Part shown: one piece after another, positions 1-64,000 of the stretch
How positions within the stretch are numbered: position 1 is the stretch's first letter
Layout of the letters: each line of letters starts with the position of its first letter
Source: Bdellovibrionales bacterium
Lineage (GTDB): Bacteria; Bdellovibrionota; Bdellovibrionia; Bdellovibrionales; UBA1609
Direction of reading: 5' to 3'
Assembly (NCBI GenBank): GCA_041740515.1
Contig: JBGSLV010000027.1
Location: 6,144 to 70,143 of the forward strand
DNA length: 64,000 nucleotides
Program-made: the position numbers and the translations under genes
The notes under the pieces: model-generated
Told to the model about the DNA's origin: nothing
Database searches by the model: none
Seen by the model: the letters and a program-made list of their open reading frames with translations, nothing else

Positions 1-2
1 AA

Positions 3-701
3 GCCCATCCAAGATGTGGTGACAGCCAATTATCCATTGGGACCTGGGGTCTATCCCTCGGTGATGAACCTGAGATTGCTGGCGTAAAAGGTTCTGGCAC
101 CATTTTATTGTCCCACTGCCCTATGAAATGTCCTTCGTGTCACAATCCAGAGATGGTGGCTCAAGGGCACAGGTCATCACTTCATGATGTCATTGAGATT
201 TGCTACACCTTACTCGAATGGGGGGCAGAGAACATTCAGTTTCTGTCTCCTACGGTTCACATGGCGAAGCTAATTCCTATTTTAACTTTCTTAAAGTCTA
301 ATCGCTTTCCCATCCCTCTAATTCTAAAAAGCTCTGGAATAGAAAACCTAGACTACTTACGCCAACTCGCGGGTCTTGTGGACATTTATTTACCTGATTT
401 CAAGTATGGTCCGAACTCAGAATTTGCAAAAAGGAGTGGTTTTAAAAACTATTTTGAACTGGCCCAAGAAAATATTCATGAGATGATTCGACAAGTTGGA
501 CCGCCGAAGTATAAGAATAAGCAAACTTCAGGGGAAGTTCAGGATCGGCAACCGCCGATTTGCCTTTCTTCCGGTGTGCTGATTCGACATGTGAAAGCTC
601 CGATTCCGGAGCAGGAGAGACAGCATATTATAGATTTTCTCGGCTCTGTCAAAGAAGTCGCTCTGATATCAATAACAGATAATTTTAATAATATGGAGTG
701 A
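3..701 (+). CDS. radical SAM enzyme, pyruvate formate-lyase-activase-like (PflX-type); 5' end cut by window edge
   Basis: The frame of ORF 108..701 stays open back to base 3. The upstream translation ...GVKGSGTILLSHCPMKCPSCHNPE carries the CxxxCxxC radical-SAM cluster motif. Confidence 0.65.
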   Translation, partial: AHPRCGDSQLSIGTWGLSLGDEPEIAGVKGSGTILLSHCPMKCPSCHNPEMVAQGHRSSLHDVIEICYTLLEWGAENIQFLSPTVHMAKLIPILTFLKSNRFPIPLILKSSGIENLDYLRQLAGLVDIYLPDFKYGPNSEFAKRSGFKNYFELAQENIHEMIRQVGPPKYKNKQTSGEVQDRQPPICLSSGVLIRHVKAPIPEQERQHIIDFLGSVKEVALISITDNFNNME

Positions 702-782
702 TCAGAAAATTCAAATAAAAATTTTTTTTAAAGTTCGAGTGTTTTTTTCTTTATAGCATGTGCGTTTTAATAGGGTGGTATT

Positions 783-1388
783 ATGAAAAAAATCGTTATG
801 TTATTTGTAGTCATATATGTCTGTTCAGTTCCCTTGATTGGCATGGGGTACATGCATTCAGATGAAAAGATAGTTCAGCTCAATAAAGAGTACGATGATA
901 TACAACGAACTCTGAATGGTTTTTCGAAGAACTTAAGTGGTGAATTAGTTGCTAAATATAAGATATTGAGAAGTGCATTGTCGATTTATGCTAACGCACA
1001 TGCAGACAATGAATCGAATTCGCCAGGTACTGGATGGGCCGATGCGAGAGCTTATCATGAGAAAGCGATTCTAAAAAATTTCATAGATTATTTTAAAAAA
1101 CTAGAGTCACAACAGATGAGTGCCCACTCTGACTTAGATTTTAAGAATAAAGATGTGGAATTAAACAGGTTGTATCAGTCTATTCAGAAAAATAAAAATT
1201 TTGATACAGGCGAGGCCGCAGCAACTAGCAGACTTGGAATTAAAAATACCCAGCGGAGTTGGATTAAATATCGGGATGTATGGGTCTCATTTGCAATTTT
1301 AAAATTTCCATCAGTAGACACGCACTCGTTGAAAACTAATCTGACTGCTGATCGAATCACGATACTCGCAAAGATTAATACAGATTAA
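783..1388 (+). CDS. secreted DUF1311 / LprI-like (lysozyme-inhibitor-like) protein
   Basis: N-terminal hydrophobic signal. C-terminal motif NTQRSWIKYRDVW matches the Q-R-x-W-x-x-Y-R-D signature of DUF1311. Confidence 0.55.
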   Translation: MKKIVMLFVVIYVCSVPLIGMGYMHSDEKIVQLNKEYDDIQRTLNGFSKNLSGELVAKYKILRSALSIYANAHADNESNSPGTGWADARAYHEKAILKNFIDYFKKLESQQMSAHSDLDFKNKDVELNRLYQSIQKNKNFDTGEAAATSRLGIKNTQRSWIKYRDVWVSFAILKFPSVDTHSLKTNLTADRITILAKINTD

Positions 1389-1438
1389 AATTATCCTGGT
1401 TTAAAAAAATTGCTAAATTTAACGGAATTACAGATTAA

Positions 1439-1536
1439 TAAGTTCAATATAGTAAGATGGCTGACTTATAAAACATTGAAATTGTTTAAGAAAAAAACTT
1501 GCGGGCCAAATAGGACGCGCTTAGAACTTATTTGCT
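1439..1536. repeat. cassette-boundary repeat, copy A (~98 bp)
   Basis: Aligns along its length with 2564..2661 and 3179..3274. Shared blocks are AAGTTCAA ... AAAAYATTGAAATTGTT.A.GAAAAAA ... GCGGGCCAAATRGGACGCG ... GAACTTATTTGCT. Confidence 0.85.
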
Positions 1537-1563
1537 GACCCCAAAGTATTGTGACGATATTCT

Positions 1564-2514
1564 GTGGACATGATTCGTCATGCAAATATAGCGATCGCAA
1601 AAGTGGCTGTAAAATATTGGAATGGTGATCCAGATTCAATCACTCACGTAGGGAACCACGCGAGTTCAATTTTTACATTCAAAAACAAAGATGATAACTT
1701 ACAGATACTTCGATTCACTGACCCCTTCTTTAGGTCCCTATCCGATACAAATGCGGAACTTGCTTTTGTAAATCATTTGTATTCAGAAAATGTCCCAGTT
1801 GCGCCAGCTCTAAATACAAGTGAAGGCTTACTTGCATTTGAACTTCAAACAAAAAGCGGTTTTTTTATTTGTTCTTCAATCAAATTTGCTGAGGGCATCC
1901 ATATTGATGAAAGTTCCCAAGGTTGGAACATTCGGTTTTTTAAGGAATGGGGTAGAAATATTGCTTTGATCCATGCGTCTTCAATCCGATTCGATACAAG
2001 CAACTCCACAACTGTTCGATGGGAATGGAAAAATGAACTCCTGTTTCGACGAGCAGAAGTTTTAATTCCTCCCGAAGATACTGAGTCGAGAAGAGAGTTG
2101 CAGGAGATATTCAGCGAGTGCGAATGCCTTTCAAAATCTAACAATGATTTTGGATTAATACACGCAGATCATGCGCCACAAAATTTCAGATATGCTATTG
2201 AAGCAAATCGTATTACAGCTTTTGACTTTGGTAACTGCTGTTATCATTGGTTTATATCAGACCTTGCAATTAGTCTTTCGACCATTAGAAGAAAGCCAAA
2301 TAGAGAGGAAATTAAGGAAGGAATATTAAATGGCTATTCCTCGATTCGAGCACTTCCAAGAGATTATGAAAAGCAAATAGATTTATTTATAAGGCTGCGG
2401 GTGCTTTATTTTTACCTTTCACGTTTACATATGTGGACTAATCCAACAGAACAACAAAAGAGGGAGCTTTTGCAGATTCGTAATCGTGTTCATTCAAAAA
2501 TCGGGTGGGGTTGA
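1564..2514 (+). CDS. APH/choline-kinase family phosphotransferase
   Basis: Catalytic-loop motif LIHADHAPQNF (HxDxxxxN) followed by FDFGN (DFG-like), typical of the aminoglycoside phosphotransferase fold. The listed start is GTG. Confidence 0.6.
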   Translation: MDMIRHANIAIAKVAVKYWNGDPDSITHVGNHASSIFTFKNKDDNLQILRFTDPFFRSLSDTNAELAFVNHLYSENVPVAPALNTSEGLLAFELQTKSGFFICSSIKFAEGIHIDESSQGWNIRFFKEWGRNIALIHASSIRFDTSNSTTVRWEWKNELLFRRAEVLIPPEDTESRRELQEIFSECECLSKSNNDFGLIHADHAPQNFRYAIEANRITAFDFGNCCYHWFISDLAISLSTIRRKPNREEIKEGILNGYSSIRALPRDYEKQIDLFIRLRVLYFYLSRLHMWTNPTEQQKRELLQIRNRVHSKIGWG

Positions 2515-2563
2515 CTCTTTTTTTCCCAACGCAATTGGCATTTAGAAAGGAATTTAAAAACTA

Positions 2564-2661
2564 CAAGTTCAATACCTCAAAATGCCCTAACCCGTAAAAT
2601 ATTGAATTTATTGAAGAAAAAAAGTGGCGGTACAAATGGGACGCGTTTGAACTTATTTGCT
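2564..2661. repeat. cassette-boundary repeat, copy B (~98 bp)
   Basis: Same element as 1439..1536. Terminal boxes AAGTTCAA (2565..2572) and TTGAACTT (2647..2654) are perfectly complementary. Confidence 0.85.
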
Positions 2662-2781
2662 TAAAAGTGGGTGACAATTTCGGTTACTTTTAATGTGTAA
2701 TAGTGTGCGATGTGATTTAAAGTATTTGGCCGTTGACCGAAGCTTGATGTAGTGACCTAATAATTATTTAAGGAGAAATTT

Positions 2782-3120
2782 ATGAAAAGTTGTTTTATTT
2801 TTTTATTAGCTATTTTTTGTTCAAATTTTGTTAGCGCAGAAGTTTTTTGTGGAAAGCTTAAGGTAGGTTCTTTCAACAGTAATCCTTCAATTCAATATCT
2901 TTTAGTATCATCTACTGGTGATATTTCAGAATTAGACTTCGGTGGAGTTGCCAGTTCTCAACAAGAAATTGATGTTCTCCTACTTAAGGGATCTATTGCC
3001 AATTTTTTAGTTGATGGTCAAAACTACTGCTTTGGCGGAAAAGCTTCACAAGTTGCAAGTTATCCAGCAATTTCTTTTAATTGCGTTGAAGTTGGTGTAA
3101 CTTCAAATATGTGTAACTAA
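2782..3120 (+). CDS. small secreted Cys-containing hypothetical protein
   Basis: GGAG 8 nt upstream of the ATG. Clear signal peptide MKSCFIFLLAIFCSNFVSA. No recognisable domain. Confidence 0.45.
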   Translation: MKSCFIFLLAIFCSNFVSAEVFCGKLKVGSFNSNPSIQYLLVSSTGDISELDFGGVASSQQEIDVLLLKGSIANFLVDGQNYCFGGKASQVASYPAISFNCVEVGVTSNMCN

Positions 3121-3178
3121 GCTTATTCAAATCCAAAAAATTGCATCCTTTAACAGATTAAAAGCGTGCAGTATAATC

Positions 3179-3274
3179 GAAAGTTCGAAACCATAAAATG
3201 GCCTTAAAGTTAAAATATTGAAATTGTTCAGGAAAAAATTGGCGGGCCATTTGGGATACGAACCCTTATTTTAT
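3179..3274. repeat. cassette-boundary repeat, copy C (~96 bp)
   Basis: Same element. Its 3' part TGGCGGGCCATTTGGGATACGAACCC looks like the reverse complement of a tRNA acceptor/T-arm. It overlaps the stop of the MntA-like gene. Confidence 0.8.
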
Positions 3275-3570
3275 GCAAATCTTTTTCGGTCAACTAAATA
3301 GCCATCTTTATAAGAATCAGCAAATTCATTGATTTGAACTAAATCAATTTTATAAGGAAAATTACTATTAGTGAGTTTTTCTTGAAGTTCGCAAATTACT
3401 TTTGACAAGTCTGTATTAGACTCAACCATTAAGTCTAAATCAGAAAATTTTTGATGATCACCTCTGGCGCGTGAGCCATAACACCACACTTCGGCACCAT
3501 ATGTTTCCAAAGGTTTTACAACTTCAGTTAATATATAATCAAAATACTGGGGGGATAAACCAAACTTCAT
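3271..3570 (-). CDS. mntA: MNT-type nucleotidyltransferase (type VII antitoxin MntA-like)
   Basis: Motif GSRARGDHQKFSDLDLMV (GSxxRG...DxD) of minimal nucleotidyltransferases. 4-nt ATGA overlap with the upstream HEPN gene. Confidence 0.8.
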   Translation of the reverse strand: MKFGLSPQYFDYILTEVVKPLETYGAEVWCYGSRARGDHQKFSDLDLMVESNTDLSKVICELQEKLTNSNFPYKIDLVQINEFADSYKDGYLVDRKRFA

Positions 3571-3929
3571 TTTGTACTTAACACTTCTGCAAGCTTTTGA
3601 AGATGAGGTAAAAATTCACAGGCGAAATTATAGACCATCTCTGCAATATCTTCTTTGTAGGTATGTGATGAAAGATTTCGTTGATCTTTAGACTTTAGCC
3701 ATAACTCGACATCGTCGATATAACCGCTATGTGCCATTTCACGAACTACATCTTTAGGTGCAGCCGTTGAAGTCCCTATGATTTTTTTTGAAGTTTTCCA
3801 AACAAGCTCTACGGAAAAATCAAATCTCTGGATAACAGAATCACGAATAAATTCATTTTTAGGCTGTTCAATGGCTAGGTTAAGTTGACGGACAGCTTTG
3901 TTAAATTCTGATATCAAAGTTTTTGACAA
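3567..3929 (-). CDS. hepT: HEPN-domain protein, HI0074-family nucleotidyltransferase substrate-binding subunit (HepT-like toxin)
   Basis: About 120 aa, helical. Contains RNLSSHTY (Rx4-6H HEPN motif). Translationally coupled to the MNT gene. Confidence 0.8.
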   Translation of the reverse strand: MSKTLISEFNKAVRQLNLAIEQPKNEFIRDSVIQRFDFSVELVWKTSKKIIGTSTAAPKDVVREMAHSGYIDDVELWLKSKDQRNLSSHTYKEDIAEMVYNFACEFLPHLQKLAEVLSTK

Positions 3930-4029
3930 AGCGAAATCCTTAAAACTGTTTAATATAATTGTATCTTATAAAATAAATTAAGGTAGTAAACCATATTTTT
4001 TAACAATTAAGGTTTGAGTATTTTGAGAC

Positions 4030-4075
4030 GCAAAAATTGGCGGGCCAAATGGGACGCGTTTAGAGCCGATGTGCT
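4030..4075. repeat. cassette-boundary repeat, copy D (3' half only)
   Basis: GCAAAAATTGGCGGGCCAAATGGGACGCGTTTAGAGCCGATGTGCT matches the 3' half of copies A-C. The 5' half is absent. Confidence 0.75.
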
Positions 4076-4185
4076 CAAATTGCATGCAGTGTAAAATCGC
4101 TTAAAACTATAAATTAGTCATTTTGCTATTTAAGGTAGCCATTGCGCTATCAAAAATATAGCCACTTACTCTTTGGACCTACTTT

Positions 4186-4647
4186 TTAAGTTAAAGTTTT
4201 CTCTATGAGATAACTTTGATTTATAAATTCATCACTATGAAATTTGAAGGTATTGTCGATGCTTATATAATCTAATTTTTTGTAGCTTGGAACGACAAAT
4301 GGGCAACTATTATATAGGAATACATTGAATGTGAATTTTTTGTCTATTTCTTCAAGTCTCCAGTCCATTTCGATATTGCCGTTTTTAGTTCCTGTTTTAA
4401 CAGGATGTTTTCTGCTGAATTCGTAACTTGTTTCATTTGTTCCTAAATTTATAATTAATTGAAGAGTATGAATTCCAGTTAGCACTTTAAAAAGCAAATT
4501 TGGATCACCTGGTGGATCGTCGTAATCTAGTAACTGAGATATATCTATAGCTAATATACTAATATCTTCGACTTTCACAATTCCTGAATTTTTATAATTT
4601 AAAAAGGAATTAGCTTTATCGACGAGAGCGTTTCCAACTCGGAGCAT
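4186..4647 (-). CDS. hypothetical protein
   Basis: 153-aa ORF, co-oriented 50 bp downstream of 4698..5048. No recognisable motif. Confidence 0.4.
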   Translation of the reverse strand: MLRVGNALVDKANSFLNYKNSGIVKVEDISILAIDISQLLDYDDPPGDPNLLFKVLTGIHTLQLIINLGTNETSYEFSRKHPVKTGTKNGNIEMDWRLEEIDKKFTFNVFLYNSCPFVVPSYKKLDYISIDNTFKFHSDEFINQSYLIEKTLT

Positions 4648-4697
4648 GGCTTGGTCATCGTAATTCCCCGAACCAACTCCAACTTTAGTTTTTGGAT

Positions 4698-5048
4698 TTA
4701 CTTGAATTTCTCTTCCTTATTTGATTCATTTTCACCAATTCTTGTGGAAATACATTCAACCCAACGAAAACGATCATTTTCTAACTCAATTTTAAAGTCT
4801 GGACCTTCTTTTGTGTTTTTAAGGATTTTAAAACTATTTTTATTTAAAAATTCAAATACTCTTAGTTCCCACCACCGTTCAGTAAAGTTATTAGGAAATT
4901 GGCTTATAAAGTCTTTGGTATTTGCACATACATTTTTGAATTCATTCCATTGTGCTTCAATATAGGCTTTAATGTCGGATCTATTCTCTGAATTTCTAAC
5001 AAGTGTGTTTGCTTTTGATCCATTTTCGCTCTCAAACAATTCAGACAT
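4698..5048 (-). CDS. hypothetical protein (weak PD-(D/E)xK-like segment)
   Basis: 116-aa ORF. GPDFKIELENDRFRWVECIS loosely resembles a PD...ExK nuclease core, but the Lys is missing. Confidence 0.4.
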   Translation of the reverse strand: MSELFESENGSKANTLVRNSENRSDIKAYIEAQWNEFKNVCANTKDFISQFPNNFTERWWELRVFEFLNKNSFKILKNTKEGPDFKIELENDRFRWVECISTRIGENESNKEEKFK

Positions 5049-5281
5049 TTAAAGACCTCAATATTCTAAGCAAATCGTAAACTTAAATTAAGATTTTTTA
5101 AACTTATAATTATATGTCAATTAATTCACAGTCGATGTAAATTTCTTAAGAGTATATTTTTTTATTATTCTTAATAATTGTGATCAATTTAGAAATAGCT
5201 TGTACCTTTAAATTAACTTATCTTTAAATTTTTTAACCCGAAACAATATAAACTAATAAATCGGATACTTAAGGCTTAGTT

Positions 5282-5350
5282 CATTTTCAAACCTCCAAAA
5301 ATTTATAGTTGATCTTTGCAGAACTATAAATTTTTGGAGGTTTGAAAATG
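5282..5350. promoter_or_regulatory. 29-bp perfect inverted repeat (11-nt loop) covering the SD and ATG of the downstream gene
   Basis: 5282..5310 CATTTTCAAACCTCCAAAAATTTATAGTT is the exact reverse complement of 5322..5350. The right arm contains GGAGG (5336..5340) and ATG (5348..5350). Confidence 0.9.
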
Positions 5351-5653
5351 AAGACATTTAGAACATTGGAATTGGCGATAGAGTTTTATGGATTGGTGGA
5401 AAAATGTGAAATCAAAGGTCATTTACGTAATCAAATTTTGAGAGCAAGCTCTTCGGTTTCACTAAACCTGGCAGAAGGCAATGCAAAATCCAGTACAAAA
5501 GAAAAGAAGCGTTTTTATCAGATTTCGTATGCTTCATTACAAGAATGTAAAATCATATTTAAATTAGCAAAGTTCGAAGATAAGGTTTTGATAGATACAG
5601 CGGATAAGCTTGGAGCTTGGCTATACAACTTACTGAAATCAAACATCGGGTAA
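5342..5653 (+). CDS. four-helix-bundle protein, 23S rRNA intervening-sequence protein / Avd-like family
   Basis: FRTLELAIEFYGLVEKC...RASSSVSLNLAEGNAK...KRFYQISYASLQEC is the characteristic pattern of this family. The likely true start is ATG 5348, 8 nt after GGAGG. Confidence 0.75.
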   Translation: MKMKTFRTLELAIEFYGLVEKCEIKGHLRNQILRASSSVSLNLAEGNAKSSTKEKKRFYQISYASLQECKIIFKLAKFEDKVLIDTADKLGAWLYNLLKSNIG

Positions 5654-5723
5654 ACAACTTGTATACAAGTACTGGAATACCGGTATTCGGGTATACATGT
5701 ATACTGGTATTCAGGAATTTTAA

Positions 5724-5800
5724 TGGCGGAGCGGACGGGACTCGAACCCGCGACCTCCGGCGTGACAGGCCAGCATTCTAACCAACTAAACTACCGCTCC
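5724..5800 (-). tRNA. tRNA-Asp (anticodon GTC), CCA encoded
   Basis: Reverse complement GGAGCGGTAGTTTAGTTGGTTAGAATGCTGGCCTGTCACGCCGGAGGTCGCGGGTTCGAGTCCCGTCCGCTCCGCCA folds as a cloverleaf. Acceptor GGAGCGG/CCGCTCC, anticodon loop CTGTCAC, T-arm GCGGG-TTCGAGT-CCCGT. Confidence 0.95.
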
Positions 5801-5968
5801 AGCAAAGATCGAATCATAAGTGTTATCTATTATTTAAGACTTAGTAAAGCTTAAAAATCTTTATTTCTGGGTGTGCGTTACATTATTTTTGGATTTTACT
5901 AGCTGGATGTCTAGCCTGTTAGCAATTTGATCTTTTCCAAATTAAAACTTAAGTCATAATGTAAAAAT

Positions 5969-6973
5969 ATGGCCTTAAATATCAAAGAAAAAATAAGCAA
6001 TTACCTATTTGAACATGGGTGGAGACGTATTTTTCGATCGTTTTTTCGCTTTCTCTTTTTCATTTATATACTGGCACAGATCTATTTGATCTTTGGCACT
6101 CCTTTTCTTTTCAACACATTTAATTATGAAGTTCAGGCGGGACAACAAAAGTTTGCCTCTTTAGTCATAGACAAAGCTGTTATCAAAGAACTATTAAAAC
6201 CTAGAACAGAAAAAAAGTTTGTCGGCCAGATGATCAAAACGCAATACAGTATTTGTTCCATTCATGGATTTTCAGCCAGCCGTATGGAGCTTGAGCCCGT
6301 CATCTCTAAAGTTGCAAGTCAACTTGATGCTAATTTGTTTTTTACTCGACTGTCAGGTCATGGGTATCAAGATCCTGAAGTTTTACGAACTGTAAAAGCT
6401 CAGGATTGGATTAAAGATGCCGTAGAGTGTGTAGAAGTGGCCGCGCGAACAGGGGATAAAGTTATTTTAATTGGATCTAGTATGGGCGCTGCTTTGGCAA
6501 GTTTAGTGGCCGCCCATACGAAATATAAAATTCATACTTTGATTTTAGTGTCGCCCTACTTTGGAGTTAAAGACCCTAAAGCGGATCTTTTAGCTGGGTT
6601 TTTAGGGGATCATATCGCAAATTTATATTTTAAGGGTTATCGAAGTTTTAAACCTTTAAACGAAATGCAAGAGCAGTACTGGACCACCCGATATCCTGCA
6701 GCCATTTTAAAACAAGTGATGATGGTTAGCATGGCCGTCCGAGAAACCGATTTTGCCAATATTAAACCCCCTGTGTTTGTAGCCTATTCCAAAAATGATG
6801 AGATTATAGATTTTGCCAAAGTCGAAACCAAATATGCTCAGATCAAATCCCATAAAAGGATGGATGCTGACCCAACATATCTATCCCATGTTCTGGCGGG
6901 TGATGTTGTAAACCCCAGAGGAAATGCTAAACTGCAAAAGAATTTGTACAGTTTCATCAAAGGCAATTACTAA
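5969..6973 (+). CDS. alpha/beta hydrolase (esterase/lysophospholipase-like), N-terminal membrane anchor
   Basis: Nucleophile elbow LIGSSMGAALAS (GxSxG). HGFSAS oxyanion region. N-terminal TM segment. Confidence 0.7.
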   Translation: MALNIKEKISNYLFEHGWRRIFRSFFRFLFFIYILAQIYLIFGTPFLFNTFNYEVQAGQQKFASLVIDKAVIKELLKPRTEKKFVGQMIKTQYSICSIHGFSASRMELEPVISKVASQLDANLFFTRLSGHGYQDPEVLRTVKAQDWIKDAVECVEVAARTGDKVILIGSSMGAALASLVAAHTKYKIHTLILVSPYFGVKDPKADLLAGFLGDHIANLYFKGYRSFKPLNEMQEQYWTTRYPAAILKQVMMVSMAVRETDFANIKPPVFVAYSKNDEIIDFAKVETKYAQIKSHKRMDADPTYLSHVLAGDVVNPRGNAKLQKNLYSFIKGNY

Positions 6974-6978
6974 TTGAA

Positions 6979-9426
6979 GTGACATCCATGAAAAAAATAA
7001 AAATATTTTGTTGTTTAGCCACATTCCTTATCATTGATTTAAGCTGCGGTTTTAAGAATAAAACATACACCACCCTTGATCGTATAAAACATTTTGAGCA
7101 AGTTAAACTTAACACAGACCAACCTGTAGAGGTTCTTTGGTCGCCGAACTTAATTCCTAGAATTAAAGCTGAAAATTCGAAAGATCTTTTTTACACATTG
7201 GGTGCTGTGCAAGTTCACTTGCGCCGAAACCAGCTTGAAATGTACCGCAAGCTTTCCCAGGGCAACTTGTCTGAAATGGCAGGTCCCACAACTTTAAAAA
7301 TTGATAAATTTTTAAAGTCGATAGATTTTCAGCATGCTGCCGAAATCAGTCTTAAAATGATGTCAGCGTCCTCTGTTCAAACCTTACAGTGGATGTCTGA
7401 AGGCATGAATGATTATATTAAACAGTCGAAGTATAAATCTAAAGACTTAAGTATCATGAACATTAAAAATAAGCCTTGGACACCTTTAGATTTAGTTCGA
7501 GTTTTTAAATTCACTTCCGTCGATGTCAATTGGATGGTTGTGGCCCAGCTCTTAGAATTTAAAAGCACAAAGTTTTTAGATAAGGTATGGGACTTTAAAA
7601 TTAATGAGCAAGATTTTTTTGATGAATTTCTAAAAGAGCAAGCGCTACAAAATTCAAAACAAAATTCAAATATTGCAGATGCTTTTAATTCGCAGGCCAA
7701 AATTGCGAAAGCTTTCAAGCCTAAACATTTTAATCAATTTAAAAGTAGTAATCTTGGGGTTAATACCCCAAAAGATAAGATCACTATCAAAGACGCTTTT
7801 TTGGATATTAATAAACAAGACCATTCTTCGAAGCTTGATATTTCATTTTTGGACTACTTACAAAATATCACAAAGTCGGGCAGCAATGCTTTTGCTGTTC
7901 AGGGTACAAAAACTAAAAATCAAGCGGCGATCGTCTCCAACGATCCTCACTTAGGGCTTATGATTCCAAATATTTGGCTGTTTGTCGTTTTGGATTCACC
8001 CGAATATAAAACCATGGGATATATTATTCCTTCTTTCCCTGTGCCTGTAATTGGTCGCAATGAAAATATAGGTTGGGGTGGAACTAATCTTTGGGGCATT
8101 AGCACTTATCCTTTAACTTTGAAGGATACTGATCGCTCGAAATTAACAAGTCAGAAAGTGCCCTTGAAAATTAGATTTTGGCCTGATTCTAAATTTACAA
8201 TTTATAAGCTGGGTGAGTATCCCGTTTTTAAGACTGAAGACTTTCCCGAGATTGGGGACAAAGATATTGTGTTTCGCTGGCATGGCTTTCATCCGTCAGA
8301 CGAGCTAGAAACATTTTTAAAAGTGAATAAAGCTCAAAATTTTTCGGAATTTCATCAGGCTTTTAAATCCTATGCCGTCGCCGGAATGACTTTTGTATAC
8401 GGTGATAAAGCTGGCAATGTGGGTAAGGTTATTGCCACTACGCAACCTCAGGTTAATAAACTTAAACTTTTTTATCAGCCCAATGACTTTTCGGGTGAAG
8501 TTTTAAATTCTCTGACTTTGCCTGTTGAGTACAATCCAGACTCTGAGTTTGTAGTCAGTGCCAACGATTATACCAAAGGCTTAAAGCAACCTTTGTCTTT
8601 GTTTCAAGCGCCTCAGGATCGAAAAGATCGCATGACTTTTTTACTTAAAAACCAAAATAATTTTTCGTTAGAGGATGTTAAAACATTACATAAAGATGTA
8701 TTTTCAGCCACTGCTTTTAATTTAAAAAATGACCTTGTCAAATTCCTAAGTTCCAAGAATTGGGTTCAAAACAGTGATTTGAAGTATTTAAAAACTTTGG
8801 ATTCATGGAGCGGTAAATACGAAGTGGATTCCAAAGGAGCTTTGTTTTTTGAAATTTTTTTGGCCGCTTGGTCCGAGGATATTATCAAAAACCTTTGTTT
8901 AAAAGATATAGAATCTAATGATCTTAAAAATAAAGCTTATGACTTTCTAACTAAAAATTTTAATTACCGAAATTTTTTATCTCGATCATTAATTGAAACT
9001 GATTTTTTAACCCCTGAAAAATTTAAACTATATTTTGAACGGACAAAATTTATTTTTGAAAAGTATCAAACTTGGGGAGCTTTTCACAGGATGGATCTTC
9101 GCCATCCACTCGGTAATTTGAAGTTATTTAAATTAAATTACTCGTACTATGATCAACCTTGGGCCGGTGGCAATGAAACCTTAATGAAAGCCGCCCATAA
9201 GCTTTCAACCAAAACGGCCAAAGTGTCTTTTGGCGCCCAGGCCAGATGGATGACAGATTTAAAATCTATGGACGAAAATTATTTAATGTATTTAGGGGGG
9301 CAAGACGGTTTTATTGGATCGGCCCATATCAATGATTTAACCTCTAAATGGGTAGAAGGGGATTATTTAAGGGTTCCTTTTGATCGTGATGAGTTTAAAA
9401 AAAATTCGGCGACCATGGGCCAATGA
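6979..9426 (+). CDS. penicillin acylase family Ntn-hydrolase (possible acyl-homoserine-lactone acylase)
   Basis: About 815 aa. Lipoprotein-like leader. Processing-site motif TKSGSNAFAVQG...VSNDPHLG is typical of S45 acylases (Ser nucleophile of the beta subunit). Confidence 0.8.
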   Translation: MTSMKKIKIFCCLATFLIIDLSCGFKNKTYTTLDRIKHFEQVKLNTDQPVEVLWSPNLIPRIKAENSKDLFYTLGAVQVHLRRNQLEMYRKLSQGNLSEMAGPTTLKIDKFLKSIDFQHAAEISLKMMSASSVQTLQWMSEGMNDYIKQSKYKSKDLSIMNIKNKPWTPLDLVRVFKFTSVDVNWMVVAQLLEFKSTKFLDKVWDFKINEQDFFDEFLKEQALQNSKQNSNIADAFNSQAKIAKAFKPKHFNQFKSSNLGVNTPKDKITIKDAFLDINKQDHSSKLDISFLDYLQNITKSGSNAFAVQGTKTKNQAAIVSNDPHLGLMIPNIWLFVVLDSPEYKTMGYIIPSFPVPVIGRNENIGWGGTNLWGISTYPLTLKDTDRSKLTSQKVPLKIRFWPDSKFTIYKLGEYPVFKTEDFPEIGDKDIVFRWHGFHPSDELETFLKVNKAQNFSEFHQAFKSYAVAGMTFVYGDKAGNVGKVIATTQPQVNKLKLFYQPNDFSGEVLNSLTLPVEYNPDSEFVVSANDYTKGLKQPLSLFQAPQDRKDRMTFLLKNQNNFSLEDVKTLHKDVFSATAFNLKNDLVKFLSSKNWVQNSDLKYLKTLDSWSGKYEVDSKGALFFEIFLAAWSEDIIKNLCLKDIESNDLKNKAYDFLTKNFNYRNFLSRSLIETDFLTPEKFKLYFERTKFIFEKYQTWGAFHRMDLRHPLGNLKLFKLNYSYYDQPWAGGNETLMKAAHKLSTKTAKVSFGAQARWMTDLKSMDENYLMYLGGQDGFIGSAHINDLTSKWVEGDYLRVPFDRDEFKKNSATMGQ

Positions 9427-10517
9427 TCTGAAACTCCCTGCTGGCTGTGATAATTAAATTTTTTGGGCGAGCCCCATTTGTTATTCTGATACAAACTTTG
9501 ATTATATACACGAATGCTTTTGGTATCTAACTGCCATGGGCTATTAGGATTATTAAAGTTCTTAGAAAAGACCAAGGCGTCCAAAAACGACCAGCTTCTT
9601 CGGGGATGAAAGTAATTGGTCCCCCGACAGTTCTCGCAGCCCACGAGATGAGATATCATATAATCTTTGCCTAAATTTTTGAAATACTGATGATTTTTCT
9701 CTTCAAAAGATGTGATATTAAAATCACCTCCGGCCATAACTAAATTGGTTTTACCTCTTTTATCCATCAGTTTTTTTAGCTGCTCTAAGGCTTGTTGTCG
9801 GGCGGGACTAGGTGTGCCTTGCGAGGGGAATTGTACACCAAAGACCGTTATGGGCGTTTGGTCTGGCAACAAAAAAGTGGCTTCCAAAATACCTCGAGTT
9901 TGAGGAGGCTTGTTAAAATTAAATTTTCCCTTTGGACTAAATTTTAAAATATGCAGCTTCGGGTCTGACTTTAGGGGCCATTTACTGAGGATAGCCACAT
10001 CAATGCCGCGCTCATCAGGGCCTTCAAGCAAAACAGCGGGGTGTTTATAATGAGGGTTTAAAAAATGGGTGCGAAACTCTTCTAAGACTTGAAAATTTTC
10101 CACCTCTTGAAAAATAATAAGATCCGGTCCCACCTCATTATAACTATTTAGGATCACATCCGCTAGACGCTTCATTTTGGACTTTAAAACTCTAGGGCTC
10201 CAATCCAAATTTAAACACTGCGATTTCCAATCCTTTGATTTTAGACTGTGACATTTGCTGCTAATATTTGGATTACGTTTTTTTGTGCTTAAAGGCAGAA
10301 AAGTTTCGTCAGCCTTTAAGGGATCATCCTCAGTATCAAATAAATTTTCTAAATTGTATGTCATCACACTAGCTCGGGTTGACGTGCTGTTCGAAACATC
10401 AATGGATTTTTTACTGGTTTGTTTTATTGCCAAACTTGAGTTTAGATATTGCAAAAAAAGTACAAAGCTAACAAAACTTAGTATAAGAAATTTTTTAAAA
10501 CTTAAATTTGCCTGCAT
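9363..10517 (-). CDS. secreted endonuclease/exonuclease/phosphatase (EEP) family protein
   Basis: Signal peptide. N-terminal MTYNLENLFD and C-terminal GVSDHWPMVAEF are typical EEP motifs. Confidence 0.75.
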   Translation of the reverse strand: MQANLSFKKFLILSFVSFVLFLQYLNSSLAIKQTSKKSIDVSNSTSTRASVMTYNLENLFDTEDDPLKADETFLPLSTKKRNPNISSKCHSLKSKDWKSQCLNLDWSPRVLKSKMKRLADVILNSYNEVGPDLIIFQEVENFQVLEEFRTHFLNPHYKHPAVLLEGPDERGIDVAILSKWPLKSDPKLHILKFSPKGKFNFNKPPQTRGILEATFLLPDQTPITVFGVQFPSQGTPSPARQQALEQLKKLMDKRGKTNLVMAGGDFNITSFEEKNHQYFKNLGKDYMISHLVGCENCRGTNYFHPRRSWSFLDALVFSKNFNNPNSPWQLDTKSIRVYNQSLYQNNKWGSPKKFNYHSQQGVSDHWPMVAEFFLNSSRSKGTLK

Positions 10518-11153
10518 TTTCTGTGTTCCTTAAAAAAAAAATGATTATAATAATATCTCCGACTTGAAAACTTATAATATTTTATAATAAGAAGTTTTGC
10601 TTTAAGTTGTTTTTTTAAAATTTAATGAAGTAGAAATAAACTTTGCAATTTTAAAAACAAAATTATTAAAATAAAATCATAATAATCAAAGAAAGCTAAA
10701 ACCTTTAAATTCAAAATAAAATATAATTTAAAAAAATATTAATTTACGAGATGCTATAATCTTAAAGTGTTAATTTCTAAAAAAAATTAACATTCATAAA
10801 GTTGCAAGAACTAATCTTTTAAACTTTTTCTTTAATTGCAAACTTTTGTGTTAAAACATTAACATGTAAAATACCTGATGTAGCTACGTTTCCTGGATCA
10901 AAGCTGAATTCATCGGACACCGGGAGAGGTTGGAGTTTTGTAATAAGGTCCCTGATTTTAAGCAAATTTTAGAAAAATTAAAAATTAGAAATCCACTTAT
11001 TTAACCAAGTGAAGTCAGTTTGCTTAATTTTTGTTAAGCTTTGGTTAAATCTTGCACTTGGTCGAAGATTTTTTTAAGTTTTTTCTGGTCCTTTATAAAT
11101 GGCAGGTAGTATCGTTTGTACTCGTTATCTTTCATGAAGGGGAATGAATTCTG

Positions 11154-12605
11154 ATGTTCAAATGTTCACTCAATGCGAATAGTTTTGTTGTTTTTGTGGC
11201 AGCCGGTTTGCTGCACTTACCATTAGCCTTTGCCCAACAAGCCCCTGCAGTGAGTACGGTTTTAGATCAGTCACCCATTCAAACTAAAGAAAAATTTGTG
11301 ATCGAACTTTTTAACTATGAAGAGTACGGCTACAGCCAATCCAAAAAAACCGAGATTGGAGATCAGCTTAAATTGACGTCTCGATTTAGATATCAATTTA
11401 ATGAAAATGGTTGGGTGTCCGCTGGGTTCTCAACACGACCCGAGCAAAATCGCTTTAATAACAAAACCTCACAATTTGAAATACGTTCAGGATATAATTA
11501 CGACGCTTTTACCGCACAGATTGATTTACAATTGGATACGAATGACAACGATGGCGGAATCACTTTTGGACCGGATTTAGACTCAGAAAATACTTTTTTA
11601 CTATATAAAATCAGTCAAAAATTGCAAATCCTCTTTTTCCCTTTTAACTTTAATGGTGAAGTTGGTGTTGAGTTTAATACCAATGATGTAACTAGAATTT
11701 ATTTTATTGATGGTGCCCCTTCGGTGATCAATGATGTCGCTACAGAAAATGATCGCTTGGCTATGAAAACCATTCCAGGTTTCGAAATTAGGTATAACGA
11801 TTTTAATGAGGACCAAAAGGGACGATCGTTTTATGTGGGTTTAGGTTCCGCTTCCTACTTATTTCCTAACGATCCTGGATTTGATATCACTACTGCTGCT
11901 GCCGCAACCAGCTGGTCCAGACAAGAGGACATAGGTTATAAATTTGGCGCGCTATTAACAGCCAAAAATACTTTCACAAGTTTACAGTATGTGGGACACA
12001 CCGAAGATGCGCAGACGGGATCTTTATTAAAGTCTGCAGCTTCATTTTATAGTTTAAATCGATTCGGTCGAATTATGTTCGAGTTTGAAGGTACGGCCAC
12101 TGAAGGCGGCTCAAAGCCCTATAGACTTAACCGAGGTTTTGATTGGTTTGAAACCGAAGGTCCTGCAGGTCCCGGTCCTGACCAAAGAGTTTTTGCGGAT
12201 ACAACAGGAAATCCTCACGACTGGATCGGCCAGTGGGGGTATGCAACATCTCTGAAGCTAGGCTTGGTTCAAAGAGATTATACGCCGTATGTGTCTTATA
12301 AATATCAAGATGAAAATTTTATTTTTCGTGATCGCGAATCCGCACACACCCTAAGAACTAACGACGAATCAGAGTCTCATGGGGGTTTACATAGAATCGG
12401 GTTCGGAGCCTATTTCTATAAAGATAATTTTATCATCAATCCAAGATTTGAATATTTAATTGCAGCCAATGATGTGTTCTCTGATCGAAATTCCATAACT
12501 GAAGAACTGATTGTCAGCGGTTTTAAAAGCCAAGATTTTTTTGTGTTCATAAACGTAGCGTACTTTTATGATAAGCGTACAGGACCTAGAACATTTAGAC
12601 TTTAA
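11154..12605 (+). CDS. putative outer-membrane beta-barrel protein
   Basis: Signal peptide ...LPLAFAQQ. Alternating aromatic/polar pattern. Ends ...GPRTFRL. First gene of a three-gene same-strand cluster. Confidence 0.45.
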   Translation: MFKCSLNANSFVVFVAAGLLHLPLAFAQQAPAVSTVLDQSPIQTKEKFVIELFNYEEYGYSQSKKTEIGDQLKLTSRFRYQFNENGWVSAGFSTRPEQNRFNNKTSQFEIRSGYNYDAFTAQIDLQLDTNDNDGGITFGPDLDSENTFLLYKISQKLQILFFPFNFNGEVGVEFNTNDVTRIYFIDGAPSVINDVATENDRLAMKTIPGFEIRYNDFNEDQKGRSFYVGLGSASYLFPNDPGFDITTAAAATSWSRQEDIGYKFGALLTAKNTFTSLQYVGHTEDAQTGSLLKSAASFYSLNRFGRIMFEFEGTATEGGSKPYRLNRGFDWFETEGPAGPGPDQRVFADTTGNPHDWIGQWGYATSLKLGLVQRDYTPYVSYKYQDENFIFRDRESAHTLRTNDESESHGGLHRIGFGAYFYKDNFIINPRFEYLIAANDVFSDRNSITEELIVSGFKSQDFFVFINVAYFYDKRTGPRTFRL

Positions 12606-12672
12606 TATACCATAGAACTGGAGTTGGTTTTAATCACTCCTTGTTAGCATGCCATGCGGGGGGAATTACTAA

Positions 12673-14769
12673 ATGGTTAAGAGAGATTTAAATATAAAAT
12701 CCATGTTTTGCCTAAAACCTATCAGATTAATATTTCTTTCACTTTTTATTTTAATTTCAGGTCTAGGGTGTGACTCTGACTCTTCTAATGATCAAGTGCA
12801 GGTTTTTTCATTCGACAACACTGAATACGCTGTGCTTATGGATGATCTACTGGTTTTGCAGCAAGCCATTGGATTAAAGCAAGTCTTAAAAGCGGCTCCT
12901 GAGCGTACTTTGGGAATGATCAATGCAGCCATCTTTCAGGCCAGATCAGGGCTTTTACTTTTGGCCAAAACGGGCGAAAGAACTTTGGAAGAAAAACAAA
13001 AAGTATATACGGCTTTTGGTAATGCCATTCGTCAGTACGAGGCCTTTCGTGTTTTAGAAATTGAACAAGAGCGTTTTGACCGCGTTTTTAATCAAGTGCG
13101 ATATTTGAAATCTGAACTGAGCCAAGAGCTTGGCATAGATGAAGCCAAAGCCTCTTGGACTATCTTTAATCATAACTTTAGCACTTCTGGGTTAGAGCCT
13201 ACTTTCACCACTATGGGCTTTTCCAAAACGGGACGTCCCAATGATGAAGCCAGATGGTTCACTAACTTTCAAACGGATTTACCTAAAGCTCGAGCTCAAG
13301 GACGTGATGGGTCTTATGGTTGGATGATTTCAAGACCTTTTGATTTAAGCCAAGTTGAAAACCCAAGTTTTAGATACTTTGGCTCTTATTTAGTTGTGGC
13401 TCCGAATAATGTATTACCTTTGTCGCAAGTCATAAGAGAAGTTTTTAAAACCTATATTCTTTTAGATTATCAACCCGGCGACAATCCAGAGACTTACCCC
13501 GCTGATCGAAAAATTTTAGTCACTTACAATTTAGATGATCTTCCCTTAGGCCGAGACTTTGATGATGCTTGGACGCCCTATGTAAGTCTTTCACCCTATC
13601 GTGACAGAACCCTTGCAGTGGGATTTCTGTTTGATACTCGGGGCATAAACTTCACTCAGTATTACTCATGGACTATTTTTGATTTTGAAATCAACGGGTC
13701 CGGTAAAATCAAAGAAGATCCTGTTAAATACAAAGAAGAGTTTCAAGGTTCAAACTTAGGTTTATATAAAAGTTATTCTTTAGAATTTCCAGGTGAAAAT
13801 TGGAAGGCTTTAGATCACAAAGCTACTATTAATGTTAAAGCCGATGACACGAATACCAAAGATTTTGTCGACTCTTTTTTACTTTCCCCAAAGCTTGATG
13901 TACCCAAAGATTTGGTAAACCCAGAACTTAAAATTGAAGAGTCCTTTTTAAAACAAAATTATAATCCAGATAATTTAAAAAATTTTGAAATCATGATTTC
14001 AAAAAACTTTTTAGGTGGAACTTCTCCTGTAAATGCTGAATGGCAATTATTAAAACGATCCGATTTAAACCTGACAGAATCGGCTTCGAGCTTTAACTTA
14101 ACCCATGTATTTGATTTATCAGAGTACCAAGGACAAGAAATAGTTGTTGCCTTTAGGTTTAACTCAAAAGATCGAAAAGCCGAAGCCCACACAATTGATT
14201 GGAGCATTGAAAGTGTTCAAATTTTGGGTCAACAAGCAACGGTCACAGTGATAGATTATATTTTACCAGAAGTGACAGATTACCGATTGGCATTTTTTGA
14301 CTTTCTGAAAGCCTCGGTCAAAGATTTCAAAATAGAAATGGGGGATAATGCCCCTGCATGGAATAAAAAAGCCGGTGGGTTTGTGATCAGTGGCTTTAAT
14401 GGTGTTGGTAGTCCTTCGTCCTTGGGTCCTACAAGATTGGTGTTTCCAACTTTAGATTTGACAGGAAAGTCAGATGTTCGCCTACGTTTAAATCAAAAGG
14501 TTTTCTTTTTTCGAAATAACACTCAGTCCTCTGAAGTTATTAAAATACAAATACGTAAAATAGGGGATGTGGATTGGACTACTCTGGAAGTGCCAGCTGG
14601 TACTTTCAGAGATGAAATGCCTAGGGAAACTGAGCTCAGTTCATGGATAAAAATTCCAGATTTATTTTTAGGTACCGAAGTCGAGTTATCTTTGTTTTAC
14701 CAAGCAAGAAGTGGCAACGGGGGAACCGTTGAATGGACTTTTGGATCTTTAGAGGTCGGGAGTAAATAA
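12673..14769 (+). CDS. hypothetical lipoprotein
   Basis: Lipobox LISGLGC. 698 aa. Its stop overlaps the next start (TAATG at 14767..14771). Confidence 0.45.
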   Translation: MVKRDLNIKSMFCLKPIRLIFLSLFILISGLGCDSDSSNDQVQVFSFDNTEYAVLMDDLLVLQQAIGLKQVLKAAPERTLGMINAAIFQARSGLLLLAKTGERTLEEKQKVYTAFGNAIRQYEAFRVLEIEQERFDRVFNQVRYLKSELSQELGIDEAKASWTIFNHNFSTSGLEPTFTTMGFSKTGRPNDEARWFTNFQTDLPKARAQGRDGSYGWMISRPFDLSQVENPSFRYFGSYLVVAPNNVLPLSQVIREVFKTYILLDYQPGDNPETYPADRKILVTYNLDDLPLGRDFDDAWTPYVSLSPYRDRTLAVGFLFDTRGINFTQYYSWTIFDFEINGSGKIKEDPVKYKEEFQGSNLGLYKSYSLEFPGENWKALDHKATINVKADDTNTKDFVDSFLLSPKLDVPKDLVNPELKIEESFLKQNYNPDNLKNFEIMISKNFLGGTSPVNAEWQLLKRSDLNLTESASSFNLTHVFDLSEYQGQEIVVAFRFNSKDRKAEAHTIDWSIESVQILGQQATVTVIDYILPEVTDYRLAFFDFLKASVKDFKIEMGDNAPAWNKKAGGFVISGFNGVGSPSSLGPTRLVFPTLDLTGKSDVRLRLNQKVFFFRNNTQSSEVIKIQIRKIGDVDWTTLEVPAGTFRDEMPRETELSSWIKIPDLFLGTEVELSLFYQARSGNGGTVEWTFGSLEVGSK

Positions 14770-17411
14770 TGCGTAAGCTTTTACTCTTCACTTTCTTTTT
14801 GAAAAACATTAATTCTCTTGTCGTTCGTAGCAAGGCTAAGTTTTCTTTTAAATTTATAATTTTAAGCTTAACCCTTCCCTATATTTTACAGTGCTCTGAA
14901 GATTCTGGGTCCGCTAGTCGTTTGCAAAATCCAGTGGTGTTGTCCACGGACAACCGATTTGTGACTTCCACTCAAGTGGGAAATTTTGTAACTACGGCTA
15001 TACGTCGTGCTCATAATCTGGATTTTGTATTTTTACCATCGACATATTTTTCGAAAGACACTTTACTTAATATTAAACCCGATATGTCTGATTTCGAGAT
15101 CGAGCAGATATTACTAGAATTCCCTCGTGGACCAAGTGATCAACTTTTGGTGGGTACAATGCGGGGAGATAAAATCAAAGAGTTCGTTTTAGAGCGAGCC
15201 CGTGAGACCTATGATGCAGAACTTGAAGTGGACGGTTTGCATTACAGTATTGCTTTTCAAGGCGGATTTGTAACCGTGCAAAATTTTGCTATTGATGGGC
15301 GCTTTCAACTTCAAGACGATGAGTTCTATCGAGTCGCCGTCAGTGATGATTTTTATTTTGGCACTGCTTTTCCAGGCTATAAGTATCGTAATAATTTTAA
15401 TTTTAATTTTCGTCGGGAGCGATATCCCTTATCGGTCAGACAAAGTATTAAAGCTTATTTAAATTCTGGTTTTACTTTTCCATACTGGGGGCAAAAACGA
15501 GCCTCTGTGTTTAAAGCCCCTGCGCCTGATATTGGTTTTCAAACTATTCCAAAGATTCAAGGGACTTCACACACTTCCCCAGTTTATGGCAAAACCGTTA
15601 CAACCCAAGGGGTTGTAATCGCCTTTGGCTCCGCAGACTGGTACCCCTTTGGCCAAGATGTTTACATTCAGACTAAACAGTCCGACAATGACGATCGAAC
15701 GTCGGAAGGTCTTCATGTGTATTTAACTTCAAACAATGCTAACTTTGATCTAGGTGACGAAATCGAAGTCACTGGTGTCGTCTATGAAGACGTTCGACGA
15801 AATGGAATGGGTCAGACCAGTCTTAGAGATGTAACTCATTACAAAATTATTTCGGATCCATTTTTACCTCGCGAAGAAAAACTTAAAAATTTACCGGCAC
15901 CTGTAATTTTAGGGGAGGCGGGACGTAAGGTACCCACCGAGCGTATCTCAACTTATGGTGGCAATTTAATGCGAAAAGCTGCTTTGAATTTAGAAGATGG
16001 TATTGATTTTTGGGAAAGCTTAGAAGGTATGCGTGTCGAGCTTGTGAATCCAAAAATTTTAGGCTTTCGTGGTGGCAAAGAAGATCTTATTGAAATCAGT
16101 GATAGGTTTTATTTAAATCTTTATGTTGTCAGTGAAAATTCGTACTCTAAAAAAAATTCCACCTACCGAAATGGTTTAATGATTGATTTCTTTGCCAATG
16201 ACTTTAATCCTGAAATCACAGTAATCACGACAAACCACTTATCAAACAATGAAGGTTTGGTGCCAAAAGATAAAACTGCGCCCGAATTTATCTTTAATGT
16301 AGGTGATGTTATCGAAGGCCGCGTTCAGGGTGTGATGACCTATCAAAAAAATGTTTTTGGTGGTGGTGAATACGCCATTGTTTTACCTCAAGCTCAAGAG
16401 GCTTTTGTCAAACGACCTCATCGTCGAGAATTTATTCCACTACTTGAGCGTGGGGTTACAAGTTTTACTGATGATAAAGCTGATGAAGTTACTGTGGCCA
16501 CTTTTAATTTAGAAAACTTAGCCGGTCATCAACTGGATCGAATCAAAGTTTTCTCTGAAGCACTTGCTTATAATTTAAATTGTCCTGACGTTATTAATTT
16601 AGTTGAAATACAAGATAATAACGGAATATCTTTTCGAGAAGATCAAGATGCCACGGAAACTTTAAAAAAATTTCGAGGCATGCTGCAGTCCATGTGTCTT
16701 CACCGAGATTATCAATTCGTTAACATTGATCCCTTCCTAAATGATGAAGGTGGTCAACCGGGTGGAAATATTAGAACTTCACTGATGTACAATGCTAAAA
16801 AACTTGGGTACGAGTTTAGAAGTGATGGGTCCATCGGAACTCAAGCTACAGTTCAAAAAAATGGTATTTTAAGTAGTAACCCAGGACGAATTTTTCCTAA
16901 TCATCAAGCCTTTCGAAACAGTCGAAGAAGTGTAGTCACGGAGCTTATTCTATTAAGTAAACCCAGTGAAAAGCTTTACATCATCGGCAACCATTTAAAT
17001 TCAAAATTAGGCGACATTGATTTTTGGGGTGTCAATCAACCAGCACGAGCTCGTTCAGATTTTAGACGAGCTGAAATGGCCGCAAAAATCAGTGATTTCA
17101 TCAGGTGGTTAGAGCAAGAAAATCCCAAAGCTCATATTGTCGTCTTAGGGGACTTTAATGCTTTGCCCGAAGAGGGTTCGCTGGCGTTACTGTCTAGCCA
17201 AGAGCGAAGACTTAAAAATATGATTTTTACGCTTCCAGAGGATCAGCGCTATACCACAAACTTTAATGGTAACAGTCAGCCGTTAGACTATATCTTTGTT
17301 AACAATGCCATTTTTGATAAGTGTGCTCAGCTTGAAATCCTGCATATCAATTCAGACTTTATGGGAAGACTGTCTGACCATGATCCCGTACTACTTAAAG
17401 CTTGTTTATAA
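14769..17411 (+). CDS. ExeM/NucH-family extracellular endonuclease (EEP catalytic domain)
   Basis: IQGTSHTSPVYGKTVTTQGVV is the signature of the ExeM/NucH N-region. The C-terminal EEP domain shows VATFNLENL ... LSDHDPVLLKACL. Confidence 0.75.
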   Translation: MRKLLLFTFFLKNINSLVVRSKAKFSFKFIILSLTLPYILQCSEDSGSASRLQNPVVLSTDNRFVTSTQVGNFVTTAIRRAHNLDFVFLPSTYFSKDTLLNIKPDMSDFEIEQILLEFPRGPSDQLLVGTMRGDKIKEFVLERARETYDAELEVDGLHYSIAFQGGFVTVQNFAIDGRFQLQDDEFYRVAVSDDFYFGTAFPGYKYRNNFNFNFRRERYPLSVRQSIKAYLNSGFTFPYWGQKRASVFKAPAPDIGFQTIPKIQGTSHTSPVYGKTVTTQGVVIAFGSADWYPFGQDVYIQTKQSDNDDRTSEGLHVYLTSNNANFDLGDEIEVTGVVYEDVRRNGMGQTSLRDVTHYKIISDPFLPREEKLKNLPAPVILGEAGRKVPTERISTYGGNLMRKAALNLEDGIDFWESLEGMRVELVNPKILGFRGGKEDLIEISDRFYLNLYVVSENSYSKKNSTYRNGLMIDFFANDFNPEITVITTNHLSNNEGLVPKDKTAPEFIFNVGDVIEGRVQGVMTYQKNVFGGGEYAIVLPQAQEAFVKRPHRREFIPLLERGVTSFTDDKADEVTVATFNLENLAGHQLDRIKVFSEALAYNLNCPDVINLVEIQDNNGISFREDQDATETLKKFRGMLQSMCLHRDYQFVNIDPFLNDEGGQPGGNIRTSLMYNAKKLGYEFRSDGSIGTQATVQKNGILSSNPGRIFPNHQAFRNSRRSVVTELILLSKPSEKLYIIGNHLNSKLGDIDFWGVNQPARARSDFRRAEMAAKISDFIRWLEQENPKAHIVVLGDFNALPEEGSLALLSSQERRLKNMIFTLPEDQRYTTNFNGNSQPLDYIFVNNAIFDKCAQLEILHINSDFMGRLSDHDPVLLKACL

Positions 17412-17431
17412 ATTCTTTAATTTACCTTATT

Positions 17432-18679
17432 TTATAAGTGTGGTGACGGTAGACCTTTACTAGATTTTCTTTTGTTTATAGATTTAGTAGCCAAAAAACC
17501 TTCACAAGCATTTACAATTTCCTTTTCAGGAATGAACAGCTCGAGTGGACCTAAGTTTAGAGCTAAAAATTCTTTGGGCAGCATTTCGGTCTGTAAAAGT
17601 GCTTTACGAAAAACATCCCAGTCTTTATGGGCAAACTCTGGATCATTTAAACGCTCTTTTACACCTTTAATAGCATCTGCATCGTTTCGTTCAATAATTG
17701 CATAAAGGGCTCGACCGCCCCACATAGGCTTAAACGACCATGCCACAGGTCGAACAGTATTGACATCACGCTCATCCAGTTTAATCATAGCCACCAGCAT
17801 TTCAGGATCATGTTGTAAGCCGCTTACATCATCAGGAAAATTAACAAATGCCCATTGAGCGATAAAAGAAAAAGTGCCTTGGTCCTCTTCTTCAGCTTGG
17901 GTTTTACGAAATATTTCCCAAAGGTGTTCGTTGTTATTTAAAACAGAAAATGGTTTCGAAAAAAAATATATAACTAAAACTCGAAGTTCGAACCGATTTA
18001 AATTAAAGATTAGTTTTGGTAGTAATTTATTTGTCAGATCACTAAATTTTTCTTGGGAAAAAACATTTGAAATCAAAAAACTTAAATTTGATTCTCTATT
18101 TAATATAGATTTACCAAAGTTAATTTCATAATCTAATATTTGCTGAATAAAACTTTGGACTTTGGCGGTATTTTCCAACTTTGCTAATGTTATAAAAAAA
18201 ATTCTAAAAAATTTGTCATCTATAATTGTTTGATACATCTTCATCAACTTAGGCCAATCTTGCTGGGAGAATAAACTATCAATTCCTTGATTCATGTCTT
18301 TAAGAATAGCAGCCCAATCCGGATTATTTGCAAGAACTTCATCTAGATTACTAGAATCAAAGGGCTGCGCGGTATCTTGCCTGCTTTGCGAACTAGGTTG
18401 AGATTTTAAACTTATGTCATAAGCACGGCGTAAATCCGGCGTTTTAACTTTGGCCCAGGCTTCATTAATTTCTACGAGCTTTTCGGTGGCAAGCCTTTCC
18501 CCATTAATGGCTCGAGGCATAAATTCTGAAACCAGCTTTCGAAATGCAGATTTTAAGTCTTTATCTGTGACAGTATTTGCTACACCTAAAACCTTGTAGA
18601 CATCGATTACTATTTGCGGCTTTGCAAATAAAGAAAAACTAAAAAAAACAGTACAAAGAGCTAAAGTAAAATTTTTCAT
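17432..18679 (-). CDS. secreted protein with N-terminal J-like domain lacking HPD
   Basis: Signal peptide, then DVYKVLGVANTVTDKDLKSAFRKLVSEFMPRAING...LVEINEAWAKVKTPDLRRAYD. This aligns to a DnaJ J-domain with HPD replaced by MPR. Confidence 0.5.
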   Translation of the reverse strand: MKNFTLALCTVFFSFSLFAKPQIVIDVYKVLGVANTVTDKDLKSAFRKLVSEFMPRAINGERLATEKLVEINEAWAKVKTPDLRRAYDISLKSQPSSQSRQDTAQPFDSSNLDEVLANNPDWAAILKDMNQGIDSLFSQQDWPKLMKMYQTIIDDKFFRIFFITLAKLENTAKVQSFIQQILDYEINFGKSILNRESNLSFLISNVFSQEKFSDLTNKLLPKLIFNLNRFELRVLVIYFFSKPFSVLNNNEHLWEIFRKTQAEEEDQGTFSFIAQWAFVNFPDDVSGLQHDPEMLVAMIKLDERDVNTVRPVAWSFKPMWGGRALYAIIERNDADAIKGVKERLNDPEFAHKDWDVFRKALLQTEMLPKEFLALNLGPLELFIPEKEIVNACEGFLATKSINKRKSSKGLPSPHL

Positions 18680-18762
18680 TTTTGATAAACTCCTAAAATC
18701 ACATAATTAATTTTTAAAATACGTAAATTTCTACAAGTCATTTTTTTTTTAAAATAAAAAAA

Positions 18763-19434
18763 CTAAAATGGGTCAAACAATATTAATTTTCCATCATTAG
18801 TTACTAAAACATTGTCTGGCTTGATAACTAAGGGCAAATATTCGGAATTAATTTTAAGAATAAAAGAGCGCATACTAAAGACTTCCGATGGACTTTCAAA
18901 TAGTGCATTTACGATTACTTTTCCACGAAAGTTCTCAACAATATAAGCATTTATGCGATCCCGAATGGCTAAGTACTGCTTTATCCAGGCTTCTCTTTGA
19001 CTTGTGGTACTTAAATTTTTATTAACAACATCTTCAAGGATCTCGCCCTGGTGATTTTCAAAAACTACAGTTAGTGTTTCCTTATCTACTCGTAAGATAC
19101 GGGGAACCACTAGCTCATCACTAGCGCTCATGGATGAGATGATATGTTTAAATAAACCCAAAGAAGCTAAATCTGTATTTAAACTATCTAAAGTGGTATA
19201 AACTTTGTGAATTTCAATCTCCCCACTAGTCGTAATAACTCTAAAAACTTCAGCGATAGCACCTTTTCCTAGCAAATAAAACTCGCCTTGGGCTTGAGTT
19301 GAATGATAAGTCCCGAGGCTTCCGAACAGTGCTTTAATACAGCTGTTAGTGGCCGTAACTGATGAGGACAAAAGAAGGATCAAGAGTATGGAAAATACGA
19401 TTTGATATTTTTCATTAAAAAGTTTTTTAGCCAT
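18763..19434 (-). CDS. secreted protein-kinase-like fragment (N-lobe plus catalytic loop only)
   Basis: Signal/TM. Gly-loop-like LLGKGAIAEVFRV, EIHKVY, then VIKPDNVLV ... LILFDPF immediately before a TAG stop. Confidence 0.4.
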   Translation of the reverse strand: MAKKLFNEKYQIVFSILLILLLSSSVTATNSCIKALFGSLGTYHSTQAQGEFYLLGKGAIAEVFRVITTSGEIEIHKVYTTLDSLNTDLASLGLFKHIISSMSASDELVVPRILRVDKETLTVVFENHQGEILEDVVNKNLSTTSQREAWIKQYLAIRDRINAYIVENFRGKVIVNALFESPSEVFSMRSFILKINSEYLPLVIKPDNVLVTNDGKLILFDPF

Positions 19435-19904
19435 AGTTAACTAACTTTAATGCTAATTATGTACCAACTATTTATTAACTCAGCTAATAATTTGATTTGA
19501 ATATTAAATGCTAAAGAGTCGTTTTTTAAGTCTTTTTTTCTAGGCTATAAATTATTTTCCTCATAAGTTTCTGAGCAACATTATAGGACTTTAGAAGTAT
19601 GAATAAATCTAATAAAATGTATCTAATAAGTTGACAGTAATGTGAGAGTGTAAGAAATTTTGTGTATGGGCGGATATCGCCACTTCTTTAATCAAATCCC
19701 TATCAAGTTAAGAATATGAGCGCAATGATTTTTTAGCGTTGTGGTGAAATTTCAAATTTAGATCAACTCAGTTTCTAGGCCCTAGGGCAAATTTACACCT
19801 TCTAGCTGATACTAAAAGGCACAATAAAACGTTGAAAGATCAGACCAAAACCAAAGGATTTAAAACAGAGGCTGACCTTGGGTACAGATTTTTTTAGAAT
19901 CTAT

Positions 19905-20327
19905 CTACAGTTGCGTGTCAACATCGTACATAAAGCTAACTTTACACCTTTGAAAAGCACCCACTCTTTCGATGACAACTAAGTTTCTATTCAAGTCATA
20001 TGACAGGTTTTTTCCCTTCAATGAAATTGAATTATTTGAAATTTCTTTCCATTCCCAGATTGCAGCATCAGCAAAACGGTCGCTAGCTGTAAGAGTGTTA
20101 ACTAGTAGCATTCCATCTGTTTTAAAATTTAGAATCAGATACATGGATGGATCATTAAACTGACACCATTGACCCTCAATTGTATCGCCGTCGGCATCTA
20201 GTGCTTTAACTCCAAATATAGATTCAAGATTCTTTGGTCCAATATTTACTCCAGAGTCTGCAGATGCATTTATTGAAAAAAGCAAGTTTACTAAGACAAG
20301 TAAAATAAAATTCATAAAAATCTCCAA
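19905..20327 (-). CDS. small secreted hypothetical protein
   Basis: Signal peptide FILLVLVNLLFSINASA. Lies inside the IS256 IR pair. Shares a repeated upstream segment with 20591..21058. Confidence 0.4.
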   Translation of the reverse strand: MEIFMNFILLVLVNLLFSINASADSGVNIGPKNLESIFGVKALDADGDTIEGQWCQFNDPSMYLILNFKTDGMLLVNTLTASDRFADAAIWEWKEISNNSISLKGKNLSYDLNRNLVVIERVGAFQRCKVSFMYDVDTQL

Positions 20328-20590
20328 TGTTAGTTTGTTTCTCCTTAATATATGTAAGCAGGATTAGATGCATCATATCCAAAGCGTAATTAGTTCTTTC
20401 TGAAAATATTATAAAAGACGCAGTTAAAACCCAATCCTTTAAACCTAATTAAACTCGGAAAGACACATTAAAAGTGTTTAAGTTTTTATTTAGAGCCAAA
20501 AAAGGTCGTTTTTTTACTCCCTTTTTTTAATCTACCGAAACGCTCAACAGATCGATGAAATCTTGGATTTCTAGCAAGGTATTACAAAAA

Positions 20591-21058
20591 TTAATTTTGA
20601 ATTTCTTCAAAATAGGACTTAGGGAATCTGGCGGATTTAGGGCTAAAAATCTCCATGCTAAATCCTACCGCTGGAATAACGTTAATAAAACACAAAGGAT
20701 CATTTGAATCTTCTAAACTGATTCTAACCCACTCCAGAGCGCCATCTCGCGTAATCTTCGTAGAAGCACTATTGAATATTACTCTATCTTGATAGGACGC
20801 ATCTTGTGGTGAATTGGATATGCTAATTAATTCACGTTCAATAAAATCCTTCGATAATAAATCATAGCAAGTTAGCATACCGCTAAAGCTTTCAATAACC
20901 TTTAGCTTAGCGCCAGGGCGAATGTTCGTGATACTATTCGCATTATGGTAATAACCCAGCTGCTTCCAAGTAAGATGTTCAGATTCTGCGAAAGAGCTTA
21001 AACTAAACAAAAAAAGTCCTAAAATACTCAATAATTTTCGTACCATAAATTTCTCCAC
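20591..21058 (-). CDS. small secreted hypothetical protein
   Basis: Signal peptide LLSILGLFLFSLSSFA. Same ME-x-FM start context as 19905..20327. Confidence 0.4.
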   Translation of the reverse strand: MEKFMVRKLLSILGLFLFSLSSFAESEHLTWKQLGYYHNANSITNIRPGAKLKVIESFSGMLTCYDLLSKDFIERELISISNSPQDASYQDRVIFNSASTKITRDGALEWVRISLEDSNDPLCFINVIPAVGFSMEIFSPKSARFPKSYFEEIQN

Positions 21059-21141
21059 GTATTTCTGATAAAAAGGCTTACAAATATTGGACCAAAACCT
21101 AATGTTTTAAATCCAATAAAACTTACAAAGACACATTAAAA

Positions 21142-21165
21142 CCGACAAAAAAGCGTTTTCGTCGG
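21142..21165 (-). terminator. putative intrinsic terminator after the transposase gene
   Basis: On the minus strand, CCGACGAAAACGCTTTTTTGTCGG hairpin followed by TTTTAATG. Confidence 0.45.
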
Positions 21166-21204
21166 TGCCAAAATTGTCACTTTTTTTGGTTTTAGCCCTA
21201 ACTA

Positions 21205-22452
21205 CTAAATCAGATCAAGCTTTATTCTATCTTCAAAATGAATTGAGAGTTGCGCTATCACCTGACCCCAGTTCCATTTAGGAGTTTTCCATCTTTGTGA
21301 AGTGTCTTTTATAGCCAAATATAGGATTTTGAATAGGGCGTCGTCTGTTGGAAACAAGGCTCTGTTTTTTGTAATCTTTCGCATTTGCCTATGAACATTT
21401 TCGACAATGTTTGTTGTATAAATAATCTTTCGAATGGGATGCGAGTATTTAAAATAGCTTGCAAGTGTTGGCCAATTGGATGTCCAAGAATTTATAACTA
21501 CAGGATACTTTTCACCCCATTTAATTTTTAGATCCTCAAGATTTTTGATGGCTAATTCTTCAGTCGCAGCTTGGTAAACAAGTTTTAAATCTTTTAAAAA
21601 TTCCTTTTGATGTTTTGAGCCAACGTACCTCAGAGAATTTCTAATTTGGTGGACAATGCAGGTCTGCACTTCAGTTTTAGGATAGATGCTCTTGATAGCA
21701 TCGGGAAAGCCTTTAAGCCCATCCACGCAGGCAATTAGAATATCACTGACACCTCGATTTTGAAGGTCCGTTAAAACAGAAAGCCAAAAAGTAGAGGATT
21801 CATTTTCGCCAATGTAGATGCCTAAAACGTCTTTCATGCCATTGTTGTCGATAGCAAGACAAGTGTAAGCCGCTTTACTTTTAATTTTACCATCAACTCT
21901 GACTTTAAAGTGGATAGCATCAAAAAAGACGATGGGATAAATAGCCTCTAAGGGTCTGGATTGCCACTCTTTAGCATGATCCAAAATCTTCTCAGTGATG
22001 CTAGAAATAGCTGTGGGCGAAATCTCAAGGCCAAAGTAGACGTCCTTTACATGACGTTCAATATCCCGGGTGGTCATGCCTTTGGCGTACATTGATATGA
22101 TTTGCTCTTCTAGTTTTGAACTAACCCCTTCATATTTTGGTACAGCTTTGGGCTCAAAGGTTCCTTCGCGATCTCTTGGGATATCAAGGTTAACTTTTCC
22201 ATGGGTGGTTTTAACAGATTTCTTGTAACTTCCATTTCTAGAGTTTGAGGTCAGTTTGGAATTTATATCACCAGGGGCATAACCCAAATGATCTTGAAGC
22301 TCTGCTTTAAGCATAGTCTCCATTGTATTTTTAAGCATGAGCTGAAGCGCGCCACCTTCTGAAAAAAGGTCATTCATTGTTTTGGCCTGTTTTAAAGCTG
22401 AGTTTACTTCTTCGGGATCGAATAGGAACTTATTTTTTTGGTCTTTGTGCAT
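21205..22452 (-). CDS. IS256-family (Mutator-type) DDE transposase
   Basis: 415 aa. The pattern ...LKAELQDHLGY...RNGSYKKSVKT..G.V.L.IPRDREG.FEP..V...ISMYAKGMTTRDI...FFDAIHFKVR...VLGIYIGENESSTFWLSVLTDLQNRGV.DILIACVDGLKGFPDAI...T.VQTCIVHQIRNS... is diagnostic of IS256 transposases. Confidence 0.92.
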   Translation of the reverse strand: MHKDQKNKFLFDPEEVNSALKQAKTMNDLFSEGGALQLMLKNTMETMLKAELQDHLGYAPGDINSKLTSNSRNGSYKKSVKTTHGKVNLDIPRDREGTFEPKAVPKYEGVSSKLEEQIISMYAKGMTTRDIERHVKDVYFGLEISPTAISSITEKILDHAKEWQSRPLEAIYPIVFFDAIHFKVRVDGKIKSKAAYTCLAIDNNGMKDVLGIYIGENESSTFWLSVLTDLQNRGVSDILIACVDGLKGFPDAIKSIYPKTEVQTCIVHQIRNSLRYVGSKHQKEFLKDLKLVYQAATEELAIKNLEDLKIKWGEKYPVVINSWTSNWPTLASYFKYSHPIRKIIYTTNIVENVHRQMRKITKNRALFPTDDALFKILYLAIKDTSQRWKTPKWNWGQVIAQLSIHFEDRIKLDLI

Positions 22453-22804
22453 AAGGCATTCTCCTTGTTAGATTGTTTCAAACAAGAAGTGGTAATGTCA
22501 CCCATACACAAAATAATTTACAGACCCGAAACATCAATTGGCACACTGCAGTTCCCTCTGACGATTTTTTAAGTCGTCCCAATTAGTTCTTTATAGATCC
22601 TTCATGGCTTTGTTTTTTTTAGTCTCTTTGTTAAAATAGATTAAAATCTATTCTAAAACTTTTTATGTAACATTTATGACTCAATTCATATTGCCATTTC
22701 AACCCGATAATTGTTGATTAGAGTTTGAAAAAAAAATATTTTTTAAACTTAAATATTAAATTTTTATAAAATTAAGTTTTATTTTAGCCTAAGTTTAATT
22801 TTTA

Positions 22805-22828
22805 GTTTAAGTTTAAGTTTAAGTTTAA
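22805..22828. repeat. (GTTTAA)4 tandem hexanucleotide repeat with degenerate flanking copies
   Basis: gtttaagtttaagtttaagtttaa read directly. About 95 bp upstream of the M13 peptidase start. Confidence 0.9.
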
Positions 22829-22922
22829 GTTTTTTTTTAGTTTTTTGTTTTAGCTCAATTTTAAGATTTTAGTGAAACTTAAAATTCATACTTTATAAGT
22901 TATTAATTTTATTAGGAGATTT

Positions 22923-24929
22923 ATGTTTATCAGAGTCCTTTTAAGCCTTTTCGTTTTGAGTTTAGCTACAGGTTGTTTTAAATCCAAACAGCCCTCTTTA
23001 AGTAGCCAAGAATTATATCAAGGCTTAAACATTCCACTTCGAAGAGATTTCACCTTAAGTTCAAAAGTTAAAGCTTGTGAAAATTTTCATGAATATGTCT
23101 GCGGCGAAACCGAATCTAATTTTAAACTTCCGGGCGACCGAGAGCGCTGGACCTTTTCTTTCACTGATAATGCAGAAAAGTTACTTCATGCAAAAAAGAA
23201 CTTTTTTTTGAATTTGGACAAATTCAAACCTAAAAATAATCGTAGTCAACAGTTCAAAGATGTTTATTCGGCTTGTATGAATGAAGACTCGTCTCGTGTT
23301 GAAGAGCTCGCTTTTATTAAGAATGAATCTAAAATATTAGCAGAAATCAAAACCAATCAACAGCTAGTTAAATTAGCTGAAAGTCGTTTTGATAAAGGTT
23401 TGACATCGTTTACCTACTTGGGACAAATCCCAAATAAAGAAAACCCACTGATCAACGATGCTTACATTGTATCAGATATTCGAAGTCTACCCGAACGCAG
23501 TTATTACCAAAATAAAGATTTAATAGAAAATTTTAAAGTGCTTTTAATTGATTTCTTCACGACAGTAGGGATGGATCAACCAGAGCAAAGAGCTAAATGG
23601 GTTATCGATTTTGAAACTAGATTAGCTATGGCAGCACCACTTCCGAACGAAATTCGAGGACGTTTTGCTGAAAAACGCGATATCACTCGCGAGGATTTTT
23701 TAAAATCTTATCCTGAATTACAATTTAATCGCATGATAGATCAATTACCAAGCTCTACCGTACTGATTGATTTAATCCCTGAGACTAACAGTTTTATGAA
23801 TCTGGCTTTTAAGTCAGAACCTATTGAGGCCTTAAAAAGTATTTATGCATTTCATAGCATGACAGATTTCATGGACGACGCTTATCCTGATTTTTATAGT
23901 AAATATTTTAACTTTAAGAGCAAATATTTGGGAGGCCCGAAGGAAAGATCCCCTCGACAAGAACGCTGTACTAAATTGGTTATGGACCAATTCGGCATGG
24001 AGCTTGATTATGAACTGATAGACCTTTTATTTCCGAAGTTTCCTTCCGAGCGAGCTGTAAATATGGGTGAATCGGTGCGCACTGCGATCATAGAAGGCAT
24101 GCAGAAGAACACATGGTTATCTAAGCCCACAAAAGAAGAAGCCATTAAAAAAATCAAAATGGCTAAATTGCATTTAGTAAAACCTCAGGCTGATAAAGAC
24201 TGGGATTTTATGCCGATAAAAAAATATGATGCCACTCAGCCTTATGCGAATCAAATTTTATACAGACAAACGGCCGTTGAGCAGACATTACAAGACCTTA
24301 AAGAGCCTAGAAACCCTAACAAATGGTATATGTCCCCTCTTGAAGTGAATGCGTATTATTCAGGTGCAGACAATAAATTTGTATTACCTCAAGGCATTTT
24401 ACAGTTTCCGTTTTTCTCTGCAGATATGAAAGACTTTGAAAACATAGCGGCCATTGGAATGATTGTTGGACACGAATTGGGTCATGGAATTGATGATAAA
24501 GGTTCAAAGTATGATTTTGAAGGTAAAGTTAGACAATGGTTTACGGAAGAAGATTTAAAAAAGTTTAAAGAACGTGGTGACCGGTTTATTGCCCAGTTTG
24601 ATAAAATTGGCCATGACGGTAAGCTGACTTTGGGCGAAAATATTGGGGATCATGTGGGTCTGACTTTTTCCTATAACGCTGCATTTCCTGAACCTAGTAA
24701 AGTAAGTCTTGAGGATAAACAAAAGTTTTTTGTGGCTTATGCGAGAATGTGGTGTGGAGTTCGTACTGACTCTTATAAACAAAAACAACTTAAAACTGAC
24801 CCACATGCTATAGGTTATGAACGTATCAACCAACAGGTCATACATCTTCCAAGCTTCCACGAAGCCTTTGGTTGTAAAGCGGGTGACAAAATGTTCTTAC
24901 CTGCCCAGGATCAAATCCGCATCTGGTAA
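22923..24929 (+). CDS. pepO: M13 family zinc metallopeptidase (PepO / endothelin-converting-enzyme-like), lipoprotein
   Basis: Lipobox LSLATGC. VNAYY, zinc motif VGHELGHGID, GENIGD and a C-terminal ...IRIW ending, all typical of M13. Confidence 0.85.
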   Translation: MFIRVLLSLFVLSLATGCFKSKQPSLSSQELYQGLNIPLRRDFTLSSKVKACENFHEYVCGETESNFKLPGDRERWTFSFTDNAEKLLHAKKNFFLNLDKFKPKNNRSQQFKDVYSACMNEDSSRVEELAFIKNESKILAEIKTNQQLVKLAESRFDKGLTSFTYLGQIPNKENPLINDAYIVSDIRSLPERSYYQNKDLIENFKVLLIDFFTTVGMDQPEQRAKWVIDFETRLAMAAPLPNEIRGRFAEKRDITREDFLKSYPELQFNRMIDQLPSSTVLIDLIPETNSFMNLAFKSEPIEALKSIYAFHSMTDFMDDAYPDFYSKYFNFKSKYLGGPKERSPRQERCTKLVMDQFGMELDYELIDLLFPKFPSERAVNMGESVRTAIIEGMQKNTWLSKPTKEEAIKKIKMAKLHLVKPQADKDWDFMPIKKYDATQPYANQILYRQTAVEQTLQDLKEPRNPNKWYMSPLEVNAYYSGADNKFVLPQGILQFPFFSADMKDFENIAAIGMIVGHELGHGIDDKGSKYDFEGKVRQWFTEEDLKKFKERGDRFIAQFDKIGHDGKLTLGENIGDHVGLTFSYNAAFPEPSKVSLEDKQKFFVAYARMWCGVRTDSYKQKQLKTDPHAIGYERINQQVIHLPSFHEAFGCKAGDKMFLPAQDQIRIW

Positions 24930-24933
24930 CCCC

Positions 24934-24955
24934 CTTAGGTGCCAGGTTCTTTTTT
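24934..24955 (+). repeat. REP-like element copy (CTTAGGTGCCAGGTTCTTTTTT)
   Basis: Near-identical to 25826..25847 and to the reverse complement of 25899..25920. Flanks the RayT gene. Confidence 0.8.
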
Positions 24956-25097
24956 GTGAATTTCTAACAAGTGATAAAAGGCCATGGTACCTTTCAAAAG
25001 TAAATTGAAAGATTTCTTATTTTTAGGGAAAATTTAAGAAATTATTTATCACACCTATTTCCTACGCTTAACTTAACGAAATTTTAAAATTTAGTTT

Positions 25098-25736
25098 TCA
25101 AAATACCTCACACTCTAAACGATTCAACTGACCTGATAATTTTATGCGAGCAAGTTTAAATTTAATTTTTTTTACCCCACGCTTAACAGCTAACCAATCC
25201 TCATCCCTTGTTGGTGTGTTGAGCCAGTTTATGGTTTTTTCTACGTCATTGAAAAGAATTGTATCGTTGAGCACAGGAAAGGAAGCTTTCTTAAGTCCTA
25301 ATAAAAACGCAAGAGAACTATATGGGTACAATTCGCACTTCGACAACATGCCTGCTTGAACTGGGTTTCTGTAAACATATTTATAAACATGTTGAAAATA
25401 GATATCTGATTTTATCAAACTTCTTGAATAACGAGCACCGAAAGCTTGATTTATGCGACCAGTGGAATTGTTGATTTGACGGCTACATTCTTTCATGAAT
25501 CTTGCCATGATAACATCCAAATTTGAAGAAGGAGTTGAAATTAACATGTGAAAATTATTATTCATAAGTACAAAACTATGAATACGAGCATCATACGAAT
25601 TGTAAATATAGAATAATTGCTCAGACATAATGGTCCAAACTTTATCTAAGGGTAAGTTGAACCACTGGTCATTAAAACAACGAGCGGAAACATAATAAGG
25701 AAAATCGGATTGCAATATTAAATTGGGTCGAGGCAA
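25098..25736 (-). CDS. rayT: REP-associated tyrosine transposase (RayT; IS200/IS605-like Y1 transposase)
   Basis: C-terminal catalytic region YKYVYRNPVQAGM (Y-x3-NPV-x-AG). HUH position reads NNFHML. Flanked on both sides by the same short GC-rich repeat. Confidence 0.75.
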   Translation of the reverse strand: MPRPNLILQSDFPYYVSARCFNDQWFNLPLDKVWTIMSEQLFYIYNSYDARIHSFVLMNNNFHMLISTPSSNLDVIMARFMKECSRQINNSTGRINQAFGARYSRSLIKSDIYFQHVYKYVYRNPVQAGMLSKCELYPYSSLAFLLGLKKASFPVLNDTILFNDVEKTINWLNTPTRDEDWLAVKRGVKKIKFKLARIKLSGQLNRLECEVF

Positions 25737-25825
25737 GACCTAATACCTTCAAACATAAATATTAATTAAAATGGCTTTAATTACATTAGGATTTTAAGAC
25801 ACCTTAACTTCGGACATCCTAACGA

Positions 25826-25920
25826 CTAAGGTGCCAGGTTCTTTTTTCTTAAAAGAAAAATCCAGGCATCCTACCTAACACCTTAGTAACTTGATAAGAA
25901 AAAAGAACCTGGCACCTAAG
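25826..25920. repeat. inverted pair of REP-like elements (BIME-like)
   Basis: CTAAGGTGCCAGGTTCTTTTTT (25826..25847) and AAAAAAGAACCTGGCACCTAAG (25899..25920) are complementary except for one base. The spacer is 51 nt. Confidence 0.85.
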
Positions 25921-25939
25921 CCTAGCGTGAAGGTTTGGG

Positions 25940-28900
25940 TTATTGGAGTTTGATGGGTAAGGATTCGGCGAAGTTGCCACTGTTACGTTCGGTGGCTCGA
26001 AACACAATTCTGGGACGTTCAGCAGTGGGTAAGGCTAAAAATTCTGGGGTTAGCGTACCACTCAAAGAACCGTTCAACAGTCCAATGCTAAGTCCTATTT
26101 CGATAATCTGCCCGGTCGAATAAACCGAACCATCTGCATTCACTAATCGTGCGGAATATTCTAAAAGATCCAATTCAGCATCATAAAAAAGATCTCGGGC
26201 TTCAAGTACTACTTGATCTAAACCTGTGATTGGTATCACAAATGGAGTGTGAGCCGTTGAAACTCCACGATCTGGCACCACAACAGAAGCATCCATAGGT
26301 TTCCAACCATCCCAGACAGAACCATTTAGATCTCTACGGTCAAACTGGAATTCAAAAAATACACCACCGCCACCTTCACCAAAACGCATCTCAAAAGCGT
26401 AAACGTTACCTTGGGTCATAAACATATACCCTTTGGTGTAATTATTGTTGTAATTGTTAGCATTTGGTATCCCATTTAAATCATAAAAAATATTGGTGTC
26501 ATAGGGAATAGCACGGTAGTTAGTTAAAGACGTACCAGTTCCTGAACCTGCAAATTCACTATTTCTAGCCGCCGTACTTCCTAAATCTTCTGTTGGAAAA
26601 TCAATTAGACTGCGCAAAATAGTTTCAACTCGTGCATCCTGCCAATTAGCTAAAAAGATACGAGTGGTATCTTCAGCATATTCTGTCGGTGCAATTCGAA
26701 GTAATACGGTATTATCAACAACACGAGTTCTGAATTTGTAGACCCCAGTCACCGCAGGGACAAAATATCCTGAATAAACTTCGCCATAAGATCTTGCCGA
26801 GTTTAAGCAAGGTATGATTTTCCCAATATTATTAGCATTGTTAAACAAACTATTGCCACAGAAAGTAGAGGAAGCCGTTGGATATTTATTATCCTCATGG
26901 ACTGGAATAGAGCACCACCCATTTTCTGTTTCTCCAGAATAAACATCACCATTGGCGTTATGAATAGCTTGTTCAGGGTTAGATATAGTGTCCAAAATAT
27001 CATAATAATTGCTAGTTGAAGAAAATGGATTTTCAAGAAAGTTATCGATCTCAATATGGCCCACTATATTATCATCTCCACTGGCTAGTGGTAAACATAA
27101 AGCTGGAACGGTTGTGCCTATACCACCCCAGCGGCGCATAGATAGTCCGCCACGTTTAGTATCGTCTAATTTTAAGAGCGAAATAGGAGGAGCATTGGCT
27201 ACAGATCCCCCACCACTTCCAATCACTTGAATTGTGGTAAAGGCCTCAAAACCTGAACTGTCCACTGCTAAAATTCCAAGGACATCATTCACGCTTGAAC
27301 TTGGCAGCAATTGCAACTGGGTGCCACCAGTTAAATTATTAGGAATATTGGCCCAACCTGGAGCAGGTCCTTCACCAAAAGCGTCGGTCACATAAAAAGT
27401 TAATGTGTCCCCGTCCCCATTGATCTGTTTATCATTCCCATCCAGAGCGATATCTTCATCTCTGAAATGGTCTAGTAAATCGATATTTGTCGTTCGAGCT
27501 TCAGTCCCGTAAACTTCAATTTTACTCAATCTAAGATCCGTTTCATTTTGGCGATTTTTAGCACCAAAGGGTCGAAGTAGTCTTAAACTGCCGCCAATGT
27601 AATTTCGATCCGTATAAATAGTGAAGTACGAAGCACTTAATACATCACATTCAGCTTGGGCATTGGTTGGCTTTGGTCGATTTGAATTTCCAGTTGTGCC
27701 CACGGGGAATACTTCACGAGTGATAGGTATTGGATTTAATCCTCCCGTTTGAATTTGATAGATAGCATTTTCAAGGGATGAACTTCCGGTTCGATAAATT
27801 CGAACACAACTGACCTCATATAATTTGTCGTCAGGAAATGCGATGGCCACTTCATGGTAACCGCTTGCATTCGAGGCCGTGATTAAATTCGCACTGCCCG
27901 CACCTATCAGCGAAGCTACTGATCCAGAAACAATACCAGATACCGTGACATCAGCTTCCTGTAGGGGAATTAAACCAAACTGAATCCCCTCGGTGCTCGG
28001 GGTTACAGACATTCCTCCATTGATAGGGTTTTCTATAGTTAAGTACCTGGGAGCTGTATTGGTCGGGGTAATAAGAATATTCACTAAGGCCGAACTGGTT
28101 TCAGGGTTACCATATGTTGTAGCACTTCCAGCCACAGTGTTGGTTCCCGTCACTGTGTATTCAAAGGTCAGCTGAAAATTAGGTCCATTAATAATTAAAT
28201 CTAAATCCGACCTGTTGATTGTGTAAGTGAAAGTCCCATTCGTATTGGGGCTTAAGGTTCCAAATGCCGTCGCAGGCAAATCCGGGGCTGGCAAAGAATT
28301 AGGTCCCGCTGTTACAGCGTAGGTATGTACTTCGGAGCCATCAACACCACTTACAAAGAGCGATGAATTACCAGTAACTATGATATCTCCGTTAGCCAAA
28401 GCCGAGGCTTCCGAAACTTCAATGGTAAATGGGTTAGCGACCGGAGGTGTATCTGGCAGATCTAAAATACTGACAATGAAAGTTCGCTCATAATTTAAAA
28501 CCGTAGCATCAGCGGTGGTGACAGTAAGTGAAACAACTAATTGATGGTTGGTTAATTGCTCCGTATTTAGGAGTAAGCTATCGGCTACAACAATTTGTCC
28601 ATTACTAGAATCAATTGTAAAACTTCCGACAGGGTTACTGACTAAAGAGTACGAGACCACATCTGTTGGTGCTAAATTTCGATTAACCAATGTGACAGTA
28701 CCAAGTGGAGTTCCATTCACTGAGTTTTCTGGAATTCTGGCATTTGAGAGTCTTAAAAAGGGAGCTTCAATCTGTCCACTTGATAAAAATCTCGGGGTGT
28801 AATCGATAATAATTCCATCTCGAAAGCCTGGAATATAATCTGAACCAATAAATGCAATTGATCCAAAGTCCCCAATATTGGCTTCATAGACCCAGCCTGG

Positions 28901-30028
28901 AACACCAGGCCCTGTAGATGCGGGAACTTCTAAAACAGTTCCATTGGATCGAAGTAACTGCACAGAAATAGTGCTAACAATAGGCTCTTTTTTAAGAGCA
29001 TAGGTGGTGGCGTTGGTTAAGATATCGGCTCGAATTTGATTTAAGTTTTGAATATAAGCTTCGCGGTTGGCATTGATATCAAAAGTATTGCCGGGACCAG
29101 CTGCTTCACGAGCAATATTTATTCCGTCTAAAGTCAAATCAACGAAAGAGTAAATCCCAAACTTATTGGGATCACCAGCTTTAATTTCTTCTCGGATATA
29201 GTCTATATACTGCTGGGCTGTATGATTTCCAGGGATTGCAACTCCTGGTTGATTGGGAGCAAAAGTCAGCGATGGGGTCAAATTATTTCTGGAACCATCT
29301 AGTTCATCCGAAATAATTATAACCGCCAAATAAGCTCCGGGCCGAGCAAAGCGCGGGGATGCCGACTTATCAAGTTCTAAAAATGTTTCAACACTTTGAA
29401 GGGGGCGCTCATCCCCAATGTATAAAGCAAGGTCTGTACGATCTGTCTGTGTGTTATTTTCAAACAGGTTGCCAGGTACCGCGGCATAGTCAGTGATATA
29501 ATCTATACCACACCCTGAAGTGTCTGCAGCAATACCGTAAACATCAAAGTTTCTTTTAAATTTATTTATGAACGTTCCAATATCAGAAGCTGTCCCCGGT
29601 GATAAGATCGAAGGCTGCTCAACGGCCGGTGGAAATGCCGTGCAGTCGCCACGATGAAGTCGAGCAAATAAAGCCCGTTCTGTTCCTCCGGCAGCACCTC
29701 CGTCTAAATAAGATAACCCATCTCTCTGATAAACTAAGTGCGACCAGGCTGCAGTTGAAATGACTCCCATCTGATAATCGTAGCCTTTGGTAATAAACTC
29801 GCCGATGAACTCTTGGATATTATTTTGAACTGTTTCGATCTCTGACTTCATACTTCGGGAGGGATCGACCACCCAAAGAATATCAATTTTAGGATTAAAA
29901 TCCAATGCCGAATCATCAAAAGCATCTGTGGTTTGGATGGTAGATATGGATCCTCCACCTCCACCGCACGAGATATTTAGAATAAATGCACTTGCCAGAA
30001 ATATCGTTTTTGCAATGCTTTTGGTCAT
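25940..30028 (-). CDS. giant surface lipoprotein: VWA-like N-domain, cadherin/Ig-like repeats, PA14-like domain
   Basis: Lipobox LNISCGGGGG. DILWVVDPSRSM (DxSxS MIDAS-like). Repeated ...FTIDSSNGQIVV... and ...TFTYTI... beta-repeat segments. GEVYSGYFVPAVTGVYKFRTRVVDNTVLLRI is PA14-like. Confidence 0.7.
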   Translation of the reverse strand: MTKSIAKTIFLASAFILNISCGGGGGSISTIQTTDAFDDSALDFNPKIDILWVVDPSRSMKSEIETVQNNIQEFIGEFITKGYDYQMGVISTAAWSHLVYQRDGLSYLDGGAAGGTERALFARLHRGDCTAFPPAVEQPSILSPGTASDIGTFINKFKRNFDVYGIAADTSGCGIDYITDYAAVPGNLFENNTQTDRTDLALYIGDERPLQSVETFLELDKSASPRFARPGAYLAVIIISDELDGSRNNLTPSLTFAPNQPGVAIPGNHTAQQYIDYIREEIKAGDPNKFGIYSFVDLTLDGINIAREAAGPGNTFDINANREAYIQNLNQIRADILTNATTYALKKEPIVSTISVQLLRSNGTVLEVPASTGPGVPGWVYEANIGDFGSIAFIGSDYIPGFRDGIIIDYTPRFLSSGQIEAPFLRLSNARIPENSVNGTPLGTVTLVNRNLAPTDVVSYSLVSNPVGSFTIDSSNGQIVVADSLLLNTEQLTNHQLVVSLTVTTADATVLNYERTFIVSILDLPDTPPVANPFTIEVSEASALANGDIIVTGNSSLFVSGVDGSEVHTYAVTAGPNSLPAPDLPATAFGTLSPNTNGTFTYTINRSDLDLIINGPNFQLTFEYTVTGTNTVAGSATTYGNPETSSALVNILITPTNTAPRYLTIENPINGGMSVTPSTEGIQFGLIPLQEADVTVSGIVSGSVASLIGAGSANLITASNASGYHEVAIAFPDDKLYEVSCVRIYRTGSSSLENAIYQIQTGGLNPIPITREVFPVGTTGNSNRPKPTNAQAECDVLSASYFTIYTDRNYIGGSLRLLRPFGAKNRQNETDLRLSKIEVYGTEARTTNIDLLDHFRDEDIALDGNDKQINGDGDTLTFYVTDAFGEGPAPGWANIPNNLTGGTQLQLLPSSSVNDVLGILAVDSSGFEAFTTIQVIGSGGGSVANAPPISLLKLDDTKRGGLSMRRWGGIGTTVPALCLPLASGDDNIVGHIEIDNFLENPFSSTSNYYDILDTISNPEQAIHNANGDVYSGETENGWCSIPVHEDNKYPTASSTFCGNSLFNNANNIGKIIPCLNSARSYGEVYSGYFVPAVTGVYKFRTRVVDNTVLLRIAPTEYAEDTTRIFLANWQDARVETILRSLIDFPTEDLGSTAARNSEFAGSGTGTSLTNYRAIPYDTNIFYDLNGIPNANNYNNNYTKGYMFMTQGNVYAFEMRFGEGGGGVFFEFQFDRRDLNGSVWDGWKPMDASVVVPDRGVSTAHTPFVIPITGLDQVVLEARDLFYDAELDLLEYSARLVNADGSVYSTGQIIEIGLSIGLLNGSLSGTLTPEFLALPTAERPRIVFRATERNSGNFAESLPIKLQ

Positions 30029-30299
30029 GGTTTCAGCCCCTTATCATCACCTTCCATTTAAACTTAATTTCTTAGCAGGCTCAAAGCGACAAAAGTCTGG
30101 AGTTTCGGCTGATTTTAATTTATTTAAAGTTAAACTATGATTTCTTAAGAAATATTTTTAAAAATTAATTTTTTAAAACCCCAACGACATTCCCCTTTAA
30201 ACTTTTTCTTCATCACAAACATAAATAGGACTTTCCAATCTTGAATAATCACCATGGCTATTAATAGTAATATTTTTGATTTCAAGGCAAAATCTATTC

Positions 30300-31355
30300 T
30301 TAATAATTTTGATTTGACGGTAAATATTTTTCAAAAAAGTTTTTTAAACTCAAAGGCAAGTCCTTTTCATCAAAGTTTTGCGGAGGTAAACTTAAAAACG
30401 TAATATGAAGTTCTTGATCTTCAGCCCAATAGATATCCTTAAGCTGTGATTCTTTATAGGAGTACAATCCAGCTTGAATCATAACTAACTCAAGCAGCTG
30501 TTGAAGAATTAAATTTGGAAGCTTTACACTTTCAAATAGTCTTCGATCTAATTGGTATCTTCTATTAGCTTTTGACTCTGGCATTCGTATAACTTCATTA
30601 GGAAAAAGCTGAACTTTAAAGTAACTCTCCTTATCCTGCTTTTTTTCTTCATAGTGATATACAACACCTATAACTTTATTTTGAAACAAAACAGGTCCAC
30701 CAGACATTCCTGCAACTTCTGCATGTGTTAAATTAAAAATCTGATCCTGAGTTAAATGAGTACTGCTTGAATTGCACTGCAAATGAATAGTACCCATTTG
30801 ATTTTCAAACCAAAAATTGGAAAATTTTATTGGTATTTGTTGGTATCTACGACAACTTAAATATAGTGTATCTTTAAAACGATGTCTTGATGGAAAACCT
30901 GCAATCACATAATCATTATTTGTGTCTAAATTTAAACTAAGTTTTGGATTTTTAGTGATAACATTTGAATGATTTTTAGTGAGTGGCAAGGAAACAATAT
31001 CAAAAGGCCCCATTTCATTAACAAAGTAATTCTTTTGGACCCCCAATAAATCTAAAATAATAAATCCTTCATCTGAAAGAATACGCATGTCCAATCTATG
31101 ATTACAATGTGCGGCCGTTATAACTTCGTAAGTACCTTCATCATAGAATCCAGTGCAGTGACCAAGATGACCTGGTGGTTTATTATCAATATCACCTAAT
31201 CTAAAAACATGAACCTATTTTTTAGCGAGAGCATCGTAGGTTGTGGCTTGGTTTCTCACATGAGCGCTAAAAATCTCAACATCTTGAGATTTAGCCCTTG
31301 AAGCTAAGACAATTATGGTTACAAAAAAACTAATTACTTTAGATACAAAACTCAT
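30300..31355 (-). pseudogene. trypsin-like (S1) serine protease interrupted by one in-frame TAG (31215..31217)
   Basis: ATG at 31355 gives signal peptide MSFVSKVISFFVTIIVLASRAKSQ...AKK, then TAG at codon 47. The same frame continues VHVFRLGD...YEVITAAHC (His motif) into listed ORF 30300..31094, which contains GMSGGPV (Ser motif). Confidence 0.7.
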
Positions 31356-31669
31356 CCTTTAAAAGCTTTGCAAGAAACAAACCTAATGGCTTTTTCATAA
31401 TCAAGGCAACTCAAATACCATCCATATAGACTTAACAATGAGTTAATTAATAGATAAATTTATGTTGAATTTTACTTATGTGCTAGGAAAGATCTATTTA
31501 GTTCATAACAGTTTGCTTATAATAAATCTAAGTTTAAAGTTATAAATCTAAGTTGATTTTATGGCCCCAAAAACAAGTTTCAATGTGACTAATTTTGTCA
31601 CATTTTTAGGGTAATTTTGACAATCTTCTATATTTAAACAATATAAAGGCTTTTGTTTGGGTATGAAAC

Positions 31670-32332
31670 TTGATAGATCAGGTTATGCAAAGATTTATTA
31701 AGATTCTGTTATTTTTTATAATTTTAGCCAAAGCCTCAGACGGTTTGGCCAAGACCTGTCAATTTTATTTAAGCTTTAAAGTTCTAAATGACTCGACAGA
31801 AGTTCAACTCAGTGGTGATTTTATCGACTATATCGAGCACCCATCAGACTTAAGTTCTGCGGCTTTATTAATGGCTGATAAAAAAGTGATAGTTCAGGCG
31901 ACAAATTCTCTTCGTGCTGACAGATACTTTATAAGTCGCTTACAGCTGGAAGACGTCAAGCTACTGCAACAGGTTTTTACAAGATACAACAATAATATCA
32001 TGGGTCAAAATCTAATGACCTCAGAATCATTGGAACTCATAAATTCTTCAAACTATAGCGACTTAACTTTTTTGAATGATGCTGAGATTTTAACTTTTGC
32101 GGTGATTGAATTTAATATAATGGATGATCCACTTAGAGCTAAAAAGGCTTTATTAAGAATTAAAGGCATAAGAGATGTAAGTCGTGGCATAAGCCCAGCA
32201 ACGCAGTACCGTTTTGAACGGATATTAAGACATCTGATAGACTTTCATTCTGTGGCTGGCAATTTCGAAGCTGTTGATAGAATTATTAATCTACTTAATA
32301 GTAGCAATCCCAGATCGAATTTAAACGAATAG
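31670..32332 (+). CDS. hypothetical secreted protein
   Basis: 220-aa ORF with an N-terminal hydrophobic leader. No recognised domain. Confidence 0.4.
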   Translation: MIDQVMQRFIKILLFFIILAKASDGLAKTCQFYLSFKVLNDSTEVQLSGDFIDYIEHPSDLSSAALLMADKKVIVQATNSLRADRYFISRLQLEDVKLLQQVFTRYNNNIMGQNLMTSESLELINSSNYSDLTFLNDAEILTFAVIEFNIMDDPLRAKKALLRIKGIRDVSRGISPATQYRFERILRHLIDFHSVAGNFEAVDRIINLLNSSNPRSNLNE

Positions 32333-32386
32333 TTTAAGTCCTATACCGACCCAATTATCTGAGATTAAGTTTTATTATTAACTGAG

Positions 32387-33796
32387 CTAAAGGCTAGTAA
32401 CGCAGTGTGATCCGACTGCGGAACCTGGCACCTGAGCCTGGCACCTGAGGTGGTCGATTTGGGGGACAGTTAAGGTCATTGGGTTAAAGATTAGATTGAT
32501 ACTACTTTGTGGATCTTTGGACCAAGACTCAAGAAGTTTGGTATAAGCCCCTTCGCCATAACTTTTAAGTTCATCAAAATTTCTAATAAATTTTAAAACA
32601 CTGGGTTTATGATCTAAAACAATTTTGTTTTCAAAAGTTTTAAATTCGGCATTTTTAGACCAATTGTAACTGCCAGTGAGCACAAGTTTATCATCGACAA
32701 TCACATACTTATGGTGCATTTGCGGGGCATTGATAAAATCCCACGAGATCATATAGTATTTAAAATAGACATGAACACCTTCCTGATGAAGCCAACGCCC
32801 AAAATGAAACCCCGTTTGAACACAGTCTTCTAAATCTATACCTTTTTGCAAGCACTGCTCTTTCTCTAGGTCTTCGATCGCTTGATAGTCTGGACTTAAA
32901 TACTCTTGGCCATCTAAAATTAACTCAACTTTTACCCCTCTTTGCGAGGCTTGCCTTAGAGCGTTGGCTAAAGTGTACGAGCGTAAATGCCCGGTGGCCA
33001 CTTTGATACTTTTTTGTGCGGAGCTCAAATATTTAAGAATATTTTGCTCGACCCAACCCAAGTTTAAATGCTTTTTTAAACGGAAAATATATCTATCATT
33101 TCTAACTGCGGGTTCAAAGTTAACACTTGTAAACAATGCTAGATCTTGGTTTAACGCCGCTTTAGCAACACGAAGTGTGTCTTCACTTAAACTAGGTTTT
33201 GAAAAGCTATCGCTAGAAATTTCGTCTGTGATTAATAACGGATTGCTATACTTATATAAAAATTCAAATTCATTTTGGAATGAAGCTACTAGTTCTGGGC
33301 ACGATCTAGAGCACACCAATAGATTTTCGTCGTATGAAGCCGCTAGTGGTGTATCATTAAAATTGCCGCTCGTATTTAGAAGAACTTTCTTATCAATAAG
33401 CATAAACTTATGGTGATTGGTGACATTCACAAATCGTATGTTGGACGTATCGAGTCCTTGGGCCTTAAGAGCCTTTTCCAGCGGGGAAAGATAAGGGCTT
33501 AAGGCCTCAAGGGATACCTTACGAACTAAAAGTCGAAGCTCAAAGTCAGGATTGGTTTTTAATTTTTCTACCAGCGCTTGAACTATGGCTTCGGACCTAA
33601 ATGTATAAATGGCGATATCTATCTGTTGGCGCGCCCGTTGAATCTGCTCGACCACAATTTGATCCAAATTAGTTTTAGGAGCAAAGTAAATTTGATACGC
33701 ATAACTATTTGGAGAGGCTAAAAAAGACCCTAGCAAGATCAGGGCTAAAAGTTGCAAGTTAAAACTTATGTTTTTAGAACTTCGCAGTAGTTTCAT
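32387..33796 (-). CDS. secreted phospholipase D-superfamily protein with two HKD motifs
   Basis: Signal peptide. [20 protein letters not shown] and [20 protein letters not shown] (HxK(x)4D(x)6GS/GxN). The start overlaps the purT stop. Confidence 0.8.
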
Positions 33797-35010
33797 GGCT
33801 TCTTCCCAGTATTAGGATTTACAACCTGAGGTTTAGCTCGGTTTTGCCGCAGACTTATCGACTTCGCACTTTCTTGGGCTTTAAAACGAGCCGCTTTCAA
33901 AGATTTACCTCGGGCTAAGGCCACACCCATACGGCGATAAGGCCGAGCTTCCGCTTTACCAAAAAGTCGAACATCGGTCTGTTTTTTAGCTAATGCTTTT
34001 TGCAATCCTATATAACTAAAATCTACTGATTGTGTTTTGGCTAAAATGACAGCTGATGCCGAAGGCCCATAACTTTCAATCTCCCCTATGGGCAGACCCA
34101 AAATAGCCCGAGCATGAAGATCAAATTCCGAAAGATTCTGACTGATTAAAGTCACCATTCCTGTGTCATGGGGGCGCGGTGACAATTCAGAAAAATACAC
34201 TTCATCTTTGGTTAAGAAGAATTCGACACCAAATAATCCAGCACCACCTAAATCATCTGTGATCTGTTCGGCCATCATTTTAGCTTTTGCTAATTGTTTT
34301 TTGGATATTTCGGCAGGCATCCAGCTTTCTTGGTAGTCCCCTCTTTCTTGGCGATGGCCGATGGGGTCCACAAAAAGAGTTGGACCTTGTTTCTGTTTTA
34401 CGGTTAAAAGTGTAATTTCACTTTCGAAATTTATAAACTCTTCAATGATTACTTTAGCGGTTTTACCTCGCATCCCTTGAAGGGCATAATCCCAAGCTTT
34501 TATTATATCCTTAGGTGATGTCATGACCGATTGACCTTTACCAGATGATGACATGACAGGCTTAACAACGCTTGGAAAGCCGATCGCAAGACTTGCTTTT
34601 TTTAAGTCTTCCATGTTTTCGGCATAAGCGTATTTAGCCGTTTTAAGTTTCAATTTTTTCGAAGCCAGGTCGCGAATCGCATCTCGGTTCATAGTCAGAT
34701 GGGCGGCTCGAGCGGTAGGAACAACCTGCACCCCGCGGACTTCAAAATGAATTAACTCTTCGGTGCAAATCGCTTCGATCTCAGGAACTATAATATCAGG
34801 TTTATATTTTAAAACCACTCTTCGCAAAGCCTCTTGGTCTAGCATGTCAACAACTTCTGAAGCATGGGCCACTTGCATAGCCGGGGCTCCATCGTACTTA
34901 TCAATGGCAATGGTATAAACACCTAACCGCTGACACGAAATCACAAATTCCTTACCTAATTCACCGGCACCTAAAAGCATTATTTTTTTTTGAGACATAG
35001 TGAGTTGCAA
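33793..35010 (-). CDS. purT: formate-dependent phosphoribosylglycinamide formyltransferase (GAR transformylase 2)
   Basis: [11 protein letters not shown]...[15 protein letters not shown]...IVPEIEAI...[12 protein letters not shown]...EITLLTV...[13 protein letters not shown]...[32 protein letters not shown] matches PurT throughout. The likely true start is MSQKK (34998). Confidence 0.92.
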
Positions 35011-35086
35011 TTATCATAGATATTGATCTTCAACAATAACTAGCCAGATACTATATTTTAAATATTAACCAAAAAAGGAAACAGTT

Positions 35087-35401
35087 ATGCTACTAAGTAA
35101 CATCGAGACTATTCCAGGAAAAAACATTGAAGCCTATTTTGGGGTTGTCCAAGGTAGTAGTGTCCGAGCTAAACATGTCGGCCGAGATATTATGGCCGGA
35201 TTAAAAAATATTTTTGGCGGCGAATTAAAAGGTTACACTGAACTTTTAAATGAATCCCGCGAAGAGGCCGTTCAACGAATGATCCAAATGGCCCAGGCCA
35301 AAGGCGCCAACGCCATTGTTAACATCAGATTTTCAACCTCTGCCATAGCCGTTGGAGCCGCTGAAATTTTTGCCTACGGTACAGCCGTCAAAGTCATTTA
35401 A
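35087..35401 (+). CDS. ybjQ: YbjQ/UPF0145 family protein
   Basis: 104 aa. ...GKNIEAYFGVVQGSSVRAKHVGRDIMAGLKNIFGGELKGYTELL..REEA..RM...A...GANAIVNIRF... is the canonical YbjQ pattern. Confidence 0.8.
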   Translation: MLLSNIETIPGKNIEAYFGVVQGSSVRAKHVGRDIMAGLKNIFGGELKGYTELLNESREEAVQRMIQMAQAKGANAIVNIRFSTSAIAVGAAEIFAYGTAVKVI

Positions 35402-35464
35402 AGTTACATTCTTTGTTTAGAAAACTTTGTTTTAAAAAATACTAATTTAGATAACGAAGGATTT

Positions 35465-35923
35465 ATGGAATACATAGTTTATATTTTGGTAGCACTACCT
35501 GTGGTTCTGGGCTTTTTTATAGGTCGCTATATCGAAAAAAATCATTTAAAAAATATTTTTTTAAGAGAATCGGCCCTTAAAAATTTACCTTGGCGAAATA
35601 CCGGTAAAAAGGAGTCTTTTCCAGACTCTTACGGGGTGTTAGTTTCAGGTTCTGTAGTGATTGCTCAAGATGCCTTTAAAGCTTTTCTGGCCAATATATC
35701 TTTCATTTTTGGTGGTCGGGTCACACCCTACGAGTCTTTAATGGAACGAGCACGCCGTGAAGCCCTTCTTCGTATGCGCGAAAATGCACGAAGCCTTGGT
35801 GCCCATGAGATCGTTCATGTAAGGATGGAAACAGCCTCAATAGGTATGTCCAAAGCCAACTCTGCATCTGGTTCTGTCGAAGTGTTTTGCTACGGTACAG
35901 CCATTAAATTTCAAAACCTTTAA
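35465..35923 (+). CDS. membrane-anchored YbjQ-like protein
   Basis: N-terminal TM helix, then FIFGGRVTPYESLMERARREALLRMRENARSLGAHEIVHVRME, which parallels the YbjQ fold. Confidence 0.6.
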   Translation: MEYIVYILVALPVVLGFFIGRYIEKNHLKNIFLRESALKNLPWRNTGKKESFPDSYGVLVSGSVVIAQDAFKAFLANISFIFGGRVTPYESLMERARREALLRMRENARSLGAHEIVHVRMETASIGMSKANSASGSVEVFCYGTAIKFQNL

Positions 35924-35931
35924 AGACCCTT

Positions 35932-36747
35932 ATGTCGAAACCAAACGAACCTTTCAAGCCTGTTTTTAAAAGCACTGAGCCAGACTCTTTTGATATCAAT
36001 ATTGCAGATAAATCTGGTTTAAGAACACTTATGCTATCCTTGCTTGGAATTTTTGGACTGATTTTGACCATTTACATCTTAACCCGTTTAATTCTTAATT
36101 TCTCACCTTACTTTGTATCCGTCTCGCTTGAAAATAAAATTTTTAAATCCACCCACACCTATGTTTTCCCTGAAGCCAACTACTCGAAGTCCTTAACTGA
36201 ATTTGCAAAAAAACTCGACCCTGAAAATACGGCTGTGGAAGTTTTTGTGCTTCCCATGAAAGACTTAAACGCTTTTTGCTTTTTAGGAAATAAACTTTTT
36301 GTCAGTTCTGAACTGTTAAAAACAGCTACAACTGAAAACGAACTGGCCTTTGTTTTAGCTCACGAGCTTGGTCATGCGAAATTACGACATAATTTAAAAA
36401 ATTTAAGCATCAATTTAGTTATAGGTCTTTTTTTTAGTTTTGTTGATTTTTTACAACCAGCTTCCCAATTTTTGTCTACCGGCTATAGCCGTTCCATGGA
36501 ATCCGATGCCGATGATTTTGCGTTAAAAACTTTGCAAACCATTTATGGTCACACCTTGGGCGCTGAACTTTTTTTTAAACGAGTACAAAAACTTCGTCCC
36601 GAGTTCAGCAAAAAATTTGAAGCTTTTTCGGGAAACTACTTATCAACTCACCCAAATACCGAACAAAGATTAGCAAAAATTTTGAAGACACAAGATAATT
36701 CCAAAACATTTAAAGTTATTAAAAGAGAAGATTCTAAGTATTTGTAA
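35932..36747 (+). CDS. M48-family zinc metallopeptidase, membrane-associated
   Basis: HELGH zinc motif (LAHELGHAKLRH), TM segments, downstream ESDAD acidic motif. Confidence 0.7.
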   Translation: MSKPNEPFKPVFKSTEPDSFDINIADKSGLRTLMLSLLGIFGLILTIYILTRLILNFSPYFVSVSLENKIFKSTHTYVFPEANYSKSLTEFAKKLDPENTAVEVFVLPMKDLNAFCFLGNKLFVSSELLKTATTENELAFVLAHELGHAKLRHNLKNLSINLVIGLFFSFVDFLQPASQFLSTGYSRSMESDADDFALKTLQTIYGHTLGAELFFKRVQKLRPEFSKKFEAFSGNYLSTHPNTEQRLAKILKTQDNSKTFKVIKREDSKYL

Positions 36748-36753
36748 AGGGCT

Positions 36754-38610
36754 TTAAGAATTTTTAAATTTGATACCGACAAAACCAGTTTGATCACTTC
36801 GTACCACTTGGGCTTTGTATCTTAAGGTCTCACCATTGCCAAAAATTAGATTTAAAATCAATGTGCCAGAGGAAGAGCTATAATTATAATTGAGAGCATC
36901 ACCTAACAGCTGCAGTCCGGCCCCTGTCGTTGAAATGTTTTTAACCAAAACGGGAAGAATCCACCCATTGTCTAAAATCATTTGGCCCTGCATATTTACC
37001 GTTTTTCGTTCATTTTTACGTTTATCATTCTTTGCCATTCGCTGCTTTAGGCCCAATAGAAGTAAAACAGGTATAAAGAGTAAGATGCTACTAATATTAA
37101 ACTTTCGTTGATTTAACTGCATCTCAGGTTTGGTTTGTAAAAACTGATTATTATGATCTTGATAAAAATCTGCTACACGACCACAACCCAATCCAGAACT
37201 TACAGGATCTGACGAGGCTAAACTTCGATTACCTTGAGTATAAAGCGGTGTGTAGTTGGGTTGAGAGTTAGGATCTAACTGGTGCTCAAAGGCAAGAGCT
37301 ACCGCATTTTCAAAATTTATACGTCGGCCAGTTTTAATATAAATGTCACAAGCAGCGTTGTAATCCGCGGATTCTAATAAAATTTGTTTAATTTGATATC
37401 CTGACAAATTTGGTGCCACCAAAGCAATCATAGCCGCTAGCCCCGCAACAAAGGGCGATGCCATACTGGTACCTGTACTTGTATCAAATCCATTGACTGC
37501 AAATCGCATTGGATATGTACTATAAATCGCATTTCCTGGAGCAAATACGTCGACGGAATTTGGCCCAAAATTCGAAAAACTTGAGCGACACTGATCGACA
37601 CCACCATCATTCACATTGGACCAATTTCTGTTCGAAGACGTCGAAGCTACGCTGATCATACTTGGTAAATCCAAAGAGGACGGATAAATAGGAGCACTGT
37701 CATTATTGCTGGAACTGTTTCCTGCAGCAGCAACAATCACAATCCCATTATTATAAGCTGTGGTCAGAGCGGAATGAAGGGTCGAGCTATAGCTGCCGCC
37801 ACCCCAAGAGTTATTTATAACTTTGGCCCCACGATTTATCGCATAATTAATGGCATTGATCGCATCTGAGGTTTTACCAACACCCGACTCGTTTAAAAAC
37901 TTTAGGGGTAAAATTTGAACTCGAGGACTTGATGAAGCCCTAAATTCAAAAATATTTTCCGTACTTCCAAGAACGATACCAGAAACATGAGTCCCATGGC
38001 CGGTGTCGTCAGCTATATTTGATGAATTGCTGATAAAGTTCCAGCCGCTGACATCGTCAATATAGCCATTCCTATCATCATCTATGCCATTACCTGCAAT
38101 TTCATCTAAATTTTGGTAAACTCTATCTGTTTGATTGTAGATAGGATGAGTTAAATCTAAACCTGAATCGATAATGGCCACTATAGGTAAATCTTCAATG
38201 GCTCCAGGATTTGGCAGGATCGCCCAAGATTCCCGGATTCTGACAGGAGTACTGGTCATGGCATAGGGTAAATTGCTGGCATAGACATAAAAATTGGGTT
38301 CGGCAAATTCAACATTGGGGTCTCGTTTTAAATCATGAAGAATAGCTTCAAGATTTTCCCCAGGTTTAGTTTTAAAATGATTGATATTTAAACCCTTCCA
38401 AGATCTATGGTTTTGCAACTGAAACTGGGCAGCAACTTTACCTTGAACTGCGAACGAAGATGAAGTCTCTTTAAACTTTACAATAATCTCGTTGGGAACA
38501 ACGTCTTTGGCATCATAAGCCTTTGCAGAAACTGATATGAAAAGTATTAAAACTATAAACCTTACAAGAGCTAAAAACGACATTAGGTTTAGTTTCGAAA
38601 AACCATTCAT
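36754..38610 (-). CDS. subtilisin-like (S8) serine protease fused via a TM helix to a C-terminal PilZ domain
   Basis: Signal peptide. Triad motifs VAIIDSGLD, HGTHVSGIV, GTSMASPFVAG. TM ISSILLFIPVLLLLGL. PilZ motifs KRKNERK (RxxxR) and VKNISTTGAGLQL (D/NxSxxG), with ...AQVVRSDQTGFVGIKF. Confidence 0.8.
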   Translation of the reverse strand: MNGFSKLNLMSFLALVRFIVLILFISVSAKAYDAKDVVPNEIIVKFKETSSSFAVQGKVAAQFQLQNHRSWKGLNINHFKTKPGENLEAILHDLKRDPNVEFAEPNFYVYASNLPYAMTSTPVRIRESWAILPNPGAIEDLPIVAIIDSGLDLTHPIYNQTDRVYQNLDEIAGNGIDDDRNGYIDDVSGWNFISNSSNIADDTGHGTHVSGIVLGSTENIFEFRASSSPRVQILPLKFLNESGVGKTSDAINAINYAINRGAKVINNSWGGGSYSSTLHSALTTAYNNGIVIVAAAGNSSSNNDSAPIYPSSLDLPSMISVASTSSNRNWSNVNDGGVDQCRSSFSNFGPNSVDVFAPGNAIYSTYPMRFAVNGFDTSTGTSMASPFVAGLAAMIALVAPNLSGYQIKQILLESADYNAACDIYIKTGRRINFENAVALAFEHQLDPNSQPNYTPLYTQGNRSLASSDPVSSGLGCGRVADFYQDHNNQFLQTKPEMQLNQRKFNISSILLFIPVLLLLGLKQRMAKNDKRKNERKTVNMQGQMILDNGWILPVLVKNISTTGAGLQLLGDALNYNYSSSSGTLILNLIFGNGETLRYKAQVVRSDQTGFVGIKFKNS

Positions 38611-38827
38611 AGGTTCTTTTCGGCAGAACTTTAACTAAAACTTAAAACATTATTTTTAAAATATATGTATCAATATGAAACTAATTTATTTAAGTTATGA
38701 ATGATATTACTGAATATATGGGTCGTTTTAATTTTTAAAATGTCTAGACTTGGGTTCAAACTAATAAATGGATAAGATAGACGTTTTTGGGCTAATAAAT
38801 TCTGCAAATATTCAAGATTAAACACAT

Positions 38828-39649
38828 TTGTATTTTAATAGTCAAATATACCTAGGCAAAGTTCTTATTTTTGGTTTAAAAGATGGTTCTAAAAAACCAA
38901 GGATGAACATGTCGAAACGTATAAAACATCATGCAAAAAAAGCGTCTAAAGCACTAATTGCAATCGGGTCCGTTTATCTTCTCATTGCGTATTTGCTGCT
39001 ACCACAATTTTGGAATCAGTTCGAGGATACGCCTTCATTGGTCCTCACTCCACACCTCACCTACACGGCTGACAAAATACCTGGTGATCCCATCAATCTT
39101 GCGATTTATGCTACTGAACAGGAACTGATAAACGCATATTTAAATGCAAATTTCACCCAAGCCTCAGCTCTGAATATTCGAGATGACATACGTATTGGCG
39201 TAAGTGTAGTTTTTGATCGCCCAGATCGTAATGCCCCTGTAAGTAATTTGTATTTATGGAATCGCAAACAAGATTTAGCTTTTGAACAAGAGGCTGGACA
39301 AAGTGCCGACCATCGCCATCATGTTCGTTTTTGGAAATCCACCCAAACATCCCATGACAAAAGGCCTTTATGGCTTGGATCAGCCACTTTTGATAAAGGC
39401 TCTGGCCTTAGTCATCGCACAGGACAAATCACCCATCATATCGCGGCCGATATAGACAAAGAACGAGACTACGACCTTCGCTCTTTGATTGCGACACAAC
39501 AGGTTTTGAAATGGCACCAAGCCCCAGGTGTAGGAGCCACTCAAGATAGTCGAAATGGGGGTGGTGATAGATATTTTACCGATGGAAAAATGACTGTGAT
39601 TGTTTTAACACCAAAAAAAAATAGTGATAGTGAACCTCCCCAAGGTTAA
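38828..39649 (+). CDS. LssY-C-terminus-like membrane-anchored protein
   Basis: TM anchor, then DPINLAIYATEQELINAY...HHVRFW...PLWLGSATFD, reminiscent of the LssY C-terminal domain. The true start is probably MNMSKR (about 38904). Confidence 0.5.
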   Translation: MYFNSQIYLGKVLIFGLKDGSKKPRMNMSKRIKHHAKKASKALIAIGSVYLLIAYLLLPQFWNQFEDTPSLVLTPHLTYTADKIPGDPINLAIYATEQELINAYLNANFTQASALNIRDDIRIGVSVVFDRPDRNAPVSNLYLWNRKQDLAFEQEAGQSADHRHHVRFWKSTQTSHDKRPLWLGSATFDKGSGLSHRTGQITHHIAADIDKERDYDLRSLIATQQVLKWHQAPGVGATQDSRNGGGDRYFTDGKMTVIVLTPKKNSDSEPPQG

Positions 39650-39816
39650 GTGAATTTTCATTATTAAAACACCTAAAAAAGGTCCTACTCTACTAAGTAG
39701 ACTAATTTTTTATTAGCTTTGATATTGATCTGAACGTACATATTGTTGCACCAAAATAAATTAATTTTGGTGCTCAACTTGCACATAGACAGCTACATGA
39801 ACTTAGCTGGAGAGTA

Positions 39817-40974
39817 TTGATGTTTTGGGCACAAATTTTTTATAAATTGTATATGTCTTTTTGTATTTATTTTATTTTTTTGACCACTCCCGCACTTTCA
39901 GCTGTCGAGCAGAAGTTTGATATTGATGAAAATCCTGAATTTATTCTTGAGACCGAGCGACACTCTGGCAATGGAATTTACAATAATAACGTAAATATAC
40001 CTGTCATTCCTATTTCAGGATTTATTACCGATCAGAAGCAAAATAATCATTTAATTAGTTTATAGGGAATTCCTTATAATTCTCAATTCCCAGGTGAATG
40101 GATATGGATTGATCCACGCAACCCACTTGTTCTAACTCTCATTTTCCCAGGGGGCGGCGGACAACAAACTGTTAACTTGGGTTTAAACGAAGTCATTTCA
40201 CTCAAATATCATTTTGAACACTCTGCCTTTCCGATTGCAGCTGGTGCTTGGCTGACTGTCAAAGGAATTCGGGAGTACCAAGGTCAGCTTCAAGAAGTAG
40301 AAATCGAGATAAAAATAACTGATGGATTTGGCGGCTACCTCGACACGAAGTGGACCCTGCCTTTATTAAATAACGAAGAAAAAGAATTTGTAGCGAAGGA
40401 ACCAATTAAAATAACCGTGAGCGATACGCATCCCCGCAACTTACCACCTGAGGGAATAGATCTGGCTCCTAAACCAGTTCCAACCACTGAGGCTCGACCT
40501 TTTGTGAGTATTTTTACTCCGTTGCCTGTTTTAATGTGGTCTGATAATTTCGGCTTTATTGATATCAAAATCAAAGTATCGAAGAATCTACACATGTGGG
40601 ACTCCGCAGTAGGTTTTGCAAACCCTAATTATTTGCCTACAGACGCAGAGGTTATTCAATTTCCATCACCAGAGGCCTTACCTCCAGAATTTATTTTTAT
40701 CCGCATTTCGTATGATAATGAGCTTGCAGAAACTCTTAGAATGTTGTTTGCACAAGATAATCAACATATGAATTTGGCACTGCAGATTTCTGGAAAATCT
40801 TATCGCACGGACCGGACCTACACAGAAGCAGACAAGGTATTAGGCACATCAGAGCCTACTGAACATTTTGGTACTTATCACAATATAAATTTTGGATCCG
40901 ATGTAAAATTGAGAGTTTTAACTTACCCAAAAACTAATCCGTACACTTGCAGTTCCTACCTAGGGGCAAAGTAA
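39817..40974 (+). pseudogene. secreted hypothetical protein gene interrupted by one in-frame TAG (40063..40065)
   Basis: ORFs 39817..40065 and 40177..40974 are in the same frame. The stretch between them (GIPYNSQFPGEWIWIDPRNPLVLTLIFPGGGGQQTVN) has no stop. The N-terminus has a signal peptide (CIYFIFLTTPALSA). Confidence 0.6.
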
Positions 40975-41248
40975 TATTTGTTTCCAAATTGACCGACCTG
41001 ACCCAAACCAACTCGAAAGAGCTTTACAAAAATAATTGAGTAAAAACTTATTGATTTTGAAGGGTTAGAAACTGAAGAACTTGTTACTCATCCGTTTACA
41101 AATGAAGCTTTCATCGCATTAACATTATTAAGATACGATGATCACTGCCAAACTAAAAATAATTTAAAATTTGAAATTTAACTTTACTTAAGTGCAAAAA
41201 AAAGCAAGATATCTATTGTGAAGTTAAAGTTAGAACAAGGACTTAGCT

Positions 41249-42010
41249 ATGAAAATAAATAGTTTGTTTGTTTTTTTTTGCATTTTTAATTCTCAAGTAT
41301 TTGCAAATGAATGCAAAGATTTTTTAGCTCCAATTACTAGTGGACTAGCTTTAAATTCCGATGATATTTTTCGTACTCTGATGGATGCACCACTGAATCT
41401 ACCGCAAGAACATTGGATTTTTTTAGATGCAAATTACGGCACTCAATCTGTGACTCAATATGGAGCGCGAATAGTCCCTTCCTTGATGGGAGAACCTATT
41501 TCTACAGTTTACGAACTCATTCAATCCGCAAGTAAAGACCCATCTAATATAAGCAGAGGTCTTCGTTTAGCAAATTTAGATCCTGATCGTTTAAATAGAT
41601 ATTTTGAATTGAATCCTGATTCTGGAGAAACCCTCAAAAGTGTATTTGGTCGTGGGATTGAAGTGGCTTATGTAGTGTTAACAACAGTAAAAGGTGAACA
41701 ATTCTTTAAATATATTAGTACTTATCTTCCTGATTCAGTTGACTTTAACTTTTTGGAAATGAAAGCAATTGATAAATTTATTGAAGAAGTTGAATTGGGT
41801 TTAAAAGAAGATCAAATCATTAAATTAGATGTTTACCATAATCATCCTGAGCCTCAGCCTTTAAGCCCTGAAGATGTTGCCTTCATTCGTTCACTTGCAT
41901 TTAGAAAAGGATTTTTCTCAGAAATATTTGCTTTTGCAGAAAAAGGTGGTTCAGTATTTATCTTTGGATCTGTTTTGGCTAAGGGCGGTAGAGTTGAAAT
42001 CAGTGATTAG
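41249..42010 (+). CDS. secreted protein with C-terminal JAB/MPN (RadC-like) metalloprotease-like motif
   Basis: Signal peptide FVFFCIFNSQVFA. VYHNHPEPQPLSPEDVAFI resembles the JAMM HxH-x7-S-xx-D motif, but with spacing one residue short. Confidence 0.4.
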   Translation: MKINSLFVFFCIFNSQVFANECKDFLAPITSGLALNSDDIFRTLMDAPLNLPQEHWIFLDANYGTQSVTQYGARIVPSLMGEPISTVYELIQSASKDPSNISRGLRLANLDPDRLNRYFELNPDSGETLKSVFGRGIEVAYVVLTTVKGEQFFKYISTYLPDSVDFNFLEMKAIDKFIEEVELGLKEDQIIKLDVYHNHPEPQPLSPEDVAFIRSLAFRKGFFSEIFAFAEKGGSVFIFGSVLAKGGRVEISD

Positions 42011-42428
42011 GGCAAAGAATTTATCTGATTAAAAAAAACAAAGAAGAAATTAACACTACGTCATCTGTATCACTTCTTTCATTTATAAGGGTATTAACTT
42101 TATAAAGTAAGAATAATATCGATAAAAGCCCAAAGGCTACAAATAATAAAACAATAATTTCCATAGGATCTTTCAACATCTTATTAGATTAGATGAAAAT
42201 TAAAATTCATAATATGACGATGTAGTTGATTATAGTATTTCAGGATTAAATTACTGGAATCGTAACTGTTTATGAGCGACTCACTATCTCCACCATTTCG
42301 ATTAGAATTTAAGCACTGATAGAATTAAATATAAGATTCATTTTAGAATTCAATCAAGCTGCTCTATAGGGCTTGATTTCAGGTTCGATTTACCGAGAAG
42401 CCTATTTAAGGACTCTTTTATTGCGTCT

Positions 42429-43298
42429 TTAAAGTAAAAAGTTGTGACAGCTTTTTATTTTTGTAGCACCAACCGGACCAGCAATTTTGTTCGCAAAGTT
42501 TAGCAGTTGAAGCCTTAGATTTGAGTCTTCCAGATATGAAGGCAGAACCTCTTCTGCATGGACGGGCGCACGGTAGATTGAGACTTTTCCTTTATCATAG
42601 CCTGTAAAATCGATATGCTCCCGAAAACGGTACTGATATATTTTAGTTTCAGTGGCTTCATAAAATCCGTAGAAAAACATCGATTGCGTTTGTAAATTTG
42701 GCATAGAAAAATATATGGATTCAATAGCTCCATTTTTATAAATGACGGTAATAATTGCGTTGTAAATAGATGGATTTAAAGATTCGTCTAAATAAAATAG
42801 ATAATAGTTCGATAGGATGGATTCACCATCCTCATCCGGATATGTCTTTGTTGAATTTGAAATTATAACAGCAAGAGCTTGACTTTGATTCGGGTAAAAA
42901 ACGACTAAATTACTAAGATCGATAATTTCGAAAGGTGGGGTTAAGTCATGTGCCAAATTCGAAAAAACTCCAGGGGGTAGGCCTGCGTCACCACCGTATT
43001 GAAAATATTGAAGTACAGGCCCTACTCCAGATTTATATAGCTGGAGGCGGTTCCTTTGGTTAAAGATGTCACGCGAAAGAACACCTGAAAGAATCAAATT
43101 ATTGCCAGATTCGATTACGGATTTAGGAACGTTTTCTGGATAGATTCCTCTATTAAAAAATGTAAAAGTTGTGTGCCATGGGTTCATTTGAGGTTCTTGA
43201 TCAGGATCGCTATCTTGCGAATCAAACCCGGCTAGCATAAACAAAAAAAGTAGCAAAAATGTAGCTCTATTTAATAGCAGGCAGTGACCCTTCATCAT
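42429..43298 (-). CDS. hypothetical secreted protein
   Basis: 289-aa ORF with leader LLLFLFMLAGF. No recognised domain. Confidence 0.4.
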   Translation of the reverse strand: MMKGHCLLLNRATFLLLFLFMLAGFDSQDSDPDQEPQMNPWHTTFTFFNRGIYPENVPKSVIESGNNLILSGVLSRDIFNQRNRLQLYKSGVGPVLQYFQYGGDAGLPPGVFSNLAHDLTPPFEIIDLSNLVVFYPNQSQALAVIISNSTKTYPDEDGESILSNYYLFYLDESLNPSIYNAIITVIYKNGAIESIYFSMPNLQTQSMFFYGFYEATETKIYQYRFREHIDFTGYDKGKVSIYRAPVHAEEVLPSYLEDSNLRLQLLNFANKIAGPVGATKIKSCHNFLL

Positions 43299-43845
43299 AA
43301 ATACCCTTTAGTTATACTGTATTGGTTTTAAGGTATGCCAAAAGGGTGTGTGTAATCAAAAAAAAACTTCCGATTTAAATGTTTTACAATTAAAAATAAC
43401 ATTTAGTGTAATAGGAAAACAAAAAAAGAACTCCCCCAACTTTGCTATTTTTTGAACAAAACCCCGACGCATTTCTCTAGTGATTTTAGGTTTTTAACGC
43501 CTTCACTTCAGTCGTTATTAATTTCATATATTTCATTTTTACTAATGAACACATATCTCACAAAAATACTTTTTCCTCCAATTCCTTTTCCTTGATCTGG
43601 TCTCGATTCAAAATACGAAGTAAAAACTAAAATATTTAATGTGCCATCTTGATTGAAATCTTTAAATTTAACAGCCTCAACCTTCGCAAAATCAAACATG
43701 GTGGTAACAACTAAGTCCGAGGATGGAAGAGGATAGGAAAAACATTGTGATAATCTGCTCTCATAACGACAAAAGTTGAAAATGGCTTTTTTTTAAAATT
43801 ACGGTTTTTCCAGGGCGTCTACTATAGGACAGACTATTCGTAGCA

Positions 43846-45921
43846 TTAAAGTCTTCCATTCCGTCCTTCAGAAATTCCACTGGTAATGTAGTGCATAATC
43901 GCTGCCTTATAGTTTTTAGCTCCAAAGCCACGTTCCAACTCATTATATCGTTGTAAGTAAGTGACACTTGAAAAAAAAGGAGAACCCTGACGTCCTTCAT
44001 TAATTCCAGATGTAAGCCAATGATCTACAGCACCTGCATAGTTAAGACCGTAAGCTTTTCTTAAGTCAGGATAATGATCAACATACCAGATCACATTGAA
44101 GACCTCACTTCGCAAACTAGCCAGTCCAACCCGGCCTTCATTAGCGCCTTCCTTCACAAAATGATCAATGGCATCAATGTAGTTTGTGCTGCCGAGTCCT
44201 TCAGAATTATCCGGATATATTTTCAAATATTCGGACACTAGGAAGGTATTCGAACCTTGCCTGCCTTCTCTCATTCCATTTAAACGCCAATGCTCAGTAG
44301 CCTCGTATGTGTTGTTACCAAAGGCACTGAATAAATCTGGATAATTCTGTAAATACCAACTGGCATTAAATACCTCAGTTGGCAGAGAAAAGGTGAAGGG
44401 ATCCCAATTTAGACCGTAAAGCCTAAGCGTTCCGTTTTTGACTATGTTTCCAAATGTGAATGGCGGGCCCGTCATTGGTCCCTCGGGCCAGTAGCTCTCA
44501 ATACTAAACAGAATCTTTGCGACTTTAGGATCTTTAAAGGTATTTTCCAATACACTCATTCCCTGCCCTCGCAATCTCATCGAACCCCTCATTGAACCAA
44601 CCACATTTCGACGAATTGAGCTACCAGGGCTAGAAGTAGATACATTGAAGACCATATCCCCGTTTTGAACGATTCCTTTTACAGATCGGTCCAAGGTCAA
44701 GAGCCAACTGGAGCCTTGATCACTTACTGCCTTTACAGTCATCGTTCCATCACCGGGGAAACGTAAAGCCTTGCGGTCGGCACTAGTAATTTGAATGGAA
44801 TCACCGATTTCGTAGGTCTGACTGATTACTTTTCCGACAAGAAACTTATCATCGTCCACAAGGCTCAGGCCCGAGCAGCTAGAACTGATGTTTATATAAT
44901 CATCCCCTATATTTGAGACATTTCCATTATGAAGATGGAATTTCGCGCGACTGTCAATCAGATGGTAGGCATCGGAATTGATGGAAAGCACCCGACCCGG
45001 GGATGGTACTATTGATATACTATCGACATCGATTAATCCTGAAACGTTTACAAACACGAATCCCATGAATGGTGCAGCTCGGAGCTCAACTTGATAGAAA
45101 TTAAGGTTTGTCGACGATTGCGCAACCACACCATGAGTGACAAGAGGCGCGAAGGCTATCTGATCACCGGCCGTTACAAAATTTCGAATGTCATTGTAAG
45201 AGGTCATTTTCCACTTGCGGCCACCAAGATTTACCATTGATTTAGTTGAAAAGTAGTCCGCTAAAGCTATGGCTTTAGTCCATTTTCCAGTTGAATCAAA
45301 GACCTGTCCTGGAGGTAGTTTGCAAGATTCCAAACTAAGGCAGCTCCCAAACATGAGCGCGTCATTGGGTTCCATAAATCCATCTTGGATCTGGACAGTG
45401 ATCGTATTTATGAGATTTCGATCATTTTGGTCTGACGAAACATTGAGAACATGAACCTGAGAAAAAGGCGGTGTTTCGTAATCAATCGAAATTCCATGGA
45501 CTGTTATGTTTTTAGACTGGTCCATAAATAAAAAACCAGAAATTGGGGAAGTGATTAGAATCTTTGTTTTGCCAGGGACTCCCTGAATTTTAAGGCCGTT
45601 AACCCCACCGACATTCAAACAGTAGGACCCTGGAGTGTTGTCGCATTTTAATCGATAGACACCGGGATCTAAAATCAAAGATGTAGGAGTTTGACTTGAA
45701 AAAGCCCGATTGATGCCCGGCTGTAGATTGTTTCGATCATCTGAACTTGCGGGTATAACGATGACGGTTGATGGCTGACAAGAACCATCTACCAAAATCT
45801 GGCTGGAAGAACATAAGCTCGCGGATCGTTCAGTAAACCCCGATAAATTGCAATTCTGGAATAGGACAAAGATAAGGGTCAAAGTAAAAAAAGCCAACTT
45901 TGGAGAAAATCTTGGATTCAC
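43846..45921 (-). CDS. lipoprotein with probable right-handed beta-helix region and four C-terminal ~45-aa repeats
   Basis: Lipobox LFQNC. Central Gly/Asn/Ser-rich short-strand periodicity. The C-terminus has 4 tandem units of consensus F..YL..YPDL...FG..Y..A..HW...G..EGR.G. Confidence 0.55.
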   Translation of the reverse strand: MNPRFSPKLAFFTLTLIFVLFQNCNLSGFTERSASLCSSSQILVDGSCQPSTVIVIPASSDDRNNLQPGINRAFSSQTPTSLILDPGVYRLKCDNTPGSYCLNVGGVNGLKIQGVPGKTKILITSPISGFLFMDQSKNITVHGISIDYETPPFSQVHVLNVSSDQNDRNLINTITVQIQDGFMEPNDALMFGSCLSLESCKLPPGQVFDSTGKWTKAIALADYFSTKSMVNLGGRKWKMTSYNDIRNFVTAGDQIAFAPLVTHGVVAQSSTNLNFYQVELRAAPFMGFVFVNVSGLIDVDSISIVPSPGRVLSINSDAYHLIDSRAKFHLHNGNVSNIGDDYINISSSCSGLSLVDDDKFLVGKVISQTYEIGDSIQITSADRKALRFPGDGTMTVKAVSDQGSSWLLTLDRSVKGIVQNGDMVFNVSTSSPGSSIRRNVVGSMRGSMRLRGQGMSVLENTFKDPKVAKILFSIESYWPEGPMTGPPFTFGNIVKNGTLRLYGLNWDPFTFSLPTEVFNASWYLQNYPDLFSAFGNNTYEATEHWRLNGMREGRQGSNTFLVSEYLKIYPDNSEGLGSTNYIDAIDHFVKEGANEGRVGLASLRSEVFNVIWYVDHYPDLRKAYGLNYAGAVDHWLTSGINEGRQGSPFFSSVTYLQRYNELERGFGAKNYKAAIMHYITSGISEGRNGRL
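43849..44376 (-). repeat. four tandem coding repeats (~135 nt / 45 aa each) at the 3' end of 43846..45921
   Basis: EVFNASWYLQNYPDLFSAFG...EGRQGSNTF / LVSEYLKIYPDN...EGRVG... / EVFNVIWYVDHYPDLRKAYG...EGRQGSPFF / SSVTYLQRYNELERGFG...EGRNGRL. Confidence 0.8.
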
Positions 45922-46525
45922 AGGCTGCTACTCCTCAAATAAAAAGCTTTATGTGAAAAATATAAATTTAAAAAAGTCTTATATATAGCACTTTCAAGAT
46001 AATCCAAACGGGAAAAAGTCAAAGCAATGACTCAAACTGATTCATGAACAATACCAAGCTGTTAAACATTGTCTTAAAAAACCGCTTCACAATACTTAAG
46101 TGACTTGCAATTAGCCGTCCAGGTAAAACGTGGTTTGAGCCGACTAGATCGCCTTCAATTTTTACATTGAAAAAAATAAAGACATAAGTTGCGGAATTGT
46201 TTTCTTTGTGATTTTTTGCAAAAATTTAGGTGACAAAAGTTATTTGGGCTCGTCATGTTCAAACATCAGATTTCTTAAAAAGATCGATTTCCTGAAAAGT
46301 TAATAATTAACATTCCCGCAAATATGAATTCGCAAATAGAGATTTCAGACAATACTTTAAGGGAATAGTCTCATGGCGCAAGCAACACCTCTTGGTGGCT
46401 GCACTTACCGGTTACCTTGATCGTTCAAAGTAAATTTTTAGCAAAAAACCTATCTAATGTATTGCCATTTAATTCATGTTTATCAAGAACATTGCTAAGC
46501 CTTTTACGTCATTTATTAAGCTAGG

Positions 46526-47155
46526 TTAAGAGGTTGAAAATTCTAAATAAATTAGTGAAGATTCAGCCTCGCAGATTAGATTTTTGGTATTGCCATTCCA
46601 ACAGCCAAAAGCCAGAGGTAAAATTTTGGCCTCATTTTGACCAAGTAGCGAAGGCCAAGAGATTTTTGGGTTTTTTTCAAGACTGCCATTAACCATGACA
46701 TCTATAAGTAACTGAATATCCACTGGCCGTTGCTCACCTAGAGTTTCATAAATTTTTTCTGTCACTTCGATATTTATAGTTTCTAATTCCTTTAAGGCAT
46801 GAGCTACAAACTCATCCAACAAGACTTTATTATTTGAGTTCGATCCTTCTTGCCATAACTCGATTAAATCCTCTGAAAATAAGCGACTTGTTGGTTTTTC
46901 AAAATAAAAATTTAAAGCTAAACTTGTAATTTCTTGTCCAAAATATTGCTCTCCTAATAAAAAACAATCCCCTATGGCTTTATGCTTTAGCACTTCTTTT
47001 TTGTATTTTGGATCAAAGATTTCAACAAGACCTTGTTCGCCATAAAATAGTTTTTTTTTAGAGCCCTTAATTAGCATTTTTTCTTGAATTGATGCCAAAC
47101 TAGATGAAATTATAGCTTCGATGTAATAAGTTTCAAAAGATTTTAGAGTTATCAT
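46526..47155 (-). CDS. hypothetical cytoplasmic protein
   Basis: 209-aa ORF downstream of the ppiD-like gene. No signal peptide, no recognised motif. Confidence 0.4.
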   Translation of the reverse strand: MITLKSFETYYIEAIISSSLASIQEKMLIKGSKKKLFYGEQGLVEIFDPKYKKEVLKHKAIGDCFLLGEQYFGQEITSLALNFYFEKPTSRLFSEDLIELWQEGSNSNNKVLLDEFVAHALKELETINIEVTEKIYETLGEQRPVDIQLLIDVMVNGSLEKNPKISWPSLLGQNEAKILPLAFGCWNGNTKNLICEAESSLIYLEFSTS

Positions 47156-47210
47156 TTTTAAGTTATATCTTCCCTAGTCTAATTTTATCGAGAAACCTAA
47201 GATTTCAAAT

Positions 47211-48698
47211 TTAATTTAGAACAGGGTTAACTTTGATTTTAATCTTCTCTTTTTGAGCCTCAAACCAAGCCCCAAGAGCGTAGTTCTGACGACTTCCCAC
47301 TAATGACTCATACTGTGGATTGGGCTCGGCTTTAAGATCAAAGTTTCGTCTTTTGATCAGATAACTTTTGCCTTCACTGGACACAACTCCAGCGTACACT
47401 TCACCGTCAGATTTTAAGGTCAATAGGCGTTCAAAAACTTGATCAGCTTGACCTAAACCAGGTATTGATTCCGCGCTCAGTTTAAAATCTGGTGCGGTCA
47501 CCCATTTAATACCTTTTGCTGCTAAAATTATATCCAGTTCTTTAGGTTTATCTAATAAAGTTTGATTGAGTTCAGATAAAATCTGTTTAGCTTTATCTTG
47601 AAGTAATAAGTTTTTAGCCACTTGCATTTTTACATTTTCAAAAGTTTTTGCCGAAGCTATTTTTTTATCTTCAACTAAAAGCCGTGCCCAACCTTGTTCA
47701 ACTTTAAACACATCTGAAACCTTGCCTACTTCCAAACTAAACGCAACTTTATCCCACTCAGGATCAAATGTACCTCGTTCCACATAACCTAAATCCCCTC
47801 CTTGAGGAGCTGTTGGATCTTCAGAGATCTTCTGTGCCACTTCCGAAAAGTTCTTGGCATTTAAATCTTTAGTGGCTTCTTCGATTTTAGTTTTAGCCGT
47901 ATCGTAAGCATCCGCACTTGAACCATTAGCTAACACCAAAATCCACTTAGCTTTAACTTGATCGTTGACTTGGTATTTAAAAGACTCACTGTCGTATAAT
48001 GCTTTCGCACGCTTAAGGAAATCCTTATCTTGCAGAGAAGTATTTAGGTCTTGCTCCGTAATATTGATCTGAGGGGTTAAAGTGGCTTCTGAAACATCGG
48101 CGTAATCCATCTTTATGGTGAAATCAGCAAGCTCTGAATAAATTTTCTTTTCTGCAGATGTAGCCATGAACGACTGACTGAAAAGATCTCTTATGATTCC
48201 TAGTCGAAGATCTTTTTTAATTCTGTCTTCTAGGGCTCCGGCACTTAAGCCAGAATTAGCCAGATAGTTCTCATAAAGATCTCGTTGGAAGCGCTCTTTT
48301 TCTTGAAAGGCTGGAATGTCCATAATGGTCTGGGCCAAAAGCGCATCAGAGACATAAAGTCCTTCAGCACTTTGCACTTCCGTTAAGATCTCTGCATTGA
48401 TCAATTCATTTAATGCTTGGGATTGAAAAAACTTTTGAAACTGCTCAGAACCATTAGGTAAAAAACTTCGACTCTGTTCTTCAAGTATGCGAACCCGCTG
48501 TTGCAATTGCAGGATGGGTATGACTCGACCACCAACTGTTGCCGCGGTGGCACTGCCTGATAAAGTTCCACCCCCACCCGGAGACATAAATATAAAACTT
48601 GTAATGATCATTCCAAAAATCAAAGCTGTCAGAATAAAGGTGAAAATGCTTTTGTTACTTTCTGGGCGTCTTAGTCTTTGAAAAAAATTTGGCTTCAT
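47211..48698 (-). CDS. ppiD: periplasmic chaperone / peptidyl-prolyl isomerase, PpiD/SurA-like, N-terminal TM anchor
   Basis: N-terminal TM helix, long SurA-N-like helical region, parvulin segment ...SEDPTAPQGGDLGYVERGTFDPEWDKVAFSLEVGKVSDVFKVEQGW. Confidence 0.7.
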   Translation of the reverse strand: MKPNFFQRLRRPESNKSIFTFILTALIFGMIITSFIFMSPGGGGTLSGSATAATVGGRVIPILQLQQRVRILEEQSRSFLPNGSEQFQKFFQSQALNELINAEILTEVQSAEGLYVSDALLAQTIMDIPAFQEKERFQRDLYENYLANSGLSAGALEDRIKKDLRLGIIRDLFSQSFMATSAEKKIYSELADFTIKMDYADVSEATLTPQINITEQDLNTSLQDKDFLKRAKALYDSESFKYQVNDQVKAKWILVLANGSSADAYDTAKTKIEEATKDLNAKNFSEVAQKISEDPTAPQGGDLGYVERGTFDPEWDKVAFSLEVGKVSDVFKVEQGWARLLVEDKKIASAKTFENVKMQVAKNLLLQDKAKQILSELNQTLLDKPKELDIILAAKGIKWVTAPDFKLSAESIPGLGQADQVFERLLTLKSDGEVYAGVVSSEGKSYLIKRRNFDLKAEPNPQYESLVGSRQNYALGAWFEAQKEKIKIKVNPVLN

Positions 48699-48783
48699 AA
48701 TTTAGTCCTTATTCAGATTTACGGCGTGATCTAAAAATAATGCCTTAGTTTTTGATTTTAATAAACATTTCACATTATAATAT

Positions 48784-49638
48784 TTGAATAATTGGAACTC
48801 TGCAGGGAAGATAACAACAGTGTATACTAATTTTGACATCCGAAGATTTTTTGGCTTTATCTTAATCGTGGTTATTCCACTTATGACCTATAATTTAGAA
48901 GAGAACCGCTGGCGCGTAGCTCATCGTCCCTTCACTTCATCCGCGCATTTTTTGATCCAAACTTTTTTTGCCTTTACAGAAAGCACTATTGGAACAGTTC
49001 AAGAGTATACGGACCTATTGGGTCTAAAAAAACAGCATGAAGAATTTCGCAAACAACTGGCTCTGCAGAAAGCACGAATTGCAACTTTTGAATCCCTTAA
49101 GCTTGAAAATGAAAAATTACGAACTGCTTTAGGTCTGATTCAAGATAGTCCTTATAAATTAGAACTTGCTGAAGTTTTAAGTTTCGACGCTTTACCAGAT
49201 ATGCGATCCATCATCATCAATAAAGGGACGAACCATGGCGTCCAAAAAGATATGGGACTGCTCAGTGAATCTGGGAATGTAGTGGGCTATATAATTCAAA
49301 CTTTAAGTAAAACCAGTACAGCGCTACTGATTACCGACCGTTACGCGGTTGTTGACGCTATGACTCAAAGATCAAGATATCGGGGCTTATTAGAAGGCCG
49401 AAGTTCCTACACTTTACGCTTAGAAAATTTTCGAAGATCCGATGATGTTTTGAAAGGTGATATGATTGTCACAAGCCCCTTTGGGCGAATGTTTCCAAAA
49501 GGTTTGCCGATTGGGATCGTTGAAAGTGCAAAAAACGACGCTTTTAATATCAATAAAAAAATTGTTGTAAAACCTTTGCAAAGTTTAAATAAGTTAGAAC
49601 GGGTTTTAGTGATTAAAAACTTTAATAAGGACTCCTAA
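48784..49638 (+). CDS. mreC: rod shape-determining protein MreC
   Basis: TM anchor, coiled-coil LKLENEKLRTALGL, beta-domain ...GMFPKGLPIGIV.... Precedes mreD-mrdA-rodA. Confidence 0.85.
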   Translation: MNNWNSAGKITTVYTNFDIRRFFGFILIVVIPLMTYNLEENRWRVAHRPFTSSAHFLIQTFFAFTESTIGTVQEYTDLLGLKKQHEEFRKQLALQKARIATFESLKLENEKLRTALGLIQDSPYKLELAEVLSFDALPDMRSIIINKGTNHGVQKDMGLLSESGNVVGYIIQTLSKTSTALLITDRYAVVDAMTQRSRYRGLLEGRSSYTLRLENFRRSDDVLKGDMIVTSPFGRMFPKGLPIGIVESAKNDAFNINKKIVVKPLQSLNKLERVLVIKNFNKDS

Positions 49639-49643
49639 CCGAT

Positions 49644-50171
49644 ATGCAATCAAGAATTTTAACTGCTCTTATACATTTTTTCACTTACGGCTTTATCGTT
49701 TCCATATGTCTAGCAGCACAAGGAGTTTTGTGGCCCGCCTTTAATCTTCGTGAGCCTCAGCTTTGGCTACTCCCTTTAGCCTTTATAATTTTATATCATA
49801 GCTTTTGGTTTGGCTTATTTTTCGTCTATCTTACGGCCATTTTGATCACTGGTTTTTCCGTGATGCCTTTCGGATTATGTTTAGCCATTCTTATGATTTT
49901 ATTCATCATCATTCAATTTTTTAAGCAGCGCTTTTTTTGGCCCGAATTTTCATTTTATTTTTTAGTCTCGTTAAGCATTGGTTTTTTATTTCCGTTTTTA
50001 CATTTCATACTTTCAATATCTTCATCGAATACACCCACCATTATTTTTCCCGATTATATTGAGTGGATCTATCAACCTGTAATGATTGGTATGATGTCGA
50101 TCTTTTTATTTTTTATTTGTCGAAGAGTGGACAAAGCTTTGAAAGTTAATGAAGTGAGTTTAAATCGATGA
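49644..50171 (+). CDS. mreD: rod shape-determining protein MreD
   Basis: 175-aa polytopic membrane protein between mreC and mrdA. 4-nt overlap with mrdA. Confidence 0.7.
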   Translation: MQSRILTALIHFFTYGFIVSICLAAQGVLWPAFNLREPQLWLLPLAFIILYHSFWFGLFFVYLTAILITGFSVMPFGLCLAILMILFIIIQFFKQRFFWPEFSFYFLVSLSIGFLFPFLHFILSISSSNTPTIIFPDYIEWIYQPVMIGMMSIFLFFICRRVDKALKVNEVSLNR

Positions 50172-52135
50172 AATCCGATAATGTCATTTACGATTCTGAA
50201 ACTCAAATTTTTAATTTATCTACACGATTTTTTACCCTTTATGGATTTTTGCTGTTTTTCTTTATTATTCTTTGCATCCGACTTTGGCATTTACAGATCA
50301 TCCAAGGGGACGTTTTGAAAGTGATCTCGGTCAAAAACCGAGTCAAACAAAAAAAGATTTTATCGCCACGGGGCTATATTTTAGATCGAGAAGGTAGAGT
50401 CTTAGTCGACAATAGTCTTGTGTTGCAGCTCACTTTAAACCTTCAAGGTTTAGATCCCAAAGAGAAAGAGATTATCTCCAAGAAAGTGGGTGAAATTTTA
50501 ACTTTAACACCAAAACAGATCAACGATCGTATCACCAAAAGTATTGTACTCAATGGACGATATTTCCCGGCCGTTATTGCCGACAACTTAACTATTGATC
50601 AAGCTTATGCTCTGAAACTTCTACGTATTGAACACCCGTTGATCAACATTGAAGAGTTTATTTCAAGAATTTACCCTTATGGGGCTAGTGGCTCGCAACT
50701 TTATGGGTATGTCTCACAAATTTCGAAAAATCAGTTAGATAACACCGAAGTAAAAGAAAAGAATTTACTTCCTGGTGATATGATTGGCAAAAAGGGTGTC
50801 GAAAAAAAATGGGATGAACAAATTCGCGGTAAAGATGGACTCACCTATGTGCAAGTGGATGCTCATGGACGAGTTGCGGATATTGATGATGTGATTCTAG
50901 AAGGTTCTAATCTAGAGCCCATTCGTCCTAAATCTGGCGACCATGTGATGTTAACAATTGATTTAGATATTCAAGAGGCCGCCCATAAAGCTTTTCAAAG
51001 AGATGATAAAATTGGCCCAAGAATTGGGGCTCTAGTGGCTTTAAACAATAAAGCTGAAGTTTTGGCGTGGGTCAGTGAACCCTCTTTTGATTCCAACCAA
51101 TTTGTTTATGGGATTTCCAATGAGGATTGGAAACAGCTGATTCAAAATCCCTTTAAACCTTTACGAAACAAAGTGATTCAGGACAATTTCTCGCCCGGAT
51201 CAACATTTAAACCCTTTGTAGGTGTGGCTGCTTTAGAAAAAGGTGTGATCAAACCGACGACCTATTTAGACTCCCCTGGGTATTTTGTCTTAGGTCGAAA
51301 ACGATATCATAATCATACCAAAAATGGTCATGGCATGGTCAATATTGCGTCAGCACTAGAGACATCAAGTAATGTGTTTTTTTATAAATTAGCGATGGAT
51401 TTGGGTATTGATGAAATGGCTAAATACGCAAGGGCTTTTGGTTTAGGTCAAGCCACTGATATTGGTATTGATGTTGAAAATCCTGGGTTAATTCCCGACT
51501 CACAGTGGAAATTAAAAAATCGAAATGAAGCTTGGCAAAAGGGCGAGGACTTAGTGCATTCTGTGGGCCAAGGATTTATTGATGTCACCCCACTGCAAAT
51601 GGCCTTGGCTTATTTGGCTATAGGTAATGAAGGACCTTTGTATCAACCTCTAGTCGTAAAAAAGATTTTAAAAGGCAGCGATCAAAGTAAAGTATTAAAA
51701 GAGTTTAAACCCCAATTGGTTCGAGACTTATCAAAAGTTAATGAAGAGGGCTTTAAAATCTCTGCAGAGACTTTTGCGGCCATTAAAAAGGGTCTGACCC
51801 AAGTGGGTAATGGAGATCGTGGAACTGCCAAATGGTGGAAGATTCCTGGGGTGCCTATAGCTGGCAAAACAGGAACCTCTCAAGTCCGAGCTTTTAGCAA
51901 TGATGAAATATATAAATCCTGCTACAGTCGACCGATCACAGATCGACATCATGGTTGGTTTGTAGGTTATGCTCCGGCAGATAAGCCCGAGATTTTTGTG
52001 GCTGTCTTAACTATGCACTCATGCGCTGGAAGCAGTGGTTCGGCTCCACTAGCTCGGGATGTGATGGAAGCCTATATGCGCAAATATCATCCTGAACTTT
52101 TTAAAACCTCTGGAGATAATGTCGTTGGTTTATAG
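50168..52135 (+). CDS. mrdA: penicillin-binding protein 2 (elongasome transpeptidase)
   Basis: Motifs SPGSTFKPF (SxxK), ETSSNVFF (SxN), AGKTGTSQ (KTG). Typical PBP2 size and operon context. Confidence 0.9.
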   Translation: MKSDNVIYDSETQIFNLSTRFFTLYGFLLFFFIILCIRLWHLQIIQGDVLKVISVKNRVKQKKILSPRGYILDREGRVLVDNSLVLQLTLNLQGLDPKEKEIISKKVGEILTLTPKQINDRITKSIVLNGRYFPAVIADNLTIDQAYALKLLRIEHPLINIEEFISRIYPYGASGSQLYGYVSQISKNQLDNTEVKEKNLLPGDMIGKKGVEKKWDEQIRGKDGLTYVQVDAHGRVADIDDVILEGSNLEPIRPKSGDHVMLTIDLDIQEAAHKAFQRDDKIGPRIGALVALNNKAEVLAWVSEPSFDSNQFVYGISNEDWKQLIQNPFKPLRNKVIQDNFSPGSTFKPFVGVAALEKGVIKPTTYLDSPGYFVLGRKRYHNHTKNGHGMVNIASALETSSNVFFYKLAMDLGIDEMAKYARAFGLGQATDIGIDVENPGLIPDSQWKLKNRNEAWQKGEDLVHSVGQGFIDVTPLQMALAYLAIGNEGPLYQPLVVKKILKGSDQSKVLKEFKPQLVRDLSKVNEEGFKISAETFAAIKKGLTQVGNGDRGTAKWWKIPGVPIAGKTGTSQVRAFSNDEIYKSCYSRPITDRHHGWFVGYAPADKPEIFVAVLTMHSCAGSSGSAPLARDVMEAYMRKYHPELFKTSGDNVVGL

Positions 52136-52196
52136 CCATTTATATTTTTAAGAACAATTTTAAGATAACTTTTTTTATTTAAGGTAAATTTAATTT

Positions 52197-53312
52197 ATGG
52201 ACTATTTAGGCCCTTCAGAAAACAAACGCTTTGATTTTAATTTTGCCTTAATCATTTTAGCTTTAAACCTAGTGGGTTTAATTAATCTTTACAGTGCGTC
52301 TGGAGGAGTCAATGCGGTTGGGATAAGTCGATTATTTTGGCAGCAATTTGTTTGGCTGGGTATGGGCTGGACGGTGTTTTTAGTTGTTACCTTTTTAAAC
52401 TATAATTTGATTAAAATGTGGGCCACCCAGATATATGTCGTAAATTTAATGTTTTTATTGGCCGTTATTTTTGTTGGTAAAAAATCCTTGGGAGCCCAAC
52501 GATGGGTTGACCTTGGGTTTTTTAGATTTCAACCTTCTGAGACTATGAAAGTGGCTTTAGTTTTAGTGATCGCAAAGATTTTAGCCCACCGCATCCGCCA
52601 AGAAGGCATGGGTATTAAGGATTTAATAACTCCACTGGTGATCACGATGATTCCTTTCGCCATCACTGTCATTCAACCAGATTTGGGAACCTCGTTGTTA
52701 TATCTAGCTGTGGTAGGTACAATTTTAATCTTCGTTAAAATCAAACGCTCCGTTATAATTGCGGTGTTAGTTACGATAGCTGTAGCTTTACCTGTTGTTT
52801 GGCAATTTGGACTAAAACCCTATCAAAAAAGCCGAGTTCTTACTTTTATATCCCCAGGGCGTGATCCGCGGGGTGCGGGTTATAATTCTATTCAGTCCAA
52901 AATTGCTGTGGGCAGTGGACAAATTTTTGGAAAAGGTTTTAAAAAAGGAACCCAGTCTCAGCTTGAATTTTTACCAGAACGTCACACCGATTTTATCTTT
53001 AGTGTCTTAAGTGAGGAGCACGGCTTTGTGGGAAGTATAACAACTTTGGCGTTGTTTGGCGTGCTTTTCATTCTAGGCCTTAGAATTGCACAAAACACCA
53101 AGGACCCCTACGCATGCATTGTTGTCGTTGGACTTATGGGAATTATCTTTTGGCACTTTTTCATCAATATCGGCATGGTCATGGGAATTTTACCCATTGT
53201 CGGTGTGCCCTTACCATTAATTTCCTATGGTGGCTCATCGCTTTTAACCACGATGGCTTCGCTAGGCTTAATCTCAAGCATATCATATAACCGAAGCTTG
53301 TTTCAGTCCTAA
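52197..53312 (+). CDS. rodA: peptidoglycan glycosyltransferase RodA (SEDS family)
   Basis: FQPSETMKV, LQPDLGT, ...SKIAVGSGQIFGKGF..GTQSQL.FLPE.HTDFIFS...EE.GF.G... are canonical FtsW/RodA motifs. Confidence 0.9.
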   Translation: MDYLGPSENKRFDFNFALIILALNLVGLINLYSASGGVNAVGISRLFWQQFVWLGMGWTVFLVVTFLNYNLIKMWATQIYVVNLMFLLAVIFVGKKSLGAQRWVDLGFFRFQPSETMKVALVLVIAKILAHRIRQEGMGIKDLITPLVITMIPFAITVIQPDLGTSLLYLAVVGTILIFVKIKRSVIIAVLVTIAVALPVVWQFGLKPYQKSRVLTFISPGRDPRGAGYNSIQSKIAVGSGQIFGKGFKKGTQSQLEFLPERHTDFIFSVLSEEHGFVGSITTLALFGVLFILGLRIAQNTKDPYACIVVVGLMGIIFWHFFINIGMVMGILPIVGVPLPLISYGGSSLLTTMASLGLISSISYNRSLFQS

Positions 53313-53415
53313 CTAAGCCACCTCGCTGGATTTTTTTTGGTGGCCTGTCTCACTCGAGCACATTTAAGCCGAAGCTTAAGCACGCCCAAGCTACCTGCTG
53401 GAACTTATCTTTAAA

Positions 53416-53760
53416 TTATAGATGAGCCGTGATCTTAGATTCGATCTCATCTTTAGGTAGATTGCCGATCATCTGATCTACGGGTTCACCATCTTTAAAA
53501 AGGACCATCATGGGAATAGATCGCACACCATACTTAGCAGCACTTTCACGATTTTCATCCACATTAATTTTCATGATTTTGACTTTGCCCGACATCTCTT
53601 GGGCCAATTCTTCAAGTTTTGGACCTAAAGCTCGACAAGGTCCACACCACTCGGCCCAAAAATCTACTAGTACAGTGCCTTTAGCATTTAAAACTTCAGT
53701 TTCAAAACTACTGTCGGTTACTTTTTCTGTTCCTGCCATTTTTTTATCTCCTGTTCCCAT
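53416..53760 (-). CDS. trxA: thioredoxin
   Basis: VLVDFWAEWCGPCR active site. 108-114 aa. The likely start is MAGTEK. Confidence 0.92.
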   Translation of the reverse strand: MGTGDKKMAGTEKVTDSSFETEVLNAKGTVLVDFWAEWCGPCRALGPKLEELAQEMSGKVKIMKINVDENRESAAKYGVRSIPMMVLFKDGEPVDQMIGNLPKDEIESKITAHL

Positions 53761-53912
53761 TTAAATTGAGTCTGTTTTTAAAATTGTAAAGACTAGTCTT
53801 GCGACAATTTAAATTTTTCATCTTTTATTGCGCCTCAGACGTATTATAATACGACTTCAGGCTGATACAGGCGAAAAATTTAAAATGTCCCAACGCTAGT
53901 ATAGTCCGATTC

Positions 53913-54872
53913 TTGATCTATTTTAAACTTAAAAAACTTATTTTACGGTGCTTTAATTTAAGACCCTTCATCAAGCCCAGTTGCAGCTATAAAATAATGA
54001 TACGACCACACGAGTTATTTGTGTTAGCCCTGGAAGAAAATTTTGGTTTAAAAAACCACGAAATGCATGCACTTTATGAATCTTTACATAACCCTCAATT
54101 TTGTGTCTTAAAATCCGGCCGTTCAAAGAATCAAATTTACCAAAAAGCCTATAATACATCATGGTTATTTAAAAGATTAGAAGAAGTAAGGTCAAAAATT
54201 AAATTTTGGCGCCAAACACATAAGTTGCAGATCATCACGCAGGATCATAGCCTTTATCCATCGTCATTTTTAAAGTTAAGTAATCCTCCTTATGGTTTTT
54301 TTGTTTATGGCTATTTCGATAAACTGCAAAGATGCCTTGGCATTGTAGGTCGAAGGGAAGCCAAAACCTATACATTAAACTGGATGCAAGAAAATTTGCC
54401 ATCTGTCATTAAAACCAAAGGCTTAACGATTGTAAGTGGTGGGGCTAGAGGTGTTGATGCTAAGGCCCATAATTTAGCCTTAATGAATGATTTAAAAACC
54501 GTTTATATAATTCCGTCTGGGCTTTTAAATATTTATCCAGAGCATTTACAAGTTCAAAGGCAGGAATTAGTTCAGGCCGGCGCTGTGTTTATAAGTACGT
54601 ATCATCCCGAAGGCAAAATGCAGAAACAAAACTTTGCCGATCGCAATTTGCTCATTGCCGCACTATCCGAAAAGATCATAATACTTGAAGCCGAACTTCG
54701 AAGCGGCACCTACAAAACGGCTAAATTCGCCTTAGATCTAGGGACTGCCATGGGTGTTGTGCCTTCATTTCCGGAAGATCAAAGTTATTCAGGTTCTTTG
54801 CAGCTCATTTATGATGGTGCACAGATGTTACGAGATCATAAAGATGTGCAAATATTTTTAGAAGATATTTAA
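53913..54872 (+). CDS. dprA: DNA-processing protein DprA (Smf)
   Basis: GIVGRREAKTYT...IVSGGARGVDAKAHNLAL...R......RN.LIAALS Rossmann-like DprA core. The true start is probably internal (MIRPHE). Confidence 0.8.
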   Translation: MIYFKLKKLILRCFNLRPFIKPSCSYKIMIRPHELFVLALEENFGLKNHEMHALYESLHNPQFCVLKSGRSKNQIYQKAYNTSWLFKRLEEVRSKIKFWRQTHKLQIITQDHSLYPSSFLKLSNPPYGFFVYGYFDKLQRCLGIVGRREAKTYTLNWMQENLPSVIKTKGLTIVSGGARGVDAKAHNLALMNDLKTVYIIPSGLLNIYPEHLQVQRQELVQAGAVFISTYHPEGKMQKQNFADRNLLIAALSEKIIILEAELRSGTYKTAKFALDLGTAMGVVPSFPEDQSYSGSLQLIYDGAQMLRDHKDVQIFLEDI

Positions 54873-54933
54873 GAGACATAACTCAATTTTGCTTATTAAA
54901 TATCAAAATGGTTTTTCCTAAAAATTTAAAAAA

Positions 54934-56040
54934 TTAACGCCATTTGAAGACGGTTGCAAAAGTATCGTTTTTAAATTTCATCCACAAGATGGCAATACTT
55001 AGAAATATAAGATTTGGCATATAAATAACTGCAATAAACTGAGTTGAACCCGCTAAGGATTCAAACATAAAATATAAAATCCAATAGGCCATTGCTAAAA
55101 AGATACAAACCCCTAAACTTTCAGCTTTTGAAACTCTTTGAAAAACATTAAAACCAAAAGCGATGCCTAATGCTAAAAAAACGAAACAGACTAAAGAAAG
55201 TTGTAATCTTTTATGAATTTCTAAGCGATATAAAAAATCTCCAGATAAATATTTAGGATCTTTTTTAATTCTAGTATTTGTCATTGCCCTTAAGGGCTGC
55301 TGCTTTCTTTGGATGGATTTGGCATCTGTTAAAAAATCATACTCTTGAAAATCAATCACCGCGTGATTGGTGTCTTTCGGATTATAATGAATTTGACCTT
55401 GCTGCATCCTAAGAAATGAACCTTTATCCTGTTCATTCAACATTTTTCCATATTTAGAAAAAACCACGGCGGACTGATTGTTTCTTTGATCTAGGACAAA
55501 AAAGTTTTTAAAATCTTTTGTTTTTTTATCGAAACTTTCTACATAGACAGTCATATCTGCAACGCTTAAAAACACACCCGGTTTTAAATTGGCCGCGAAA
55601 GTATCACTGGCAATCTGCGAGGAGATCATTTTACTAGTTTGAACACCTATGGGACCTAATTCAGTGACACAGAAATAACAAAAAACAATATTACCACAAC
55701 AAAGTAATAACGAAGGGATCAACAATTGCCTTTTTGAATATCCAAGGGAACACAATGCTACCAATTCCGAATCTTGACTCATTCGACCATACCCTAAAAG
55801 TATGGCGGCCAAAAAAGCCAAAGGGATTATTATAGGGAAAGTCGCAATCAAAATACTTTTTAATAATAAAAGTGTGGCTTGAAGATCGCTACCAGAGATT
55901 AATATAATATCAGTGAACCTAAACATTTGAACCATAAGTAAGGTCAAAAGCAGCACAAAAAAACTTAGCAAATACGGCTGAAGCAGCTCACCAAAAACAT
56001 ATAAAAAAAGTCGAGGTTTAAATCTAATAATGGATTTCAC
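54934..56040 (-). CDS. LptF/LptG-family LPS export permease (YjgP/YjgQ)
   Basis: 368 aa. 3 N-terminal TM helices, a periplasmic beta-jellyroll-like insert, then 3 C-terminal TM helices. N-terminus ...FGELLQPYLLSFFVLL.... Confidence 0.75.
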   Translation of the reverse strand: MKSIIRFKPRLFLYVFGELLQPYLLSFFVLLLTLLMVQMFRFTDIILISGSDLQATLLLLKSILIATFPIIIPLAFLAAILLGYGRMSQDSELVALCSLGYSKRQLLIPSLLLCCGNIVFCYFCVTELGPIGVQTSKMISSQIASDTFAANLKPGVFLSVADMTVYVESFDKKTKDFKNFFVLDQRNNQSAVVFSKYGKMLNEQDKGSFLRMQQGQIHYNPKDTNHAVIDFQEYDFLTDAKSIQRKQQPLRAMTNTRIKKDPKYLSGDFLYRLEIHKRLQLSLVCFVFLALGIAFGFNVFQRVSKAESLGVCIFLAMAYWILYFMFESLAGSTQFIAVIYMPNLIFLSIAILWMKFKNDTFATVFKWR

Positions 56041-57248
56041 TCTATTGTTGTATCACCAGGGGCCATAAAATCACGACTTGAAACAACAATACCTGTGGAA
56101 ACATCTGGTGTTGATGAGACAATTTTAATCACACCAATTTTGTTTACTATATCTAAGGACCCACGATAAGGATTTCTTACTTTGCGATTCTGTTTAATTT
56201 GTATCAATGATCCCGCGGTCACTCCTTGTTTTTCCCCTTGGGATACAAACACCGTTTGACCGACACCCAAAATATTAAAACCAAAAAGTTCACTGCCTCT
56301 TAAAATTTCGGCCTCAACGGGTTGGATATCATCCATGTTATAAGTTAAATCGTACTGAGGAATACGACCCGAAATCAAAAAAGCCCCTTTCTCAATCATA
56401 TCCAAACTTCTTGAAACACGAGCTGGCACTAAACCTGAAGTGGGACTTTCATCACCAATAATTTGCACTTCACCAATGTATTCATAAATTTTAATATCTT
56501 TAAGCACTCTCCCCTTCGGAGTTTTAACGTTTTTTCTTGGCCTAACCACGGTAAAGATTGTACCAACAGGTAAAGGTTCCGCTTTTTTAATAAATAGTTC
56601 ATCAAAGGCACCAGCCGCATCAAACTCCGCATTTAAAAAACCTTCGATCGTCCCATAAGTGCGAAGCTCGCCTTGATGTAAGAATGAACTTAAATTGAAC
56701 AGCATGACATTGCTATCCAGCTTAGAGAACTGCCGTTCCACCTGATCGCTATCTAATGATCCGTCTTTGTTTGAACCTAAGGATTGCCACTCGGGAAAAC
56801 TTTCAGGAATTTTGTCTAATAATGGTGGTTCTTTAGGCTCCGGCGGAATTTTGATTTCAGGGTCATCTAAAGCAAAGATTGAACTTGAAGACTTAAGCTG
56901 TTGATTATCACCTAAAAATATCTGTGGGCCTTGACCATCCGTGCTACCCATAAAAAAGCCAATTGAATTTCCAGGGTAAATTAAATGCGGGTTACCTATG
57001 TAACTGTTGACCGACCAAATCTTCGGCCAATAATTAGGTGTGCCAAAAAAGACTTCACTCAATTCTGACAGCGTGTCTTTTTTTCGAATCACATAATTTT
57101 CGGTTTTTTTATCAGCGGCAATAGCATTCCAATTCTCAACGGGCTTAGACCAATAGTCTTTATAAGCTTTATTAAATTGGTCTTGACCTTCAATGGCTAA
57201 AGCCTGAGTTGAGGCTAAGGTGAGGAAAATAACTGTGCAGAATCTCAT
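56037..57248 (-). CDS. secreted LysM-domain protein
   Basis: Signal peptide. YVIRKKDTLSELSEVFFGTPNYWPKIWSVNSYIGNPHLIYPGNSI is a LysM motif. 4-nt overlap with the lptF/G-like gene. Confidence 0.6.
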   Translation of the reverse strand: MRFCTVIFLTLASTQALAIEGQDQFNKAYKDYWSKPVENWNAIAADKKTENYVIRKKDTLSELSEVFFGTPNYWPKIWSVNSYIGNPHLIYPGNSIGFFMGSTDGQGPQIFLGDNQQLKSSSSIFALDDPEIKIPPEPKEPPLLDKIPESFPEWQSLGSNKDGSLDSDQVERQFSKLDSNVMLFNLSSFLHQGELRTYGTIEGFLNAEFDAAGAFDELFIKKAEPLPVGTIFTVVRPRKNVKTPKGRVLKDIKIYEYIGEVQIIGDESPTSGLVPARVSRSLDMIEKGAFLISGRIPQYDLTYNMDDIQPVEAEILRGSELFGFNILGVGQTVFVSQGEKQGVTAGSLIQIKQNRKVRNPYRGSLDIVNKIGVIKIVSSTPDVSTGIVVSSRDFMAPGDTTIE

Positions 57249-57582
57249 AAGATAATCTTATCCTGCAATCTTAATATTTGGCAAAACATCGACTAGACCA
57301 AGTTATCCACATTAAATGTGTGTTACTTAGCCCGAAAGCACGGAGTCTGGACCTTGGTAGCGGTTTTGAGCGAAATGCTTATATTATAAGTAGTTGTTAA
57401 GGCCATGGATTCATTCAACTATATTAAAAATTTTGAAGGAAAATGAAAACAAATTTAAGGATCTGTTAAAGGTTTTTAAACCACTAAAACACGTATGCCA
57501 TTGGCATTCACTACGGACAGATTTTATCCGAACAGCAACACCTAGGTTTTGAGGTTCTGCTCCTTTTTTGCTTTAATCTCTA

Positions 57583-58536
57583 GTGTTTAAAAAAAGAACA
57601 AGCGCTTTTAATCTTTGGCTTATCTCAGTTTTGGTATTTTGGTGGCTTTGCAAATTCTTTTGTAATGTATGGACAGGAGTCGACGGATTTGGTTTTCTAG
57701 CACATAAAACATGCATAGATTGGGTTGAAGATCATGGTTCTTATGATTTTTTAAATTTAAAAATTTTATGCTCTTATAATAATTTTCATAATACCTCGGA
57801 AAAGTCAGATCAAATTTTTGCCATTTTTAAAAGCCTAAGCTTAATCCATTTACTTGTGGCTTCTGGTTCACATCTAATAATTTTAAAACAAGGCGTTGAT
57901 TGGATAATGCCAACTTTTACCAAATCTAAATGGCCCATGGTTTTGACACTATTTGTTTTTGTGGCTGGTTCTAATTTTTCAGGACCAGTCACTCGTTGTT
58001 TTTTTCAGATCGTAATAAGCTTATTTGTTAAAAGGTTTTCACTTAACTGGCGCCCCATACCACTCACGTTATTGTCGTCCATGATATATTTAGGATTTTT
58101 TCCAGAAGCCTTTTTCACTTTATCGTTTTGGTTAAGCGTTAGCGCAAGTTTGATTTTAGCCACTTTTGGTCAAAGTCCTCTAATATTATCTTTGGTTTTT
58201 TACTTAAGTTTATTTCCTTTCATCATTGATTTTGCGAAACCCCAGTTAAGTGCAATTCTTGTAAATATCATCTTAACACCTGTGATCGCACCCCTACTTA
58301 TCTACAATTCTATATTTAACGTGGTTATTCCTGGTTTTCCCTTTTGGGGGGACAAAATTATAGAATTATTACTCAAGATTCTTTCGGGTTTTAATACAGA
58401 CACAGCAGATCTAAGCCCTAATCCACTTAACTTAAGTTTAAAAATCAAAATTCTATATGGCTTTGTGTTATCGAGCTTAATTTTTAGCTTTCAATATTTA
58501 AGGTCTAAAGCCCTCAAAGCAAAATTAAACTTATGA
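57583..58536 (+). CDS. comEC: ComEC/Rec2-family competence channel domain protein (membrane part only)
   Basis: Polytopic. FKSLSLIHLLVASGSHLIIL resembles the conserved ComEC HLLAISGLH segment. No N-terminal OB/DUF4131 region is evident. Confidence 0.6.
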   Translation: MFKKRTSAFNLWLISVLVFWWLCKFFCNVWTGVDGFGFLAHKTCIDWVEDHGSYDFLNLKILCSYNNFHNTSEKSDQIFAIFKSLSLIHLLVASGSHLIILKQGVDWIMPTFTKSKWPMVLTLFVFVAGSNFSGPVTRCFFQIVISLFVKRFSLNWRPIPLTLLSSMIYLGFFPEAFFTLSFWLSVSASLILATFGQSPLILSLVFYLSLFPFIIDFAKPQLSAILVNIILTPVIAPLLIYNSIFNVVIPGFPFWGDKIIELLLKILSGFNTDTADLSPNPLNLSLKIKILYGFVLSSLIFSFQYLRSKALKAKLNL

Positions 58537-59186
58537 TTTTTAGCTTACAATTTTTTTTTAGCCGTCATACTTGCCTTTGGATTCTAGTGCTTTTCAGCAT
58601 TTTACTAAAACCTCAGTGGCTATCCCAAAACTTAGTTTTTAGAGGCTTTATTATATGGAACACGGGTTACAGTAATTTCATAACTATTGTTGCGAGCTCA
58701 AAGTGTCAACATATAGATCCCGGGGGAACCTTACGTTTTCCCAAAACAATTTATAAATTTTGTTTAGAAAAAACCAACCTTACAACTGTGCTTCATAATG
58801 ATAGATATCATACCAATTTTCAAAGAAATCTAAGGCCTCTTAAAGCTAAAGAATTAGTTAAACCCATAGAAATTGGCCCTTATAAGGTATTTGTGCATAG
58901 AGATTTGACCTCATTAGGTCACTTAGATCGCCAAGGCTTAGATTACTTTTTTCGTTATGCAAAAGTACTTAATACTACAAATTATATTTTACTACCCAAT
59001 CATGGTCAGCCCAAACATATAACCTCAGAATTAATTCCCAATTTTCGACGATTTAAAATGCGTATTTCAGGCAGTCAATCCAGAACCTATTTAAACCATC
59101 TAGCAACTGCAATGAAGTTTCAGAAAGCCCAACTTCCCATTATCTATAAAAATGTTTGGGGCCACTTAATATTCAATGAACCCTAA
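58533..59186 (+). CDS. ComEC C-terminal metallo-beta-lactamase-like remnant (degenerate motifs)
   Basis: ATGA overlap with the previous ORF. VLHNDRYHTNF sits at the position of HxHxDH and LLPNHGQPKH at the position of PHHGS. Confidence 0.4.
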   Translation: MIFSLQFFFSRHTCLWILVLFSILLKPQWLSQNLVFRGFIIWNTGYSNFITIVASSKCQHIDPGGTLRFPKTIYKFCLEKTNLTTVLHNDRYHTNFQRNLRPLKAKELVKPIEIGPYKVFVHRDLTSLGHLDRQGLDYFFRYAKVLNTTNYILLPNHGQPKHITSELIPNFRRFKMRISGSQSRTYLNHLATAMKFQKAQLPIIYKNVWGHLIFNEP

Positions 59187-59268
59187 AGCTAGAGTTCATT
59201 GAAGAAATAAAAAAAATAGTTTTATCTAAAAAATTAAAAGCTATAAACACAAATTAATGCTTGTATTC

Positions 59269-59712
59269 TTACAAAACCCCATCTGTTTCTAAGTAATCAC
59301 CCTCACGCTCTTTATCATAAACTTCCAAATTAGGTTCAGATAAATGCTCTTGATCATCTATGGGCATCACAGATACGGATACAATTTTGCCGTCTGAAAA
59401 ACTAAAAGATTTATCTGACAAACAATAATCTTTTGAAGTACTGTTTACACTAGAAATAATATCCAACACCTCAAGATAGTCTTGAGGATCAGTTATACAT
59501 GATTCTATAATTCGCTTAATACTATCATTTGATGCTATCAGTTCACAAATGTCTTTATCATCAAATGTTTTTTTCAACAATATTTGACTATAATAACAAG
59601 TATGAAATGAAGCAGGGTACATTATAGATCTCTCAGCGAAAGAGCTAGAACTAATCGCAACCATAAGACTCAATAATAAATACTTTTTCATGAAAATCTC
59701 CTTTAAATACAC
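59269..59712 (-). CDS. hypothetical secreted protein
   Basis: Leader LLLSLMVAISSSSFA. Acidic C-terminus. No domain recognised. Confidence 0.35.
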   Translation of the reverse strand: MYLKEIFMKKYLLLSLMVAISSSSFAERSIMYPASFHTCYYSQILLKKTFDDKDICELIASNDSIKRIIESCITDPQDYLEVLDIISSVNSTSKDYCLSDKSFSFSDGKIVSVSVMPIDDQEHLSEPNLEVYDKEREGDYLETDGVL

Positions 59713-60474
59713 AACCTTTTTTGCAAGTGCCGTTCCATAGTGCTTAAGTTTTTTGACCTATCAAATCGATTCAGTTCATTTTAATTAAAAACGTTTTGCC
59801 AAGGACATAAAAGTTCGACACAAATGTAACTACACAGCGATTTTGACCGGTCCTAATTACACACACGATTTATGATTTTCTATCGATTTTGACAGTTTTG
59901 TAATTTAACTCAGTTCACTTAAGGACTCAGTTTTAAAAAGTGTCTCATTAAGTTACGTTCCAGATCGTATTATTTCTAGAATAAGGAGATGCGGGTCCTT
60001 TGAGCACCCACTGATAGGTCCTTCTCATCCTATTCCATATTTCTGTAGAGATTTTCAACAGATTTTTTATAAACATCGTAAACTCTCGTTATCTATTAAT
60101 ATATCTTTTAAATGATCGATAACAAAATTTAAAACGAGTTTAAAATTTCCTACCTTGTAGATTGCATTTACTTCTAGTTTACGTTTTCTTGTTTTTTTTA
60201 AATCCGGTTACTTTGAACGTTCAAGTTTTATATGCGATGACTAAACACAATAAGTCCCATTTTTTTATTACTTTAGTTAACGGCATTAGTAATGCCGTTT
60301 AAGAAATAAGCATTCAGGAACATTATTTAAAAACTTGCTAATTTTATTACAATTAATCAGTTTTTGTTAAAATGTGTAATTTAATAGGCCTGTAAATCAC
60401 TCAAAATATAGTTCAGTTTTTATAATTTTTTTTACGTAGTTTTTATTTCTAAGAAGGAAAAGAAGGGTGAAGTT

Positions 60475-60963
60475 ATGTTCAACAGTGTCAAATATCTCTT
60501 GATGTTAATTATTCAAACAGGGTTTTTATGTCCTTTATGGGCCAATCCATCTAATGCAAATGTAGATGTTAAGGGTCTAGCACTTGAAGGATATGACCCC
60601 GTGTCTTACTTTAGCCAAGAAGCTAAGTCTAAAGGTCCTGCAAAAGGCAAATCCTTATTTGCAGTTAAACATGATAATCGTACTTACCATTTTAGCTCTG
60701 ATGTGAATCGAAAAGAGTTTTTAAATAATCCCAACAAATATACCCCATCATTTGGTGGTTGGTGTGCCTATGCGATTGCCGAAACTAAAGAGAAAGTATC
60801 TGTTGATCCCAAAAGCTTTTTAATCCAAGAGGGTAGACTGCTACTGTTTTATGATGGGTTTTTAGCAGACACACGCAAAAAATGGTTAAATCACAAGACC
60901 AGAACCCCAGCTCAATATTTAAAAATGGCCGATACCCATTGGCAAGAACTGCAACGAAAATAA
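60475..60963 (+). CDS. secreted YHS-domain family protein
   Basis: Signal peptide. GLALEGYDPVSYF...YHFSSDVNRKEFLNNPNKYTPSFGGWCAYAI matches the YHS-domain pattern. Confidence 0.7.
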   Translation: MFNSVKYLLMLIIQTGFLCPLWANPSNANVDVKGLALEGYDPVSYFSQEAKSKGPAKGKSLFAVKHDNRTYHFSSDVNRKEFLNNPNKYTPSFGGWCAYAIAETKEKVSVDPKSFLIQEGRLLLFYDGFLADTRKKWLNHKTRTPAQYLKMADTHWQELQRK

Positions 60964-61152
60964 TCTTGTTCAAATTATCTATGTTTTTTTTCTTTTAAGA
61001 AAACTCTGTCATTCAAGTTAGCTGAAATTTTACTTTAGAGATTCTCTTCAGCGCATTGGGTCCGGTACCAATCCTCCCAAGCCCTAATTGATAACTCTCT
61101 ATCTTTTAGGCTTGCGTTTGAAACAAAAGCGCTTGCCTACCAATTTGTATAA

Positions 61153-61473
61153 TTACTTTTCCGAGCTAAATTTTTTTAAAAGTTCTTCATTTAAATGAGC
61201 AAGGTCTTGGTCGAAATTTTGAGGTGGTAAATTTGCAATCTTACGAACGCCTGTTGTTAAGACTTCAGTTAAATTTTGATGATTTTGACAGGCTTGACAA
61301 AGGCTTAAGTGAAACCAAAGCCTAATTCGAACACTAAACTTAGCGGGTTTTTCTTTTAGATCAATATATCCGGTGACATCATTACATCTTAAAGCAAAAT
61401 CATCGCGACGTTTAGAAGCTTTGAAATAATAAATCCTATGTGCGATTTTTCTAAATTTAGGAATTAAGTTCAT
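61153..61473 (-). CDS. putative anti-sigma factor (zf-HC2-like)
   Basis: Immediately downstream of the ECF sigma gene. Contains HLSLCQACQNH Cys/His motif. No TM segment. Confidence 0.45.
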   Translation of the reverse strand: MNLIPKFRKIAHRIYYFKASKRRDDFALRCNDVTGYIDLKEKPAKFSVRIRLWFHLSLCQACQNHQNLTEVLTTGVRKIANLPPQNFDQDLAHLNEELLKKFSSEK

Positions 61474-61489
61474 AACTTTCCTTTAGCTT

Positions 61490-62125
61490 TCAGTTAAAGC
61501 CTAAAAGGCAGGACTTAAGTTTATCTTTAGCTCTAAAAATTAAAACTCTTAAGTTAGAAATACTAAGACCCAAAAGTTGACACACATCATGGGCCGATTC
61601 ACCTTCAGATTCCAGCAATAGAAAGGCATCTCTTTGATTAGCAGTCAGACCTTTTAGACATTCACGAATAGCTTCTCCTAACTGTTGATTGGCAAGAAGG
61701 CAATAAGGATCTTCAGGTTCCGTGGCCCACCAGCCCTCAATGGTAAAACTACGTTGAAATACTTTTTCCGAGTCCTCTTCATAATCAATTTTTTGGGCAC
61801 GTCGTCGATGCTCACGTATTTTATTCAGCAGTATTCCGAATATAAAAGTGGATAATTTTGATCGGCCTTCAAAATTATTAATGTTAGAAAAAAATGTCTC
61901 CCAACATTCATGCAATACCTCTTCCATAGAATCTAATGCAATATTTTGACTTCTGAGCATTTTTAACAGCCTTGGATTCATCCCCGCAAAAAGCTTTTTT
62001 AATTCTTCAGGGTGTCTATTTTTAAGCCTTAAAAGATCTAAATTATCGTATTCTACTTTAGGAATTGAAGTTTTAATTAAGCCTAAATAATTTTTTCTTA
62101 AATGAGCTGACACTGAGGTCTCCAT
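61490..62125 (-). CDS. ECF-type RNA polymerase sigma-70 factor
   Basis: Region 2 (...LHECWETFF...F.GRSKLSTFIFGILLNKIREHRRR) and region 4 HTH (LTANQRDAFLLLESEGESAHDVCQLLGLSISNLRVLIFRAKDKL). Confidence 0.8.
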   Translation of the reverse strand: METSVSAHLRKNYLGLIKTSIPKVEYDNLDLLRLKNRHPEELKKLFAGMNPRLLKMLRSQNIALDSMEEVLHECWETFFSNINNFEGRSKLSTFIFGILLNKIREHRRRAQKIDYEEDSEKVFQRSFTIEGWWATEPEDPYCLLANQQLGEAIRECLKGLTANQRDAFLLLESEGESAHDVCQLLGLSISNLRVLIFRAKDKLKSCLLGFN

Positions 62126-62154
62126 TTGGGCTTAAAAAATTTAAGTAAATACCA

Positions 62155-62568
62155 CTAAGCATTTACCAAAGATTTTAATCTCTTTATCCACATAGAAATT
62201 AATTCTCGTTCTAGATATATCAGTAAAAGACTGATGACAAACACCAAACAAGCTAAAGTGAAAAGCAGACCGCCATCCTCTTGAACTTCTATTCCAAGTA
62301 TCAAAAGATGACTTAAAATAGCACCAGCCATGATTCCTGCTGACATAGCCGCACCTAAAAACCCAAACCCGGGCACAAGAAGTAAAATACTTGCTGTGAG
62401 TTCACTTAGACCCGCAAAATAACGCCCAAAAGGTTCAACACCTAAAGATGAAAAAATATAAACAGACTTTGGAGCTCCAGTAAACTTAAAATACAAAGTT
62501 TGTAAGAGTATCAGGGCAACAACAAGGCGTAAGATCCAAATATAAATATTATTTGCTTGTAAATTCAT
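62155..62568 (-). CDS. DoxX-family membrane protein
   Basis: 137 aa, four TM helices. ...LRLVVALILLQTLYFKFTG...ELTASILLLVP... is typical of DoxX. Confidence 0.7.
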   Translation of the reverse strand: MNLQANNIYIWILRLVVALILLQTLYFKFTGAPKSVYIFSSLGVEPFGRYFAGLSELTASILLLVPGFGFLGAAMSAGIMAGAILSHLLILGIEVQEDGGLLFTLACLVFVISLLLIYLERELISMWIKRLKSLVNA

Positions 62569-62695
62569 TTTGCTCTCCTATAAGACATTTCAGGTTAAAA
62601 TAATGTCTTATAGGTTAGTGCAGTTTGCTTAGATTTAATTACAACATAAATAATATATTTCTAAACAAGCTCGTGAATTGCTATTTTCAGGAGAA

Positions 62696-63802
62696 TTAGC
62701 CCTTATAAGGTCGGTATTCCATATCTAAGTCGCGAGCTACGGGTTCGTAGGTCACGAAACCATTATAGACATTTAGACCCTTCAGCAAAGCGCGATCATG
62801 AGCAATGGCCTCTTCAACACCTAAGGCTGCAATCTTAGAAGCATAAGAAAATGTAGCATTGGTTAATGCATAAGTTGAAGTTCTAGCCACTACACCTGGC
62901 ATATTTGGAACACAGTAATGAATTACACCATTGATTTCATATGTGGGCTCAGTGTGTGAAGTTGGTTTACATGTTTCAATACAGCCCCCTTGATCCACGG
63001 CCACATCAACAACCACACTTCCTTCCGCCATAGAATGAATCATTTCCTTGGTTACTAATTTTGGAGCTTTACGACCTGCGATTAATACTCCACCTACAAC
63101 CAAATCAGACTCTTTGACACATTTTTCAATATTCATGGCATTGGAGTACAGCGTACGAATCCGTCCTTGAAAAACATCATCAAAATATTCAAGACGCTTT
63201 TGATTCACATCCAAAACTGTAACATCGGCGCCAAGTCCCACAGCCATTTTAGCAGCGTTTATACCAACAATTCCCGCACCCAAAATCGTAACTTTGCCGC
63301 GATGAACACCTGCTACACCACCTAACAAAATGCCTTTGCCACCTTTATCTCGTTGTAAATAAAATGCACCTACTTGAGTAGCCATACGACCGGCCACAGC
63401 ACTCATAGGTACTAACAAAGGCAAACTGCCATCGGCCGCTTCAATGGTTTCATAAGCAACGGCTTTAACTTTTCTTTGGCATAAAACCTTAGTTAAAACG
63501 GGCTCTGCGGCTAAATGTAAGTATGTATATAAAATTTGATTCTCTTGCAGCAATTCATACTCGGCAGGAAGTGGCTCTTTTACTTTTACAATCATTTGAG
63601 CTTTTTTATAGATTTCAGCTTTGGTATCTAAAATCTTTGCTCCAGCTTTTTCATATTCGGCATTAGTAATAAAGCTTCCAAGACCGGCATCTTTTTCAAC
63701 AAAGACAGTATGACCTTCTAAAACTAGCTGTCGAACACCAGCTTCCGTTAAACCCACACGATTTTCTGATATTTTAATTTCTTTCGGTACGCCTATAATC
63801 AT
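62696..63802 (-). CDS. ald: alanine dehydrogenase
   Basis: MIIGVPKEIKISENRVGLTEAGV...NAD site VTILGAGIVGINAAKMAVGLGADVTVLD...VDVAVDQGGC matches Ald over the full length. Confidence 0.93.
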   Translation of the reverse strand: MIIGVPKEIKISENRVGLTEAGVRQLVLEGHTVFVEKDAGLGSFITNAEYEKAGAKILDTKAEIYKKAQMIVKVKEPLPAEYELLQENQILYTYLHLAAEPVLTKVLCQRKVKAVAYETIEAADGSLPLLVPMSAVAGRMATQVGAFYLQRDKGGKGILLGGVAGVHRGKVTILGAGIVGINAAKMAVGLGADVTVLDVNQKRLEYFDDVFQGRIRTLYSNAMNIEKCVKESDLVVGGVLIAGRKAPKLVTKEMIHSMAEGSVVVDVAVDQGGCIETCKPTSHTEPTYEINGVIHYCVPNMPGVVARTSTYALTNATFSYASKIAALGVEEAIAHDRALLKGLNVYNGFVTYEPVARDLDMEYRPYKG

Positions 63803-64000
63803 TGGATAACTCCCCTCTATATTTTAGTTTGATGAACTTTTGTAATAGTATTGGAAATAATAAATTTTTCAATATATGCAAAGTAGTTAATGCACTTAAC
63901 TCATAGCTTTTAAGTCTGATTTATAGTCGTTTTCTGTCAATTGACAAATTGTGTAAGAATCTTTCTGATTTAAGATGGCTTTCATCAGCTGATTCATTAA

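Follow-up and report, generated by a model that had tools for sequence, protein, structure and literature searches.

The window analysed here, a stretch of 64,000 nucleotides from a Bdellovibrionales bacterium, contains a series of small, unrelated accessory genes beside a tRNA-Asp gene, and in this Bdellovibrio-like bacterium these genes are parted by a rare repeat of about 100 bases with a core of 20 bases (Table 1). The repeats are recovered where the original prediction had placed them, by a repeat search and by an nhmmer profile, all on the + strand; the recovered extents are 1438-1539, 2562-2663, 3179-3278 and, for a partial copy, 4032-4066, against predicted ones of 1439-1536, 2564-2661, 3179-3274 and 4030-4075. 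The gene list of that prediction (LprI/DUF1311, APH, secreted protein, toxin-antitoxin pair, four-helix bundle) agrees with the Pfam annotation. The units measure 0.6-1.1 kb, with some of up to 3.8 kb, and some of them hold 2-5 genes. The toxin-antitoxin unit is indeed inverted relative to the other units, being a minus-strand pair by Pfam. The two ORFs of unit 5 are possibly one disrupted gene; for the 116-aa ORF, the matches to phrog_8571 and PD-T7-1 are limited to the N-terminal third of these.

Table 1. Features of the array and its tRNA-Asp edge (window positions, except where L003 is given)
Feature	Position	Strand	Basis or remark
c0a	L003 1283-1387	co-oriented with the others	full copy (nhmmer)
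c0b	L003 2873-2909	co-oriented with the others	core + right arm (nhmmer)
Radical-SAM-like gene, 3' part	108..701	+	Pfam, L003 gene map
Possible vestige of a copy	730..738	+	AAAGTTCGA matches the element's left end over 9 nt
Unit 1, LprI/DUF1311 protein with signal peptide	783..1388	+	Pfam PF07007, E=5e-8
c1	about 1438-1539	+	full: left arm, core 1499-1519, right arm; nhmmer E=4e-24
Unit 2, APH-family phosphotransferase	1564..2514	+	Pfam PF01636, E=5e-14
c2	about 2562-2663	+	full element, core 2625-2645; nhmmer E=3e-26
Unit 3, 112-aa protein with signal peptide	2782..3120	+	no family match
c3	about 3179-3278	+	left arm + core (3240-3260); nhmmer
Unit 4, inverted toxin-antitoxin pair	3271..3929	-	Pfam
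NTP_transf_2/MntA-like gene (unit 4)	3271-3570	-	Pfam
NTase_sub_bind/HepT-like gene (unit 4)	3567-3929	-	Pfam
c4	about 4030-4075	+	core 4038-4058 (exact consensus) + right arm; nhmmer E=5e-7
Unit 5, 116-aa and 153-aa ORFs	4186..5048	-	no Pfam annotation
Four-helix-bundle protein (23S_rRNA_IVP / TIGR02436)	5342..5653	+	Pfam, NCBIfam
Palindromic spacer between four-helix-bundle gene and tRNA-Asp	5654-5723
tRNA-Asp(GTC)	5724..5800	-	conserved border of the variable region

The array is larger than the interval 705-5800 to which it had been confined. The Logan contig L003 of the same organism, which is identical to the window across 5309 nt (window position 1 corresponding to L003 position 6033), carries two more copies upstream of the window, and therefore the 'radical-SAM gene' itself lies inside the array, which reaches at least 4.7 kb upstream of the window. 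This rSAM-like gene ends a co-oriented module of five genes (AAA ATPase, a 201-aa protein, DUF1257-like, DUF2997, rSAM-like) that begins upstream of the window and is likewise inside the array. The claim that consecutive units are separated by the repeat holds for several boundaries but fails for three, with no detectable copy in the spacers that part the rSAM-like gene from the LprI gene, the two-ORF unit from the four-helix-bundle gene, and the latter from the tRNA. A 9-nt match in the first of these spacers may be the vestige of a copy, a suggestion that is tentative because nhmmer does not detect it.

The six copies span 8.8 kb of the 70-kb composite (p≈1.3e-4 under uniform placement) and are all co-oriented (6/6, p≈0.03), whatever the orientation of the flanking genes. 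Each element lies 18-59 nt past the stop codon of a + strand gene, with c1 starting 51 nt past that of the LprI gene and c2 50 nt past that of the APH gene, and eleven co-oriented genes are found across the array, which is the same layout as that of cassette arrays. The cassette-like layout that had been described, with small and functionally unrelated accessory units, mostly co-oriented and each followed by the same co-oriented element, is thus borne out. The 21-nt core occurs three times within three mismatches versus none expected in shuffles. In the other 58 kb, the adjacent core genome with roughly 45 other intergenic spacers, nhmmer finds no copy, so that in the available sequence the element is not a generic genome-wide repeat. 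A strict-pattern search of 185,579 species-representative genomes gave one true match, and the element is absent from the JGI metagenomes, IMG/VR, PLSDB and INPHARED, all of which were searched. The known copies number seven, six in the array and one in a second genome (L001), and this low copy number together with the rarity argues against a REP/MITE-type family.

The length of the element is about 100 nt, with c1 and c3 reaching as much as about 140 nt. Conservation is centred on a GC-rich core of about 20 nt, GGCGGGCCAAATGGGAC.CG, which is preceded by an A-run and kept in all seven copies while the arms vary: the first two 10-nt core bins each have 7-10 identities of 10 in 7/7 copies, whereas the arms drop to background and the whole-copy identity is only 65-73%. 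Identity within the genome is 67-73% versus 65-69% to the copy of the other genome; copies within one genome are thus hardly closer to each other than to the cross-genome copy, implying that each has its own long history, as is expected of cassette-borne sites. The arms are modular, with c0b and c4 consisting of core and right arm and with c3 and the L001 copy consisting of left arm and core. In both of the latter, a convergent gene has its stop codon no more than about 10 nt from where the copy ends; c3 ceases to resemble the other copies near 3262, the NTase gene that converges on it having its stop codon at 3271-3273. The inverted toxin-antitoxin unit lies exactly between c3 and c4, and such complementary partial sites would arise if a module carrying a core entered a full site. 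Two observations count against this: c4 keeps weak left-arm similarity over no more than about 25 nt while lacking roughly the leftmost 40 nt, so that the breakpoints do not coincide exactly, and in the c0a/c0b pair the complementary pattern is not seen again, c0a being a full copy.

Folding gives a different picture from that of the primary sequence. For five full copies RNAalifold yields -1.64 kcal/mol with 5 pairs and 0 compensatory changes, the ssDNA MFE z-scores range from -2.5 to +0.8 for individual copies and from -0.03 to -1.7 for extended elements, and no stable or conserved stem-loop is present in the element copies. The best hairpin of the core, 3+2 GC pairs with an internal loop, is lost in c2, c3 and L001. 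Terminal inverted repeats of 6-9 bp, AAGTTCAA...TTGAACTT, with one possible compensatory change, are present in c1, c2 and c3 and missing in c0a and the L001 copy; conservation continues beyond them into ATTTGCT.

These terminal inverted repeats bear on a serious rival to the recombination-site reading that we develop below, namely that the element is a passive intergenic repeat of the REP/MITE/NIME kind, spread or duplicated locally in a recombination-prone island and having no part in gene acquisition, where the direct repeats could later drive deletions or swaps via homologous recombination. An AT-rich intergenic sequence of about 100 nt placed just 3' of genes, inverted termini in three full copies, a lineage-restricted family of old and diverged copies, and a missing recombinase would all be expected of such a repeat. 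However, it is then difficult to see why six of six copies should be co-oriented and confined to 8.8 kb, with none in the other spacers, and why the entire L001-type genome representative should hold a single strict match, which means that the family is not high-copy. Moreover, no target-site duplications are visible, the conservation runs past the inverted repeat and peaks in the internal core rather than at the termini, and no stem-loop of the copies is stable or conserved. We therefore regard the passive repeat as unlikely, while treating it as the rival to be taken most seriously.

The fold data also bear on the likeness to integrons. CALINs are clusters of attC sites lacking an integron-integrase, and most of them also have no intI nearby (Cury et al. 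2016, PMC4889954). A divergent but genuine cassette array of this kind, with attC sites escaping simple tests, would account for the layout resembling a sedentary integron, in which co-oriented single-gene units are each followed by an element of about 100 nt, for the inverted toxin-antitoxin unit and for the missing intI. By contrast, the 11.7-kb array contains 0 complementary RYYYAAC...GTTRRRY pairs at 50-150 nt, the three candidates elsewhere in the 70-kb composite being at a chance level, and the inverted termini AAGTTC...GAACTT, i.e. GTT...AAC, stand in the order opposite to that of attC. The consensus fold of -1.6 kcal/mol has no covarying pair, the ssDNA z-scores lie between -0.03 and -1.7 in the extended elements and reach +0.8 in individual copies, and the copies are conserved in sequence and not in structure, which is the reverse of attC. 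The likeness to integrons and CALINs that had been proposed thus stands for the layout and falls for the attC architecture, and the misfit between the repeat ends and the attC cores, already remarked on, is confirmed by the formal scan. With no attC core pair, no conserved hairpin and no recombinase detected in 70 kb, an integron/CALIN identity was rejected, and a divergent version of it is extremely improbable.

The placement past stop codons also raises the question whether the element is cis-regulatory or bound by a protein, serving for example as operator, insulator, 3'-UTR element or weak bidirectional terminator, the units then deriving from a common regulatory context. The sequence-conserved GC-rich core is flanked by an A-run and, at its other end, by a short T-run; read on the minus strand it runs into T7-8, and in c3 and L001 convergent genes end just before it. 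The consistent position of the copies behind genes also fits such a role. Nevertheless, a terminator scan finds none at any copy, cmscan against Rfam (E<=1) gives no match on the repeats, and the best core hairpin is not maintained, as noted above. The core motif is missing from the other 58 kb and is thus not the site of a general regulator, and regulation leaves the partial copies and the gene-independent co-orientation unexplained. A regulatory role is accordingly quite improbable in our judgement, more so than the passive repeat.

As regards the tRNA-Asp edge, it had been proposed that the array is anchored at the 3' end of the tRNA and might have grown there by serial integration, so that the repeats would be att scars and newer islands would push older ones outward. 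The array does lie 3' of the tRNA and is oriented as expected, the core TGGCGG... resembles the reverse complement of ...CCGCCA with 14/20 positions in register with the tRNA 3' end, c3 mimics the T-loop (GGGTTCGTATCCC), and the best tRNA-flank score is that of the c0b left flank, which resembles the palindromic tRNA flank (7/500 shuffles reach the score). However, in local alignment of the copies with the 3' part of tRNA-Asp and its flank, c1, c2, c3, c4 and L001 (5/7) score no better than shuffles, and cmscan finds no partial tRNA match at any copy. A distance of 1.65 kb separates the tRNA from the nearest copy, the gene adjoining the tRNA encodes the four-helix-bundle protein and no integrase, and around the L001 copy there is no tRNA for 8-20 kb. 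Relatives retain the tRNA-abhydrolase-penicillin amidase synteny; in one of them (L009) tRNA-Asp and its right-hand neighbours are kept while the array side holds entirely different genes, and another (L011), with a neighbouring abhydrolase that is 57% identical, shares the four-helix-bundle gene as a homologous remnant together with the palindromic spacer. Since the tRNA-abutting gene and the palindromes are common to L011, they are ancestral and undisplaced rather than the newest cassette, the pair being an ancestral tRNA-Asp neighbour and not a bounded cassette. Anchoring at tRNA-Asp is thus not supported, and serial integration there is largely refuted and in our view very improbable.

The second genome, a Bdellovibrionales MAG, holds a single copy (L001 1327-1414) in 20 kb (L001/L025). 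There a relative (L021) is homologous up to 1322 and again from 3496, with 4 kb of unrelated genes of its own in that place, so that the copy lies precisely on the border of a variable toxin–antitoxin segment. It is noted that the segment has a copy at one edge only, which counts against the recombination-site reading. Also, APH homologs with 45-63% identity across Bdellovibrionota occupy other contexts, and the element is absent beside them in six related loci, so that gene plus element has not been seen to move as a unit.

The absence of an integrase nearby is upheld. Pfam scanning of the ORFs of at least 120 aa in the window other than three long ones (880-1362 aa), of the array genes and of 6 kb upstream gave no PF00589 match, and neither six-frame tblastn nor HMM probing, both based on two tyrosine recombinases of relatives, gave a match. 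By these searches the 70 kb show no tyrosine or serine recombinase, nor a remnant of one, the sole transposase being an IS256-family gene at 21205-22452; no recombinase being seen in 70 kb and none being tied to the element stands against the recombination-site reading. As the array continues upstream past the window and the end of the contig, any platform or recombinase would more plausibly be on the upstream side.

The array is integron-cassette-like in layout and is without every defining feature of integrons, and its mechanism is unproven. On the best reading of the sequences, the element is a boundary sequence, rare, low in copy number and restricted to a lineage, the functional part of which would be the core of about 20 nt. 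We tentatively prefer, as a possibility with somewhat more against it than for it, that the core is a double-strand site-specific recombination site, the recombinase acting on it being encoded at another place in the genome. We infer three things here, the core as a recombination site, the insertion of site into site, and the existence of a trans-acting recombinase. Based on this reading, the recombinase would recognise the double-stranded core, small gene modules each with one copy would be inserted singly into copies already resident, and repeated insertion would lead to an array with all copies in one orientation, within a variable region whose end incidentally falls at the tRNA-Asp/four-helix-bundle gene pair.

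It is useful to compare the array with known systems. Like integrons and CALINs, it has co-oriented, small, mostly single-gene and unrelated units, each followed by a repeat of about 100 nt in one orientation, an inverted toxin-antitoxin unit and no integrase nearby, and like sedentary integron sites the repeats are chromosomal and lineage-specific. Unlike in integrons and CALINs, the repeats have neither R''/R' cores nor an R/L-box hairpin, the conservation is one of primary sequence around an internal GC-rich core and not of structure, some units hold 2-5 genes, and some boundaries have no copy. With REP/BIME, MITE and neisserial NIME sequences the element shares its being a short, non-coding, lineage-specific intergenic repeat after genes, with short terminal inverted repeats in some copies, whereas its low copy number, strict clustering and co-orientation, its internal conservation, and the lack of a stable stem-loop and of target-site duplications set it apart.

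In the pdif (XerC/D) modules of Acinetobacter plasmids, 28-bp dyad sites (11-6-11) stand in alternating orientation around each module. Both are built of small, separate modules, frequently a toxin-antitoxin pair or one accessory gene, with short sites and a recombinase elsewhere (both putative here), while the sites of the array are co-oriented, have arms of about 40-60 nt and show no clear dyad. The dyad symmetry of the core is weak (5/8 positions by inspection), in contrast to the core sites typical of tyrosine recombinases, and this counts against the recombination-site reading. In the CIME-type accretion of Streptococcus thermophilus (ICESt1/CIME), integrase-less elements accrete in tandem at att sites at the 3' ends of tRNAs or genes, beside ICEs or genomic islands. 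In the array, unlike in CIME accretion, the repeats are not copies of the adjacent tRNA 3' end, the tRNA-proximal DNA is ancestral, and the units are far smaller (sizes given above); we know of no integrase-bearing donor element for it. The array is like CIME accretion in having units without recombination genes, co-oriented direct repeats between them and an adjoining tRNA gene, and in the proposed mode of growth, by which a site-bearing module would enter a resident site with a recombinase acting in trans.

The small gene units at this locus are separated by a direct-repeat element of about 100 nt, and the arrangement reaches further than the original prediction of an integron-like array at 705-5800 had allowed. 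The cassette-like layout of that prediction stands while its limits do not, as L003, a Logan contig of the source organism (run SRR28170465) that was found by exact-protein look-up, adds two copies, c0a and c0b, upstream of the window. Over 5309 nt L003 and the window are identical, and the contig begins 6032 nt before the window, with the array still running at this upstream end. From left to right the order is the 380-aa protein, c0a, HlyIII with a 99-aa secreted protein, c0b, a six-gene stretch (IetA-like AAA ATPase, 201 aa, DUF1257-like, DUF2997, rSAM-like and LprI), c1, APH, c2, the secreted protein, c3, the inverted toxin-antitoxin pair, c4 and the inverted 153-aa and 116-aa ORFs, followed on the tRNA side by the four-helix-bundle gene and then tRNA-Asp. 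Eleven consecutive array genes are co-oriented. The gene content of the units, including the inverted toxin-antitoxin unit, is as had been described from the sequence, and the ~95-bp repeat in one orientation was recovered both by a repeat search, which gave a direct-repeat family of four members, and by a profile search based on its copies. With up to 3 mismatches allowed, the 21-nt core TGGCGGGCCAAATGGGACGCG has three occurrences, versus 0 in 100 shuffles.

Positions of the repeat copies, the array units and neighbouring features (window coordinates unless a contig is named)
Feature	Position	Strand	Placement or composition	Source
c0a	L003 1283-1387		full copy	profile search
c0b	L003 2873-2909		core + right arm	profile search
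Five-gene module	L003 3053-6733 (window -2979 to 701)		five co-oriented genes, AAA ATPase to radical-SAM-like	
LprI/DUF1311 protein		+	unit before c1	
c1	1438-1539; 1469-1522	+		profile; repeat search
APH		+	unit between c1 and c2	
c2	2562-2663; 2595-2648	+		profile; repeat search
112-aa signal-peptide protein		+	unit between c2 and c3	
Sigma-70-like site	3150-3177	+	immediately left of c3	
c3	3179-3278; 3210-3263	+		profile; repeat search
NTP_transf_2 + NTase_sub_bind/HepT-like toxin-antitoxin pair		-	between c3 and c4	
c4	4032-4066 (partial); 4008-4061	+		profile; repeat search
Two unannotated ORFs, 153 aa + 116 aa		-	after c4, inverted	
Perfect 31-bp inverted repeat	5280-5352		11-nt loop; L003 ends within	
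Four-helix-bundle protein, 23S_rRNA_IVP/TIGR02436			between two-ORF unit and tRNA-Asp	
Palindromic spacer	5654-5723		four-helix-bundle gene to tRNA-Asp 3' end	
tRNA-Asp(GTC)	5724-5800	-		
Extremely low-GC intergenic stretch	~10400-11000		18-22% GC, between exo/endonuclease-phosphatase gene and next ORF	
IS256-family transposase gene	21205-22452	-	intact, 15 kb off	Transposase_mut, E=7.5e-111
Copy in second genome	L001 1327-1414		left arm + core	
Catalytic-domain-only recombinases	L025 3243-3908; L021 1363-1902		179-221 aa	

The six copies are confined to 8.8 kb of the 70-kb composite, for which uniform placement gives p≈1.3e-4, and they share one orientation (p≈0.03). The distance from the stop codon of a plus-strand gene to the start of the element is 18-59 nt except at the partial copies, c0b beginning 121 nt past a stop codon and c4 coming after the inverted toxin-antitoxin unit. 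The spacer from the rSAM-like gene to the LprI gene has no detectable copy (730-738 matches the element's left end over 9 nt), and none lies between the two-ORF unit and the four-helix-bundle gene or between the latter and the tRNA. The five genes from the AAA ATPase (IetA-like by PADLOC, 2e-29) to the radical-SAM-like gene form a module, possibly a defence or modification system that is as yet uncharacterised. Of the two ORFs at 4186-5048 (minus strand), the 116-aa one matches just the N-terminal third of phrog_8571 (366 aa) and PADLOC PD-T7-1, and together with the downstream out-of-frame 153-aa ORF it may be a single disrupted gene.

When all copies are aligned by anchoring on the core, the first ~20 nt (GGCGGGCCAAATGGGAC.CG) are kept in 7/7 copies, and an A-run precedes the core in most of them, c0b having TTTAAATT. 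Both arms are present in c0a, c1 and c2; c0b and c4 have the core and the right arm (GCGYTTARA...TGCT), with at most ~25 nt of weak left-arm similarity in c4; c3 and the copy on L001, from the Bdellovibrionales MAG GFS_9291, have the left arm and the core, with similarity lost past GGGAYACGAA and ending at most ~10 nt from the convergent gene's stop codon. Between c3, with left arm and core, and c4, with core and right arm, lies the inverted toxin-antitoxin unit, and the two copies would make up a full site if joined. Whole-copy identity is 65-73% (67-73% within the genome, 65-69% between genomes), and because within-genome pairs are scarcely closer than between-genome pairs, the copies are old and independent and are united by selection on the core. 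Weighed with both the local clustering and this shared core, a passive local intergenic repeat is in our opinion rather unlikely. That the kept core is a regulatory or protein-binding element seems to us less likely again; as for a terminator, promoter or known RNA, scans and Rfam are blank at the copies, and a coding role was rejected since a short ORF over c1 is out of frame in c2. Note also that the sigma-70-like site beside c3 is near-consensus (TTAACA-16-TATAAT, 11/12) and is directed across c3 and into the convergent toxin-antitoxin operon, and may thus drive an antisense transcript.

Beyond the array the element is scarce. A degenerate pattern fitted to c1-c4 and run on 185,579 species-representative genomes gave two matches, the true copy in GFS_9291 and a chance match in leuS; the core pattern gave four chance matches only in JGI metagenomes (three at 61-64% GC and one core-only at a contig end) and none in IMG/VR, and blastn against PLSDB and INPHARED gave none. 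This scarcity across genome, metagenome, viral, plasmid and phage searches indicates a rare and low-copy family, which does not fit a REP/MITE-type repeat. The generic, genome-wide MITE or REP that the original prediction had set against itself is thus not what was found in the sequence covered, the profile giving no copy in the 64-kb window beyond c1, c2, c3 and the partial c4.

The L001 copy, a single one in 20 kb, directly follows a ParE/Phd pair, and the convergent core gene rpiB has its stop codon 6 nt away. In comparison with L021, the closest relative at this locus (rpiB 76% identical), homology stops at L001 1322 and resumes at 3496; between these points L021 has 4 kb of unrelated genes and no element, i.e. 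a replacement instead of an empty site. Since the window region and the L001 segment are both variable, all seven known copies lie in variable accessory DNA. Exact-protein look-ups for close strains returned just one sample, SRR28170465; no close strain for the window locus exists in the collections, and the contigs of three closer relatives all break at the tRNA gene. The APH homologs across Bdellovibrionota form a graded series in different neighbourhoods, varying even between strains (L015 versus L016), and as the six neighbourhoods L015-L020 lack the element and repeat families of any other kind, APH was rejected as a mobile cassette. In the near-identical strains of L015 and L016 (Bdellovibrionota, 53-55% GC) the block to the right of the APH-LysR pair differs, with small genes of 126/94/36 aa versus 153/138/138 aa, and with no repeats at the block boundaries this implies small-gene turnover in this phylum without the element.

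To our knowledge, integrons, which rely on IntI and on folded attC sites, are the only well-characterised builder of single-gene cassette arrays. [quoted passage not shown] Complementary RYYYAAC...GTTRRRY pairs 50-150 nt apart number 0 in the array and 3 elsewhere in the 70 kb, in agreement with the earlier remark that the repeat termini do not fit these cores, and the short inverted termini AAGTTCAA...TTGAACTT are GTT...AAC, the reverse of the attC order. RNAalifold on five full copies gave -1.64 kcal/mol with five pairs and 0 compensatory changes, the single-strand DNA folds of the copies were no better than shuffles (z -2.5 to +0.8), and the extended intergenic elements had z from -0.03 to -1.7. 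With attC rejected on core motifs, fold and covariation, the locus is neither an integron nor a CALIN, and the cassette-like layout that the original prediction likened to theirs holds; a divergent integron, which would share that layout, is extremely improbable.

The original prediction also offered serial integration at the tRNA-Asp 3' end. By eye, the core resembles the reverse complement of the tRNA 3' end (TGGCGG..., 14/20 in register), c3 is T-loop-like, and 'ttcaggaa' is common to the tRNA 3' flank and the left arm. Tested against shuffles in which the GC-rich half and the AT-rich half are preserved, none of c1, c2, c3, c4 and the L001 copy is significantly similar, the sole marginal likeness being the c0b left flank (7/500 shuffles). 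The tRNA-Asp/abhydrolase/penicillin-amidase synteny is kept in two relatives. In one of them, L011, a short-palindrome spacer of like kind directly abuts the tRNA 3' end, and a homologous four-helix-bundle protein is represented by its C-terminal ~40 residues, ~59% identical as read from translation, so the window's tRNA-proximal DNA is ancestral; the region beyond it varies between relatives, L009 having 60 aa, 245 aa, multicopper oxidase, PPK2 and an ars cluster at the tRNA and no element. A distance of 1.65 kb separates the tRNA from the nearest copy. With tRNA-derived att scars rejected by the shuffle test and the ancestral flank, tRNA-anchored serial integration is very unlikely, and the best-supported reading is that the array ends at tRNA-Asp but was not built from it. 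It is noted that the spacer next to the tRNA is made up of consecutive short perfect palindromes (GAATACCGGTATTC, GTATACATGTATAC); in L011 (300-358 and 121-165) the layout matches, with GATATC-type palindromes, and the truncated four-helix-bundle homolog has a 22-bp-stem hairpin before the gene. The RBS and the start codon ATG of the four-helix-bundle gene fall in the right arm of the 31-bp inverted repeat in the window, so the start site would be buried in any transcript that runs across the two arms.

That the window has no intI or other integrase was borne out. Pfam found no tyrosine or serine recombinase in the array genes, in the window ORFs of at least 120 aa apart from three long ones (880-1362 aa), or in the genes of the upstream 6 kb, where one had been thought worth seeking, and six-frame tblastn and HMM searches with two tyrosine recombinases from relatives as probes gave nothing. 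A hidden recombinase among the unannotated array proteins was rejected, Pfam, NCBIfam, PHROGs and PADLOC giving no recombinase-like match, and the sole transposase is the IS256-family gene. As a separate observation, L025 (from the second genome) and L021, two Bdellovibrionales relatives, share a conserved catalytic-domain-only tyrosine recombinase, Xer/IntI-like and under every NCBIfam cut-off, whose position upstream of the yceD-rpmF-fab cluster is syntenic. In L025 it adjoins an NTase_sub_bind/NTase toxin-antitoxin pair ~6-7 kb from the element copy; this pair is only ~27% identical to that of the window, and a shared cassette was rejected.

We tentatively prefer to read the core as a double-strand recombination site for a recombinase encoded elsewhere, whereby copy-bearing modules would have inserted into resident copies to give the co-oriented array; the basis of this reading is architecture and comparison, not mechanism. 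The wider proposal is possible, if rather doubtful: a previously undescribed cassette-accretion platform of Bdellovibrio-like bacteria, in which small gene modules would each bear a site of ~100 nt, its core of ~20 nt being double-stranded and no folded attC, and would be inserted site-into-site by a trans-encoded recombinase to yield co-oriented integrase-less arrays in chromosomal hotspots. The original observation is therefore confirmed and extended, and its interpretation is partly supported: cassette-like, not integron, not tRNA-anchored.

The mobile elements of predatory bacteria are poorly known. If the proposal is true, an integron layout with a sequence-defined core and no attC would suggest that cassette-style accretion evolved more than once, and the core motif would be a handle by which to trace the recombinase responsible in these organisms; if the element is a passive repeat, the locus would merely be a small variable island beside a tRNA gene, of local interest only. 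Generality is limited by rarity, with seven copies in two genomes and 0 in the metagenome, viral, plasmid and phage collections. In comparison with integrons, the proposed platform would be analogous in function and unrelated in mechanism. The element copies are alike in sequence without a common structure, the reverse of attC sites.

Follow-up and report, generated by a model that had tools for sequence, protein, structure and literature searches.

A tRNA-Asp-anchored array of co-oriented repeats as probable att-type seams between small integrase-free gene units in a Bdellovibrionales bacterium

We analysed a 64,000-nucleotide stretch of DNA from a Bdellovibrionales bacterium (hereafter the window) and found that the repeats stacked behind its tRNA-Asp gene are probably att-type seam sites of a tRNA-anchored island, which would have grown by serial site-specific integration of small units without an integrase. 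The positions of the unit boundaries, the presence or absence of units between relatives, the horizontal mobility of one unit, the mimicry of a tRNA end and the confinement of the repeat to one locus were all seen directly in the comparisons below. The sample is a hot-spring metagenome, and the RodA protein is only about 60% identical to Bdellovibrio and Pseudobdellovibrionaceae proteins, indicating that the host is a deep relative of the Bdellovibrionales.

RESULTS

Co-oriented repeats form one local array

The window contains four copies of the repeat, all on the + strand, of which A, B and C are about 95 nt long and D is partial. Copy D, with the right half only (4032–4075), is an extra copy absent from the preliminary description of this DNA. 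Two further co-oriented copies, U1 and U2, were found on L001, a Logan contig from the same sample that reaches 6 kb upstream of the window. The sites and the anchoring tRNA gene are located as follows.

1439–1536, + strand: site A, long form; left box AAGTTCAATAT at 1440–1450, AT-rich centre at 1469–1498, hexamer TTGCGG at 1499–1504, right arm GCCAAATAGGACGCGCTTAGAACTTATTTGCT at 1505–1536
2565–2661, + strand: site B, long form; left box at 2565–2575, centre at 2595–2624, TGGCGG at 2625–2630, right arm at 2631–2661
3181–3275, + strand: site C, long form; left box AAGTTCGAAAC at 3181–3191, centre at 3211–3239, TGGCGG at 3240–3245, right arm GCCATTTGGGATACGAACCCTTATTTTATG at 3246–3275, the most tRNA-like of the right arms
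4005–4075, + strand: site D, short form without a left box; degenerate centre at 4005–4037, TGGCGG at 4038–4043, right arm at 4044–4075
5724–5800, − strand: tRNA-Asp(GTC), the array anchor, intact (68 bits); its CCGCCA 3ʹ end reads TGGCGG on the + strand at 5724–5729
L001 2877–2910: copy U1, short form, upstream of the window
L001 about 1283–1385: copy U2, upstream of the window

Across the 64 kb, the 21-nt core of the repeat occurs only at these four copies, compared to an expectation of 0.18. In the whole source metagenome assembly it is confined to a single 11.3-kb contig, indicating a local array and not a dispersed repeat. Whereas REP or MITE families comprise many dispersed copies in both orientations, here every copy lies at one locus and in the same orientation.

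The repeat was aligned from this genome and seven metagenome or MAG loci (L003, L008, L010/L012, L017/L020, L025 and L032/L033), and the alignment resolves three parts, namely a left box (AAGTTCGAAAC..), an AT-rich centre (..TAAAATATTGAAATTGTT.AGGAAAAAAT) and TGGCGG with the right arm. The right arm is strongly conserved (G[C/G]CAAATGGGACG[C/A]GTTTAGAACTTATT), constitutes the conserved core of the repeat and is kept across lineages with RodA proteins merely about 60% identical. Short forms consisting of the right arm only are D, U1, three copies in L008 and one in L017. The arrays contain six co-oriented copies in this genome, three in L008, three in L025 and two in L017, and the anchoring tRNA has the same orientation. 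The preliminary statement that all copies share TGGCGGGCC(A/T)3TGGGA was too strong, since A reads TTGCGGGCCAAATAGGA and B reads TGGCGGTACAAATGGGA.

When a genome collection was scanned, one true relative (the Bdellovibrionales MAG L003) and two chance matches were recovered, and a metagenome scan returned 22 loci, seven of which were true (L008, L010, L012, L017, L020 and L025 among them). Two scans of viral contigs yielded chance matches or genuine tRNA-Asp genes and no true copy, and BLAST searches of phage and plasmid collections with the full site gave no match. Several candidate readings were set aside. The apparent strain polymorphism in runs X2 and X3 was low coverage instead (54–65% of the sampled words present), a single joint of 2630 to 4034 taken as a strain variant was accounted for by U1 on the same contig, and a candidate half-site at L032 802–824 falls within an ORF. 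By eye, the core does not resemble a sigma-54 or sigma-70 promoter or a terminator, as it has no GG-N10-GC, no hairpin with a T run and no consistent gene orientation.

Relatives place the unit boundaries at TGGCGG

Behind tRNA-Asp, the repeats divide the DNA into the following gene units.

1–1504: unit ending at site A, the distal part of a larger unit that starts upstream at L001 2877–2910; end of a radical-SAM-like gene (to 701) and an LprI-like gene at 783–1388; tail formed by the left box and centre of site A
1505–2630: APH unit; APH-family kinase gene at 1564–2514 (+ strand); tail formed by the left box and centre of site B
2631–3245: secreted-protein unit; gene for a 112-aa protein with a signal peptide at 2782–3120 (+ strand); tail formed by the left box and centre of site C
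3246–4043: MNT/HEPN toxin-antitoxin unit; ORFs at 3271–3570 and 3567–3929 (both − strand)
4044–5723: tRNA-adjoining unit; right arm D, ORFs at 4186–4647 and 4698–5048 (both − strand), hairpin at 5279–5353 and gene for a four-helix-bundle '23S rRNA IVS' protein at 5342–5653 (+ strand)
5654–5723, + strand: tail of the tRNA-proximal unit, with palindromes; it ends with TTCAGGAATTTTAA against the TGGCGG of the tRNA

The cargo consists of typical flexible genes, that is, toxin-antitoxin pairs, APH kinases, an N-acetyltransferase and small unknowns. The TGGCGG of tRNA-Asp takes the position of the crossover hexamer and has the same orientation as all the right arms; it is preceded by TTCAGGAATTTTAA, compared to TTCAGGAAAAAAT before the TGGCGG of copy C.

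The clearest comparison came from L044, a 180-kb JGI contig of a relative with shared hydrolase/penicillin-amidase synteny, in which the MNT/HEPN unit is the sole unit at tRNA-Asp. In the orientation of the window, its order is core gene ..AAAGAAAAAAA, TGGCGG, GCCAAATGGGACTCGAACTC.., MNT/HEPN, ..AATGAGAAAAAAAGT, TGGCGG and the tRNA body. L044 is 88.9% identical in nucleotides to window 3232–4043 over 814 nt, from the TGGCGG of copy C (3232/3240) to the last G of the TGGCGG of copy D (4043), while the flanking core DNA is 67.8–68.6% identical. Past 4043, L044 continues with the tRNA body, whereas the window has right arm D and 1.65 kb of further genes before the tRNA. The limits of homology at both TGGCGG copies, together with 88.9% identity against about 68% in the flanks, indicate a discrete, horizontally mobile unit bounded by TGGCGG, and as the homology runs from TGGCGG to TGGCGG, units were inserted at TGGCGG, the CCGCCA 3ʹ end of the tRNA. 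The entire unit 4044–5723 is missing from L044, and we infer that it is the newest arrival.

A second comparison involved L025 and L008, whose shared DNA and flanks are 99.5–99.8% identical. One APH cassette, enclosed by two sites, distinguishes them. At this place L008 retains one site, whose left flank is that of the first and whose variant bases, GGGTCC, are those of the second, a hybrid that locates the exchange in AATTGGCGGG. The crossover position is inferred from two comparisons of strains, and occupied and empty sites with the junction at the repeat are represented by the window and L044, by L025 and L008, and by a tRNA-Asp without an array in L040. L008 also carries at 2984–3096 a decayed, ORF-less mini-module of about 110 bp, reaching from a full site to a decayed right-arm fragment GACGAGCTTAAAACTTATT, which is missing in the otherwise 99.8% identical L025.

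A second tRNA gene also anchors an array. The array of L010/L012 ends at tRNA-Ser(TGA), which likewise ends in CCGCCA, and the 11 nt (ATTTAGAAGAA) ahead of the TGGCGG of this tRNA reappear at the L032 site, again in front of TGGCGG. In B. bacteriovorus, the neighbourhood of tRNA-Ser is the same but contains no sites. Both tRNA-Asp in the window and tRNA-Ser in L012 are intact, with the array against the CCA end.

Some mosaic boundaries fall off the sites, as with the L008 mini-module and with an HlyIII gene that starts about 70 nt past the nearest site. This HlyIII-family gene (L001 1457–2153) is 88.8% identical in nucleotides to L043 9966–10662, both flanks are wholly unrelated, and its ends match no recognisable site. 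A conserved SLT/lipoprotein gene pair lies between sites in Bdellovibrio-like genomes but also occurs in genomes lacking any site, so not all DNA between sites is demonstrably mobile.

The right arm resembles the 3ʹ end of tRNA-Asp

The preliminary description had proposed a core like a tRNA 3ʹ end, oriented like the − strand tRNA-Asp. The orientation holds, as all window copies lie on the + strand, where the tRNA reads TGGCGGAGCGGACGGGACTCGAACCC at 5724–5749, and the sequence given for copy C, TGGCGGGCCATTTGGGATACGAACCC at 3240–3265, is correct. The likeness itself was borne out and is tied to recombination at tRNA-Asp by the insertions at TGGCGG in relatives; the suggested comparison of the core with att sites at tRNA-Asp in related genomes proved productive, with insertion exactly at the CCGCCA end.

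Copy C matches the 3ʹ end of tRNA-Asp at 18/26 positions, which makes it second only to the tRNA itself among all 128,000 26-mers of the window. The figures are 15/26 for B and D (among the top 10) and 13/26 for A, and the copies other than C match mostly through TGGCGG and GGGA in register. Outside TGGCGG, the likeness exceeds chance for C (12/20, p 0.0006) and is marginal for typical copies (8–9/20, p 0.03–0.15). The right arm of L044 matches its own tRNA-Asp at 20/26, including GGGACTCGAAC at 11/11, and matches genuine tRNA-Asp 3ʹ ends of other bacteria, met by chance in the viral-contig scan, at 22/26; its 7-nt acceptor part differs from the host tRNA (GCCAAAT compared to AGCGGAC). Taken as direct repeats of the 3ʹ segment of the host tRNA, the copies thus agree in TGGCGG and the T-arm part (13–20/26), but not in the acceptor part. 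Because this tRNA-like segment sits on the non-restoring side of the crossover, we interpret it as a mimic of the recombinase target in preference to displaced host tRNA.

Rfam scans of the array region, at gathering and permissive thresholds (E<=10 with the tRNA model), detected only the real tRNA-Asp and no copy, and ARAGORN found no tRNA or pseudogene cloverleaf at any copy.

Inverted boxes are real, but base-pair covariation is not supported

In the preliminary description, inverted boxes about 80 nt apart were taken as the element ends, and a compensatory change between them as a hint of a folded recombination substrate or RNA. The boxes are present as described, with AAGTTCAA (2565–2572) and TTGAACTT (2647–2654) in copy B and AAGTTCGA (3181–3188) and ACGAAC (3258–3263) in copy C. 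They are not unit ends, however, since the true seam lies inside the repeat at TGGCGG. The comparisons with relatives place the repeat unit across this seam, so that its left box and centre form the tail of one unit and its right arm the head of the next.

The change from A:T to G:C is literally there, but as a single event at a position that is mismatched in five of the seven full copies. Across these seven copies, 74.0% of the box cells were paired, compared to 74.6% in shuffles, and the sole double-sided change was the one already described, which was equalled in 252 of 500 shuffles; only 7–8 full copies enter these tests of hairpins and compensation. The DNA folds of A, B and C on both strands had z values from −2.5 to +0.9, and RNAalifold gave no consensus structure for the copies (0 pairs). 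The proposed covariation, and with it the hint of a folded substrate or RNA, is not supported. A solitary AAGTTCGA, which the preliminary description allowed might be due to chance, does occur at 731–738; it lies within chance, as the 8-mer is found six times in the window where 2.4 are expected, a count attained in 3 of 100 shuffles.

The inverted arms themselves are real. In-register pairing reached 74% of cells, against 47–56% when one arm was slid by one column, and the left arm compared with the reverse complement of the right arm gave z of 4.6–5.4 for C and L025_2. In the Bdellovibrio-type copies, the left arm GTTCGAGACCCGT is a look-alike of a T-arm in the opposite orientation to the right arm (12/13 to the tRNA-Asp T-arm, z 5.3). 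The supposedly compensating C of ACGAAC is already found in the orthologous right arm of L044 (GGGACTCGAAC), whose left neighbour is unrelated DNA without a left box, indicating an inherited tRNA-like base and not a compensating change. As a caution, a lone apparent compensatory pair between inverted boxes can stem from common descent with a palindromic T-loop motif (TTCGAA), without any folded structure. The toxin-antitoxin unit lacks a left box in both genomes, so its mobility does not depend on one.

The left arm of copy C (3181–3203) was 27/29 identical to part of a truncated IVS-protein gene beside tRNA-Asp in L042 (219–247). The candidate origin of the long-form left half as an IVS-gene remnant was partly borne out by this match of C, while a profile of all left halves gave no IVS-gene match.

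Search for recombinase genes near the arrays

No tyrosine recombinase was found among 40 window ORFs of up to 600 aa that were scanned, and no recombinase in the 6 kb upstream covered by L001, which stops short of the far left end of the array. The same held for L003, L008, L017, the called genes of L044 and, upon reading, the ORF list of L025. The only integrase near a site, in L032 at a distance of about 4 kb and accompanied by an excisionase, looks frameshifted and was not linkable to the site. Altogether, about 15 units were examined and contained no integrase. Just past the second site of the L017 array, a frameshifted fragment (4422–4759, − strand) presumably resembles the C-terminus of an IS91-family (rolling-circle) transposase.

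DISCUSSION

A model for the growth of the array

In the model that we propose, each unit carries as its head the right arm of about 30 nt (G(C/G)CAAATGGGAC..GAAC.TTATT), imitating the acceptor and T-arm end of the tRNA-Asp gene, and as its tail an AT-rich segment (..ATTGAAATTGTT.AGGAAAAAAT), which in many units is preceded by an inverted, degenerate second pseudo-T-arm, seen as the left box. Strand exchange would take place in or immediately beside TGGCGG, the CCGCCA end of tRNA-Asp here and of tRNA-Ser(TGA) in Bdellovibrio-like genomes, and with exchange at this end the tRNA would stay intact. A unit inserting at the TGGCGG of the tRNA would land between the tRNA and the older units, and insertion at internal junctions may also occur. 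Each internal junction would then be a hybrid, tail(n)-TGGCGG-head(n+1), and an excised circle would bear tail-TGGCGG-head, the 'repeat unit' of the original description. The enzyme is probably a tyrosine recombinase that acts in trans from another genomic location or from a helper element, and it would recognise TGGCGG together with GGGAC, at a constant distance of 7 nt, in the tRNA gene and the unit head alike. An exchange region of 6–8 bp and targeting of tRNA ends are typical of tyrosine integrases. The model leaves the role of the left box unexplained, the toxin-antitoxin unit having moved without one.

A broader reading, which we offer tentatively as a possibility, is a trans-mobilised, integron-like cassette system of Bdellovibrionales relatives, with a pseudo-tRNA 3ʹ end as its site and its recombinase elsewhere. 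Primary insertion would be at the CCGCCA end of tRNA-Asp or tRNA-Ser(TGA), depending on lineage, single-gene and toxin-antitoxin cassettes would be shuffled, and the inverted pseudo-T-arms of the long form might rebuild a duplex like a tRNA gene on an excised circle or on single-stranded DNA. If units do move in trans, integron-style arrays could also arise by a second route, independent of IntI/attC, in which small cargo genes are stacked behind a tRNA gene without an integrase in any unit, and the question becomes which recombinase reads a tRNA-end mimic. TGGCGG with the conserved head of about 30 nt also provides a handle to search predatory bacteria and related organisms for flexible, toxin-antitoxin and defence genes.

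Alternative explanations

The units could be the decayed stumps of once-autonomous integrative elements (prophages, satellites or islands) with integrases of their own, the sites being attL/attR scars without mobilisation in trans. There is good precedent, tycheposon islands included, for tandem integration at tRNA genes with later decay to partial tRNA copies, the sites and the tRNA anchoring would fit equally well, and the neighbourhood of the L032 site does have a broken integrase and an excisionase. We nevertheless consider this explanation unlikely, as the roughly 15 units from several genomes, 0.6–4.6 kb long and many with a single gene, contain no integrase fragment, and the 0.8-kb toxin-antitoxin unit has the same TGGCGG-to-TGGCGG ends and 89% identity in two genomes whose core is about 68% identical, which indicates transfer, or maintenance, at its present small size. 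Moreover, the distal copy in a classical scar is the 3ʹ end of the host's own tRNA, whereas here the tRNA-like segment is on the non-restoring side and its acceptor part, GCCAAAT, is unlike the host tRNA. The idea behind the preliminary description, a folded single-stranded substrate like an integron attC or the CTX phage site in which the left box pairs with the right arm, is rather improbable. It gains from the arms being genuine imperfect inverted copies (in register and by the z scores of C and L025_2), from the Bdellovibrio-type left arm GTTCGAGACCCGT, which in sense orientation matches the T-arm, so that a hairpin would mimic the double-stranded DNA of a tRNA gene, and from the resemblance of co-oriented sites between mostly single-gene, toxin-antitoxin-rich cassettes to a chromosomal integron. 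Yet covariation did not exceed shuffles, there was no consensus fold and folding energies were not significant; the R boxes depart from RYYYAAC/GTTRRRY, the boundaries fall on TGGCGG, about 30 nt inside the right end, and not on G|TT, the left arm is lacking in the short forms (D, U1, three in L008, one in L017) and from the toxin-antitoxin unit in both genomes, and IntI was not found in the window ORFs scanned, the 6 kb upstream or the related loci.

A passive repeat of REP/MITE type, a structured RNA or a tRNA pseudogene, with units gained and lost by homologous recombination only, is largely refuted and would be very surprising. The copies are intergenic, about 95 nt long and have inverted ends, and short repeats can mediate deletions, but the copies occupy one locus of the assembly in a single orientation, are anchored on tRNA genes in two lineages, and gave no Rfam, tRNA or ARAGORN match. 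For the toxin-antitoxin unit to insert in L044 by such recombination, homology would be required, yet the tRNA side has only TGGCGG in common with it, and the varying orientation of genes relative to the repeat speaks against a 3ʹ-UTR element or terminator.

Relation to known systems

Successive tRNA-anchored integrations are familiar from the tandem accretion of ICEs and IMEs and from cis-mobilizable elements (CIMEs) in streptococci. In the tycheposon islands of Prochlorococcus, elements integrate at tRNA genes, newcomers push older elements inward, and partial-tRNA repeats lie between them. The array described here resembles tycheposon and accretion islands in its tRNA integration, in repeats that partly resemble the tRNA and are co-oriented with it, and in flexible, niche or defence cargo. 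Unlike those islands, its units have no integrase or replication module and mostly comprise one or two genes; its repeat is apparently not a straight copy of the host tRNA end, as only TGGCGG and the T-arm part match and the 7-nt acceptor part differs; its tRNA-like segment is on the non-restoring side; strands are exchanged at the very CCA terminus; and one family of sites serves tRNA-Asp and tRNA-Ser, depending on lineage.

Chromosomal integrons and CALINs share with the array co-oriented sites of about 60–100 nt with imperfect inverted arms, short and often single-gene, toxin-antitoxin-rich cassettes without a recombinase, and junctions that are hybrids of the sites of two cassettes. Unlike integrons, the R boxes fail here, the best being TCGAAAC (4/7) and GTTTAGA (5/7) in Bdellovibrio-type copies and both lost in A, B and C; the crossover falls at TGGCGG, about 30 nt inside the right end, instead of the G|TT that in attC lies 6 nt before the 3ʹ terminus; there is no conserved fold, and no IntI/attI/Pc platform was found at the loci examined; and the array is anchored on a tRNA 3ʹ end that its site mimics, with many junctions one-armed. 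In the literature on integrons and attC in Bdellovibrionota, nothing relevant was found.

Xer-dependent modules (pdif modules of Acinetobacter plasmids, and IMEX such as the CTX phage) are likewise small, integrase-free toxin-antitoxin or resistance modules bounded by short recombinase sites, with the recombinase encoded elsewhere; the likeness is one of logic only. The CTX phage has two inverted sites about 90 nt apart that fold in single-stranded DNA. By eye, the array has neither the 28-bp layout of XerC site, 6-nt spacer and XerD site nor dyad symmetry around TGGCGG, and unlike pdif sites, which alternate in orientation, its sites are co-oriented and their target is a tRNA end and not dif.

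Further features of the array and the window

Upstream of the window, L001 3053–6733 contains within one unit a five-gene module whose last gene is window 3–701. The genes encode an AAA ATPase (IetA-like, PADLOC 2e-29), a 201-aa protein, DUF1257, DUF2997 and a radical-SAM-like protein, making this a candidate defence or stress module.

In the tRNA-proximal unit, ORF 4186–4647 (− strand) is uncharacterised, as is ORF 4698–5048 (− strand), which had weak PADLOC matches to PD-T7-1 (5.8e-6) and PD-T7-5 (2.4e-4). The hairpin at 5279–5353 is a perfect 32-bp inverted repeat (TTCATTTTCAAACCTCCAAAAATTTATAG...CTATAAATTTTTGGAGGTTTGAAAATGAA) that spans the ribosome-binding site and ATG of the IVS-protein ORF, and it caused spurious matches to Rfam miRNA families; in L042, another long hairpin precedes the truncated copy of the IVS-protein gene. 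From the IVS-protein gene to the CCA end of tRNA-Asp (5654–5723), there are palindromes and 8-mer repeats (GAATACCGGTATTC and GTATACATGTATAC), with a TRF unit TACTGGTA repeated five times. Analogous palindromes occupy the same place in L042 and the left half of U1 (L001 ~2850–2876), and these palindromes may be binding sites for accessory proteins.

Farther along the window, a gene at 21205–22452 (− strand) encodes an IS256 (Mutator) family transposase (Pfam E 7.5e-111), near which a 48-nt direct repeat pair is located at 20426–20473 and 21094–21141.

Follow-up and report, generated by a model that had tools for sequence, protein, structure and literature searches.

The messenger c-di-GMP is cytoplasmic, and to our knowledge only few mechanisms are known by which it exerts control beyond the inner membrane, namely LapD/LapG, Alg44, BcsA and related secretion systems. 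In the LapD/LapG system of Pseudomonas fluorescens a cytoplasmic c-di-GMP receptor is linked across the inner membrane to a periplasmic protease. The receptor LapD combines HAMP, a degenerate GGDEF-EAL part that binds c-di-GMP at the EAL domain, and a structured output domain in the periplasm, and LapG is a cysteine protease (BTLCP/DUF920) controlled by sequestration. Alg44, the alginate co-polymerase of P. aeruginosa, is a single-pass inner-membrane protein with PilZ at its N-terminus in the cytoplasm and, in the periplasm, a functional domain that resembles membrane-fusion proteins, and it works in a multiprotein polysaccharide secretion complex. In the cellulose synthase BcsA the PilZ domain directly follows a transmembrane (TM) helix with RxxxR in the juxtamembrane linker, and the catalytic domain is cytoplasmic and touches PilZ directly. 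Among the proteases, the mycosins (MycP) associated with type VII secretion are S8 enzymes with an N-terminal signal, a C-terminal single TM anchor and a short cytoplasmic tail without PilZ. Subtilases of the deseasin MCP-01/thermitase type are freely secreted, with C-terminal PPC/PKD-type domains and without a TM anchor or signalling domain.

The closest described protein is Bd2545 of Bdellovibrio bacteriovorus HD100 (CAE80343.1 / NP_969350.1; EP01_RS08730 in strain 109J), annotated as “subtilisin like serine protease”. The combination “Subt-PilZ” was catalogued for B. bacteriovorus NP_969350.1 in 2008 (PMC2605481), Bd2545 was counted among the pilZ genes in 2010 (PMC2797640), and a review of 2020 names Peptidase_S8 as one partner domain of PilZ (PMC7288161). 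An attack-phase transcription start site with a FliA site was mapped experimentally for Bd2545 (PMC3627812 Table S2), its transcript was mapped as monocistronic (PMC3627812), and the gene is down-regulated upon exit from the attack phase (PMC2797640). Tn-seq fitness data have also been published (PMC6561027), in which transposon insertions in the 109J ortholog came out neutral, both in axenic culture and with V. cholerae or E. coli as prey (W = 0.96-1.46). Any role of Bd2545 is thus redundant or condition-specific.

Comparison of the locus with known systems

The locus considered here lies in a 64-kb stretch of DNA, in the following called the window, which derives from hot-spring metagenome DNA. 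The earlier note regarded its product as a would-be single-polypeptide version of the inside-out control known from LapD/LapG. The logic of a receptor and a protease linked across the inner membrane is shared, as an analogy and not as homology: LapD/LapG are two proteins whereas the window protein is one chain, its protease is a serine enzyme of family S8, and Pfam finds neither HAMP nor GGDEF-EAL domains in the protein or its neighbors. Receptor domain, protease class and mechanism all differ.

Alg44, the PilZ domain of which is among the structural matches reported below (4rt0, 4rt1), has the opposite orientation, and its periplasmic part is not an enzyme with a prodomain. The juxtamembrane arrangement of BcsA recurs in the window protein, but with the enzyme predicted to lie across the membrane from PilZ. 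The best NCBIfam match is the mycosin model TIGR03921, which at 113.5 bits remains far below the family cutoff of 278.75, and ESX/T7SS genes were not found in the neighborhood of the gene.

Gene and domain organization

The reading frame on the minus strand encodes 618 residues followed by a TAA stop, exactly as the earlier note had it. The features are the following, with the basis of each call in brackets.

38618..38645, minus strand: predicted attack-phase promoter of the FliA (sigma-28) type, TTAAG-N17-CCGAAA (motif scan)
36754..38610, minus strand: whole ORF, predicted exported S8 protease, TM helix and PilZ domain (ORF check, Pfam)
38518..38610, minus strand: signal peptide, aa 1-31, MNGFSKLNLMSFLALVRFIVLILFISVSAKA, with a signal-peptidase-I-type site between AKA and Y (hydropathy, AF2)
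38293..38514, minus strand: N-terminal prodomain, fervidolysin/I9-like, aa 33-106 (Pfam PF22148)
37360..38187, minus strand: Peptidase S8 catalytic domain, aa 142-417 (Pfam, 165 bits)
38167-38169, minus strand: codon of D148, S8 triad
37996-37998, minus strand: codon of H205, S8 triad
37717-37719, minus strand: codon of the oxyanion residue N298, S8 active site
37465-37467, minus strand: codon of S382, S8 active site
37174..37263, minus strand: conserved, predicted extracytoplasmic linker motif, aa 450-479, QPNYTPLYTQGNRSLASSDPVSSGLGCGRV (alignments A1 and A3)
37099..37173, minus strand: variable flexible stalk, aa 480-504 (pLDDT 36-43, unconserved)
37048..37098, minus strand: single TM helix, aa 505-521, NISSILLFIPVLLLLGL, with P514 at 37069-37071 (hydropathy, AF2)
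36760..37026, minus strand: PilZ domain, predicted cytoplasmic, aa 529-617 (Pfam, profile, fold)
37006-37020, minus strand: RxxxR motif, R531-K-N-E-R535 (motif)
36922-36939, minus strand: (D/N)xSxxG motif, N558-I-S-T-T-G563 (motif)

The order is therefore signal peptide, fervidolysin-type prodomain, S8 domain, a linker of about 60 residues, TM helix and PilZ. This agrees with the order claimed from the sequence alone, to which Pfam adds the prodomain; both Peptidase_S8 and PilZ are matched, and the strings quoted earlier for the TM segment, RKNER and NISTTG were all located. Hydropathy yields just three hydrophobic stretches, which are the signal-like N-terminus, the buried helix carrying the catalytic serine of S8, and residues 503-522. 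In the full-length AF2 model (pLDDT 83.9) the last of these corresponds to a helix at aa 506-528, which is followed by a beta domain at aa 536-615.

The signal peptide shows a hydropathy peak at aa 4-33 and an AF2 helix at aa 5-27, and at least 95 of 120 homologs possess a hydrophobic N-terminal segment; the cleavage site was assigned by the AxA rule and not by a dedicated predictor. The Fervidolysin_NPro-like prodomain (40.7 bits) is modelled confidently as beta-alpha-beta and was found in most homologs. The S8 domain, with pLDDT mostly above 90, contains Asp, His and Ser in order within D[ST]G, HGTH and GTSMA.P. The D/H/S motifs seen earlier correspond to D148, H205 and S382, and together with N298 these residues are invariant in all 120 homologs. 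The S8 domain is thus intact and the protein is a predicted protease. The closest solved catalytic domain, that of deseasin MCP-01 (3vv3, E = 5.7e-53), suggests a broad-specificity degradative S8A enzyme. Propeptide and putatively cleavable hydrophobic N-terminus are as in S8 zymogens, and sequence, profile and fold evidence together identify the gene product as a subtilisin-family zymogen, with signal peptide, prodomain and intact S8 domain, tethered to the inner membrane.

Linker, membrane anchor and topology

The linker contains a conserved stretch in which P451, R462, G475 and C476 are invariant in alignment A1; in A3 R462 is conserved to at least 90%. Because the pLDDT drops below 50 from aa 461 onwards, this stretch has the character of a conserved linear motif within flexible surroundings. 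The complete 44-residue segment that joins S8 to the TM helix (aa 461-504) remains below this value and is variable or Gly-rich in relatives, the stalk proper (aa 480-504) being Gly-rich in those of the Bd2545 type. A linker modelled as disordered offers no obvious signal path to the catalytic domain, which counts against coupling.

The TM segment has a Kyte-Doolittle hydropathy of 2.35 over 17 residues, and a hydrophobic 17-mer occurs at the same position in 119 of 120 homologs. Its central proline P514 is invariant in both alignments. The invariance of P514 and of G475-C476 suggests that the anchor region does more than anchor. In the window protein the 20 residues before the TM helix include 3 K/R and 2 D/E, compared to 8 K/R and 2 D/E in the 20 residues behind it; the mean net charge over the 120 homologs is +0.9 before and +4.7 after the helix. 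Signal peptide, secretion-type prodomain and this conserved positive-inside bias support the predicted topology, with the protease outside and PilZ in the cytoplasm. What the earlier note had said about the hydrophobic segment and its orientation thus stands as a prediction, the segment being conserved, modelled as helical and followed by a basic cluster.

The PilZ domain

The Pfam PilZ model (PF07238) matches residues 529-617; it scores 23.5 bits on the full-length protein and 28.5 bits if the C-terminal tail is searched alone, the gathering cutoff being 22.5. We note that the whole-protein score (23.5 vs 22.5) is barely above the cutoff, which counts against the coupling. All of 27 family tails pass the Pfam model (best E 4.6e-20). 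With phmmer the single tail gave no PilZ match among PDB sequences and a family profile was needed; the profile built from the family tails matches VCA0042, BcsA and YpfA, including c-di-GMP-bound PilZ proteins, with both motifs aligned. Modelled by AF2, the tail (pLDDT 85.9) has six strands as in the PilZ beta-barrel, and the top 38 Foldseek matches in the PDB are all PilZ domains, the best being BcsA (TM 0.77-0.78, rmsd 1.6 Å). MapZ, PA0012, Alg44, YcgR, MotI, PlzD, PlzA and MrkH are also among the matches. Pfam, the profile search against PDB sequences, and fold comparison thus agree on the assignment as PilZ that had been proposed from the motifs.

The domain starts nine residues past the TM helix. 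Both motifs are located as proposed, and N558xSxxG563 begins 27 residues past R531, compared to an expected spacing of about 25-30. No variation is seen at R531, R535 and G563, and S560 is conserved to more than 90%, including sequences with about 20% tail identity. In the second motif, 13 of 248 scored family members keep D/N and the rest have T, S or C instead; T or S is found in 231 of the 248, Bd2545 (TISQGG) included. Across the family, binding of c-di-GMP can therefore not be taken for granted. The window's own subclade retains the canonical D/N, and for the window protein we infer that c-di-GMP is bound by PilZ via R531xxxR535 and N558xSxxG563. A search of the accessible literature, outside of which lies the Bdellovibrio c-di-GMP interactome of Rotem et al. 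2016, found no binding, topology or activity measurements for family members.

Distribution of the family and relation to Bd2545

A database survey found the S8-TM-PilZ architecture in more than 240 sequence clusters, all of which belong to Bdellovibrionota where named, and PF00082 together with PF07238 in nearly all of the approximately 240 clusters listed. The Gly-Cys motif of the linker and the TM proline are invariant across the family. Full-span matches of a linker-TM-PilZ profile were S8 fusions or fragments only, and this search found no other N-terminal domain on the same tail. A single-sequence search of genome contigs gave no match; an alignment-based scan of the contigs, dominated by generic S8 motifs, gave two true full-length relatives, here called L001 and L002.

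One of the homologs (P0236) is CAE80343.1; the promoter and the qPCR primer given for Bd2545 in PMC3627812 match its upstream region and start without a difference. Bd2545 has the same order of signal peptide, prodomain, S8, linker, TM helix and PilZ. It also has the P-x-Y-x-P-x-Y and G-C-G linker, the central TM proline, the basic cluster and the juxtamembrane RxxxR, and all of these marks of the Bd2545 type are found in the window protein. The two share 40% identity over the protease part and the same type of FliA promoter, whereas their tails have diverged too far for a BLASTP alignment. Bd2545 further differs by an extra C-terminal helix, absent from the window's subclade, by a leader of 19 nt that contains a Shine-Dalgarno sequence (GGAG), where the window gene appears leaderless, and by its genomic neighborhood. 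Bd1283, a “serine protease/subtilase” whose gene has an Slt gene in its vicinity, like that of L002, was rejected as ortholog; it has only 467 aa, and it is Bd2545 that matches in sequence.

Sequence, profile and fold evidence therefore place the window protein as a divergent member of a Bdellovibrionota-restricted family with Bd2545 as representative. The gene is a new member of a catalogued but biochemically uncharacterised family, and the architecture is real but not new. The earlier note was not aware of the fusion having been characterised, which is right in so far as no binding or protease study was found; the fusion had however been noticed in 2008, 2010 and 2020, and in the promoter and Tn-seq papers. 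Searching other papers and supplements for NP_9693xx accessions and Bd254x tags found no further mention.

Promoter and genomic context

The putative promoter of the window gene ends 7 nt before the ATG, from which a leaderless or near-leaderless mRNA is predicted. The published attack-phase consensus of Bdellovibrio is TTAAG-N16-CCGATA. TTAAG-N16/17-CCGAWA matches the window at this site only (64 kb, both strands; 0.21 matches expected), and a looser scan for E. coli-type sigma-28 sites yields five distinct sites, and the site before this gene is the sole intergenic one among them. L001 carries the element in the same place, it is also conserved in L002, and at sequence level it corresponds to the mapped Bd2545 promoter, where the −10 element reads CCGAAT. 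This conservation points to transcription from a FliA/sigma-28 promoter in the attack-phase program of the free-swimming predator.

The neighboring genes encode M48, YbjQ, PurT and LssY_C proteins. In the window, and likewise in L001 as its closest relative, a convergent gene for a membrane M48 metallopeptidase lies directly against the 3′ end, and the convergent M48/YbjQ/PurT block is common to these two only. It is missing from L002 and B. bacteriovorus, and no conserved operon or functional partner gene was found among L001, L002 and B. bacteriovorus. In L002 an HtpX-type M48 gene occurs two genes away, which we treat as coincidence.

Possible mechanisms

The entry of Bdellovibrio into its prey and its change from attack to growth are both under the control of c-di-GMP. 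With somewhat more confidence than doubt we favor the view that the gene encodes an attack-phase periplasmic protease, tethered to the inner membrane, the action of which is coupled to cytoplasmic c-di-GMP by clustering, localization or release and not by rigid allostery. Cytoplasmic c-di-GMP would, via PilZ, set the behavior of the periplasmic protease. The Arg-rich segment close to the membrane may become ordered around bound c-di-GMP, and this could change the oligomeric state, the position or the partners of the TM-PilZ anchor. The change in the anchor would in turn decide on the site of action of the protease, or on its release by a cut at the conserved linker motif. As the linker is predicted to be disordered, rigid transmembrane allostery is not the most likely mode, and clustering, localization or shedding fits better. 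Probable substrates are envelope or surface proteins of the predator itself, which is the least certain part of this proposal.

A bolder and rather unlikely version is a single-chain switch that unleashes the active subtilase in the predator envelope at invasion. Upon prey contact, locally made c-di-GMP (e.g. by DgcB) would bind the juxtamembrane RxxxR/PilZ region, the Pro-kinked TM anchor would be reorganized or dimerized, and the invariant R-x-LAS ... G-C-G motif would become open to cleavage, which would free the active subtilase at the moment of invasion. If true, the family would provide the first demonstrated case of PilZ control over an extracytoplasmic enzyme in one polypeptide, and a new mechanistic route for inside-out second-messenger signalling.

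Several other explanations have to be weighed. The PilZ tail might be a degenerate or ligand-independent adaptor for docking or retention of a constitutively active, anchored attack-phase hydrolase. The marginal Pfam score, the T or S in the second motif of most members, the neutral Tn-seq phenotype and the precedent of PilZ-fold proteins without c-di-GMP binding (such as PilZ/PA2960 and XC1028) speak for this reading. We consider it unlikely, since both arginines of RxxxR and the glycine of xxSxxG are invariant and the serine is kept in more than 90% even at about 20% tail identity, a pattern expected under selection on a ligand site, and since the window's subclade retains the canonical D/N. 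We give an equally low probability to the linker-TM-basic region being a processing or sorting signal, with a cut near R-x-LAS ... G-C-G, autocatalytic or by another protease, that leaves a TM-PilZ stub behind and leads to release of the protease or to its lipidation on Cys476 as in MYXO-CTERM-type sorting. In a variant by regulated intramembrane proteolysis, a second cut at the Pro-containing helix would free PilZ for outside-in signalling. The invariant Gly-Cys in an otherwise variable, disordered linker, the invariant helix-breaking proline followed by a basic cluster, and the convergent M48 gene in the window and L001 would fit such processing. However, no NCBIfam model of C-terminal sorting tags (MYXO-CTERM, GlyGly-CTERM, PEP-CTERM and similar) matches aa 446-536, Cys476 lies about 28 residues before the TM helix and not adjacent to it, and 97 residues follow the helix, with a folded 90-aa domain behind the basic cluster that known CTERM tags do not have; the M48 neighbor is not kept in L002 or B. 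bacteriovorus. Processing of this kind is compatible with c-di-GMP-controlled shedding and competes only partly with the explanation we favor.

Strict LapD-like allostery within one chain, in which c-di-GMP would move the TM helix by piston or rotation and thereby switch catalysis, appears still less probable. RxxxR lies only nine residues past the TM segment and the AF2 helix runs to residue 528, so that the ligand could act on the helix, and BcsA, the best fold match, gates its enzyme by a juxtamembrane PilZ domain. Yet the 44 residues between S8 and the TM helix are predicted to be disordered and are variable or Gly-rich, a flexible tether that cannot transmit a conformational change, and a HAMP-like or structured periplasmic transmitter is lacking. 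An assembly or gene-calling artefact in which two separate genes, one for a protease and one for a PilZ protein, were joined is suggested by nothing but the metagenomic origin of the window. It is refuted for practical purposes by the same continuous ORF in more than 240 clusters, including complete genomes of cultured B. bacteriovorus strains, and by the monocistronic Bd2545 transcript.

Significance

The tie to Bd2545, a genetically tractable ortholog for which the attack-phase FliA promoter is known and a transposon mutant is available, makes the proposed coupling of a periplasmic protease to c-di-GMP directly testable, and the window's subclade with its fully canonical PilZ motifs may suit binding studies better. 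As the ortholog is dispensable for predation in the laboratory, the payoff would be a signalling mechanism and not a key predation factor. A protease and a PilZ receptor on one chain that crosses the membrane would represent the simplest conceivable wiring for c-di-GMP control beyond the inner membrane, and the fusion is conserved across a whole lineage of predators in which c-di-GMP decides attack, invasion and growth.

Domain architecture and topology

The ORF at 36754..38610 on the minus strand encodes a protein of 618 amino acids. The features are listed by residue; signal peptide, catalytic residues, TM helix and PilZ motifs were re-translated from the window coordinates.

N-terminus: signal peptide, MNGFSKLNLMSFLALVRFIVLILFISVSAKA
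aa 33-106: fervidolysin-type N-terminal prodomain (Pfam, 40.7 bits)
aa 142-417: Peptidase_S8 (Pfam, 165 bits)
D148, H205, N298, S382: catalytic residues
aa 450-479 (37174-37263): conserved linker motif QP.Y.P.Y..G.R.LAS......G.GCG.V (alignments)
aa 505-521: TM helix, NISSILLFIPVLLLLGL
aa 529-617: PilZ (Pfam, 23.5 bits in the whole protein, 28.5 bits for the 97-aa tail alone; gathering cutoff 22.5 bits)
aa 531-535, RKNER, and aa 558-563, NISTTG: PilZ motifs

Hydropathy analysis gave only three hydrophobic stretches, aa 4-33, aa 380-402 and aa 503-522, the second of which is the buried helix with the catalytic Ser that is normal for a subtilisin fold. The earlier note had described an exported subtilase fused through one TM helix to a PilZ domain, and its factual statements were all correct; the Pfam scan it suggested returned both Peptidase_S8 and, above the cutoff, PilZ.

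A search of 5.8 billion proteins yielded more than 5,900 S8 relatives. PF00082 together with PF07238, usually also PF22148, is present in nearly all of the best 120, whose length is 580-660 aa and whose identity to the query is 35-67%. In this set no substitution occurs in the catalytic triad or at the oxyanion Asn, and a hydrophobic 17-mer lies at the matching position in 119 sequences. The mean net charge of the 20-residue flanks is +0.9 before and +4.7 after the helix; the window protein itself has three K/R and two D/E before it and eight K/R and two D/E after it. Applied to these charges, the positive-inside rule argues for a cytoplasmic C-terminus, and the signal peptide and secretion-type prodomain argue for a protease outside, which together places the two domains on opposite sides of the membrane in the predicted topology.

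PilZ identity of the tail

By phmmer the tail alone found no PilZ match among PDB sequences. A profile of 27 family tails matched VCA0042/PlzD (5.7e-5), E. coli BcsA (1e-4) and B. subtilis YpfA/MotI (4e-4) in the same database with both PilZ motifs aligned, and each of the 27 tails passes Pfam PilZ singly (best E = 4.6e-20). An AF2 model from the tail alignment is a six-stranded barrel (pLDDT 85.9), for which each of the top 38 PDB structures matched by Foldseek is a PilZ domain (BcsA, MapZ, PA0012, Alg44, YcgR, MotI, PlzD, PlzA and MrkH), with TM-scores up to 0.78 and an rmsd of 1.6 A. The assignment of the tail to PilZ, made in the earlier note from motifs, thus holds at profile as well as structure level. 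R531, R535 and G563 are invariant in the alignments, and S560 is invariant or nearly so.

Linker and TM helix

The full-length AF2 model (29-sequence alignment, pLDDT 83.9) is very confident for the S8 domain and shows a helix at aa 506-528 and a beta domain at aa 536-615, with pLDDT below 50 for aa 461-504. According to this model the conserved motif would be a linear one in an otherwise disordered extracytoplasmic linker. The second part of the linker is a variable stalk of 20-30 residues, Gly-rich in Bd2545-type proteins. Unexpectedly, G475-C476 in the linker (C476 codon 37183-37185) and P514 in the middle of the TM helix (37069-37071) are invariant in the alignments. The invariance of Cys476 and Pro514 indicates that linker and TM helix have a role beyond simple anchoring, for which a cleavage site, a disulfide dimer, lipidation or a hinge are possibilities.

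The family and its Bdellovibrio member Bd2545

With the Bdellovibrio sp. relative from L002 (with L001, one of two full-length relative loci) as query, the protein search retrieved B. bacteriovorus proteins; cluster P0236 contains CAE80343.1 (HD100) and AHZ85049.1. The gene maps to ~2.455 Mb and is flanked by a DUF502 gene and mgtE. Its upstream sequence agrees exactly with a promoter in Table S2 of Karunker et al. 2013 (PMC3627812), entered there as [quoted passage not shown], and the bd2545 qPCR primer of that paper matches its start. Bd2545 thus represents the family in HD100.

A survey of prokaryotic serine proteases published in 2008 (PMC2605481) gave Bd2545 (NP_969350.1) as its sole "Subt-PilZ" architecture, with the function "Signalling", and in a 2020 review (PMC7288161) Peptidase_S8 is just one entry in a list of Pfam domains that accompany PilZ. 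Bd2545 is among the pilZ genes down-regulated as Bdellovibrio leaves the attack phase (PMC2797640). Its neighbouring genes, for a "magnesium transporter" and an ABC transporter, served to recognise the 109J ortholog, EP01_RS08730, in the Tn-seq data of PMC6561027. In axenic culture and with V. cholerae or E. coli as prey its W is 0.96-1.46, above the defect threshold of that paper (W below 0.1 to 0.5), and the gene is therefore non-essential and dispensable for laboratory predation. Among the papers within reach of our literature search, none was a study of binding, topology, activity or localisation of Bd2545.

To define the family range, a linker+TM+PilZ profile was run against 1.84 billion representatives. 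It gave 50 matches with E <= 1e-30 and about 90 spanning the profile from the linker onward, while matches weaker than ~1e-17 span the PilZ part alone. The His and Ser motifs of S8 are present in every full-length match (~580-680 aa), and the short ones begin within the S8 domain as truncated ORFs, so this tail is found solely on S8 proteases. Where organisms are named they are Bdellovibrio, Bdellovibrionaceae, Pseudobdellovibrionaceae, Bdellovibrionales or a higher-rank MAG label such as Deltaproteobacteria. Among genome-resolved relatives, the one nearest to the window gene (53% identity) comes from a Pseudobdellovibrionaceae MAG, and the exact window sequence was matched solely in three DNA runs of one study labelled hot springs metagenome.

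Bd2545 is 40% identical to the window protein over prodomain, S8 domain and linker start, but BLASTP leaves the tails unaligned. The first position of (D/N)xSxxG is D or N in only 13 of 248 family members scored (elsewhere T 180, S 51, C 4), and these 13 form a small subclade made up of the window protein with its nearest relatives. Bd2545 has T in this motif (TISQGG) where the window protein has N, and the extra C-terminal helix (I..W...L) of the majority clade is absent from the window protein. As the textbook motif is kept in the window protein and not in Bd2545, predicted c-di-GMP binding is better supported for the former; Bd2545 may have a different mode of c-di-GMP binding, or none.

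Promoter and expression

A predicted promoter lies directly upstream of the ATG:

38645..38618, minus strand: FliA-type promoter, TTAAG-N17-CCGAAA

It is the sole match to TTAAG-N16/17-CCGAWA on both strands of the 64-kb window (0.21 expected), and in a looser sigma-28 scan of the window it was the only site both intergenic and directly before a gene. Of 140 attack-phase promoters of Bdellovibrio, 92 carry the published consensus TTAAG-N16-CCGATA (PMC3627812). The element reads TTAAG-N17-CCGAAT in L001, the closest relative (protein 53% identical), and CTAAA-N17-CCGAAT in Bd2545; L002 has a weaker version. For Bd2545 the attack-phase TSS and FliA promoter were mapped by experiment (PMC3627812), and attack-phase FliA control of the window gene is inferred from the conserved promoter.

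In the window (38608-38645, minus strand) 7 nt separate the end of the -10 element from the ATG, and in L001 (7925-7970) 8 nt; neither locus has a Shine-Dalgarno sequence, in contrast to Bd2545 and L002, whose leader contains GGAG/GGAGG. If the distance from hexamer to mapped TSS in Bd2545 (9 nt) is applied, the TSS would fall on the A of the ATG in both loci, and hence a leaderless mRNA is predicted.

Genomic context

By arrangement the gene is monocistronic, with a divergent LssY_C gene on its upstream side and a convergent block downstream:

35087-36747, plus strand: YbjQ-YbjQ(TM)-M48 metallopeptidase, with M48 last, convergent with the S8-PilZ 3' end at 36754 and followed by PurT

The stop codons of the M48 and S8-PilZ genes are only 6 bp apart; in L001, which shares the block (9730-11377), the two genes overlap by 14 bp, and so neither locus has room for separate terminators. 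Because the block is absent from L002 and B. bacteriovorus, no functional partner is inferred from synteny.

Immediately upstream of its S8-PilZ gene, L001 has a PpiD-like gene and mreC-mreD-PBP2; in the window these are set apart from it by ~8.3 kb of other genes (38828-47155), possibly an insertion or variable region. This stretch includes an LssY_C protein and several ORFs without Pfam match, some with signal-peptide-like N-termini, among them a 691-aa protein (43846-45921). The window is also rich in hydrolases and surface proteins (6979-9426, 14769-17411, 22923-24929, 25940-30028, 32387-33796), among them a protein of the penicillin-amidase family, a nuclease/phosphatase that contains a 5'-nucleotidase domain, an M13 peptidase, a 1362-aa cadherin-domain putative lipoprotein and a PLD-family protein, several with signal-peptide-like or lipoprotein-like N-termini. 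This fits a predatory Bdellovibrionota lifestyle. A 264-aa ORF (30300-31094, minus strand) with a GMSGGPV motif and a weak Peptidase_S55 match (E = 0.0015) looks like a divergent chymotrypsin-fold serine protease without clear family. The GC content is ~32-43% across 2-kb segments.

Possible mechanism

Architecture and fold, ligand-site residue conservation and family membership are established for the window protein. The PilZ tail would bind c-di-GMP, and binding could order the Arg-rich juxtamembrane segment, which begins 9 residues past the TM helix, onto the barrel. In solved PilZ complexes (BcsA, Alg44, PA4608) the ligand orders such a segment in this way. The ordered segment might alter the state of the TM-PilZ anchor. 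Of the possible outputs, all under control of the ligand, we favour clustering, localisation or the binding of partners, or else release at the conserved motif of the linker.

A rigid allosteric transmission across the membrane seems improbable, given an extracytoplasmic tether that is predicted to be flexible. That the PilZ domain is a ligand-independent adaptor we regard as unlikely, and we are equally doubtful that the linker region is a processing or sorting signal, a reading that overlaps with release; no match to NCBIfam sorting-signal models was obtained for this region. An assembly artefact was excluded as the origin of the fusion.

Among known systems, the likeness to LapD/LapG proposed in the earlier note stands for the logic alone; both defining features of that system are missing from the window protein. 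The PilZ domain of BcsA is structurally closest, Alg44 has a similar topology but in reversed orientation, and mycosins are likewise TM-anchored S8 proteases, of which the window protein misses both the family cutoff and the gene context.

Present in databases and a survey paper since 2008, the architecture is no surprise as a discovery. The window protein is a new, divergent member of a Bd2545-type family that is catalogued but functionally uncharacterised, and those who specialise in c-di-GMP signalling or in predatory bacteria would find the S8-TM-PilZ architecture worth testing.
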